Of a stretch of 64,000 nt of DNA, positions 1 to 64,000 are shown piece by piece. The notes beneath the pieces were generated by a model. It ran no database searches and was not told where the DNA came from. It was given only the letters and a program-made list of their open reading frames with translations. This DNA comes from Chrysomallon squamiferum (taxonomy: Eukaryota; Animalia; Mollusca). Position 1 is the stretch's first letter; each line of letters begins with the position of its first letter. A program made the position numbers and the translations under genes. Location of the stretch: contig CM022672.1 in assembly GCA_012295275.1 (NCBI GenBank), positions 17,050,001-17,114,000 on the forward strand, in the 5' to 3' direction.

Positions 1-346
1 GAGACAAGTATATTACAGTAGTAGAAGACAAAATAGCAACAGGAAGCTTAGGCAACTACCAGAAACGAACGTGGGATAAAGTAAAAACCATGGGAATTCC
101 GTATGACTACACTTCTTTACTGCACTACAGAGAATACGTGAGTACTTTGGATTTTCTTCTTTTATTACCAGACAAAAAATATTTTGATATATTTTTGATT
201 GTGTGTTATTTCTTTATATGTGTGTATATGAGAAATGTGTTTATGAGAGATATTCTAATGTTTATTTGTGTGAAATTTATATAGAGTTAAGCAGACAGAA
301 AGAAAGAACGGGAGAAGAGGCTGATATTAACAAGAGATGATGATAG

Positions 347-443
<97 letters not shown>

Positions 444-2744
444 TATAGGTATTTCACATATTTATGAAATATACACAAAAGTCTGTATATGGTCTGAATG
501 AATCATTAATTTATGTAGAGTGAGAATTATCAAAACTGAAATATTTAGGCTATTTATTAATACATGAAAAGGCATGGCCGATCAGATAACTCTTTCATTA
601 TGTATCTCACGATATAGAAACAAATATGAATAACAATACAATGTAAGTGAACTAACAGCGTGAAATATATAAGCTGATGTTTTTTGCAGTTCTTAATATG
701 TCGCTAGGTTTTATATTCCATACTTTCACACCCAGTTATTGAAATACAAGCACACTCACAAAACAGTTTTTTCTTTTGTTTTCTATTGCTATAAGCGAAA
801 CCGGTATTAATACAATAAAATGATTTAATTATTACATTACGAATAAAATATATATTTTCAAATTGTTTTTGTTATTAATTAAGACATATTTTCTGTCTCT
901 CTATGTCTGTCTATCTGACTGTCCTGTTTTTCCATCTGTCAATTTAAACACTTAATATTCACATTTTCAGCAATTTTCAAAAGATGGAAGCAAAACTATT
1001 ATAACTGTAGACGATGACATGCATGAGACGGTTGGTAATAAGAGGAGGCTTTCTTTCTTTGATGCCAAGACGATTAACTATCAATACTGTACAGGTATTT
1101 ACATTGCTGTGTTGTACTGTTATCTTGCTGTCTCAGCAAATCACTACTGTACAAATATAATATGATTTACAAATACTCTTCCACTGTCACTACAAATCAG
1201 GTGTTACATCATTTACTGACATAGTTCCATGTCCATTTTCGCTAGTACATTTTCCACAATTTATTGACATTGTTCCCTGTCAGTGTACCACGAAATGACA
1301 TTTTTCCAATACGACATTAACTGACACTATAACAACTGCACATGTATTGTACCAGTTACTGACACCGTTTTATCCTAAGAATAAAACAAACATTGCAGCA
1401 TGTACTGACACTAGTTACCATCAGTACAGTACAACACGTATTACATGTACAGACACTATTTACCAACAGTATAGCACAAAACATTTTTACATTTGCTGAC
1501 TCTATTTACGATCAGTATAGTACAAAACATTTTTACATTTACTGACAAGGTATACGATTATTATAGTACGAAACATTGTTACATTTACTGACACTGTTTA
1601 CGATCAATATAATACAAAACAGTTACATTTACTGACACTATTTACCATCAGTATATACAAAACATTGTTACATTTACTTACATACTATCTCCACTGTAAT
1701 AGATGTTCTTGTATTGTACAATTTACTCATACTATCCTACTATATTGTTCCGTTTACAGGCACTGCTCACTATCAGTATAGTACAAACACTGTATCATTT
1801 ACTGAAACTATCCTACTCTCTCTACAATGTAACAACTGTACACGTATTGTACCATTTTACTGACACTGTTCTGTTATCAGTGTATCACAAACCACTGCAG
1901 CATGTACAGATACAGGTCCATTGTCAGTGTAGTATAACTGGACCATTTATTCATATTAACTATTATCTCCACTATTATATAAAAAGTGTACATGTACTGT
2001 ACTATTTACTAACACTGTTCACTATCACTATAGTACAAATACTGTACCATTTACTGAAACTAACCTACTATCTCTACTATAACAACTGTACATATATCAT
2101 TCCGTTTACTGACACTGTTAGTACAAGATCATTCCCTTTCCAGCTGTTTTATGAGTCGCTTGTTTCATCTACTATCATATTTGTTTTCAGAGACTTGTAA
2201 AGAAGGATTGGATTGGGATAAGTGTCAAAATGGGGGATACAGAGACCCAAATAACTGTACCCAGTGCAGATGTCCGGACGGACTGACAGGCCAGTTCTGT
2301 ACTGAAATAATGGATGGAGTGAGAGGTAGGTTCATTTTAATGACGAGAACGAAGTATATATAGCATCTTACATAGACATTACACAATAGTTATGTAATTT
2401 ACTCATAAGTAACGTATGTGTTAAAAAATTAACGCGTTACAAGAGTAAAGCCAGAGATATAAGGACATATATAGTTACACATGTACATATACACATTGGT
2501 AAATATAAAAAGTATAAATCCTTTGAATGCTCTTTAACAGCTTATTAAATAAATAAATAAATAAACAAACAAATAAATATATAATAATTATAATAGGTGA
2601 TTGTGGCGCTAAAATCAGGAATGCAACAGATGAATGGACTGAATTAATATCACCAGACTACTACGGTAAAGGTTCTGAATCATTTTCATCTTGTAACTGG
2701 CTAATTCAGGTAGATAATTCATTTCTTCAAAACAGATGTTTGTG

Positions 2745-2825
<81 letters not shown>

Positions 2826-4638
2826 ATATTTTAACTTTTTTTATAATTTTCTAATTAAGCATGTTTCGTAATACTGTCTTGAAGAAGAATATTTGTATGT
2901 TCATTTGCTAAACCAAGACTGATTAATATAGTAATTAAATTTTCACTTTAATTCTATGGTTACTGAAGAAACTGGAAAGGTTTTTTACATTTCTTATTGC
3001 TTCTGTATCATACTTTTATGTACAAATGCACAACACATATATTAATACATGGATATATACATACTTACACAGAAGTACATACATTCCTATATATATATAT
3101 ATACATACATCTACACATATATACGTACATTTCTACACATCTTTACATTCATCTATATACACACAAAAACAGTACTTGTTTTGCTTGTCCAATTATAGAC
3201 GGATCCAGGGAGACGGATTTTGCTTAAACTGGTAGATATGAAATTAGATTGCTGGAGAAAGATGGCTTGTGACGAAGACTACATTGCTATTCGCTACAAG
3301 AGCGACCTTGCGTTACCTGGGCCAAGGTAGGTAGGCCTATTTTACAATGCAGTAAGATATCTATATATTTCGGTATTTTAATAACGACTGAAATCCTATT
3401 AGATAATGCATGGTGAGCGAATCGTGAAAAGCTTTATATTCCCTTAAAATAGACCGTTATCAATAAAGTTAATTCAAGTAGAAACATTTAAGGGCAGTGC
3501 AAATTATGTTACAGTTATTCTTATATGTGTATGTATATGGGTATATATGCATCTATATGTATGTATGCTTATATGTACTTTTGTTTATGCATGGCTGCTT
3601 GAATGGCTAATTTAAAAATAAGTTCCTTTATTTCTGTATGTGTTTAATTTGAATACAAATTTGAATCGACAGATTTTGCTGCGACAAACCAAACCATTCG
3701 TTTGTAAGCGAGGGTACGAGGATGTTGCTTATTTATCGAATAGAACAGCCTTATGCGAATCATGGCATTCGAATACAATACAAAGCAGGTGAACAAGCTC
3801 ACAATACTAAATTACGAATAACAAACCATATGGTTAATTTAATGTGAGACTTACCGATTGGTTGAACGGCAATTAAATGTTTTGTTATTGATTACGTAAA
3901 CTGGTTGAATAGGTGGTTGAATTAAAGGTTCAGTTATAAATAATTTAGCTGGGTCAGTGATTTAGAAAACTGATACGTGAATATTTAGCTCAATGCTATT
4001 TTGAATAATTTGTATTTAACTGAATAATGTGTAAAAAAATATGTAATAACTGAATGATTCATTTGACAAAAATGAATGAAATAAAGAAAATGATGGTTAT
4101 TAAACTGAAATGATCCATCATAAACCTCGCTCTTTTCACATTCTCTTTCTATCTATATCTGTCTTTTTTCTTTCTTAAGCAGATGCAAAATCATATCAAG
4201 ATATACTGGTCTAGCTGTTGCTTGTATATAATCGTAATTAAAGGATTAACCCGAATGTTTAATATCTGATATAACTCAAAGAGAACAACACCCCGAGAAA
4301 AAAAAACCCAACAACCCCCCCCCAACAAAACAACAAACAACATACCCCAACAACAACAAAAAAACAACAACAAAAAACAAACAAAAAACAAAGAACAACA
4401 CAATAAAATCATAGAAAATCTTTTACATATACAGAAAATTGTGGAGGATGTAGAGGTAAATCAAACTCTTCGCAACCACCTTGTTTGGAGACACTTGAAA
4501 AGAACTGTGATGAGTACTACACAGACACCTGCACAGACAGTCCAAAACAGTGCAATATGTAAGATAACAGTTTATATAAATTATATTTTATATCAGATTT
4601 AGAAAGGAGAATGAGAGTGAGAATCAGAAACGACAGTC

Positions 4639-4712
<74 letters not shown>

Positions 4713-5398
4713 TCCAAAGAAAGATTTATAGACAGCGTGACGTTTTTGTTTGTGTTCATAGATGTATATTTATGAATGTATGTATGTATGTATGTATGTA
4801 TGTATGTATGTGTATGTGTATGTGTTTGCATATATATATATATTTTTTTGTTTTTCAGTACAAGAAAGAATATTTGCATAGAGACTGTTAAAAAATGTTG
4901 CAAAGCATATATACTGGATGGAAAAGAATGCAGACGTAAGAAACTTTTATTTTGTCTTTAAATGGTTATTTATAATTTAGGATTATTCTTATTATTCTGA
5001 GAAAGAGAAAAGAAAGAGTGAGATAAAGATAGACCTCTTTATTTCATAACTGACATTTTATCCATATAACCTTTACGCTCACTGTGTTAATGTTATTTTC
5101 CTTTCCATTATAGCTGGAAAATGGTCCGACTGGACAACGTCTACTACGAAATGCAGCGTTACTTGTGGCAAAGGAACCATGATTGTGACAAGATCGAGAA
5201 CATGCACGGATGGACCTGGGAACTGTACAGGAAATTCTAGAGAGGAACTGAAAAAGGACTGCGAGATAAAGCCATGTCCAGGTTAGTTCCTGCTTTTTTT
5301 TCTATTGTTTTTCCATCACAAAAGAGAAAGGTATACTGTAAATATATATCAGTCATAATATTATTTAAAAAGAACATCTCACAATATAGTTTATAGTT

Positions 5399-5466
<68 letters not shown>

Positions 5467-8400
5467 TAATATGATTACAATCATATATATATATCTCTCA
5501 GTGATCATTTATGGAAATTCCTAAAATTAATAATAACATACTACGGCATTCAGAACACCCGACATATGATCACTGGCGCTTGTCATATAAAATCAGATGG
5601 TCGTTTCCAAAGGTTGTCGAATATAATGCCAAGCATGATGGAATGATCGAATAATAAGATTATCAAATTAGCAATGCGACACGTAACTGAATGCCGATTT
5701 TCATTGTGTTTACACTACAAACGAATAATAAAAAAAATAATATTAACAATTAATTAGGAAAACTAATTATTAGCTTAGTGGTAATTATATTATTAACGTC
5801 ATTTTAACCAAATTCCGAGACTCCACAGTAATTTAATTAATAAAACTAATTTATCATCACAAACAGGCCATGCATATATTGTGTTTGATGAATCAATATA
5901 ATTATCACATTAACTTGTTTTGCTTGCTTAGAAATAAATCATTGAGTATAATTATTGTGAATCATATTTGCAACCAAGTTACCAATGTTATTACGTAATT
6001 TAGGAATCTCTGTAGTGTAATACAAGACCTATAATTAGAACATTATTGAATAGCTTATTTACTGATATATATATAAATGTCAAACATCAAGCAGCGCACG
6101 TTAATCGAAATAAAACTTCAAAAAGAGGATTGCTTAGATAATTAAATTATTAAAAAATCTAACCCGAACACTGTTACAGATACTCTCAAACGTAGTCACA
6201 ACATTTCCTCTCTCCATCTCTCTCTCTCTGTCTGTCTGTTTGTCTGTATGTCTGTCTGTCTGCCTATCTCTCTACAGATAGATAGATAATAGATAAATAG
6301 TTATAGATATAAATATAGATATAGATATCACAGTAGTAATAGACACAAATATATAAATTTACACATATATTAGTTTGTCCACATTATGTATATAATAACA
6401 TTTGCTCTCCATACACACAACTATTCCATTTTTATTAATACACAAAAGCACATCGATGCGCCCATGCACACACATATTCTACTTTTATGCTTAAAAATAA
6501 CTACACACATTTAAATAATTAAACAGGCTGCACATTTGGAACAAAACAACAACAACAAACATTCAAACAAGCAGAAAAAATCGATTAAATTAAACAGAGA
6601 TCTTTTAATTATTCATCTGGTTAACATTTCACTGATAACATAATAACTGAACTTTTTACAATATTAGTTCTTACTTAAGCTCAGTTTGGAAACTAAAAAG
6701 TATTGCTTTAATCTTCAATGACTTCTAACAGATTCGCAATCTATCTGAGCTGTTTAAAAGTTTCCAGTAGTTAGAGAAAACGTAGAAGAAATTAAACGAA
6801 GGAGATAGAAAAACAAGACTATATTCTTTTTTTTTTAATTGCGTTTGATTCTAGAGGACAAAAATGAATGAAAATGATTTAGATTATATTAGATTGTAAG
6901 AATCGATTCGGATCCTAATTAAATCAAAACTTTTAATCTTAACCTAAAAGACATTGCTCTATTATTATTTACTAGAAAAATAGAAATATGAAAACATGTT
7001 CTTTATAATGTTTTGTTTGTTTGTAATTTATTATACTTGTTCTTCAGTTATTTCTTGTATGAAGATTTGACGTTTTCTCTGAAAATTAATGTGGTAATTT
7101 CTTTAGATGAATTAGTTAGTCCATGAATATTTATTTCTTTTCAATTTAGAGAATATATAGTGTTTTCATTTTTGCATATCTTTTAAATTTACTTGCATTC
7201 TTTGTTTTAGTTTCTCTATTACATTATTATGCTGTTTGCTTGTATACTAGGTACAGCTGTACTTAGGAAAAGATCCTCATTTTCCTGTTGTAAAAGGTTT
7301 TGCATAGTATTTAGAATTGTAGTTAAACATTATATATATATATTGGAAAAACCTACGTAATAATTTTTACTTGTATTAGAATTACAGTTCAGATTAATGT
7401 TGTTTTATTTTGTTCTTTTTGTTTTTTTGAAGGCATGGAGTTATAATTCCTGTAATCATATGTTGCTGTTCATATATATTTATTAATATTTATAATATTA
7501 TCACGCAGTTGTCAGTGTTATGAATGTAGTAATGATGTACTTTGTTGTTAGTGGATGGAGTATGGTCAGAATGGAAAGTTAGTTCAACCAGTAAATGTTC
7601 TGTAACATGCGGAGATGGTTTCATAAAAACTGTTCTAGAGAGAACGTGCACTGGTCCTAAATTTGGAGGAAAGAACTGTGATGGAAACACAACAATGTCA
7701 AAGTTGAAAGACTGTCACAAACGACCTTGTCCAGGTATATTAGAAAACGAAATGATTTGGTAGTTACTAGTTATTTCTTCTTTACATGTTAAAAATCAAA
7801 ATGGGGAACAAAATATCCATTTTTCTCAAGACTCAAATGATATTAAAATATTAAAATATTCAGATATCTGATTTGATATAAATATACTGAAACATGTCTG
7901 TATGTCTGTCAAGCGATACTGTCAGCCGGTTATACAGCTTCAGTTAAATCGGAAATATCACTGTCTTGAAAAAAGGTGCCTTTGTAGTCATGCTTTTAGG
8001 AGTTCTTACACAATTCAGCACAGTTAGAATCAAAGGAAATTTCTTTTAGTAATTATTAATATAGAACATACTAACACTGAAAATGTATACACATACTTTA
8101 ATACAGTTCATATATGGATCAGCTGAGTTGGAGAAAAATGCTACATCAGGTGATCTACACTCAATTTTTGGAAAATAATTTTGTTCTGCTTAATTAAATT
8201 CATTTCATTTATTTATACTGATTATATAATTAAGTTATTGATGAAAAAATATTATTAAAATATATATATATATATATATATATAACATTTATTAATCATG
8301 TAAGTGAGTAATGATGTAATAATATACGTGTTTCACAAATATGACTGGCAAAGAAGTTACGTTTTGAACTTTACATATTTTTTGACTGTTAGTTGATGGT

Positions 8401-8598
8401 GTTTGGACGAAATGGACACCAGTTTCCACTGGCAATTGTTCTGTGACATGTGGAGGTGGTACCATGGAAATAATACTGGAGAGAAAATGCACAGAACCAA
8501 AATTTGGTGGTAAAGATTGCCAAGGTGAAAGAAGAAAATCGGAAGTGAAACAGTGCAACACAAAGCAATGTCCAGGTATTAAAAAATATATATATATG

Positions 8599-8632
<34 letters not shown>

Positions 8633-9641
8633 TGTATTTATTTATGTATGTATGTTTGTATGTATGTATTTATGTATGTATGTTTGTATGCATGCATATA
8701 TTTGTATGTATATATATATTGTTTAGTATATTGTTTTTTTCTTCGTTTGTCTATTTTTATTTTCTGCTTCTTTGTCTATTTCTTAGTAAATATATATATA
8801 TATGTATATGTATGGATAAATAGATCTCTGTACATTTATTGCATGTTTGTAAAAGCACGCACACATATACACAAGCACATAAACATACATACTGTCTCAC
8901 GTTCTACCGCACAATATGATATATGGATGTATGTATATGTAGATATGTGTATGTATGAATATATGTTTATCAATGTGTTTGATTTTTTCTTTGTCATATG
9001 TACAAGCCTACACTAAATAATTATGTTTGACGCCATATAATCATCGATAAATTAGGTTTGTTTTACTTTTGTACTGTGTCTCGTTATTTCAGTTGACGGA
9101 CAGTGGGGACCGTGGACCGAATATTATTTCTGCTCAGTTACATGCGGGAGAGGCACCAAGTACATAACAAGACAGAGGGTTTGTGAAAATCCGGCTCCTC
9201 AGTATGGTGGCAAAGTATGTGACGGTGATTTTCTGCAGATAGAGAATGTAACAGATGTTTGTTATCGTGGTTCATGTGTTGGTAAGTTAATACGAACGGA
9301 TCACTGATTTGAAAAGCATTTAGATAAAAACCAGTACAAATATCTACTATTATTATTCGTATTGTGTGTTGTTGTTGTTGTTATTATTATTGTTCAAGAA
9401 ATAGCCACTTTAATAAACTGGAGACTAAGATTGGATCTTACTCTGAGAATATTTGATCAGCACTTAATTTCATTAAGACATTCGTATAAGTTATATAATT
9501 ATTACTTTAGATAATATGGATTTATGACGAAGTGGAATATGTTATATATCTGTGGTTGTCTATTTATGTGATAATGTGGACGAAGTAGACTGCGATGACG
9601 GAGTTTCTAGGGTTTCTAGAATATACACTTGTAATAGAATG

Positions 9642-9731
<90 letters not shown>

Positions 9732-9890
9732 AATACTTTTCTTACTTTATTGTTTGTTTGATGCTGTGTATTTCTTTTTTAAATCTGGAACTACGCTTTT
9801 ATTTCAGTGGAGGACCTTGGCAGGCTTATTACACGAACTGTTCAGTGATTTGTGGTTACCTTTTTTAGTTTATTTTTTATTATTTTATGA

Positions 9891-9968
<78 letters not shown>

Positions 9969-10140
9969 GCCAACGTTTCTGACATACATGTTTTGTGTGC
10001 AGCTAGATCCCTGATACATCTGTGTATTTTCTGTTTTATTTCTAGGAGATAAAAATTTAACAAGTAATGTGCCTTGTCTAAAGATTTCCTATGGCTTCAG
10101 TTTGTGGGTTCTGTTGACGAATTTGATGCTGTCGCAATGA
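1..10140 (+). CDS. Astacin-family (M12A) metalloprotease, 5'-truncated: astacin C-half, EGF, CUB, Cys-rich linker, 4x TSP1, hydrophobic C-terminus
   Basis: GT-AG exons with consistent phase: <1-137 ([18 protein letters not shown]), 971-1094 ([23 protein letters not shown]), 2191-2325 ([29 protein letters not shown]), 2597-2709, 3199-3326, 3673-3788 (CUB), 4435-4558, 4859-4935 (Cys-rich), 5114-5281, 7552-7734, 8393-8575, 9093-9281 (TSP1, WSxW..CSVTCG), 10046-10140 (stop TGA). The HExxH motif would lie upstream of the window. Confidence 0.9.
349..438. repeat. (GA)n microsatellite
   Basis: Long perfect AG run. Similar GA/CT runs at ~4643-4708, 9645-9726, 12074-12165, 13906-13985, 21492-21574, 43278-43364. 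Confidence 0.95.
1100..2130. repeat. Degenerate ~46-bp intronic minisatellite
   Basis: Recurrent unit like atttactgacactatttacgatcagtatagtacaaaacattgttac; clearest at 1490-1680. Confidence 0.75.
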
Positions 10141-10684
10141 TTGTAGTGACCCTTTATGGTTTGTAACTTTTATTAGACATACTATTTTTAAAATATTCTC
10201 GTAACGTGTAATGCACATGGATGACAATTGTTTTATTAAATATTAATTAATTAGTAAATAATATTACTCTCGTTATTATTATTTTTTTTTATTAAAAATA
10301 GAAGAAATTACGAAAATGCGTGTTTATTCGTAAAATTTAACAGGATTTTACAAAACAACAGAGTATTGCTTCTATTTCAGAACTTAGTTCCGTGGAAGGT
10401 GTAATTCTGATTCCACTGCCAACATCAATTCAACTTTGCTGAGGTATTTCACACAAACTTCCATCCTGCATATTTTGGATGACATTAATGTTAAATGTAC
10501 ATAATGTTCTATGCTTTTCTTTTCCAGTTTCTCTATAACAGATTTCTTTGTGGACTTACTGTAAACATTTGTGAAATGTTTGTGAAATGTTTTAAAATGT
10601 GGGTAAACTGAAAATAAAATAAAAGTGTACATAATTTATGCATTTTATATAATAGTAATTTAGCATCAATATTTAGCAATGATA

Positions 10685-10739
<55 letters not shown>

Positions 10740-11659
10740 TTCAGAGATAAAATGAAAATATATTAATTTGTTTTGCTATTATTATGTATGTACATACGTG
10801 CATGCCTGTGTGCGTTTGCGTGTCTGCGTGTGTGCATGAATGTACTTCTTGTTGTCTTACTATAATTGATAGCTGTCTGGTTCTATAGCTACGTACCCGT
10901 CTACGTATCCACCTACCTATTTGTCTGATTTTGTTTCTTTTATATTACCTATTTTTAAAATGATGTCATTTTTAACGGATACATGTATGCACCTATTATC
11001 TACCTTTCAAGCTGTCTATCTATCTACCTATCTATCTATTATCTATTCTCTATTAAACTATCTATCTAGCCATCTATTACATATAAAAATAACAACGAAA
11101 AAGTAATGATAATAATAATCCTTAATGCTAATACTCCCCCCCCCACAAAAATAAAAATAGAAAACAAAGCAAAATAAAAATGAATAAATAAATAGATAAA
11201 AACCAAAATCCAAAAAAATACAACAACAAGCAAACAAACAAAACAAACAGAAGCAAAAAGCTCAGTAGCTAATCATATTGCTGCAGCTAGTTTCTTTTAT
11301 ATTTTCTATATATCGTTTTTAATTTTCTGGTATGACAACTAATAACAGATCAAAAATGTCTTGAGTTCTTCGTTAAATAAAAGTGTATCGCTTCTCTTAC
11401 TGCCTGAATCTAGTTCAATAACAGTCACAATTACTAAAAGGCACTCATATGTATCTGTATATACAAGTGTGGAGTTTTCACGAAAAATATTTTTTTTAAA
11501 GGGACATCCCCTGACAAAAGTAACTCCTGCATGTAAATTGAAAAATTCAAGAACATTCGGAACAGTTTCGTATTTTTGAAATATATATATTCTGTAGATA
11601 AAAATTACTGAGATAATAATATTTAAAACACTGGGTTTTTTTTCTGGAACTATCGAAAA

Positions 11660-11855
11660 AGGTTAAGTCCGTTTTATATTGAGTCAAATAAAGATACAGA
11701 AACGAAAAGATAAAAGGAAACAGGGCTGTGGCTGAAGTGATGTCCTTAAAAAGCAGCAGAGAGAAATTAAAAGACAAAATAATGAACAACAATTGTTCAG
11801 ATGATTTTCAAGTTATTGAGAGTGTACCATTTTATTAAAGTCTGATCATCACACG
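11660..11855 (+). repeat. Dispersed repeat, possible non-autonomous DNA transposon remnant
   Basis: Similar to ~51085-51278 (shared aaaagacaaaataatgaa..attttcaagtt..ttttattaaagtctgatcat). Confidence 0.5.
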
Positions 11856-12070
11856 AAGAATGTTAAAAGCTGTTATTGCTGGAAAGTCTTGATCAGCAAA
11901 AAACGTACTCTATTAAAGATGCCATTTTTTACATTAAAAAAAAATAAATCTAATTACAGTTCCAGTTTTCTCATTTCTTCTGCAAATCAGTTATAAAAGA
12001 TTACCTAAAGAGTTTAAGTAGAAAATAATACCATATAAATCCAGAAATTAAATGTTATACTTCGTTTTTT

Positions 12071-12167
<97 letters not shown>

Positions 12168-13720
12168 AAGAAAAAAGAACAAAAAAAAAAAGAAAGAAAA
12201 ACAATAAAACATATATAAACCAGGGGGAGAATATCTGTCCACTGAATAATTGTAAACTCCAGACATAGGTAACTACATTTTTACTGCTCTGTTTAACCTT
12301 GATTTGATCATTTTTATTACGGCACTATACCAGTATTTTAGACAATGTTTGTGGTAATCGTGCTAAGTAAATTCAAGGTTTTACTGTTCTAATACACTGC
12401 AAGAATTACTCGTAGATGTGTATGGATTTAGTATTATTAGAAGTACATACTGTTTTTGAAATGTTATTACTGTAGTAATTAGTCACGCTAGACCTAATAC
12501 AGATTCAGAAATATATTGTGTTTTGTTTTACTTCTAGTGAACTTAAACCTACTAATTATAACAGTTATATATATAAATTGTCTTTGGTGACTAGTTTTTG
12601 TTCGTTATGGGTTGTCTTCTCGATTGCCAGGATGTGTTAATTTGGAATAAGTTATCGGTATCTGTTTTGTTCAGTATGACAGAGGCTTATAAAAAGGAAT
12701 GACTTTTAACTTATATGCACATGAATAAAATAAAATACGACTCAGAAAGTATTCAGCCATCATGAATGTCTTTAGAACAAATATCGTAGGAAAAATGTAA
12801 CATTAGCACTGAGGGGAATTTTTCTTCACCTGCATTATCAACCAGTCTCATCTTTGGCCAGTCAGCAAATCGCAAATCAGAATCATTTCTTGCTACAAAT
12901 ATGGACATTAATCCACTGAAGCATTACAGTAATAAGGAATACGCTTTTCGGAATAAGACAATTAGCGAGGCTCAGATGAAAAAATGTGTTGATATGCTTT
13001 CTTTCGCAGAACTTGTCGTCGCAGTCGTACGATGATACATTTTTTGCTGGGTATCGCTGGTTCTCCGCCAGAGATAGGGCTGTATCATTTTGGGGGCTAC
13101 TTTTTTTTCCCAACCGTATTCTTTCCATATCCAGAGGGCGAAAAAGGCAAAGGTGTTTCTGCAGTTTAAAATGGAACAAATAACGTCGAACTCTTTGTTT
13201 CGTATTTCGAAATTGAAAAAAACATTCTTTAAGAACACGATTAGCGAGGTCTTCGATAATATCAGGAATCTTTACTATATTGAGAGGAACTTTAGCATGC
13301 GTCGCGCTGAAAAGCTGTCACGTGCTAATTAGATGAACATTACGTGACTACTGTCGAAAGATTGTCGAGTCGTTGATTAATGACAGAGGTCTTGTGTTTC
13401 TTCTGGTAGCGTATGTATATATGTATAATTGCAAAGTATACCAGCGAACTCAAAAATCACGGACCTAAAGAAATGTAAAATGTTAAATGAGTATACCAGC
13501 CAACCGTGCGTCTGACAAATGTTAGCCAAGAAACAATGTAGACCTATTTTTAGCAGAGATAGAAAAATGTTAAAAGTTTAAATAAGACTAATTCATCGAA
13601 ACTTTTGACATTTTTTATGAGACGGTAACCACCGGTGTTATGTAAATTGTTATTTCACACAGTATAAACAGCTGATAGTTTTGCAAGCAAGTGGTTCTAT
13701 GTATGAATATTATTATAGAT

Positions 13721-13790
13721 CAGGAGTCGGCAGTCCTCGGCCCGCGGGACATATTCGGCCTGAGAGGGAGTTTAGTGAGGCCTGCCAACT
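13721..13790 (+). mobile_element. Possible hAT/Charlie-like transposon end fragment
   Basis: caggagtcggcagtcctcggcccgcgggacatattcggcctg resembles the CAGGGGTCGGCAAAC..CGGCCCGCGGGCC termini of hAT-Charlie MITEs. No partner end was found. Confidence 0.35.
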
Positions 13791-13900
13791 GAACATTTGG
13801 ACACCGATTATTATATTAACTTCGTTGTTTTTCCTTTAAAAGTCCAGACCAGAGCAGCCTTATTTCCTAGCATCCGTTTTGGTACTCAGTATTGAAGTTA

Positions 13901-13989
<89 letters not shown>

Positions 13990-14039
13990 ATTACACAGGA
14001 AAATACCTATGATTCTAAATTGACCATTGAATAGTAGTA

Positions 14040-14710
14040 TTGATTTTATTTGTGTCAGTTCTCCTTCTGATTCAGTTACAAATATCTCAAGACAGTTGTT
14101 TATCTTTGTAGGCCGTCTGCTACATAACACCTCTCCACCATTTTGGCATATCTTTAATTTTTCAAACCTTGGAATGTCCTCTTTAGGAAATCGGATAGTA
14201 GCATTGCAAAGATGAAGAAATAATACCAATTTGACTATGGCACAATTTATCACATAAATAGCCAGTCTGGGTATTAGTGAAAAGCTTTTTAATGCTCTGT
14301 TCAGTGGTTTGTCATAAGCTTACAATATTTTAATACATCTTGTTCCATTAAACATGTTAACAACACAACACACTTGTAAAGATGCAGAACTGATTTTGCT
14401 GTATTCTATTACAATAACACAGATACGTATTCAAGAAACTTTGTATTTTTTCCTCAGCAGTTCAAGATTAGCCTTCTTTTCATATCAGTCTTATGATACA
14501 TAGTCAATACATACGATATTAAAGTTAAAACCAGTTGTAATGGTACGATCTTTTATTTTTAGTACAATTATGTATATGTTATCTTAATCTATTAAGCATT
14601 ATATGATATAATCAAAAATTAGATAATTTATTAACATAATTCAGGTAAAGGTCTAAATTATGAACATGTTTAATGTCTGCATGTCACTTACAGTAACACA
14701 CACAAACTAC
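14040..14710 (+). repeat. Duplicated upstream segment (paralogue of ~28210-28760)
   Basis: Long colinear near-identity, e.g. ttcagttacaaatatctcaagacagttgtttatctttgtaggccgtctgctacataa occurs in both. Confidence 0.9.
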
Positions 14711-14798
14711 ATTCTAAGTTTGAGATTTTCATGATGCATATTTCTGATATTTAAGTTAACAGTTAATATATTCACCTAATTATGTATATATTTCACAG

Positions 14799-16596
14799 TT
14801 CCTACTATATCACTGGAAGTACCTAGTCCATCATACGAGTCTAGTGGACCAGTAGTTTTGACTGCAACGAGAACAAATGGATTGACTGGAGAACTCTCTG
14901 TTGATCTTTCAATTGCTGATGTCACAGCTCTTGCAGGCAAAGATTATGTTAAACCAGATGAAGCTTTATTTGTCTTTGCAAATAGAGAAGCCAAACAATC
15001 TACTGAAATTGAGCTTAAAGATGATATGGTAAGTTAAGCGAGTTAATTTTTCTATATATGAACATTACAATTATATATTTTTCTGACAAAACAAAATCCG
15101 AAACATGGAACTCTGGTAAAATTTAAAATTGCGTACTTTGAAACCAGTCTTGAACTTCATATGTGGAAACACACTAAAACAAATTTACACAAATTTTATA
15201 CTAAACATATATTAAAAAGTACCCACTGCTGTGCAAAGAATACTATTTCTTTTGTAATGCACTAAAACATATACATCCTTTTAGAAAGATTATTTGTTGC
15301 ATTACACTAAAACTTTTGCTCCCATATACAAATATTATTACTTCTTAAAATAAACTAAATATATATTAGAATGTACCCATTGCCATACAAAGACTTTTAT
15401 CTTTTATAAAACATATACAGCCTTTTACAGAGATTATTTCTTGTAATACACTAAAATGGACTATTACTATTGCCAATAAAATTAAATAAAGAATAAAGAA
15501 TAATAAAAAAGAAGATATTTCAATATTAACTTATTACGAATCAGTCGTAAATCTTTTTATATAATGAAAATATAAAAGAGGAAACTAGATCCTACCACTT
15601 CACAGGTCAGTTAATAATAAGCCGTAGTAATTTTTGTCTGTATTAATAAAAGAAGCATATCATACAGCTGTTGGTAAAAGAGTCATTTAAAAATTGCTGA
15701 CCAAATGTTACTCTTCTATTGACTGTTTAAAATGTTTTTAACATTTGTTCATGTATGTGTTAATGATACAGAATAGTAAATAATACTTGCTTATTCAGAA
15801 ATGTTGTCTATATCCTTATCTTTATTATTCGTTTTCTTTCATTAAATAAATAATAATTTAAAACGATAATTAATAATTAAACAGATAAAGTGATCTGTGG
15901 AAAAAACCAGATGGCTATTCAAATTGATCCCTATCGTTATGAAGATACATGCACATTTGACAATTTTGCTAACCAGGAAGGGATGTCTGATAATTTTACC
16001 AGTGGGAAAGTGAAGATCATACCAAATGCTGGCACAAACTGCTTAAATGCAACATCTCTGACTACGGTATGTATATTAGAAATAATCGCATGTTCTGCAT
16101 GTTTTTGAGATGCAGACTATCTTCTACAGTGAAATGTTTTGAAATGGATGTATCTTTTTTTTTTTGAATCAGTATATAACTTAACATCTAAACCAACAGC
16201 TTGAAGCTTAGTGGATACAGCAACAGCCTAAAATATGAACGATCATTTCTCCTTAATGTAACCAATGGACTATTTGACGTTCAAACTGTTATCTCGAGGC
16301 TTCTTTCAGGATGGCACTCGTATATATTTTAATGTGTGTGGGAATGAACACTTTGTTATCTCAAGTTACTTAATGACAAATCTGCGGAAATAAAAATTAT
16401 AACAAAATCCAAATATTTTTAAATTATCATTTTATGACTTACATATTTAAATTGATGTTTCATTAAGATACCTTTAGTAATTTTAATCCAAAAACCGATT
16501 TTTGCACAATTTCAATTCATGGTTAGCGCAATATGTTCTATTGACATGACGAAAAACATCACAATTGTATCTCTAAGTCGTGTATCAGCAAGCCAG
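14799..16596 (+). pseudogene. Collapsed Calx-beta/EGF/ZP paralogue (copy A)
   Basis: Calx-beta exon 14799-15028 (VPTISLEV..IELKDDM). ZP exon ~15885-16066 lacks 30 nt (IGSFQGKVYA) relative to 37684-37895. Only the 3' half of the next ZP exon remains at ~16522-16596. Signal, EGF and all 3' exons are absent. Confidence 0.85.
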
Positions 16597-16731
16597 TAAG
16601 TTTAAATTGTTTAAAAAGTTAATATTTTAAATTAGCATTATCTTAATGATTATTCATAGCAGACACATAATTACATTTAATATAATGCATAGCATCTCAC
16701 TGTTATTAATTTATTGTCCAAGAGGAGAGAA

Positions 16732-17226
16732 ATGGATTACTACGAATTTTATGATTGGCACTGCTTGCTTCAATTTCATCAATTTGCTTCTCTTCACGAT
16801 TCTCGACGTTTTATGCCAAAATATCATTTTGATTTAAATAAAAGTAAATCATGTGAATATCAAACTTTTATTTCTATTTTCCATAATGTTGGACTGAAAT
16901 TGGTTTGTGAAGTATCTTTTGACAGAAAGAAATGTGACTGTAGAGCAACCTATGATATAGCTGGATATAAAATCAGAAAGATGTTAGATAAACTAACTGA
17001 TTGGGTTACAAATAAGAACATGGACGATGTAATGCAATATGTTTATACTCATGGACATTTACCAGATTATAGAAATGTTCAGATAGAGTTTGCATGTTAT
17101 ACAGCTAAAGCAGAAAAGTACGGACGTTGTCCATCATGCATGCCTAATTTGAGAATCTATTATCTTTCCAGAGATAGAAAGCAACAAATAATAACTTCTA
17201 ATATTTCTCAGTTTGTTCTCTTATAA
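16732..17226 (+). CDS. EVE orphan ORF, 164 aa, Cys/aromatic-rich, unknown function
   Basis: Uninterrupted ATG-TAA ORF (MDYYEFYDWHCLLQF..GRCPSCMPNL..) in AT-rich DNA, followed by AATAAA at 17287 and 17297. Confidence 0.6.
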   Translation: MDYYEFYDWHCLLQFHQFASLHDSRRFMPKYHFDLNKSKSCEYQTFISIFHNVGLKLVCEVSFDRKKCDCRATYDIAGYKIRKMLDKLTDWVTNKNMDDVMQYVYTHGHLPDYRNVQIEFACYTAKAEKYGRCPSCMPNLRIYYLSRDRKQQIITSNISQFVLL

Positions 17227-17286
17227 AATTGTCATGTGGTTTGTCAAGAAATTGACAGGACTGTTCTGTATTTGCTTTATTGCTTA

Positions 17287-17329
17287 AATAAAATATAATA
17301 AACGAAATTAAATGTTTCATGTTTTTATT
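17287..17329. terminator. Convergent polyadenylation signals between two EVE ORFs
   Basis: AATAAA on + at 17287-17292 and 17297-17302; AATAAA on - at 17324-17329. They lie between the stop codons at 17226 and 17368. Confidence 0.5.
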
Positions 17330-17367
17330 TTCATAACGTCGTTTAATTTTTACAAATAATATTTTTA

Positions 17368-18041
17368 CTACAATAATTGTAATTCTCTGATTAAATATCT
17401 TCTGAATCGAACAAATTCTGTAATTCTCTCGGAATAAATAGCCATCTCTCTAATATCATAACAACAAAAATCAATAAGAATATCAATAAGAAATCTATAA
17501 GGCATGTTCAAGTTAAAATTATTAATAGTCTCCCATATAACATCTCTATCATACAAAGCATTGGAATCAGGATTAGCATGAGTAGATATATCTAACAAAT
17601 GATTACATACTGTTCTGTAAGTATCATAATCTTCTTCATTTAAAGAGTCAGTATATCTTCCGTCGTATATCTGATCCATCTTATAGTTTCCAATATTGTT
17701 CGTCCGATAAAGACAATAGAAATAATTGTCTTTTGATAAGTCGTCTTAATCCAACGTACACTTTTAAAGAGTATATATTATACTGATAAGAATGGATATC
17801 TTGATCTTCAAGTTCTTATAGTGTAGCAGCGTCTGATGTATCTGCATATAATGCTGCACATTTAATATCCCAATTAACTCTCCATAAGGCAACAAGTTTC
17901 ATAACTTACAGGACTATCTTCTTGCCATCCAAAGTCTTTCCATTTTTCATTCCAAGTTTTATTGTATCCATATAAAGAACACGTGTGTAGGTCAGCGATA
18001 ATCTCTCTGAAATATCGATAATGTATAGCTTGATAATCCAT
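17368..18041 (-). pseudogene. EVE orphan ORF (~220 codons, disrupted), unknown function
   Basis: ATG at 18041 (MDYQAIHYRYFREIIADLHTCSLYGYNKTWNEKWKDFGWQED..). A frameshifted, stop-containing middle (WRVNWDIKCAALY..) leads into the 103-aa ORF 17679-17368. Confidence 0.55.
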
Positions 18042-18203
18042 AAATAAAATATTAACGTTTCTCTGAAAGTAAAATTAATTAAATGATGTAAATTAAATCA
18101 AATCATATATTTACATAATTTTATAAAATTATTTAAAGTAATAAATGTAATGTCTATAAATAGAAATGATGTAAGTATTACAGGATGCAGTGAAATATAT
18201 GTA

Positions 18204-20211
18204 TTACAGGAAGTTATGCAACATTAGCATTACAGGAAATTGTGAAATATTAATTAGAGTTATCCCCCTTGAGATTGCACAACACCCTCGATACGAACGA
18301 CTAGGAGTTCCAATGTGTTGATATTCGCTGTAAATCAAGTTTTCTTTTATGTGGCTGTTCTTGAAGGTGACTTCTATTCCATCATAGAATTCTAAATAGG
18401 CTTGTTCTTTCAGATCTACTTCATTCTCATTGAAATAGTCATAAAGAAAAACCCACATCTTTGGATTTGGTAACTTTGCATTTGTCAAGAAAGCCTTAAG
18501 AGCATCTCCATTTTCTGTCATCTGTAGATAATACATTCTAGACATCAAAGCTTCTTTATCAGCTAACATCTTAGCTACACATCATTTGTACACATCATTA
18601 CAGATGTTTTATGAATCACCTGTTTCTTTTTACATTTTACTTCTACAGCTACATCATTCCCTCTCAAAAGGGATTTATATTGATCTATTGTAACATCAGT
18701 GACATTACATTCGTCAACCAAAATTATTCTCTTTCTAATACAGTTATCAAAAGCAAATCGTTCATCTTTGCCAGGCCTTCCAATAGCACTTTCTGGTAAC
18801 AGTGAAAAGGGCTCTATAAACCAGTAGCTCTTTCCGATGGTTGTATATCCTCGCATGCATATACAGCTTCTTGATGTATCCATTTTTTCCAGAATGACAA
18901 GCACTTTTCCAATGATATCCATAGGGTCCAATCCAGCCAGTTCACACCAAAGGACAGAGTTGATAGCACTCTCTTCAGGTGTTGTAATCCGTAATCCATT
19001 TGGAGCACTTGTTGGTAAATCTAACTTCCTTAGATATTCGATGAAGCTTACAAAAGGTTTGTTCTTCATAGTAACCAGCAATTCTGTCAATATCCTTTTG
19101 TTACTCGCGTTCGTCTTGATGTACTTGAATCTACCAAGTTTTCCTGTTCCAGTTTTCCTGCAAATTTTGTCAGATAGATCTTTATTGGTGATACTCCATT
19201 CTAATAGTTCTTGTCCAGTTTTAGCTTCAGACTGTCCTAATAATTCTTCGATAATATCAGTTAGTTGCATCATTGTCTTTGACAACTTTAAATCGTTATA
19301 AGTTTTATCAAGTCGGAAGGTTCTTTATATCCAACAGGTTTAAATTGTTCACTGAACCGTCTGACTACTTCAATATCTCTAGACTTTTTTGGAATAGGTT
19401 CGAAGTCATCATCCTTTTCTTCCGATTCAAAGTCATCTAATGGTCGCTTCCGTTGGGTGGAAAACTCATCTTCTTCTGTAATATCTGATCCTTTTGTTTT
19501 GAATTCACTCCGGTGTTCACTCCGGTGCTCCGTATTCGTCTTCCACTGGTTCATCGAAGTCAGCTGTAACTTCTGTGTTTTCAATGCATTCTATAGACTG
19601 CATTTCTATAGTTGAATCGGCTGGCGTTGCTTTCCATAGTATTCCCAGTTCTCTGTCGTTTATGCAGAGGAATTCATATCCAAGAGATGGTCGTTTAAGA
19701 TACTTCATATATCTTTCAACAGCAGTTTCTGTACTTTAATACAGACGATAGCACTGTGTGCTGCTCTCATCATCTGTCGAAATTGCTTGTCTTGATTGAG
19801 TGAATGTCCAATCCCTGTCTTAGAACATAACAGATGCATGTGCCTATTTGGGACACATTCTCCGTTATGCACTAGAGCTAAGGATTTTCTGTTGGTAGGT
19901 AGTCCGCCCGAAGACCATTCTTCAGAGCATACACTCGTAAGGAATGTTTTGGTTTTGTTAACGAACGTTGCCAATTCTTTTGGCAAAGATCGCAATGTTT
20001 CCATCTTAGTTGACCATCTGAGTACACATCTTCTATTAACATCTTTTTGTTTGGCATACTGGGCAAAACGTCTTCCGTTTCTGACATATTTTCTCTGACC
20101 ACTGGATACAATGGGCGCAAAATAGCGTGGACAAAAGAGGTTACCAATTTGGCTATCCTTCCTGGCATTCTGAGATCTTGGTTGTAGAATAACGCTGTAG
20201 AATGCGGTCAT
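18204..20211 (-). pseudogene. NS1: Parvovirus-like NS1/Rep (HUH endonuclease + SF3 helicase), frameshifted
   Basis: N-terminus MTAFYSVILQP; HUH motif HMH at 19834-19842; (R)YMKYL tyrosine motif at ~19700; acidic linker; Walker A GYTTIGKS at 18827-18850; FAFDNCIRKRIILVDE Walker B; VEVKCK B'; MMCTN motif C; ALMSRM Arg finger. About 4 frameshifts plus stop(s), at ~19730, 19530, 19310, 18572. Confidence 0.9.
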
Positions 20212-20299
20212 TTTTAACCTTTTCCTTCAAGTTCTTCAAAGCTGAGTTCCGTCGATGCTCTTCTTTTAATAGAACTTTCTGTTCTAGTCTTCTGTGAAG

Positions 20300-20744
20300 C
20301 TAACTCCTCAAAACAGGCAGGCGATGTACACGTATGCAAGTCTCGACTATTCCGTTTTCTTGGGATCTTCCTAGGAAGTTTAAACCTCCTGGTCTACCTG
20401 CATCACCTTTTTCACCTTTACCACCTATATTACCTTGTGGTCCTCTACTACCGGTATGCCCTCTGGGACCTCTAGGTCCTTCTGGTCCTGGTGGTCCAGA
20501 TTTGCCCGGATCACCTTTATCTCCTTTATCTCCTCTGTCGCCTTTTAATCCAGGAGTTCCTTGTAATGTCCCCTTCTCAATATCAGATTGTAATCGGGAA
20601 ATTTTTTATATTCATCACATTTTGTTATTCTACATAATAAGTCTAATTCATTAGTGATATTAACCATATTAGTTTCAACCTCAGATTTTATTTTATTACT
20701 ATTATAATACAAATCTGTTGTAAATTCATTAACTTTAGTGCCAT
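20300..20744 (-). pseudogene. EVE collagen-like protein (19 Gly-X-Y triplets)
   Basis: Minus strand 20560-20390 reads GTPGLKGDRGDKGDKGDPGKSGPPGPEGPRGPRGHTGSRGPQGNIGGKGEKGDAGRP. The putative N-terminus MALKLMNLQQICIIIVI (ATG 20744) connects only via two frameshifts. Stop at 20300-20302. Confidence 0.75.
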
Positions 20745-20792
20745 TGTTCCAGAATGACGTCGTTGTGGTTACAAATTGATTAATTCAATGTA

Positions 20793-21380
20793 TCATGGTG
20801 CCCTTTTATATATTTCAGGTCGGAGAGACGGTTTATAGTTCATAGGATATGATCTAGTTGGTCGAACTTCACATAATTCAAATAATAATGTTACATAAGT
20901 AGATACACGATCAAATCGAATAATGTAGTCTTTCATATAACTCTTATATTTTTGTGTATCACTTTGACTTCTAACAAAACAATGTTGTAACGATATTCCA
21001 GGATTTCTTTCATTTTCTGCCACTGTATCTATTGACCAAAAGGAATACTCAGTTGTTATATTTACGTCATCAAACGAATGTTCTTCCATAATTATTTCAA
21101 ATCCCATATTTAATAACGAAAACGAAGAAGCATTCATAACAGCCTCTTGCCATTGTGATGGAGCTAAAGAAGCTGCTATATAATTACATGGGATAATATG
21201 AAATCCTTCATCTACGCGTTTAATATTATTAAATATATGATAATAATCGCAATTGGCATTATTTTCTATGTCATACATATATTCACGCAATACTAGAAGA
21301 AACACAAAGCGTTGCAACAAAATGTTTATCTGAGCCTGGCTAATTGAATGATTCCAAAAAGCCTTCCTTATTACTGGAAT
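20793..21380 (-). pseudogene. Parvovirus capsid (VP)-like fragment
   Basis: GFHIIPCNYIAASLAPSQWQEAVMNASSFSLLNMGFEII resembles the conserved capsid betaC-alphaA-betaD stretch (W.Y.D.N....HFSP.DWQ.L......P..M.F.I). It is far shorter than a full VP. Confidence 0.5.
20801..20812 (-). promoter_or_regulatory. Candidate TATA box of the viral collagen-like gene
   Basis: TATATAAAAGGG on the minus strand, ~57 nt upstream of ATG 20744. Confidence 0.45.
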
Positions 21381-21444
21381 GTTTTAGTGGATGAATGTCC
21401 AAATTTGTAGCAAAAAGTGATGCAGATTTGCGATTCGCTGATTA

Positions 21445-21488
21445 TATTTTAGTGTTAAATCGTTGTCATAGTTGTTTTAAATATGGTT

Positions 21489-21578
<90 letters not shown>

Positions 21579-24500
21579 TAAAATAGATAATCAACAGATT
21601 AAATGTGCCATATCCAGTTAGAAGTCACACATTTTCAGCATCTGTTTCTGATAATGATTTCGCAGTAATAAACGTAAAAAAGACTACTAGTATATTGAAT
21701 TATTGTTTAGGAACATATACGTCGTAATAAATAATTTTGGTGAGAAACTGCCCTTATATAATTTTAGCATAGCATTTGCTCTCATAATACAGATTAATGA
21801 GTGTCCTTTTTATTGTCCAGCTGTTCTCTACTTTCATCAGTGTGAATAATATATGACAAAAATAAATAATAAATAAATAAATAAATAAATAATTAAAAAA
21901 TAAATAAAATAAAATAAAAATAAAAATAACATTCAATACAAGTATTTTATTAAGCGTTCAAATACAAGCCAAACATTAAACCAGTTATTGCTTTGCAAGA
22001 CTGATCTAATTTATAACTAACTTTGCAGCCTAGCACATATGGTTACACTGACAGGATTAACAATTATTTATTACAAATTCGTCATCATCAAAGTAAATGA
22101 ATTTGCAAACTTAAAATACTGTGGAAAACTTGATACACAAATGAAAAGTATTGCTGCACTTATGTTATATATCATGATATGATGTTCGATTATATTTTGT
22201 CTAATATTCTTTGAGAATCAGCAGTCCCTGATTTCACTAATGGTTTCGATAGTTTCTGTTTTACCAGCGAGATTCGGTGATGTTCTCCGTTCTATAATGG
22301 GACTCTGTTGCCCAGCAAGATTATAACTAAGAAACATATATATTAATTAATATTAAAACAATTTTTACTGCCGGTAACTAGTTTCGAGTAATATACTTAT
22401 AAATAAAGATAATGATGTTTTTTTTAATCGAATATAATTGCTACATTTTAAGTAGTAATTGCATGCAGATGTTCTTGTTTCATTTCTATTTTTTCAGAAG
22501 TATTTAAGTGTTGAACAGTAATTTCGTTATGTAAATAATCATTTTTCAGATTAATATTTACTGACTAAATTCAGTAACAAAATAAGACCATTTCAGGGAA
22601 GATACAAACTAATATGAAAGTAGCACACTGAGAAAAAAAATCAGTGATGCAATGAACAACTCTTATGTACTAGTACTACTAATTATGTGACATTTTCATG
22701 GGTTGGATGATTATTTAAGAATTTAGAATAGTTAAATAACAGTTAATTTATCAACAGAAAAAATATCTGAAAGGCTTGGTAAATATTTCCAGTTTATGTC
22801 TCAGCAAGATAAGAATCAGCTGTATAAAAATGTAGCATCCTGAAAACAACGGGTATGGGAGAAGATAATGACCCCCACCAAAAAAGTCATAGATAATAAA
22901 TTATTTTTTATATGTTTACCGTATGCTGAGTGCGGATGACTCTCACATCTATTTACATTATAAACACAGATACAATTGTTTCATTTTATCATAATTAGAA
23001 AATAACAACACCAGCCTTTTTTTTTACAGTATTTTTGTTTATTTTTTTGTTTACAAAATGGTCAAATTAGAATTATTATTCTATCAGAAGTAGAATAAAC
23101 ATTTCTAAATGATTTCATTATAACATGAACAGATGTTGGATCACGTTCTGGGTACGTAGTGTATAACCATGTATTTAAATTACATGCTGTTTATACACTC
23201 TCTAATGGAAAATAAATTGATTAGTATTTTTTATAGAAATAAAACGTGTATGTTCTTCTGGTATCTATGAGAACAACTTATAATTTTTATATTTAACGAG
23301 AACTATTTATTCCACATATCCGCAACTTTGGTGAAAACTTACACTGATTTTTTTCAGTGTGTGTGAACAGCAATTCCAGTGTCCTGATAACTTTAGTTTT
23401 CCTGTGTAAAACAAACACTTTGCTATTCAAATCTCGGAATTCATTAATATACATTTATATAAATAAAAATACATTAATCTTTTATCACTGTTTATACTGT
23501 GTCTAATAGAAACTTACGTTATATTGGTTGTTTAGTGTTCCATTTAAAAAACATGTCAAATGTTCAGTGAGATACTTGTCTACAAGATATAAAAAGCCAA
23601 GAGGAGCAGATATAATCGAAACTAAGTTCAGATAAAAAAACAAAAAAAAATCAGTTTTAAGATGAGAGAAGACTTCTGGAGATATATTCGGGTAAAAAGT
23701 TTAAAAAATCACGGCTTTGTTTCGCAATGTTTATATTAGAAAATTAAAATAGAACAAAATAATTGAAATTGCATATTTCTAGGTAAATTTGGGCGATAGT
23801 TACAGTCATTTTACAGATCTCGACTATATCCGGGGGGAAGGCACAACGCTATCAATGTGAACGTCAAAGAACTGCTTTCAGACAATTCAGACATCATAAT
23901 AATTAAAAGGCCAAAATGGTACCCAAATTTGACTGTACGTATTTTTATTACATCTATCTAATTACTCAAGCTAAATAAATGTCAATACACAAATTTAATT
24001 TGGTAATCTGGAATTTGGTTATAGGTTTATGTAATTAATTATATTTAAGAATTATCCTTTGATGTATTTATGATTAATTTACTTATGATGAAACCAGAAG
24101 ACTTAAAATATTTTAAATGGTGTGAAGTACAATTTATTTTAATGTTGTTTTTACTATTCTATTAAAGGTATTGTAGTCTTAATTATCTTACTGGTTATTG
24201 CTTGTCTCTGATCATATCTGCACACTATAACTGTTTAATGTTATTTTGTTTTTTGTTCTAATTCAAATTAATTCAGATAATTACTTTCGGATATTCATAT
24301 AGTTGATCCCTCCATCGTCTCTCTGGTCTCTTGTTCTAGATTCATTCTGAAGATGTAGTTGGTATACAGCAGTCCTTGATCCCTCCATCGTCTCTCTGGT
24401 CTCTTGTTCTAGATTCATTCTGAAGATGTAGTTGGTATACAGCAGTCTTTGATCCCTCCATCGTCTCTCTGGTCTCTTGTTCTAGATTCATTCTGAAGAT

Positions 24501-25400
24501 GTAGTTGGTATACAGCAGTCCTTAAAATGGTATAAATACGTAAATGCATTTCTAAATGTCGAAGTAATGTTGTTTGTTCTTTCGAAGCTGTGTTTCAAGA
24601 TATTTTTATTTATTTTGTTTGTTTATGTATTTATTTATTTATTTATGTACGTTCACTGTCATATTTTCAATGATGAATGAATGAAAAAATAGAGAATGAA
24701 CGATTTCCTTAAAATTTTGAGTGGTTTATTATTATTAATATCGTTGCTGTTAATGCTATTGTTAGTTTGGTATTTTTTCAAACTGAGAACAAACTGTATA
24801 ATTATTGCAAAATAAGCTAATATTTAAAATAAAGAATAGTATGTACATATTATTCTATATTTGGAATGGCATATGTCTTCTTTATTTATGTGTTTTTTGC
24901 AAAAAGAGAGGTTGAAATAGGATATACTACTTTTCTGAACTAAAGTGAAAATATGAATTTTAAGTTGATATTTTCCTACAGAAAAACAAAATATTGTATT
25001 TCCAATGTCCTATCTATTAGAAAGATAATCTGTATTTGAGCATTTAGTTCTTGTATATAGTAGAAAATTTAAGGTCGCTTTTAAAATAATTATGTTCCTA
25101 ATTTAAAAGAAAATTGGTATAAAATTAGGTAAGTAGATATTGCATTCAAAAGGAAATGAGGTTTATAATTATAAGTATATATAAAACTGGTCTCTCTGCA
25201 AAAAATAAAAATATTCCAGTTCTATTTTGATATATGTAAAATGTTTACTGAATGATTTATAATTTAATAATAGCAAAAAGAAAAAGGAAGAAGTCAAAAA
25301 TAATGAATAATTTAAAAAAATTATTTTGCTTTCCTTTATTGTTTTGTGTAATATAAATATAAGGGAATATGAGAACACGGTTAAACATGCTTTTAATAAA
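21445..25400 (+). repeat. Segmental duplicate of ~43223-48030 (intergenic)
   Basis: Colinear similarity, including the same (CT)n run and tagcatcctgaaaacaacgggtatgggagaagataatgacccccacc. The distal part also resembles ~53290-54200. Confidence 0.9.
24303..24521. repeat. 73-bp tandem repeat x3
   Basis: Units start at 24303, 24376 and 24449 (ttgatccctccatcgtctctctggtctcttgttctagattc..) and are nearly identical. A single partial copy lies at ~47112. Confidence 0.95.
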
Positions 25401-25489
25401 ATCCAACAAATTTGTTTTTAAAATGTCAATGTTTTAATAACATTTTTTTTCTTTTTTCTATTTTCTTTTTGTTTTAGTTATTTTTATTT

Positions 25490-27122
25490 ATTTCACATCC
25501 GTGTTAAGTTTATCTGCGTTATCGACAATAGATAATTTGAAAGTTTCTGTCTTTTCTTCATTCTACAGTATTAAAAAATATACCAGTAAAACAAAACAGA
25601 ATTACAAAATAAAAGTTACTTAATACTGTCAAAGGATATAATAATCTTTGTCTAGCAATGTATAAATTTGAGTGTCTTACAAGAAATAATAATCTTTGTG
25701 TACGTTTTATTGTATTACAAGAAATCATAATCTTTATTTAAAGAATTACGAAAAATGATCTTTAAGTAGTGTGGGTAAGGATTAGTGTATAATAATATTT
25801 GAAGACGAGTAAATTTGTTTTGGTATTTCCTCAAGAGAAGTTCAAGAATGTTTGTAATGGACGCAATTTTACATTTTACCAGAGAGTTCCATGTTTTGGT
25901 TTTGGTTTTGTCAGAAAAAAGATATAATTGTAATTTACATAGCTAGAACATTTTACCATAACTTACCATATCATCTTTAACCTGAATTTTAACTGATTTT
26001 TTTGCTTCTCCATTTTCAAACACAAATTTAACTGTATCTGGTTTAACATAATCTTTGCCTGCAAGAGCTGTGACATCAGTGATTGAAAGATCAAAGAGAG
26101 TTCTCCAGTCGATCCATTTGTTCTGGTTGCAGTCAAAACTACTGGTCCACTAGTCTCGTATGTCGGACTTGGTGCTTCCAGTGATATTGTAGGAACTGGG
26201 AAATAAATATATATGTGTGTATGTGACTATATATGTATGCAAAACGATGTACATAACATAATGTTTTATTAGGTTTGTCTTTGTGTGTCTTTATGTGTTT
26301 GTATGTAATCAAACCCACCACTAATTTATGTGTATGAGCACTTCTGTGTGTCTTGATTTCTAAAGTAAGCCCAATATTATAATGGATAACGATTACACCA
26401 GAGAGGGAAATAAAAAATGTAGATTATATTGTGTCTGTGTGTGTCACTGTGTGTATCTACATATGACTGTATAACTTTTTGTGTCTGAATTGTGTGTGTG
26501 TAACTGTAATTGACAACGTGTGTCTGTGTATATGAGTTTTTCTAACAAACATAAAATTCCTGATTAAACTCACTTCTCTTAATTTTCACTGTAATTTTGG
26601 TATGCTCAATTGCAGTGTAAGCTGGATCATTTGTAATGCTAATTTCAAAGGTTTCATCTTTCGCTTATCTCTTAAAAATAGAAACAGCATTCAAACGAAT
26701 ACTTTTAAAGACTTATTAACTACTACTACTACTACTACTGCTACTACTACTACTGCTACTGCTGCTACTGCTGTTACTACCACTACTGCTACTACTACTA
26801 CTACTAATAATAAATAAATAAATAAAACTGAAAGCAACAGTTTTCAAATCTTACTTGACATGAAAAGTATTGCATTTACTAGTGCAGCATTTCATATACT
26901 GTATAGATAATCTTCTTGCGATTTCAGTTTTTACAGAGAGACCAGCCAAAACAAAACTATTGATAAAATAGGTACAGCCGTTTTAAAATGTCAGATGTTT
27001 TTGGGAGTTCTTTAAGTTTATTCTTCTACATCTTTATACTTTCGACAGTATTTTCTACTGTCTTTTTTTATGTCGTTGCTGCCTAAATACTTTGAACGGT
27101 TTATTATTGTTATTGTTATTAA

Positions 27123-27168
<46 letters not shown>

Positions 27169-27545
27169 TGTTCTTCTTTTGATTTTTGAAATCCAATTAT
27201 CTTACATCTTTTATTCGATTAAAATATACTCTTTTATTGTCATCATTTATTTAACTGAGTAACATTCCATTATATTATTTACTGTGATTATTCCGCACTC
27301 TACTGACCAACATATAAGTTACTGTATCATCCGTTATTGTAAATTGAAAATAGACACCGTCTTCGCCAGCCCCAAAATTCACTTCTAAGCTTGCATACTG
27401 AATATCAGCTGAGGACGAGGTGATATGATTTATCTCTAACTTTACTGTTAATGCTCCACTGTTTGGCATTCTGATTAAAGAAACTAATTCCCTTGTACCA
27501 TCTTCTACTTCCATATTATCAAGAGACATGAATTTTACTTGCGAT
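25490..27545 (-). pseudogene. Calx-beta exon relics of a cluster paralogue (copy D)
   Basis: Calx-beta exon ~27543-27322 (acceptor reads AT where the 49446 paralogue has AG). Exon 26195-25967 is 229 nt versus 230 nt (1-nt deletion). Truncated exon ~25562-25490 matches 60637-60565. Confidence 0.8.
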
Positions 27546-30500
27546 GAAAAAATAAAATTGACGGTATTAGCAAATAAATTCATATATTTAAGTTTAAAAA
27601 ATAGAGTTAGGGCTAAAGATGTTGTAATATAAAATAATATGTAGTGCATGAAACTAATACATTTAGCTATATTTTATTATATCCTAAAAAATGGAAAATT
27701 GGCTATTTCAGGAAAATGAAAATATGCTGAATATTTTGCTTTGCCTGACAGAAAATCATTTACGATTTATGCAGAGGAAGTTAAGGTCGTCATAATGGGA
27801 TAAGGTTTATTAGATAATGTTTATTCAAGCGAACACATAGGAAGATTCGACAGAAAGTTACTTCATCTAAAATAATATTTTTAGGTTTATTATTATTTGT
27901 GCTCTTTCACTGTAATAAAATATAAAGTAGATATTAATAAATAAATGAAATAATTGAAAGAACTGTCTATTCAATTTTCAAATGTGTCCAAAGGCTTTCT
28001 ACCAGTTTCACTTGAAAGTATTTCAGTCCAGTTTCTTCTTAGCATTAGCGAATCATACATATGAAAAAATATAAGATTAACTGGACATTTCAGATAGTAG
28101 ATGCCTCTTTTCTTCTGTTGCGAATAGAGGCTAATATGAAAATTATCTTTTGGATAAATCTCTCTTGGAAAACATGTTCTTTAAAGCTTCTAACAGTGAC
28201 CTAAAGTTGATTTTATTTTTGTCAGTTTTCCTTCTTATTCAGTTACAAATATCTCAAGACAGTTGTTTATCTTTGTAGGCCGTCTGCTACATAATACCTC
28301 TCCACCGTTTTAGCATACCTGTAATTGTTCAAACCTTGGGATGTTCTCTTTACGAAATCGGATGGTAGCATTGCAAAGATGAAGAAGTAATATCAATTTA
28401 ATGCATGCTGTTCCACTAAGCATGTTAACAACACATCACGCTTGTAAAGATGCACAACTGATTTTGCTGTATTCTATTCCAATTACACAGATACGTATTC
28501 AAGAAACTTTGTCTTTTTTCCTCAGCAGTTAAACAGTAGCCTTTTTTCGTATCACTCTTATCATGATACATGACCAATGCATACGATATTAAATAGGATC
28601 TTTTATTTTTAGTACCATTATGTGTATGTTATTTTAATCTATTAAGCATTATATGACATAATCAAAAATTAGATAATTTATTAACGTAATTCAGGTAAAG
28701 GTCAGAAACGTAAATTTGTTTAACGTCTACATGTCACTTCCAGTGACACACACAAATTGCATAAATCGCTCGCGAAGCGTACCTATATTTCACATTAAGA
28801 AAATCCCAAGCATTCAGAAAAAAGATACGTTTATTAAAATGTGGTAAGGGTGCAAGTACGTCATATGTAGCCTAACAGAGATAGAAATGTGAATAAAAGG
28901 TTGATCAGGTGGCTCTGATTTTGCTAGATGAATTAAAGAGGGAATGAATGAACACACCTAGCTAAAAAATTATTAATTTTTTTTAGTAAAGACGTAGTAG
29001 ACTTTCACATTGCTATATCCGTTTAAAAAATGTTGCTACCAACCATTCATCTATGGTAAAGGAACATTACCAATAAAGTCAGATCATTATAATAGCTTAT
29101 TTTTTTCGGTGCGAAATTCTGTTTCCAGTGTTCCACTGTATACTGCGTGCAAATTACTCGTATGTATTATATGAAATATAAACAGATAAAAAAAAAAGTT
29201 CAATGTTTATTATAATTAAAACTGCACTAACCTTTTTTAATTTTACACAATTTGTGTTTTGTTTAAACACATACATACACAGATGTGCGCTAATGCACGT
29301 ATGTCAGTAAAAACAAATATATATTTTGTACGACGTTGAATTTTCTGAACACCTGTGTTCGTCGTTGTCAATAGGATTAATTCTATTTTATGATGCGAGG
29401 GGACAGTTAAGAAAAACAGTTAGGACACCGTTATGCGAATTAAATTTAAAATAACCTCCTTTTTATTATAGCAACTCGGTCTTTTGTTACTTTATTATTA
29501 AATTTGTTTAACTGTAATTCAATACATATTATTGACGATTATTTTTGTGTCAAATACTTGATTATAAAACAGTATTCATGAAGTCATAATTAACTAGAAT
29601 GGTTCTGCATTATGGATTAGGATTAATAACAAGGACATGTTCACGTACACCTCCGTGAAAAAAGGCTAATTCTTTGGCCTTTGAAGTAACGTACACAGTG
29701 TTCTGGCTGTAATGAAAATTTGTTCTTTAAGTCGGTTTAAATTTTATATATAAATAGATTTGATATTACATTTGATGAAAAATGAATTCATATTTGTCAG
29801 AGAAACTACATTTTAATCTTATGTATAATATAAATATGTAATCCAAATAAAAATCGGTAAGATATCACGAATAGTTTTCTTTGTCTACCACAGAAAGTGT
29901 ATGAACATACGGAGTTGAGATTTATAGTTATGCAAATAGCCTCTTTGCATTCAAGATATAATTCTGCATCTGTTAATACTACAATGCAACGATTTATCCT
30001 ACTTCAAAGTTAACTATTGCATGATAATGATGTATGTTTAAATAAAAAATAAATTTAAAAAATTGTATAACAGACTTAGAGTTTAGTACATTTTAATTAA
30101 ACAATTCTATCGATTACTATATAGTTTGTATTACATGATTCATTTGCACGCAGCATTAAGCAAAACAGAAAAAGAAAATATTGTAGCTAAAATAAACTAT
30201 TATCTTTTCTAAGTATTGATACCAATTACCATCTCATTATCCTAGTAGAGAGATGCATGGAACTTTAACATGATTGGCTGGTTACTATACATTTAAAAAT
30301 GATCTAACATGTATAAAACGCAGACACGTAGACTGACTTCACTTGCGAGAGTCCTACGTATTATTTAGAACATCCAGGTTGAAAATTTAGCTGAAACTTA
30401 TTCTTTTGTGGTAAGGTATTAACGAAATTTTACTTATATATTAGCCGTTACTTATTTTATATTTGTGTAATTTAGTACTGCTATATTTTATACTCATGTG

Positions 30501-30865
30501 TTTCAGCTATATTTTTGTCCTATCGTAATGCGTAACTTGTGTTTATCTCTTATATTTTAGCCTTATCATGGACGTCCGGTGGTCTGGGTTCCTCTTTCTT
30601 GTGTGTCTTACATCTAGAGTCTGCCTCGCAAAACGTAAGATATTTATTATCACTTGAAATCTACTTTACAAATTAACACTGATTTATTTTATCAGTTACA
30701 CCTTCAGTATTGACTCTACTTCGATATTTGTCGTTTTGGACAGGAACCCTTTGTAAAATAAATAGTATTATTTTCAGTAGCTGTTTTTGTTCAAACCTAA
30801 TAACTTAATATACACTGAAGGATAGCATACAAAGGTTTCAGAAAAAAAAAAAGAAGATATATATA

Positions 30866-32316
30866 TACTCTCCCAAAAAAGAAACGCAAAATGGTTGATT
30901 TGTTAGATACCTATTGTAAACTGACACATATCAATGTACAAACTATGAATATAATGACATTTGGTTCAAACGTATAGCTTTTGTTACAGTCGCCAAAAAA
31001 CAGGTAACACAAAATAAAGGCTATGATCGTATTTATTAGGCAAAACGTCCCCGCATGCAAACCACGTTACCAGAGCATGTGCACGTGCGGCACAAGAAAC
31101 TTGAATACGAAGGTTATAAAAATGCAAGGTTTTCGAAAACTTCTGTTCGTTATTTTTGTTCTGACCCAACATCAAACAAATGCCACGACTGAGTGAACCG
31201 CAACGAAACAACGCCATCGGCCGTTTACAAGCTGGTGAAACCGTCTCGGCCGTAGCCCGGGTGTACCATGTATCCCCTAGCACTATCTTGAGATTGTGGT
31301 ATCGGTTCCAGCAACACCAAACAACATGTGACCGTCCTAGATCAGGTAGACCACCAGGGCCCATACGGGTACTTCATCTACGGGAAAGAACCACCACGGC
31401 TACCTCTACTGCTTCAGCAATACCAGGTCTGCGTAGAATATCGGCTCAGGCAGTGCGCAATCATTTACGCGAGGCAGGTATTCGAGCCTGACGGCCTATA
31501 AGAAGAGTGGTTTTGACTCAACAACATCGACGACTACGACGTCAGTGGTGTCAATTGCACACAGTCTGGCCTCAGTTACGATGGAGAACTGTCTGATTTA
31601 GCGACGAAGCTCGATTTCTGCTCCGTTGAGCTGATGGAAGATGTCGAGTTTACAGACGTCGTGGTGAACGTTTTGCTGCAAACAGCGTACAGGAAGCGGA
31701 CAGATTTGGCGGTGGTATGGGCAGCAATCTCATACACTGGCAGGACCAACCTGGTTCACATCCAAGGCTACTTAACGGCACAGAGATACCGAGATGAAAC
31801 TTTGCAGCCACATGTCGCTCCAATTATGAATAATGGTAACGCTGTATTCCAGCACGACAATGCGAGACCACATACAGCCAGATTCACATGAGCGTACCTA
31901 CACAACAATAACATTGAGGTCCTGCCCTGGCCCTCTAAATCTCCGGATTTGAACCCTATAGAGCATTTATGGGACGAGTTGGATAGACGACTGAGGCAGC
32001 ATCAACCACAGCCACAGAATCGTGTTCAGTTGGCATTATTACTATAGACAGACTGGGCCACCATTCCACAAGGTGTAATTCGTAACGTCATTACTACCAT
32101 GGGAAGGAGATGTCAGGTAGTTCTGGACTGCCATGATGGGCACACAAGGTATTGACATTATATTGTTATATCCTTGAACTTTAACCTTTTCAGTGTAATA
32201 CCATGAATATTAATGAATTGTAAAATGTGAACATTCTGCTGCTTTCTGTTGATGCATTAGATAGATATTCCCAATGTCAATAAAATCTACTTTTGCGTTT
32301 CTTTTTTGGGAGAGTA
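30866..32316 (+). mobile_element. Tc1/mariner (DD34E) DNA transposon in the intron after the signal-peptide exon of copy B
   Basis: Perfect 26-bp TIRs tactctcccaaaaaagaaacgcaaaa (30866-30891; 32291-32316), flanked by TA. Confidence 0.93.
31180..32155 (+). pseudogene. Tc1 transposase, decayed
   Basis: MPRLSEPQRNNAIGRLQAG HTH, RPRSGRP, V*FSDE, FQHDNARPH, WPSKSPDLNPIEHLWDEL, GHTRY*; several stops and frameshifts. Confidence 0.92.
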
Positions 32317-34919
32317 TATATAATTTGTTTTTGTTTTCTCTTTATTTTTTCTTGTTTTCTTGTCGTTTTTTTTGTTTGTTTTGAAACCGCAAATTCTAGG
32401 AAAAGTAAAATACTTTTATTACATTAGATGAAACTAAAACTGATAATCGGTCAGCTATCAACAACTTGATGAAATAGCGATTACAGAAGAAATGGCGGCA
32501 TCAAAACATCACGTGACTACTGCAGACATTCCATACTTTGCAATCGAGTTGTCGACGGGATTAGGTTGTTAAGTGAATTGATCTAAAAACCACATCATAT
32601 CGATATTTGAAACATTTTGTACTGGTAGTGAGCTTTTGTCAGGCATCTTTAGATATTGTTTTAATTTCACCTTAAGACACCATTTATAATAGTTTTAGTA
32701 TATATCTAAATGTTTGGACAGTAGTGTACTCTTTACTGGAGCAACCAAAAAAAAAAAAAAAAAAAAAAAAAGAAAGAAAAAATATAAATTCAACTCTAAT
32801 ATACAGTACTTAGATTTGGATAATTCAAGTATAGGTAATAAAGAAAATATATAAAGGATACTCCAACTTATTAACTTTGTTTCAGTTTGCATAATAAGTC
32901 TTAGATATTACAGAACGCAAAAACAAAATATGATATTGTACTATAAGGTAATGTTATTTGAGATGCTTGGACGCGGTGATGACTTTCCAGAGCGAAAGCT
33001 CTCGTGTAATATATTTTACCGACTGGTCGGAGTCCTGGTCGTAAATCCGCACGGTCATTAAAAAAGTAGGTAGGTAAGTGAGGAGTGTCTGTATTTTATT
33101 GTCGACAGAAACAAATAAGACAATAACACGGATAGTTAAATATATTTTGACTACTTCACCAGATATAACATTTAAATCACGTACGTCATAATCCAAACTC
33201 GCTATATCGGAACAGACTATGGGAAGAACTAAAATTTATAAAATTGTTTCTTTGTGTCAGTGCGCGTGTGCGTGTATTTTCAAAACTTATTCTAGCTTAG
33301 AAGCCATTTAACATCCTTTAAATAAATTTAGTTGAGTTTATAAAATATTTTCCCTTACCTATGTCGTTTGTTTTGCTATAATGTTTTATTTTACAATTAA
33401 TTTAGCACCTGCATATTATATGAAAGAAGGAAAGGTCAGTGTTGCAGAAGAAGACGGCAAAGTCACAGTAACAGTGAAAAGAAAACAAGGTTCTGGCATT
33501 GTCGTTTCTGCCGTTACGGTGAAATTAGATGTTGTTGAAAAAACAGCAACATCAGCTGATTATAACGTCGCTAACAATCCCATTGAAGTTCAGTTTGCAG
33601 AGAATCAGTTGGAATCTACAGTCGAAATCACAATAATAGATGACAATGTATGCATACTTAATTATATACTTGCACGAACTCATAAATAAGTTAATGATTT
33701 TTAGAAAAGAGAGGGTGTTCAAAAACAAGAAGTTTTCTTTCTAAACAAGTTGTAACTAAAATATCACGGAAACATTTAAACAGGACTTTTATTTATTTAT
33801 TTATTTATTTATTTTCATTAATTATATTATTATTATTATTATTAAAAATTTATTGTTAGTTATAGCAAAAAACACTTTTTACAATTTTACACTAAAATTT
33901 ATCAAAATATAAAATTTGAGATAAATATAGATTTTACATTTTTCTTCATAGAAAAAAAAATATTCCAAATTTTAAATCCACAGGAAAAAGAATCTAGTGA
34001 AACTTTTGAAGTGTCAATTAAATCTGATCCTCAATATGGTATTGGAACCCCAGCAAAGACTGTTGTTACGATAACTGACAACGATAGTAAGTGACGTAAA
34101 CTCATAGATTTCTAAATTAGAACATTAATTCAATGTTTATCTTATTGTTACACAATTGTTGTCATAGGAATGTGGAAAGGAAATAGAATGAATTGAATGA
34201 ATAACATCCCAGTTCCACTGTCAGAAACTGCTCTGAAAATGTCAGTGCTTGAATACTAATAGCTAGAGAAGAAACGCCACTTTTATAATTTTATGCATTT
34301 TACAAACAGCAAGGTATCTGCTCTTCCCTAAATTACTATGTGTACATCAGTATCTGTCTGCACGTATATATTTGTGTCTTTATTAATATACATCTTTATG
34401 TATTTGTTTATGTGTACGTGAACATTTGTGTGTTTTTGTATGTGTATCTATATTTATAGTTAGATAGATACATATCCCCATGGATATAGCGTATAAATAT
34501 TTAAGCTTACAGTTAATATATTCACTTAATTATGTATATATTTCACAGCTCCAATAATATCACTGGAAAAACCAAGCCCAACATACGAGTCTACTGGACC
34601 ATTGGTTTTGACTGCAACAAGAACAAATGGATTGAGTGCAGAACTCTCTGTTGATCTTTCAATCGCTGATGACACAGCTGTTGCAGGCAAAATTATATTA
34701 AACCAGATGCAGCTAAGTTTGTCTTTGCAAATGGAGAAACAAAAAAAACTATTAAAATTGAGCTTAAAAATGATATGGTAAGTTAAGCGAGTTAAATTTT
34801 CTATATATGAACACTACAATTATATTTTGTTCCGACAAAACAAAAACCGGAACATGGAACTCTGTTGTAAAATTTAAAATTGCGTCTATTGCAAGGAGTC
34901 TTGAACTTCATATGAGGAA

Positions 34920-35310
34920 ACACACTAAAACAAATATATACAAATATTATTACTCCTTGTAATACACTAAACATATATTAGAAAGTACCCACTGCTATTA
35001 AAAGAATATTATTATTTTTGTAATACACTAAAACATATATATCCTTTCACAAAACTTATCTTGCGTTACACTAAAACTAATGCTCCCATAACAAATATTA
35101 TTACTTCTTGTAATACAGTAAATATATATTAGAATGTACCCATTGCTATAAGAAGAATATTATATTTTATAATACACTAAGACAAGTACAGCCTTTTACA
35201 AAAATTATTTCTTGTAATACACTAAAATGTACTATCCCTACACAAATATTGTTATTTCTTGTATTATACAAAAACGTATACATCCCTACAAAAAGATTAG
35301 TATTTCCCAT
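34920..35310. repeat. Degenerate intronic minisatellite (tacactaaaac..acaaatattatt)
   Basis: Repeated tgtaatacactaaa motif. Paralogous arrays at ~15170-15470, 25650-25830 and 60780-60990. Confidence 0.6.
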
Positions 35311-38300
35311 AACACTGTTTACACATTTTTAATGAAAAACTGAAATAATATAACTTCATAATTATAATTTCAAATAACTATTAGTCTGAATTTCTAAATT
35401 GTAGACTGAAGAAAAGACAGAATCATTCAAAGTATCTATTGTTAAAAACGACAAAAAGTTTGAGGTCAATGAGCAAAAAGTGACTGCAGAAATTCTGGAT
35501 GATGATGGTATGTATATTATAATTTATAGGGGCGAGTTAAATAAAATTTTACATCATCTTTAACCACTATTTAATCCACAGGACACTTCAAACCTGTACT
35601 CCAACGACTGAACCACATTCACTAATTATTTCCTTAATATAAATATTGAAGAGCTATATGAAAAACAAATAAATATCTAAAATATTTTAAACACTGCAAA
35701 TGTTACGTATTGAATGTTTTATTTAACCATACTCTCCACTTGTTTATAATCTATTGCTGTATATTGTCAAACATTGGGTTATAGTTATTTGAATCAATAA
35801 TTCACTTACCTCAATTCAAATATGTTCATATTGCTATCTTCTTTAAGATGTATCACAACAGTCTACTTCTTAAAGTATTCTATAGTGATTGTAAAGTTCA
35901 ATATTTGTTAACACTTATAGGACCTGCAACTTTTGACTGCCGTCGGCCTGGACAGAACCCTTTGTTCCAATAATGCTGTGTGTAATGAAAAAGGAATCTG
36001 TGGATGTAATGCGCTAGATCCACCACGAGTAGGATACAAATGTGATTATCTTAAAGGTAATAGTTAACTCTGTGTTATCAACATATAAAACTTAAAAGAA
36101 CAAAATGTAATATTTCCTTTCCAGAAATGTAATATTTACTCATATAAAAAGTACATGACCAACAGTCTAAACCAAACGGTTTATTTGTTATAATTATAGT
36201 ACAATATGCAGCCAACAATAACTATTGAGGAATAAAAATTGGGCAATATTATCTTTATCAAACCATTTATTTCTGTCATAAATGAAAATATACCTGTCAC
36301 CAAATACAGATGAAATTTATAAAAAGTAATTAGGTGTCTTGAGATGTTGGTTGATTTAAACCATTGATAAGATCAGCACCTTACATGTCCTCACTTTTAT
36401 GTACATTGCTTCTTATGCTGTGCTGGTCATTGTAAATTGCTTTCTGTACACATCATCATCTTCTGACTACTAACTGCAATTTTTGACTGCTGATTGGAAT
36501 AATTTGAAATAGAAAACTGCTATTGAAAATGGGGTATGTATGTATGTATTTGTAATTGAATGGTTAAAAAACAAATTAATTAAATTGGTATAATAAAATC
36601 CTTATGTATATTAATTTTTACAATGTTAGTAATAATTACCATTATTTAAATAGAAAAGCATTAAAACGTTTTGTTATGTTTCAAATGTTAATGACAAAGA
36701 TTGAAAACTTGCATTTTTATCATTATTATCGTTTCGTTCTTATTATTACTATTGTTATTATTACTTAATTTTTTGTAGATGATGTTGATCATCATTATTT
36801 TTATCGACAATAGTAACATTATTACTGCTGTTGTTCTTGTTGTTACTTAAATTACTTAACTGCAGATGATGTTGATAAAAGTCCATGCAACAAGAAAAGT
36901 TGTCCAGAACATGGAACCTGTGTAGTTGAAGATGGAACATCTAAATGTTTCTGTGAAGCAGGATATGATGACAAAGAGAATTGTCTTTTCCCTAGATGTA
37001 ATTATCTTTAACGCTGTATGTCTGTGTATGTGTGTGAGTGTGTGTATGCGTATGTGAAAACAACAACAAATATACAAATAAACATAAGCGGCATATGTGG
37101 AACTAGAAACGAGACTTGAATTAATACTCAAGATATTTCAATCTATTTCAATATTAATTTTTTTTTACGAATCAGTCATAAATCTTTTTGTATATTGACA
37201 ATATAAAAGAGGAAACTAGATCCTACAATTTCATAGGTCAGTCAATAATAAGCCGCAGTAATTTGTTTTATGTGCTAATTAAAAAAGCATATCATACAGC
37301 TGTTGGTAAAAGAGTCATTTAAAAATTGTTGCCGACATGTTACTCTTCTATTGACTGTTTAATATGTTTTTAACATTTGTTCATGTATGTGTTTATGATA
37401 CAGAATATTTAGAAACATTTTATTTTTATCATGTGTGTTTGCGTACACATACATACATATATACATAAATACACACATACATACATGTATTTGTACATAT
37501 ATCTATGCACCAGTATGTTTACGGGAGCATTTATGTGTGTATGTATGTTTGTGTCCTTGACTGTGTTTCTGAGTTAACATTAAATAATACTTTCTTATTC
37601 AGAAATTTTGTGTATATCCCTATCTTTATTATTATTTGCTTTCATTAAATAAATAATAATTTAAAACGATAATTTGTAAACAGATAAAGTGGTCTGTGGA
37701 AAAAACGATATGGCTATTCAGATTGATCCCATAGGAAGTTTTCAAGGAAAGGTTTATGCCTATGGTTATGAAGATACATGCACATTTGACGATTTTGCCA
37801 ACCAGAAAGAAATGCCTAATACTTTTAACGGTGGGAAGGTGAAGAAAATACCAAATGTTGACACAAAGTGCGGAAATGCAACAACTGTGACTACGGTATG
37901 TATATTAGAAATAATCGCATGGTATGCATGTCTGTGAGATGTAGACCATCTTCTACAGTTAAATGTTTTTAAATACAGATAAACATAATTTAGTGTATAA
38001 TCTAACATCTAAACCAACAGCTGGAATCTCTGAGATTAGAGCAATAGCCCCAAGTGTGAATGATCATTTCTCCTTTATGTAACCATTGGACTATTTGACG
38101 TTCAAACGTTTATCTCGAGGCTTCTTTGAGGATGGCACTCGTATATATTTTAATGTGTGTGGGAATGAACACTTTAATATCTTAGGTTACTTAATGACAA
38201 ATCTGTGGAAATAAAACTTATAACAAAATCCAAATATTTCTAAATTATCATCTTATGACTTATTTATTTAAATTGAAGTTTCTTTAAGATACGTTTAGTA

Positions 38301-38380
38301 ATTATAATCCAAAAACCGATTTTTGCAAAATATCAATTCATGGTGTCAAAAAATAATGAATAAAATAAAATAAAATAAAG

Positions 38381-38423
<43 letters not shown>

Positions 38424-38466
38424 GTAGAAGAAGAAGAAGAAGATGAAGAAGAAGAACAACAACAAT

Positions 38467-38507
<41 letters not shown>

Positions 38508-39514
38508 GAAGAAGAAGAAGAAGAAAAGAAAAAAAAAGGTTATAAATTCAGAAAAAAAATGAAAACAAAGTGTAACTGACAATAGCCATTTGTAGAAACT
38601 GCTCAGAAAATACTACAGTAGATGTACATTTTATGAAATCAGAAAATATCATCAATTTTCGGAACAGAAAACAACACCAAAATCAAATTTATTTTACATC
38701 TCAGAAAATATCACGAACAGCTTATTCATCATTAGCTAAGAACATATTTTTTAAATATCAGTTAGATTAAAACCATATATTTATAAAAATGGGGAAAACA
38801 TGCTTACTGATTAATTTAATTTGAACAATATGAACTTTTTACATAATTATATATACCTACGGCAGTCAAACAAAACTTTTCTTTTTTTTCTTTCAGGATA
38901 ATATTTTACGAATTTATCGCCTGATATACGTGCAGTACAACTCTAAGTTCAAATTTGCTTATGACGAGTTTGTTAGCGCAGAATGTTCTATTGACATGAC
39001 GAAAAACATCACAATTGTATCTCTAAGTCGTGTATCAGCAAGCCAGTAAGTTTAGATTGTTTAAAAAGTTAATATTTTAAATTAGCATTATCTTAATGAT
39101 TATTGATAGCAGATACATAATTACATTTGTTATAATGCTTAGCATCTCATTTTTATTAATTTATATTAATATTTTTATTGATATTATTTATGCAATTATC
39201 AGATAATATAAATGCTGAGATTTGCTATATTTTGTTTATTTACAGCTGAAAGATCTTTTTTTGAAGTACACAAACTAATAAATTTTATGTTACACGTTTA
39301 ATACATCTGTATTACAAAACTAAAATGATATTTTAGGAAGGTAACACGTTTGATGTAATGCACTGAAGTCAATGTTTTACATCGGTCATTGCAATTATTT
39401 TTATTTGTGCAACACGTTTTTGTTTTCTTTAAATGATATTGAGAGGACTCCCAACAAAATAAATAAATAAACAAATATATATTATATTTTAATTTAAGGT
39501 AAATATATATATGT

Positions 39515-39563
<49 letters not shown>

Positions 39564-41248
39564 TGTTTATATGTATGTATGTATACCTACACATACATTT
39601 AATGATAGGAAAATAATCATTATTAAATTAAATATCTGAACAAATAAACCTCTTAATTTGTCTAACCTACAAAGGGCTGATGCAGTTCAAGTGACTTCCA
39701 AAGATGACATCAAGCCTATTAAACTGGTTGTTACAAAGGATGGTGCTGCAGTAAGCAGCAATACATCAGTCAGAATGGGAGAAAAGCTGATGATTATTCT
39801 TTATGTGAATCAGAGCTCAGGTAATTTTCAGCATTTAAACTTTGAATTTGTTTATTTGTGAAATTATCTTTCCTTTGACATTTTTCTCAAAGCTTTTGAA
39901 GCGAAAACATTTTATTGTTTGACTACTCTTAGTGATGTGGAACATCAATAGTACAAATCCATTATCCATTAGTCAAATTATATATACATTATATATACAT
40001 TCAAACAAACCCTCAAAACACACACACACACAACAAGTTGGATAATCGCTGAAATTTGTGTTGCAAAAGGGCTTTTACCTTTTTTCTATTTTTTCTTCTT
40101 AAATATATATATATATATATCCCTATCGCAAATATGCGTTTCATATGTATAATTTCCTTATTCATTTTCAGAAATAGGAGCTTTGTTGGTTTTGGATGTA
40201 ACGATTGACAACAATCAAAATTCAAATCCTGTTGAGATCACAACTGTTAAGGACGGGTAATTGTTTCATTTCATTAGCAGTAATAATTACTACATAGTCC
40301 ATGTTGTCAGCAGAATTCAACAATATTATTTTGTAATATTAAACACTAATTATTCTGAATTAATTTAATGGTTTTGTATATATAACAGGTGTATGTCTCC
40401 ACGCTGTTTTAAGGTTTATTTTCATTCTAAGTTTGTTTTCTTCAGTTGCTTCAAATGATGTGGCAGGCATCATGTCCCCAGTCAAGAGCTTGATGGCTAC
40501 CCCTGACAACGGCGTACTTAAAATCGAGCTTGAATTCAGACCACCCAAATTTAAAAATTCCGATGATGTCAGAATAAAAGTGAATGCTAAGCTTTGTCCC
40601 AAAAGTGATACGAAATCATGTGACTTGGTAAGTTTCTTCCTTGTGAAGAGTTCTGTTCGAAACTAAGTAAATTGTTACATGTGATATATGAATACAGACG
40701 TGGTAGGGATGCACATATGGCAAATACATTCTGTTTTTCTTTATTACGAAATTCATTTCATAATTAAAATTACGTCTGTTTTATACGAAACTTATTGAAA
40801 CTATGGCATCGTGAAAGATAAATGCTCACTTTATTTCAGAAATCACTAATTTGCACCTGTATCTATTATGTATTAGGCAAATATGTAAGATAATTCCTTC
40901 TTCTATGTAAAGAAGATCAGTTAGATATGTAGACTTGTTTTACTGTTGTTGTTGTTGTGTTGTTATTTATAAAGGATGTGTCGTTACGCAGAAACTTTAT
41001 TATAACCTTTCTAAATACATTTCAAACGAATTTTATTATATTTAACTTTATTTAATTCGCATTTTCTGTAAATCGTCTTAGAGAAAAATAATGACTAACG
41101 ATGCATATTTTTTAAAACATAAGTCTCGAAATTCTTAATTCTTTTGCAGCCTAAATCTTGTCCAAAAAAGAGAACGAAGCGATCTGCTGATCGGTATGGT
41201 GATACGAATGTCGATTATGTTTTAAAAGTATTTGATCCTGACAGTGGC

Positions 41249-41386
41249 CATATCCTGGATAACGACCATATACCGAATAACGACCATATCCTGGATAACG
41301 ACCATATATCGAATAACGACCATATCCTGGATAACGACCATGTACCGAATAACGACCATATCCTACGTAACCGCCATATCCTGGAT
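41249..41386 (+). repeat. Coding 18/36-bp tandem repeat (HILDND-HIPNND)
   Basis: catatcctggataacgac / catataccgaataacgac alternation, ~7.7 hexapeptide units, in frame within exon 41150-41393. Confidence 0.92.
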
Positions 41387-43274
41387 CCTGAGGGTATTTA
41401 TTATTTAATTATAATGTTAGATTTGTTCTAGTGCATCTAAGTCTGAACACAATAAGAGAGGAATAGATTTTGAAGAAAAACTTCCAAAATGTTACTGTCA
41501 GTATTCGGAAATTCTTTAGAAATCTACAATATAAAATGTATTTTGTTTTACCTATCGTTAAACATTTAATTCGTCTAAGATTGGCGGTACTACAGCTCTA
41601 TCTGATCTAAATATCAGAGGAATGATACTAATGATTTTTCTAATACATTTTGAATATCAGTTTCCAACATTATTGTAATTGTAATTATTTCATTATTTAC
41701 ATCAAAGTATATTTTTTATATTAGTGTAATTATTAACAAGAGAGAGAGAGTAATATACGTTAAAAAAATCTATTTTTCACAGCTTTCTTGGTTAAACATC
41801 ATTTGTCTGAGTCACCTGTGTTTTGTAAGAATGAAATACTGGCGGTCATTGGTGTGATGGGTGTGTTTCTGCTTCTCTTCGTGATTGTCGGCATCTTCCT
41901 TTTCTGTTGTCTCGTCAGACGTAAGGACAAGTTTAGAGTTGACGACTTTTCATCTTCCATCACACTCCCAACAAAAGTCAACTACTCGTAAATTTTCCTT
42001 ACAGTGCAGACTGAATAATAGATGGAAACTGACCCACTTCATGTCCAAGGACCTTCTCTTTTAATTGAACTAATTTTAAATGAATTAATAATATTGATTA
42101 CGTACTAACAGATTAAAATACACTACACACATACATCACCTATATTAGGTTAAATGTTATAACTTTTCTTCCTTATATTAACTTAATAAAGGAAACCTAA
42201 GCATTAATTGTTATGTTTGTTTTTAATTATATTTTAGTTTTTGCTTCGTATTTTTCCCCTTTTACGCTATTAATACATTTTAATTCAGTGAGGAAAAAGT
42301 TTAATAAATACTGAAAAATACTGAAACATTGATAACTGTGTTGTATGAATCATAAACACAAAGCCATGAACAGAACAAATAATGCACTCACAGTTTGCCA
42401 TTTTGTACACTTTTCTTTATAATAAATTTCATTTCGCCTTGAAAGTTACGGCTTCTTAAATGATAGTTCTAAACTTTTCGTAATATTCTTCAATGTGCTG
42501 CTGTACTGAACAATTAAATTTTCAAATTCCGTATCGGGATATATATTTAATTTTTATTCACTTTCAACTCCTCCCTTGCAAAAACAACAAAATTAAGCAG
42601 AAAATATTTCAGTTAAATAGCTGCTCAACAAAAAAGAAGGACAAACCAACGAGTACAGAACGGCGGCCATGATGGATACAAGATGACTATCATTTATCTA
42701 AGATACTTTTTCAGTGATAATAGAATTCACAATTTTGATATTGTTTTATTTTCTTAATTATGCTTATAAGAAAATAATAATAATAGTAGTAATTATTATT
42801 ATTATTATTATTATAGTTAAAATGTTTTATCGAGAGAGAAAAAAAAAAACATGATTTATCTTTATTCTAATTATTTATCCGTCCATATACCTAGAAATAA
42901 AACTATGAATAGAAACACAGACACAATCCTTTTTAAAGTAATTTAAACTTTTTCTAATTTCCAAATATAAATTTGCTGTAGATAAACATTCACATATTAT
43001 GTGGAAAGTACGTTAGTTTTGTTTTAAATACTAATTCACTTTGAAATGGTACCATGTCATTACCGTCCGCTGTCACCGGATGAAATTTTAGATTTACTGC
43101 TGTATTAGAATATTTTAATGCAAAAGTTATCAGTCATGTAAGTAAGAAATATCGCAGCTCAGTACATTAATCGTTTATCACACTGGAAGATCTGTTTCAC
43201 ATTCAGATATGTGGTTGACGTGTATTTTAGTGTTGAATCGTTGTATAATTCTCATAATTGTTTTAAATATGGTT

Positions 43275-43368
<94 letters not shown>

Positions 43369-43639
43369 TGAAATAATCAACATATTAAATGTTTCATTTC
43401 CAGTTAGAAGTCACACATTTGAAAATGATTTCACAGTAATAAACGAAAAAAAAATCTACTATTATATTGAATTTGTTTATGAACATATGCGAGGTAATAA
43501 ATAAATTTGGTGAGAAACTGCCATTATATAACTTTAACATAGCATTTTCTATCATAATGCAGGTTAATCAGTGTCCTTTTTATTCTCCAGCTGTTCTCTC
43601 CTTTCATCAGTGTGAATAATATATGAGAAAAATAAATAA

Positions 43640-43670
<31 letters not shown>

Positions 43671-44554
43671 ATTAGTTGAATAAATAAATAAATAAATAAA
43701 AATTAATTAATTGACAAATAAATTAAAATAAAATAAAAATAAAAATGAAAACAAGAATTTTATTAAGTGTTTATATCTTTTAATTATATTTGAAATGACT
43801 TTCTCTTCTATAAAGTTAAAACTGCCTGATTTTGAAATAAACTATGCGAGGTTTTTACCAAATGAATCTGTATGTTAACATAAAACTGTTTAATGGTGCC
43901 ACATCACATTTAGTACTTTATACCACCCTGGCCTCTTGCTGTTGACGCGTTCAATTACAGGCCAAACATTAAACCAGTTATTGCTTTGCAAAATTGATCT
44001 AATTTTTAACTAACTAACTTTGCACCCTAGCACATATGGTTATACTGACAGGATTAACAATTATTTATTACAAATTCGTCATCATAAATTAAATGAATTT
44101 GGAAGCTTAAAACACTGTAGAAAACTGTAGAAAATGAAAAGTTGATTTTTTTGAATCGAACATAATTGGCATACATTTCTGTTTTACCAGTGGCCAGTAA
44201 CGATGAATGGGACTCTTTTTTATCTTAGTTCTTGTTTCTATTTTTACTATTTTTTTTCAGAAGTATTTAATAAATAAAGTAATGTTTTTTTTTAACGAAG
44301 TAAATTTCTACATGTTATGTAATTGCAAATAATAATTTGTTCTTTTTCATTTCTATTAATATTTACTGACTAAATTTAATAACAAAATAAAACCATTTCA
44401 GGGAAGATACAAACTAATATGAAAGCAGCACACTGATAAATGAAACCAATGATGCAATGAACAACTCTTATGTACTAATACTACTAATTATGTGACATTT
44501 TCATGGGTTGGATGGTTATTTTAGAATTTAGAATAATTAAATAACAGTTAATTT

Positions 44555-45840
44555 TGTCAACAGAAAAAATCGCTGAAAGGCTTGGTAAATATTTCCAACT
44601 TGTTTCTCAGCAAGACAAGAATCAGCTGTATAAAAATGTAGCATCCTGAAAACAACGGGTATGGGAGAAGATAATGACCCCCACCAAAAAAGTCATAGAT
44701 AATAAATTATTTTGCTATGTTTACCGTATGCTGAGTGCGGATGACTCTCACATCTATTTACATTATAAACACAGATACAATTGTTTCATTTTATCATAAT
44801 TAGAAAATAACAACACCAGCCTTTTTTTTACAGTACTTGTTTTTATTTTTTGTTTACGCAATTGTCAAATTTGAATTATTATTCTATCCGAAGTAGAATA
44901 AACATTTCTAAATGATTTCATTATAACATGAACAGATGTTGGATCATGTTCTGGGTACGTAGTCTATAACCATGTATTTAAATTACATGCTGTTTATATA
45001 CTCTATAATGGAAAAGAAAATATTCATGATATTTTGATGTATTCTATATTGATACCAAGTCATTCTTAAGTTTTATTATTTGTTCTATGGTTTTTACATA
45101 AGATCGTCTCGATGAAGCTTTTGACATTTTTCTTACGAGAAGGTAATAATCATTGTTTAAAAAGCTGCTACAAGACAATGTATACTATTCATAGTTTTGG
45201 AAGTGGATTCTGTGTGCTGAAAATCAGATTCAGAATCTATTCAAACTGTAATCATATCATTTACATTATTTTTACGGATATCATACAGGAAAATCCTATG
45301 ATCTGAAATTCACCAGAGAAATACATTTTACGTGATATAAATTTGTAAGATAAATAAAATAAGTATAATTTTTCTGTGATGAAAGTAACGTTTCGCCGTT
45401 TTTCAATACATCGCATACATGGCAAGTGAACATCAAAATAACATGGAAACGTTTCATTAGAAATTGTATGAAAAATATATAATGTAGATTTATAGTTACG
45501 CACTAAGTATTCATAATATGATTCAACATCTGTTCATATTATAATGAAAAAAAATTAGAAACTGTTTATTCTAATTCAGCGATGATTACTAATTAACCTT
45601 TGTATGCTACTGAGTTGTGCTTAAAGAAAATAATAGATATTAGTGTGTTTTTAATTATCGTAATATTAAACAGTTTTATCATATAAACATATAACAAAAC
45701 GATAATTATTTACGTCTTTACTGGTAATTTTTGTTGTTAACAGGACTCTAGCGTCCACTATTCTCTTTTTCGCAGTTAATATCTTGCTGAAGCGCAAGAT
45801 GAAGATATTGACTAAACCTTTTGCAGTTTTCCAAATTGAT
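44555..45840. mobile_element. Foldback/MITE-like element with long degenerate inverted arms
   Basis: 44893-44950 is the imperfect reverse complement of 45517-45573; 44572-44620 is the imperfect reverse complement of 45776-45826. Confidence 0.55.
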
Positions 45841-48314
45841 TAGTATTTTTTGAGAAAGAAAACCTGTATGTTCTTCTGGTATCTATGAGAACAAATTATA
45901 ATTTTTATATTTATCGAGAACTATTTATTGCATATATCCGCAACTTTTAGTGAAAACTTACAGGTTGAGAGCACAGATTTTTATAAATGAAGACAATATG
46001 AATAATAATCATATGAATCATATTTTTAATACTTACAGCCACTTCAAAACTAAAACTGTTTCTACTGTGTCTAACAGAAACTTACGTTATATTGGTTGTT
46101 TAGTGTTCCATATAAAAACATGTCAAATGTTCAGTGAGATACTCGTCTACAAGATATTAAATGCCAAGAAGAGCAGATATAATCGAAACCTACATGAGAC
46201 TGTTAAGATAAAAGGAAAGACAAGATTTAAAACGACAGAAGACTTCTGGAGATATATTCGGGTAAAAAGTAAAAACAATCTCGATTTTTTTTTTCGCAGT
46301 GTTTAAATTAGGAATTTATTTCGACTATATCGGGGGGTAAAGGCACAAAGCTATCAATGTGAACGTAAAACAACTGATTTCAGACAATTCAGACATCATA
46401 CTAACCAAAAGGCCAAAATGGTACCCAAATTTGACTGTATATATTTTTATTACATCTATCTAATTACTCAATGTAAATTAATGTCAGTACACTAATATAA
46501 TTTGATAATGTGAAGTTTGGTTATAGGTTTATGTAATTAATTATGTTAAAGAATTATCCTTTGATATGTTTATGATTAATTTATTTATGGTGAGATTAGA
46601 AGATTTAAGATATTTTAAATGGTGTGAAGTACAATTTATTTTAATTTTGTTTTAATTATTCAATTAAAGGTATTGTGTTCTTAATTATCTTACTGGTTAT
46701 TGCTTGTCTCTGGACATATCTTCACACTGTGACAATATATCTGTACAATGTTACTTTTTTCAAATTAATTCAGTTATTCCTGATTAACAATTATATGCAC
46801 TGATTCGTAACTTATCTTTGCTCTTCGTTAGTCTAATAATTCACCAAAAAAAAATACGGATAGGTTCAACTAAATCTCTGTTATGAGTGCCAGCAATAAT
46901 ATGTCTTGTAGTATTAATGTGTTATAGTCAAACACTGTACAATTAAAGTGTTAAGTAGTACAATCAAATAAGCACTGTGTGTCAAGGCTAATGACTAATA
47001 CTCAGCTGCAATGTCCCACTGTTCGGTGGAAGTATCAGAAAGCTGTTTACAGATCTTCGTGTCGTGTGCTATTCTCTACCAGATAATTCCTTTCCGACAT
47101 TCATGTATTTCATCCCTCCATCGTCTCGCTGGTCTCTTCTTCTAGTTTCAATATGTTTTGAATATGCTTATATTTTATTTATTTATTTATTTACGTTCAC
47201 TATCACATATTTTGGATGATGAATGACTTAAAAAATAGGTATTTCCTTCAGCTTTTGGGTGGTTTATTATTGTTATTAATATTGTTGTTGATAATGTTAT
47301 TGTTATTCTTATTTTTGTCTTTTTTCAAAGTGAAAACAGTCTGCATAATTACTGCAAAATAAATTAACATTTAAAAAAAATATATATAATATGTACATAT
47401 TATTGTATATTTGGAAAGAGGTATGTCTTGGTTATTCATACGGTTTTAGCAAAACTAGAGTTTGAAGTAGGATGTACCACTTTTCTGAACTAAAGTGAAA
47501 ATATAAAACTTCAGTGGATATTTTCACACACAAAATATCCAATGTCTCATCTATTAGAAAGTTAATCTGTATTTGTAAATGTTATCCTTAGATACAGTAG
47601 AAAATTTAAGGTGGCTTTTGAAAGAATTATGTTCCTAATTTAATAAAACAAAATGGTATAAAATTAGGTAAGTAGATATGGCATTCAAAATGAAATGACA
47701 TTTATAGAAAACAAAATAAAATAAAATGTAAAATATAAAAGATGACAAGGCCCGAGTGTCTGGTTCACTCTGCTAATCGATTTGTTGTTGTTAAATCATT
47801 AAATCATTAAATACAGTTTTCCTTCTTTTTCTAAATTAAAGTTTGGAAGTATTTTTTCTTTCTTTTTTCAGCAAATATATTAATATATATATTTCTCGGT
47901 TTCATTTTGATATAATAAAATGTTTACTGAATGTTTTTTAATTTCATAATAGCAAAAAGAAAAAAACCAAAAGGAAAAAAATAGAAGGTAAAATAATAAT
48001 TTCAAAAATTCTATATTTTGTTTTCTTTTATTATTTTGAATTTCAGATCATCCAACAAAATGTAGTCTGTGCACATCATTCCACTCTGTGGAAGATAACT
48101 GAATTTGATTTCTCAGAACCAAAGAAGAATGTTTCAGTTTCCCTTTGGTATATCGAATATCACTACTGAATAGATTATAACTTAATAAGAAACAAAAAAA
48201 AAAAAAAGCGAGAAAAAAAAGAAGAAAAAGCTTAAATAATAATTAAGAAATTAAAAAAAAAAATTACAAATAGGTTTTTATCTTTTGCTTTTTTTTATTA
48301 CTTTATACAATACA

Positions 48315-48745
48315 AAAATAAACAAGAAAAGATATACTTAAATGTGCTTTTAATGAAATCAACGGAAAAATTGCCAAAACCCGCAGTGATTTAATAATAA
48401 AGAAATTATTGTTAGTACAGCAAATAAGCAAGAACAGATTTTATACTTAAATGTGCTTTTAATGAAATCCAACGACAAAATTGCCAAACCCGTAGTGATT
48501 TAATAGTAAACAAAATATTGCTATTACATCAAATAAGCAAGAAAAGATATACTGAAATGTGCTTTTAATGAAATCAACGAAAAAATTGCCAAAACCCGCA
48601 GTGATTTAATAACAAAGAAAATATTGTTAGTACAGCAAATAAGGAAGAAAAGCACTTACACTTAAATGTGCTTTTAATAAAATCTAACGACAAAATTGCC
48701 AAACCCGCAGTGATTTAATAATAAAGATAATATTATTATTACACC
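48315..48745. repeat. ~108-bp tandem repeat x4
   Basis: Unit contains atacttaaatgtgcttttaatgaaatcaacg..aaattgccaaaacccgcagtgatttaataataaag. Confidence 0.85.
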
Positions 48746-48978
48746 AAAATTTTCTTTTATTAGTGAATATAAATGTGCATAAAACGAGTCGATCGTTTTC
48801 CACTTATTATCCAATGACAAAATAACAAAAAACTCAGTATTTTAATTAATAATAAAGAAATATTTTTAGAACACTGTATTTTTTTATTTTATTAGAGAAA
48901 GTTCTTGTGTATAAATTGGGCCGATCACTTTCAACGTACTATTCAGTGTTTTCTGTACTGCAACACTGAATAAATCAT

Positions 48979-49571
48979 TTACTGGTAGACCACTTTTGTT
49001 GGGAGTCTGATGTCGTCACCTTTACCCGTGTCCTTACGTCTGATCAGACAACAGAAAAGGATGATGCTGAGAACCACGAAGAGAAGCAGAAACACGCCCA
49101 TCACACCCATGGCCGCCAGTATCCCAGAATTGATTTCATTTTCACACGACAGAGTTGACTGAGCTGACTGATGTAACATTAATAACTATGATTATTCCGC
49201 AAACAACAACAACAATACTTTACGTCGTCCTCCTTCACTGTAAGCTCAAACTTGGCATGGTATTTATTAGCTGGTATTGTCACATCCAAGTTTGTAAACT
49301 GGATATCATCTGAGGAGGAGGTAATATGTTTTATGTCTAACTTTACTGTTGTTTCTTGATCTGGTGGTATTTTTGTCTATAATAACTGATGCTGTTTTAC
49401 CTTCTTCTACTTCCAAATTAGTGTTTGACTCGAATTCTACGAATGCTGAAATAACAAAGTTAACGGTACTAACGAATAAATTCATATTTAAGTTTATAAA
49501 GTAGTTCTGCTGCTGAAGTTGTTTGGCAGCATTACACATTGCGGCACTTATCATTATATTAGATGTTCTTC

Positions 49572-49606
<35 letters not shown>

Positions 49607-49626
49607 ATAGTAGTAGTAATAATAAT

Positions 49627-49658
<32 letters not shown>

Positions 49659-50016
49659 CGGTAATAAGTAAATAACTGTGTAATGTCTCAGAGTACAATC
49701 GTGAATATCTCGAATACATCAGAGATAACTACATGAAAACTGTCCCCAATAACATGTCCTCTCACATTATTTCCTTCCTGTGTTCTCGTGCTATAAACGA
49801 AACAAATGAATGAAGATGATGTCTTGAAAAAGTAGAGTCAGAGTCCTAAAGACGTAATTAACAATATGAATCAGTGTTGATTTGTGTACTAGATTTCAAC
49901 TGATAGCACTAATTTTAAAACTAATAATAAAACATGATCTTACGCTTCGAGTACACGCAGGCTGTGGACATAAGACACACGGCAAGAAATAGATATCTAG
50001 ACCACAGGACGTCCAT
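48979..50016 (-). pseudogene. Internally deleted Calx-beta/ZP-family paralogue (copy E)
   Basis: Signal exon 50016-49944 (MDVLWSRYLFLAVCLMSTACVYSK). One Calx-beta exon 49445-~49224 has a +1 frameshift. It joins almost directly to the TM exon 49179-48979, which lacks its acceptor. Confidence 0.8.
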
Positions 50017-50548
50017 GCTAGGATAAAAATGTAATTACACTATATAAGTATGAAGTACATTATTACACAAGTATAAAATACGATAGTGCTAAAATATCAG
50101 ACAATTCCACAAGTATACATTATGACAAGTCTAAAATATAAGTAAATTATAAGAGTATAGAATATAATAGTACTAAAATATGAGTGAATTACAGAGGATT
50201 AATATATAAGTTAAATTTCGTTAATAATTTACAACATAAAAGAGCTTTCAGGTAACGTTTATACGGTTCAGAAGCAGGGTGTCTACTGTCTAGACTTCAG
50301 GAATCAAACAGAAGTACATTTCCTTCTTCATTCGTTAACCTGGCAGTATGAACAATGGACCTAACCACTCCGTTGATTATCAGAGGCCGTTTCAGAACCG
50401 TTAAAACAAACACAACTAGACAACTAGAATGGATTCTGCTTTAAAATGTAACACAATATTAAAAAGTGAATATTTGAAAAACATAATAAATATTTAGCAT
50501 CTATCAAAAGATAAACATGAAATATTATGCAGTACCTCTGTCAGGGTT

Positions 50549-50597
<49 letters not shown>

Positions 50598-53286
50598 TTT
50601 AGTTCAATTCGGACAAGATCAGGCGATAAAATGAACATGCTCATCAAAGTTGACGAAATCATTTGTTCGTTTCTTTTTTATAGTACGTAAAGTCGAAAGA
50701 GATGTCATCGACGAAAAATTGTTAAGTGAAACGATATTTTATTTTGTTGCGTATACCTCAATTCTCTTAACCATCGTGTGGAGTGAACCTTTAATTAAAT
50801 TTATATCAGAAGAACAAAGCTAGAAGTCCGAACTAGTTATTATGTTGTGAAGAATGTCTATTTAGTAGACATTATCAACATTATACCGTAGTGTAAAAAC
50901 AGGTCTGATACAGTTTTGTGGTTGGCAGCCGTAGGATAATCATAATGACGGTGGAACGATCCTAATGATCAAAATTCAAGAAGATTCTGAAAAGTTTTAT
51001 ATGTTTGAATACTTATATTTCTGCAGATAAAATGTACTGAACTAATACAATTTAAGACATTGTTGTTGTTTTTGCTGAAACAAAAACTTAAGGACTTTTT
51101 ATATTGATTCATGCAATAGCTGAACTGATGTCATTAAAAAGGAACAGAGAAAACTTAAATTATGATATGTTAAAAAGACAAAATAATGAATAACAAGTTT
51201 CCAAATAATTTTCAAGTTTTTGACAGTGGATATCTATTTCTATACTGTACCCCTTTTATTAAAGTCTGATCATGAACGGATTTTAAGTTTATTCCAGAAA
51301 GTTATTATCAAGCAGACAGTTGAGTATAGCTAGTTATTTGCCAACTCATTGACATGTTGATATTTATTTGTAACAGGTAGCATAAGAATTGTTTTTACAA
51401 ACAGATGACTATTAATTGACAATTGGAAAGAGATCTAAATTTATTTTCTGAACTTCAAACTAGCAGCGTACAGACGTGATCGTTTTCGTATTCCTAATTT
51501 AATATATTCCGAATATCAAATATATCAACATTACCTTAACCTGCCCCCTTGGCAACATCGTATGTGCGTTGAACAACACCCTTTCGGCCCCGAAGGTGGA
51601 GCGGATTTCTCTGGCAGTCTCGAGTGAAACTAGATGAACCTCAGCAAAATCAATCTTAGCTCTATAGCTATCTCATGGGAAACCGCCTCTGGATGAGCCT
51701 ATAGACACTGCATCCACCCAAAATCCACACTTCCACAGCATTCCACATTTCACACTGCATTTCCTTAGACTGACAAGTTCACGCCATAAGGCCTGAACAG
51801 CTGCAGATACCCAACAATCATTGCAGGTTGCCCAATGGCTGCTCCTCCCGCTACAAGAACCCGTAATTTAGCGGCGCTTTTCTCCCTTCTCTGAGCTTGT
51901 CTATCTGCTTTGGGTGTTTGGCTCCATGCCAGTAGCGGCGAGAGAGCATGTTCAACCATATGATAATCATAGAGCGGAGGAGCGCTCTGAGTCGCAGGAC
52001 TGAGTGTGTGATGTTCTGAATCAGAACCTTGCTTTTCGGCGTCACCGTGTCATTCGAGACCAGCTGTAAAGTAGCAGCATCAGCTGGGGGCTGGCGTTTG
52101 AACTTATCTGAAATAAGTCTAGGTGGGACCACTGCATTCCCCTGTCACAACCACGTTATCTTGATACCTGTCTGCTGCAAACCTAGGTTGCCTCCACCTG
52201 GCTTCGGCTGTGCCTGGATTCCTGCTCATTGGACTGTGTATTCTGCATCGTCTGGCCATGACCCATGTCTTCAGTCCCCCTGGAAATATACCCCAAATTC
52301 ACTTTTCACTCCTCCTGCACTACCACAACATCTCGTCCCATTGTGGTGCTCTAGAAAGTTTGCTTTCTTACCTTGTATAACTCTAATGTTGTGATGTGGT
52401 GTGTAGTAACACCTTTTGTTGCATCAGTCATCTGTCTAATGAAAGTCCGGTCTGGTCTTACCATTTAGCAGGCAAAAATTCAGGGACCCTGTTAGCATAC
52501 CAGTGCTTTTAAAGTAGTTTGCTACTATAGTTTACCGATGTTTCAAAAACAATTAAAACACTCAGTAAAACATTTAATTTCTGCTAGATTGTTCGGGTTG
52601 ATTCCAGCGGCTAACATTCTAATATCCCTTAAATATTTTAAGAACTTTTGTCTGTCTTGGATGGTATATTCCAATAATACACTCCCGAAAATCATAAACG
52701 CCGACGTCCATGTATGGTTTGAAGTAAACAAACAACCCGTTTCTCTCTCTTTTTTTTAATACTAATTTCCGCCCCTCCAACACCAGTTTACGTACTTAAT
52801 ACATTTCCCCGTCCCAAATTTTCTGCCTCTGAGTTTCACTCACCCCTATCCCGTCAAATGTACTGACCATTTGTAACGGATGACGAGTCATAAATTAATT
52901 TCGAAATTACTAGTAGTAGTATCCAACTCGCTGTTTTCCAATGTTCTGTCTTGTCAAACATTTTCTTCTTTTGATTTCCAGGCATTATCATTAGCTTTTT
53001 GTTGTTTTTTTTAAATCAAAAAGGCTGAAATGTACTGAATGAAAAATCGAGTGTATTTTTTCCTGCAGTTGCTATTAAGGCGTCTGAATGGAATGAACTA
53101 ATTTCTGGCACCATATTGAGCCAGTCAAACTGGAGTTAACTCCCTTTGGCCATTGATCTCCCGTCCAGCCGTTTACCGCTAACCACACAACCTGCCGTAT
53201 TTTGCGGCATTAAATCGCATTATTAGGTATTACAAATAATCTGTGTAATCTAAACAACGATCGATTTTTCTTCACCTTTTCTGTGG

Positions 53287-53347
<61 letters not shown>

Positions 53348-54509
53348 GCTGTTAATATTATTGTTATTGTTAATTTTGTCCTTTTTCAAAGTGAAAACAG
53401 ATTGTATAATTACTTCAAAATGAATTAGTATTTAAAAAAAAAAACGAAGCTTCTTTCAAAATAATATGTACAAGTTATACTATATTTGGAATTACATTGG
53501 TTATTTATGTTGATTCTGCAAAGGAGGATGTGCCATTTTTCTGAAGTAAAGTGAAAATATAAATCTGAAATGGGTATTTTCACACATACAAAAATATTAT
53601 TTCCAGTGTCCCAACTATTAGAAAGTTAATATTTATTTGAAAATTTAGTTCTTGCATATAGCAGAAAATATAAGGTGCTTTTTAAAAAGAATTATGTTCA
53701 TAATTTAACAAAAAATGATATATATTATGTAAGTAAATATGGCATTCAAAATGAAATGTAATTTATAATTAATTTTTTTAATGTAAAATATGCTAAGATC
53801 TGAGTATCTGCTTCATTGTGCTCATGGATTGGTGGTTGCTGGATCATTAATTCATTAAATACAGTTTTAATTAGTATATTTTTTTTAAATAAAAGTTTCC
53901 AAGTACATTTCGTTTCTTTACAGTTGAGCAAATATATATATATACACACGCATACACATATATACACACACACACATATATATACATACATATATACATA
54001 TAACAGGACTGTGAAAGATAATTAATTTTGAATTTATTAAAAGAAATAACAATATTTCAATTTCATTTCGATATATGTAAAATCTTCACTGACTGATTTA
54101 TAATTAAATAATAGCATAAGTAAAATTAAAACAAAATTAAAAGTAAAATAAGAATTTAAAAATATATATATTTTGCTTTTATTATTTAGTATAAGGGTAA
54201 AACGATATTAGCCTTAAACATACCTTTAATAATGTTCAGTGACAACAAAATTAAAACATTAATTAACGAATTTCAGACACAATGTAGTCAGTGTATATCA
54301 TTGTATTCTGCAGAAGAAAACTGCTTTTCATTTAGGAGGGAAAAAAAGTTTCTCTTTACTGTAGGAAAATCATTCTTGAATAAGTTATAATTTAACAACA
54401 GCATAAAATGAAACGAAAAGTAAAAAGGAAAAAATATTATAATAATTTTAAAACAAATTTAAAAAAACAACTTTTCATGTTTTGCTTTCCTTTATTACTT
54501 TCTACAATA

Positions 54510-55035
54510 TAAAAAGAACGAAGAAAAGATATTATACTTAAATGTGTATTTAATAAAATAAAACAAAAAAAATTGCCAAACTCACAGTTATTTAATAATA
54601 AAGAGAATATTGTTAGTATAGCAAATAAGCAAGAAAACATATTATGCTTAAATGTGCTTTTATTACAATCCAATGACAAATTTGTCAAACCCACAGTGAT
54701 TTGATAATAAAGAAGATATTGTTAGTACAAGAAACCAGGAAGAACAGAGTTTATACATAAACGTGCTTTTAATAAAATCCAACGACAATATTGTGAAACC
54801 CACAGTGGTTTAATAATAAAGAAAATATTGTTTGTACATCAAATTTGCAAGAGAATCTATTATACTTAAATGTAATTTTAATAAATCAACGACAAAATTC
54901 CCAAACCCGCAGTGATTTAATAATAAAGAAAATCCTATTAGTACACAAAGCAAGGAAGAAAAGCTATTACACTTTAATGTGCTTTTAATAAAATCCAACG
55001 ACAAAATTGTCAAACCCGCAGTGACTTAATAATTA
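54510..55035. repeat. ~108-bp tandem repeat x5 (paralogue of 48315-48745)
   Basis: Same unit, downstream of the copy C stop codon. Confidence 0.85.
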
Positions 55036-55160
55036 AAAAATATATATTCCTAGTTCACTAAAACATTTTTTTATTAGAGAATGTCCTTGTGTATAAACTG
55101 GGTCGATCATTTTCCACGTACTATTCAGTGTCTACTGTACTGCAACACTGAATAAATCCT

Positions 55161-58100
55161 TTACTGGTAAGCAACATTTGTTGGGAGTCTGATGTCGTCA
55201 CCTTTACCCGTGTTCTTACGTCTCATCAGACAACAGAAAAGGATGATGCTGAGAACCATGAAGAGAAGCAGAAACACGCCCATCACACCCATGGCCGCCA
55301 GTATCCCAGTATTGAATTCATTTTCACACGACAGAGTTGACTGAGTTGACTCATGTTTAATCATAGAACCTGCGAAAATGTAAGTATGAGACAGACCATA
55401 AGGTGTTAATGATTATTTTAATTGAAAAACAGTAATATTGTTTCTCTTCTTATTTTAATGCTTATAAACCAAATACTAATTTCATATTCAACATATATTT
55501 ATATTAAGACTACGTAAACCATTAGATCAGGATGAATTAAAGCTAATCTTAAATTACCTTAATGATTAAATATAAATAATATGAACTTCATTCTAAATTT
55601 TAGATTTCTAAATGGAAATGTTTATTCAAAGTGTGTTAGTGTTATCAAAACAATTTGAGTGCTTCCACTGTTGTTGGGTTCAGACTTAGCCCTAGAAGTG
55701 CAAATATTACATTACATAATACTAATTACCCTCGCTGGCTACAACACGATTACTGGCAGGATCGGATACTTTGAAAACGTACTCAACAGTCTTATCACCA
55801 TACTGATCAGCAGATCGCTTCCTTCTGTCTGAAGAACAAGATGCAGGCTGCAAAAAATTAAATATTTATATAATTTTTTTCCATAAAAAAAAAAAAAATT
55901 AATGTAAAGGTAAGTTAATAAAGCTAAAGATAATAAAATTCGTTTGACATGTTTTATAGAGATATGCTGTAATATAGCTTTTTTAATAATAATAATAATA
56001 ATAGTTAATGAACAAGTCTCTAATAAACCATTTTAACTTATGATAACAATATCTGGATAAGAAAATGTTTAGGAACTCCTCAGTATATTCTGAGAGTGAT
56101 TGTTATTAGGTTTAGTCATATGTTTATTGTATAACAGACATGAGAGAAGATCACTTACTCTTGTCAATTATAATATAATTTGCGTGTTTTCACAAGGGCT
56201 TCATAGCACAAACGACAACACTTGAGTCACTGGACTGGGAAATATACCAGATCAGCACTGAGAAGAATTAATGATTTAGTCCACACACAACTCAAGTCAG
56301 TGCTATAACTATTTACCTTCTATAGAATATATATGAAATGTGTAGTTCAGATTATCTCTGTATTCACATATTACATTTAACAATATATTAAGTTTCATGC
56401 AGAACTTTTCACAAGGAAAAAACTTACCAAGTCACATGATTTCGTATCACTTTTGGGACAAAGCTTAGCAACCACTCTTATTCTGATATCATCGGAATTT
56501 CTAAATTTGGGTGGTCGGAATTCAAACTCGATTTTAAGTACTCCGTTGTCAGGGGTAACCATTAACTCAGTGGTTGGGGACATAATGCCCGCCACATTCT
56601 TGAAGCAGCTGAAGAAAACAAATTTAGGAGAAAATCACCTTACATAAAATAAAACATGGAGACATACACATATTATATAAACAAAACCGTTAAATTAATG
56701 CAGAATAATTAGGGTTTAATATTATAAAATAACATATTTTGCCAATGATTAATGTAGTTAACTTTTGGGGGAAAAAAAAATGAAGGAAGACATCTAAATG
56801 TTTCTTTAATAGAATCCTGTTTAATTATGTTATTGATTAATTTAACTTATATCATGACACTGAAATTATTATGTTTATGTTGTTTACTTTGATTCATGTC
56901 TTGTAATTATTGCTATGAGAAATCACACAATTACCTGTCCTTTACAATTGTGACTACAATGGGATCTGATTCTAAATTGTTGTCAATCATTACATCCACA
57001 ACCAACAAAGCTCCAAATTCTGAAAATAAATAAATACACTCAGATGACATATCTTTTCTCCAAGAATTGAGACGAAAATGTAAAAGGAAATGATGTGCCT
57101 ACAAACAAATGGATTTAAAATTTAGCTTGATTGAAACTTACCTGAGTTCTGTTTGACAGAAAGGATAACCATCAGCTTTTCTCCCATTTTGATTGGTGTG
57201 TTGCTGCTGACTGCAACACCTTCCTTTGTCACACCCAAATCAAGAGGGTTTAGATCACCTTGGGCAGAGGCTTGAACTGCGTTATCCCTTTAAAGGTTAG
57301 ACAAATTGGTGGGTTTATGTCATTCAGATTTTAATTCATTCTCTTAGCGATTTTGTACGCTTCTAAACAAAATTAATACATACATATATTTTAAATTTTT
57401 AATCAAATGTATATTTTTAATTAAAGTAATATTATCTGTTGTTTGTTTATTTATTTATTTACTTATTTATTTATTTGTTTGTTGCAATACATCAAATGTT
57501 ACCTTTCTAAATAGAAAATTTACTTTGTAAATCAAATACATTTATCATACGTAAGAAAGGAAGAAAAGAAAGAACATAGCAATATAATACATCATTTATT
57601 ATTTTGCATGTCAGCAATAAAAGAAGAAAAAAAACACCCAAAAACATCGCCAAAAATAAACACACACAACATTTCGCTCTGAATGAAGTAAGAAATACAG
57701 GAAATATCAGCAATGAAATAATTTATCAGATAGTATATAATATGGATTAAAAATGTGTTGCCTGTGAATGAAATGGGATGCTAAACATTATAAAAATCAA
57801 TTCCATTCGCTATCAGTAATCACAAAAATAATGTTCATTTAAGATAGTAATTCTGAAAAAATTTAAACTTACTGACTTGCAGATACTGGACTGATAAGAG
57901 ATACAAGTGTGACGTTTTTGGTCATATCAAAAAGACATCTGGCTTTAACAAACTCATCATAAACAAATTGGAACTGAGAATTATACTGCACGTATATCAG
58001 ACGATGTATTTGTAAAATGTTATCCTGAGTGAAGAAAAAACAAAAATCAAGAGCAAGAGGCTCTCATCAACATTCATTATTTCTATAGTTATTTATTTAT

Positions 58101-61100
58101 GTATTTAAAATGTTTTTATTGTACAAATTAGAAAAAAACAAAAGAACAACAATAAACTATCTTAGACTATACAGATTTAACATGTTAAGATAATTGTTCG
58201 AATTTTCAGTGTAATTTGATATGTATACTGTTTACATTTTTTTACTTAATGCGTTATACTACTATTGTTGAAATTCTTATTTCAGCTGACTCTATCTCAA
58301 TACGATGACGAATTGTTATTTGTTTTTTGACATCATCGAATGTAATTTGCAGAGGCCAGTCTTTGCTTAAATTATAAGAAACATGGCTTTATGTTCCAAT
58401 TAAAACGTTTCTCAAATATGCTGTATTAGCAGAAGTATTATTATAAATAAGAATACAATAAAAACAACATAAAAAAAATAATAATACTAAATAAATAATA
58501 ATAATAATAATAAATATTAATTGGTCTTGCTTTAAAACATTTTACCAATCGTGATTACATGATTTTCTCATATTTAAAAGATATTAATTTTAAATTTATT
58601 TCTATTTAAGATACGCAAGTCTGAAGAATATTTTTAAATAGTATTTGCTCAAAACATTTAAAAAGCTACAACTTTTTTTTAACATACTCACCATGCTCTG
58701 AGATGATGCATTTCCGCAGTTGGTGTCAGTATTTGGTATGATCTTCACTTTACCGCTGGTAAAATTATCAGGCATTCCTTCCTGGTTGGCAAAATCGTCA
58801 AATGTGCATGTATCTTCATAACCATAGGCATAAACCTTTCCTTGAAAATTTCCTATGGGATCAATCTGAATAGACATCTGGTCTTTTCCACAGATCACTT
58901 TGTCTGTTAAATTATTACTTTTTTGATGTATTATTTATTTAATGAATGTAAAGGTAATAACATAAACGTGTAAAAGTAATAGACATAAACATAGAAAAAT
59001 TGTTGAATAATTAATATGCAGTCACAGCCATACTCAAGTACACAAATATGCATTCATACACACATATATACAAACATTCCGACATCTATTTAAAAACATG
59101 TTTCCAAGCATACACATACACGCACGCACGCACGCACACACACACACACACACACATATATAGAAAAATAATAAAGATAAAGTTTTTAAATATTACCGTA
59201 TCATTTGGTACATAAATGAACAAGATAAATCTGTCTAAAATCAGTTAAGCTGTAACACATGTAGATTAGTTGACTAAAAGCGTTATGACCTGCTTTCCTT
59301 TTTATGAGAAAGTAATATAAATGAATCTTTGCTGTTTATTATTAACAATTCTGTAAAGTGGTAGCATCAAATTTCATTATTTATGCTGCCATTATATAAA
59401 GACAGTTGTGACTGAAAGATAATAACTATTAATACTGAAATCTGTTAGCATCATTTTAAATGTTTAATAATATAACCAAACTTTCTGAGTTCTTGATATG
59501 CCCTGTTATCCTGCACAAAAAAAAAAAAAAAAAAAAAAAAAAGAAAGAAAGAAAAGGAAAAAATGAAAACAAAAAGGAAGATACTTACATCTAGGGAAAA
59601 GACATTTCTCTGTGTCCTCATATCCTGCATCACAGTAACATTTGGCTTTTCCATCTTCAGCTACACAGGTTCCATGTTCTGAACAACTTGTCTTGGTGCA
59701 TGGATTCTTATCAACGTTACCTGCAATTAAGTAACTTAAGTAACAACAAGAACAACAGCAGTAATAATGTTACTATTGTCGATGATAATATCAACAATAA
59801 TACAATAATAACAATATAGCAACTCCGCTACAATGAGGCAGTAATTAATCTGAATAGCAGTAATATTTATTATTATAACAATGATGATGATAACAATAAC
59901 AACAACTAAATAATAATAGTCATAAAGATAATGATAAATCAACCATTATATTTTACAATATACATTTTGCGTAAATTAAAATTTGTAACGTAATTATCAG
60001 CTGTGAGTACGAAAATGTTTCAGTACTTTTCAATTTCATTTCAGGATAATTATTATTCAATTTCTAAGTGCAAGTGCAAGTATTCTGGGGGTTTTTGTAT
60101 GTTTTTTTTTAGTTTTTTTTTTTTAAAGTAAATATCATATTTTGGTTACACACAATTAACTATTACCTTTAACATAATCACATTTGTATCCACCGCGAGG
60201 TGGATCTATCGCATTACATTCACAAATTCCTTTGTCATTACACACAGCACCATTGGAACAAGGTTTCTGTCCAGGTCGACGACAGTCGTAAGTTGCAGGT
60301 CCTGTTAGAGTTAACAATCATTCAACTATACAATCACTATAGAACATTATAAGAAACTGTGAAAACTAACAAAGTGACAAGAACAGCTGTCTATATTATT
60401 TAGGATTTGCAGCGTAAAAAAATTAGATATTTTATAAGAGTGAGTCAGTGTTATTTTCGGTTGTCGTGTTAAAGAAAAATGTCAAGTGGTTTCAAGTTTA
60501 ACATGATAAAAACATAAAGCAATAATATACATACCATCATCATCCAGAATTTCTACAGATACCTCTTTCACACCGGTATTAAACTTATCTGCGTTATCGA
60601 CAATAGATACTTTGAAAAATTCTGTCTTTTCTTCATTCTACAGTATTAAAAAATATACCAGTAAAACAAAACAAAATTACAAAACGTGAAACAGAAATTC
60701 ACACTAACAGTTATCTATGCAGTTGTCTTTTACATTATTTCAAGTTTTCATTAAGAAACGTTATTTAATACTTTCAAAGGAAATAATCTTTCCATAGCAA
60801 TGTATAAATTTGAATGTATTAAAGAAATAATATGGTTCGTGTACGTTTTACTCTATTACAAGAAATCTTTATCTTTGTTTAGGGGTGTATCCATTTTAGT
60901 GTAGTACAAGAAATGATCTTTGAGTAGTGTGTGTGTAAACTTTAGTGTATAGTTATATTTGAAGTGGAGTAATTTTGTTTTAGTATTTCCACAAGAGATG
61001 TTCAAAAATGCTTGTAATGGACGCAACTATATATTTTACCAGAGAGTTCCATGTTTTGGATTTGGTTTTGTCCATAAAAAAGATAGGTCTAGAAAATTTA

Positions 61101-61432
61101 ACTCATTTAACTTACCATATCATCTTTAAGCTGAATTTCAATTGATTTTGTTACTTCTCCATCTGCAAAGACAAGCTTAGCTGCATCTGGTTTAATATAA
61201 TCTTTGCCTGCAAGAGCTGTGTCATCAGCGATTGAAAGATCAACAGAGATTTCTCCAGTCGATCCATTTGTTCTCGTTGCAGTCAAAACTACTGGTCCAC
61301 TAGACTCGTATGTTGGACTCGGTACTTCCAGTGATATAGTAGGAACTGGAAATAAATATATATGTGTCTATGTTTTTCTATATGTATGCAAAACTATATA
61401 CACAAGATAATGTAAAATTAGGTCTCTTTCAG

Positions 61433-61479
<47 letters not shown>

Positions 61480-63540
61480 TATACATACACATATATAAAT
61501 ATATGATATATAATTTTAAATCACGCGTTAGTGATAAAAACAGTTCATACAACCTTCCTTCTGAGACATTGTAACCCTCCTTTATTTGTGAAAACAGAAA
61601 TTAAATTTTATGGGGTTTTTTAATTATTATTATTATTATTATTATTATTTTTTTTTTTTTTTGCGAAATAGAATATAAATACAAAGTTCTTACTGTCATC
61701 ATCAGTAATTGTAACCGTCAGGTTGTCTCCTTCAATTATCTGTTGATTACTTTCCTGTATGCTTATTGTGAAGCTTTCATCATTTTCATCTAACTGAAAA
61801 GTTTAATATAAATTTTAAATTATTTATAATTATTTGTGGTCTCTGTGATAGTTAACTGTTAAACACGAAGATTTCATTGTTTCTCACATTTTAAAAATAA
61901 TTTATGATACGGGTAATGTTTTTCTACAGAAATGCCTGAAAGTTAAATTTTTAAAAAAAGTGTAAAATACAAATAATACTGACTTTATCATCTAGAATAT
62001 CAATCGTCCCTGAAGCTTCGTTCATACCAACTGCAAACGTAACATTTTCGATGGAACTTGACTGGAAATCTTCTGTATCAGTTGCAGTACCTGATGTAGC
62101 AGTTAACTGAACTGTTACTGCTGGAGAATTAGATGCTGTGTTTGATCTCACCAGTGTGAATGTTGCAGAGCCAGCACTCTCAGGTACAGATATTGTTACA
62201 GATTTAAATTTAATGAGTGGCACTGGAAAAGATGGAATGTGATAAAAGGTAAAAACCAAGCTTGTCAACATCTCTAACTGAAAACAACAGCTCTGTACAA
62301 ACATTTAATGAGTGGTAAATATCAGGAAAAAATAAATATAAAATTACATAAAATTAACACTAATTTATTAATAACACATAGAGCGTAGTTAAACAAATAA
62401 AACCATCAGTAGGTCAGTATTAACAATGTAGGTTAAGACATAGTTAATATCCTCAGAACGTGAAATTAACATAAAATAACACAGAAACGAATAAACTAAA
62501 TAGAATGACTATTTTATGTGCACCTGTCAAAATCATTAAACTGACATAGAGTAATATAGAAAACAGCAAACTGAGTACAATTTTTATATGAAACTGTCCT
62601 AACCATACAATTTAAGGTAATTAATATAAGGTAATTAAGAAATCAGTAAACTGGCCTAATCATGAAATTAGCATAAAGTAAGACAGAAAACTGAATAGGA
62701 ATCAGTGTTTTTCTTTTTTTTTAATAAAGCGATTACTGACATGAGTATTTGTAGAGAAAACAAATGACACCAGTGACTAGTAGTTATATGTAATACAACA
62801 CTGCTGATTTAATTAAATTTATAACTTATAAATCTTTACAGCTGATCTAAACATTAGGACTGAAAACAAAATCTAAACTTGATATACAAGCGTTCACATA
62901 ACTCACGGTCATTGTCGTGTATGGTAACAAAAGTCTTTTCTGGCCCGCTGAAATACCAACCAGTACGTATAATTTCAACTTCAAACTCTTCATCAGGTTC
63001 TTGTATCTATGGATTTAAAATTTATTAATAATATGTATTACTTTGAGTAAACATGGAAATCTATATTTATCTCAAATTTCCTTTTTAAGTTCTTGGACAT
63101 GAGGACAAAAAAAAAAAAATTAAAAATTAAAAATTAAAAAAAAAAATTATGAAACGTTTCCTATAAAATTAAGAATAAAATTAAAACCTTTTGCTGTAAC
63201 ATATTTCTAAAGCACAGTTTTAGTTATTACACGTCACTTTTGCTAATGTCAGTAACTTATTTATCAGTTCGTGCAACAATACAAAAAAGTACGCATACCA
63301 CGTCATCTACTATAATGACTTCAAATGAAGCTTCAGTCTGAGAGTCAACAAAATTGACAGAAACCGGTAGCTTAGGAATTCTGTAATCACTTGAAGATGC
63401 TGTTTTACCGGTAACTTTTAATTTCACTTCCGTGGAACCAGGAAATTGGTTATTAAGTGGTTGACGTGTCAGTGTTACTGAGACATTACCTCCAGCTTCG
63501 TCAACATCGAAACCCCTCGACGTCAAAAATACGGTAGGTC
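55161..63540 (-). CDS. Calx-beta x3, EGF x2, ZP domain, furin site, TM protein (copy C), 5'-truncated
   Basis: 15 in-phase GT-AG exons: 63540-63299, 63006-62907, 62222-61984, 61793-61694, 61345-61116, 60637-60535 (Calx-beta), 60301-60167 (YDCRRPGQKPCSNG..), 59720-59589 (EGF), 58903-58692, 58024-57873, 57287-57142, 57019-56935, 56608-56428 (ZP), 55847-55730 (RRKR), 55369-55161 (TM, stop). No frameshift seen; the signal exon is expected beyond the window end. Confidence 0.88.
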
Positions 63541-64000
63541 CTGAAAAAAAAAAAAAAAAATAATAATAATAATTAAAGCAAACAAAACAAAACAGGTGAG
63601 GTAAATTATTTCATAATTTTAAGTGGCCTTCATCTTCTCGAACTGAGTTAGCTCCCTTTTTCAAATGAAATACAGGTACTGAAATACGTTTTTAATAATA
63701 ATACAATGATAAAAAGAAACAAAAAAAAAAAAAAAAAAGGCAGGAAAAACATTTGATAAACATATATCTAAAGTTGTGTGGGATCCAAGTTAGAATACTT
63801 TTTTTTTATTAATAATTATATTTTTGAGGGTTTTCATTTTATAATCATCATTCATTTTAATTATTGCTCTTTTTGTTTCTTAACATAAAATATTTTTTGA
63901 TATAGGTGGCAATGTAGATCATTTTTTTTTTTTTTTCGCAAAAGTCACAGATTTGCCATCTCGTACCGTTTAGTATTAACTAAACTTAAATCGTTTTAAT

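Follow-up and report, generated by a model that had tools for sequence, protein, structure and literature searches.

The relationships among parvovirus subfamilies rest on about 150 helicase residues and on few invertebrate lineages. Among described viruses, the chapparvoviruses (Ichthama- and Chaphamaparvovirus; Hamaparvovirinae/Hamavirinae) combine an HUH-SF3 NS1 with several small auxiliary ORFs around it, and invertebrate fossils of them are known, including published endogenous elements of arthropods (10.1101/571109). The chapparvovirus-related "megaparvovirus" lineage of SwaBA-MePV-1 and beetle endogenous elements carries two extra cassettes upstream of NS1, and so provides a precedent for a chapparvovirus-type VP accompanied by a distant NS1 and additional cassettes (PMC13426907). 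The family order places NS before the capsid gene (PMC12115719), and PmMDV makes up to eight products (PMC11357303). Given these eight products and the megaparvovirus cassettes, accessory-rich parvoviruses are less surprising than the initial annotation of the present locus implied; fossils of parvoviruses have been published, as have chapparvovirus relatives rich in accessory genes.

The locus described here lies in a window of 64,000 nucleotides, the whole stretch of DNA that was analysed. It is a foreign block in which a capsid-like, a collagen-like and an NS1-like gene are followed by an orphan, X, on the minus strand, with a second orphan, Y, converging on the plus strand (Table 1). The block has host flanks, is heritable and is decayed, as endogenous parvoviral elements are, and the evidence supports reading it as what a divergent parvovirus-like virus left behind: both helicase and capsid piece are of parvoviral kind, and an assembly chimera is excluded. 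As in chapparvoviruses, whose VP has an N-terminal block homologous to the capsid-like ORF, NS1 is of similar length and has small ORFs around it. Unlike theirs, the VP-like ORF is half as long and lies upstream of NS, and no counterpart of the collagen-like gene, X or Y occurs among 47 reference loci; none of 14 pieces matched a five-sequence profile of the chapparvoviral NP gene. With the SwaBA-MePV-1 lineage, compared by description only, the block shares a Hamavirinae-type VP, a distant NS1, extra cassettes and a record partly made of fossils; the order there is PLA2 ORF, unknown ORF, NS1 and full VP in one direction, and collagen is nowhere mentioned in the text (PMC13426907). Ambisense densoviruses (Densovirinae) resemble the block in their convergent transcription units, and in densovirus loci L118, L124 and L137 one gene stops just ahead of the NS1 start and another ORF overlaps the 5' end of NS1. 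The convergent gene of the block is, in contrast to theirs, no VP, its helicase is 26% identical at best, and profiles of densoviral VP, NS2 and NS3 had no significant match in it. Finally, a long-branch SF3 outside the named genera is likewise seen in the parvovirus-related sequences described from molluscs and other invertebrates (PMC5013282).

Table 1. Features of the foreign block and its surroundings, in window coordinates
Feature	Position	Strand	Evidence
Decayed host paralog, recipient of block	14780..16714	+	Calx-beta exon (PF03160), ZP-type exons
Foreign block, whole	16715..21444	.	Paralog alignment and bridged junctions
Orphan Y, 164 aa, ATG to stop	16732..17226	+	0/2000 shuffles as long
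AT-rich gap, converging X/Y stops	17227..17367	.	22% GC; two AATAAA on each strand
Orphan X, broken; putative start 18041	17368..18041	-	Stop-free 3' piece
NS1-like gene, about 670 codons, five stop-free pieces	18204..20211	-	SF3 homology
NS1 motif C	18601-18584	-	
NS1 Walker B	18724-18710	-	
NS1 Walker A	18850-18827	-	
NS1 motif-III-like tyrosines	19711-19694	-	
NS1 HUH-like motif	19842-19828	-	Motif level only
Alternative-frame ORF over NS1 5' end, NS2/p15-type position	19878..20168	-	8/3000 shuffles
Collagen-like gene, broken	20214..20796	-	PF01391 E 1.7e-9
Gly-X-Y triplets, n=20	20560-20381	-	Within collagen-like gene
79-aa frame	20784-20548	-	9/3000 shuffles
Capsid-like ORF, 170 aa, 5' end lost	20793..21305	-	Chapparvovirus-type VP homology
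Inverted dispersed-repeat fragment, right junction	21306..21441	-	82% identical to 12862-13000

Coding content of the block

Alignment to a host paralog within the window places the end of host homology at 16714 and its restart at 21445, in agreement with the limits first annotated. The last stretch that had been counted as viral, 21306-21441, is an inverted repeat copy, so that the virus-like part spans only about 16715-21305 (~4.6 kb). The block is 79% covered by stop-free frames of at least 100 aa; the figure is 7-32% for 11 further blocks of the window and never exceeds 21% in 200 shuffles. The five coding units have the order and orientation originally given, and two further frames had been overlooked, one of 79 aa between the capsid-like and collagen-like genes and one of 109 aa across the 5' end of NS1. 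Breaks affect four of the five genes, and only Y reads without interruption from ATG to stop.

The SF3 piece of the NS1-like gene (19324-18578) matches PF01057 (E 5e-13), AAV Rep40 (E 2e-6) and a profile of reference parvoviral SF3 domains (E 1e-22), and contains the Walker A, B, B' and C motifs of the Parvoviridae. Of the HUH and SF3 domains first assigned to NS1, the latter is upheld by PF01057, while HUH is seen at motif level only: an HMH motif can be aligned to motif II of dependoparvoviruses at an hhalign E of 0.0086 and a probability of 4.7%, equalled by 10/300 shuffles. Identity of the helicase to the 37 references compared does not exceed 26%. In SF3 trees, which contained no bidnavirus NS1, the helicase forms a very long end branch (3.3-3.5) that belongs to no starred set and that both trees place apart from the densoviral group; a grouping with the chapparvovirus clade was neither supported nor rejected (p-AU 0.48). 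The trees leave it unplaced, far from every sampled subfamily. The alternative-frame ORF over the NS1 5' end gave no significant homology in profile comparisons, and its shuffle control is imperfect because it sits inside a coding region.

For the capsid-like ORF, the annotated capsid fragment holds as a chapparvovirus-type likeness that extends over residues 7-72 of 170 only (21287-21093; 43.7 bits, 0/500 shuffles). This N-terminal block is homologous to the VP of the chapparvovirus clade of Hamaparvovirinae, with hhalign giving a probability of 93% (E 3e-7) against chapparvovirus-type VPs; of a single jelly-roll VP the remaining strands went undetected. The ORF matches P0001 (E 6.7e-8) and P0005 (38%), P0005 in turn matches the SsChPV capsid in PDB 9NEK (E 1.9e-4), and a search with P0005 returned only P0006. 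The last ~99 codons are open and unmatched, a state reached in 1/3000 shuffles, and the conserved C-terminal VP blocks of chapparvoviruses were absent from this ORF and from the other pieces tested. Neither a compact eight-strand VP within the 170 aa nor X or Y as the C-terminal half of a VP was significant, and X and Y, downstream of NS1, have no VP homology. A single long VP-collagen fusion is disfavoured, since the stop codon of the capsid-like ORF overlaps an ATG that is in frame with the following ORF. The capsid-like ORF precedes NS1 and shares its strand, the reverse of the parvoviral order with NS to the left of VP; no such order in parvoviruses was found in the literature searched, and it may reflect rearrangement at integration.

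The collagen-like gene is as annotated, with its Pfam match and Gly-X-Y triplets. Together with the 79-aa frame and a downstream frame of 59 codons, which terminates 2 nt short of the NS1 ATG and at 206/3000 shuffles is not significant alone, the triplets probably make up one gene. No collagen-like gene in a parvovirus or densovirus was found in the literature searched.

X and Y keep their status as orphans. No homologue of either was found in Pfam, PHROGs and profile searches, nor of Y in related-locus searches; ESM Atlas had no usable match to Y and none at 0.9 or more to X. The stop-free 3' piece of X (17745-17371) has 125 aa, a length reached in 3/2000 shuffles, and its structure model is helical at low confidence (pLDDT 49), with no fold match at E 0.001. 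For Y, the single-sequence model is unusable (pLDDT 34), and a second HUH domain was rejected (8/300 shuffles equal, probability 0.14%). Since its frame is open to the left junction, Y may be 5'-truncated; other contigs of organism A match it at 16822-16872 or 16822-16928 only, and the sequence upstream of these partial copies is unlike that of the block. Both AATAAA counts in the gap between X and Y are matched in 0.27% of 20000 gap shuffles, and the pairs are predicted to serve convergent polyadenylation.

As at the outset, terminal hairpins went unseen in this fossil, which is truncated at both ends: none of six end and intergenic segments folds better than shuffles (z -0.78 to +0.29), no long inverted repeat pairing the block ends was found, and Rfam had no matches across 14-24 kb of the window. 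Nor did the viral and metagenome scans return a relative with any two of the five genes together, so the co-occurrence on single contigs that the initial annotation had asked about did not emerge. Word-based protein searches with the SF3 piece confirmed 0/1503 and 0/304 candidates, and scans for related loci 0/5, 0/81, 0/7 and 0/81 in viral sequences and 0/52 in metagenomes. Motif scans, of which the metagenomic one covered 8/64 parts, returned reference-type parvoviruses and no close relative; among 159 loci six have a parvoviral SF3, and only L174 touches the helicase of the block (E 0.007).

The integration site

The recipient is a decaying Calx-beta/EGF/ZP paralog and was compared with a second paralog in the window. 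The left flank (16522-16714) corresponds to 38972-39164 at 94.8% identity and the right flank (21445-21937) to 43223-43707 at 85.5%; between them the block stands where the paralog has ~4.06 kb (39165-43222), including its last four exon-like frames. Host DNA was replaced by the block, rather than cleanly interrupted. Compared with the paralog at 34.5-39 kb, the recipient has no EGF-exon stretch, carries an exon shortened by a 30-nt deletion and is missing the 5' half of one exon. The 136-nt repeat fragment at the right junction, which is also covered by other organism-A contigs and by short matches in organism B, is likely host sequence, and it shows that more than one template was joined.

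Both junctions, whose confirmation had been recommended, are bridged in all five organism-A runs examined, at about single-copy depth, and a 4934-nt contig from a separate study covers 16575-21484, that is, the whole block. Across three studies the junctions are bridged at single-copy depth, the same locus being occupied in several animals. Two-allele bubbles occur inside the block; among 149 allele differences, 34 were scored (28 non-synonymous, 6 synonymous), and they look neutral. In run X9 of organism B there were only 8 matches, all of them short, and this does not prove absence.

Origin of the block

We consider it somewhat more likely than not that the block is a heritable, decaying insertion, likely captured once from DNA of an undescribed parvovirus-like virus during germline break repair. 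An internal piece of a viral replicative form would have been pasted in by end-joining or template-switch repair, possibly helped by nicking by NS1, which in the source virus would have acted as a rolling-hairpin nickase and helicase. That virus would have carried the capsid-like gene, the collagen-like gene, NS1 with its small overlapping ORF, and X in tandem, with Y convergent, and the collagen protein is predicted to have formed a trimeric fibre or decoration. The tight packing of stops and starts suggests that the capsid-like, collagen and NS1 genes are native neighbours. Of the accessory-rich invertebrate fossil first proposed, the divergent parvovirus-like fossil stands, and the packing makes a shared origin of the five genes in a single accessory-rich genome plausible. 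More tentatively, and at somewhat less than even chances, the order may be the native layout of a subfamily-level, ambisense lineage of parvoviruses of marine-type invertebrates, in which a shortened capsid-like gene of chapparvovirus type preceded NS1 and a collagen triple-helix protein was encoded. Counting against the main reading, capture from one parvovirus-like virus, are the missing co-occurrence, the reversed order, the short capsid, the repeat fragment, the copies of Y elsewhere, the motif-level HUH and the weak 59-codon frame.

Because no relative with this gene order was found, a mosaic made at integration retains an appreciable, if clearly smaller, probability. Here a 5' piece of VP and an NS cassette from a more ordinary genome related to chapparvoviruses and an unrelated Y, perhaps also X and the collagen ORF, would have been stitched together at one break in an order belonging to no virus. 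Such stitching would account for the repeat at the right junction, the end of VP homology at residue 72, the partial copies of Y with unlike upstream sequence, and the lack of co-occurring genes. However, the capsid-like ORF stays open for 99 codons beyond the homology, stop/start overlaps tie the capsid-like, collagen and NS1 frames together, X and Y end at a gap with convergent AATAAA, and a 56-nt skip is the only internal joint among the matches listed.

That the block derives from a larger DNA virus or from a Polinton-like element, in which parvoviral NS1 and VP had been captured earlier and the collagen-like gene, X and Y were native, is very improbable. Collagen repeats are common in the fibres of larger viruses (the PHROGs tail-fibre matches are repeat-driven), and since both ends are lost the source genome could have been longer. 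The idea of a larger virus that captured NS1, raised in the initial annotation, nevertheless gained no positive support: both recognisable genes are parvoviral, and Pfam and PHROGs revealed no protein-primed DNA polymerase, integrase, packaging ATPase or double-jelly-roll capsid gene in the block.

We give scant credence to co-option under selection, with Y as a new last exon or as a source of antiviral RNA. Within the window Y has no break; it has the orientation of the host gene, lies 118 nt downstream of a host exon and precedes AATAAA, and piRNAs from parvovirus-like fossils are reported in starfish and anemone (PMC6085071). Yet the alleles of Y differ at 7 non-synonymous and 1 synonymous sites, and the upstream host paralog is itself decayed. 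An assembly chimera or contaminating free virus, for which the microsatellites and paralogs around the locus might speak, has a negligible chance in view of the bridging runs and spanning contig, the broken genes and the two-allele bubbles.

Implications for the parvoviruses

As a host trait the block looks inert, and it is likely without protein function today. For the family, the fossil adds a very long helicase branch coupled to a chapparvovirus-type capsid piece, outside the arthropods if the host has been correctly inferred, and the viral DNA that took the place of 4 kb of host paralog offers a clean case of capture through break repair. If the gene order is native, the repertoire of parvoviral genes would be extended by a collagen repeat and two orphans, and the range of parvoviral layouts with it; parvoviruses would then gain a trimeric fibre gene, of a kind not found in the literature searched.

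A heritable block in place of host sequence

The element (16715–21444) lies in a window of about 29% GC that is rich in microsatellites and in which spliced exons encode TSP1, EGF, Calx-beta and ZP-like domains. Such gene content points to an animal host, probably an invertebrate and perhaps mollusc-like. Self-comparison of the window aligns its left flank (16522–16714) at 94.8% with a paralog at 38972–39164, another host Calx-beta/EGF/ZP copy, and its right flank (21445–21937) at 85.5% with 43223–43707. These alignments place the element where the paralog holds about 4.06 kb, including its last four exon-like frames, and on this comparison it is a replacement of host DNA and not a clean insertion; the copy that received it has itself decayed. 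The repeat fragment at the right junction is matched by further contigs of organism A, and briefly by organism B, the two organisms whose public sequencing runs were compared. A hairpin search of the block found none, in keeping with the initial annotation, which saw none at its termini. Double-strand break repair drawing on more than one template would fit the junction pattern, given established end-joining biology.

The block is real and heritable. Between 55 and 96% of its words are present in seven public organism A runs from three studies; X1 is possibly the source sample, and the separate ones are X2 and X3 from another study and X6 from a third. A chimeric assembly, which the initial annotation had listed as grounds for refutation, is dismissed, as contigs bridge both junctions in all five organism A runs examined (of seven), overhanging by at least 31 letters. 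A single 4934-nt contig in X2 spans 16575–21484, and element depth is close to that of unique flanking contigs (26 vs 22–29 in X2; 11–12 vs 9–15 in X3). Two-allele bubbles within the element in X6 and X7 suggest that both haplotypes carry it. One organism B run gave just eight short matches.

Single-base differences number 149; of the 40 examined, 34 fell within scorable frames: 28 non-synonymous, six synonymous and no stops. Without selection a ratio of about 3:1 is expected, and 28:6 lies near it, giving no apparent sign of selection on protein. Small insertions and deletions also distinguish the haplotypes, which therefore do not share every break.

Features of the window around the element
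Feature	Position	Strand	Remark
EGF / CUB-like / TSP1-repeat gene exons	2064–9304	+	TSP_1 by Pfam
Source-like copy of right-junction fragment, long stop-interrupted frame	12760–13330	+	
Calx-beta/EGF/ZP paralog cluster	14780–16714, 25800–26300, 33336–41988, 48970–49376, 55152–63610	both	
Repeat fragment at right junction	21306–21441	inverted	82% copy of 12862–13000
Decayed Tc1/mariner-type transposase	31165–32044	+	HTH and DDE_3 E 8.6e-14

The cluster contains four or more paralogs, complete or partial and facing both ways, of a Calx-beta/EGF/ZP(cuticlin)-like/transmembrane gene. Two or more of them look decayed: the element-bearing copy, with deletions, and one with a 1-nt gap in its 34.5–34.8 kb exon. 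An 18/36-nt tandem repeat in host exon 41154–41408 gives the paralog a D-N-D-H-rich repeat in its C-terminal region. The TSP1-repeat gene presumably resembles astacin-family proteases. The source-like copy, which matches no Pfam family at E 0.01, could conceivably be viral. A GC-richer stretch (about 40%; 51400–52900) has several frames of 60–120 aa; none of its six translations matches Pfam.

Parvoviral genes of the block

The proposed HUH + SF3 NS1 holds firmly for its helicase, as the 19324–18578 piece is a parvoviral SF3 helicase; four further pieces extend NS1 up to an ATG at 20211, and HMH and tyrosine motifs at the expected places of HUH motifs II and III give the putative nuclease motif-level support only. 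Three 25-nt direct repeats with 26-nt spacing (18174–18250) cross the NS1 3' end beside the AT-rich gap before X, and are possibly a control region.

Reference-type parvovirus genomes were collected by motif scans, with a parvoviral SF3 in 47 of 147 loci; their subfamily labels, which we take from genome layout and characteristic motifs, are assumed. In the SF3 phylogeny, the helicase of the window sits on an end branch of 3.5 with 38 rows (10 near-duplicates omitted) and 3.3 with 19 rows; its top identity is 26%, and no starred set in either tree includes it. The test did not reject a constraint joining it to chapparvovirus-type rows (p-AU 0.48). No reference was recognised as PmMDV, hepanhamaparvovirus, a megaparvovirus or a bidnavirus, so the placement called for initially goes no further than outside all sampled groups.

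The capsid-like ORF matched two unnamed proteins among 1.84 billion representatives; two additional matches were set aside as low-complexity repeats. P0005, a cluster member of 369 aa, matches the Syngnathus scovelli chapparvovirus capsid (PDB 9NEK; PMC12115719) and aligns along chapparvovirus-type VPs. The supposed capsid fragment is homologous to this family over residues 7–72 only; its final 99 codons stay open (1/3000 shuffles) without a match. P0005 and P0006 (395 aa), 80% identical, are unnamed full-length VPs of this type, each encoded on a 160,688-nt ENA contig, and are likely endogenous copies from a related lineage.

One virus or several sources

Stop-free frames of at least 100 aa cover 79% of the block. 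The figure is 7–32% for 11 other blocks of the window, and none of 200 shuffles exceeds 21%. The collagen-like gene was correctly recognised, its ORF holding 20 triplets. X and Y exceed chance lengths (3/2000 and 0/2000 shuffles respectively) and remain orphans, with no homologue in Pfam, PHROGs, Atlas or 452 ORFs from 47 parvovirus loci.

We lean, with modest confidence, towards all these genes deriving from one virus in its native arrangement. That they were stitched together at integration we consider rather doubtful. Such stitching is favoured by the repeat fragment at the right junction, by a capsid-like ORF that is half-length and non-canonically placed, and by the scattered copies of Y, part of which recurs in organism A contigs that continue with unlike sequence; furthermore, the searches turned up no independent contig carrying two of these genes together, and the 59-codon frame behind collagen is weak (206/3000 shuffles). 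Against it, the genes are closely interlocked: the capsid-like stop (20795–20793) shares bases with an ATG in frame with a 79-aa ORF, which itself overlaps the collagen frame, the frame behind collagen ends 2 nt ahead of the NS1 ATG, and X and Y run out into a 141-nt gap where each strand carries two AATAAA (as in 0.27% of shuffles).

In published work, long-branch parvovirus-related sequences are known from molluscs and other invertebrates (PMC5013282), arthropods carry 13 chapparvovirus-derived elements with auxiliary ORFs (10.1101/571109), a Hamavirinae-related lineage has two extra cassettes, plus beetle fossils (PMC13426907), PmMDV has up to eight products (PMC11357303), parvovirus-like fossils yield piRNAs (PMC6085071), and NS-then-VP is the canonical order (PMC12115719). 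A literature search, mostly outside subscription journals, found nothing relevant on a parvoviral collagen-like gene or reversed order. The block is a real parvoviral element, endogenous and from a divergent lineage; its unusual gene set is likely in its native arrangement.
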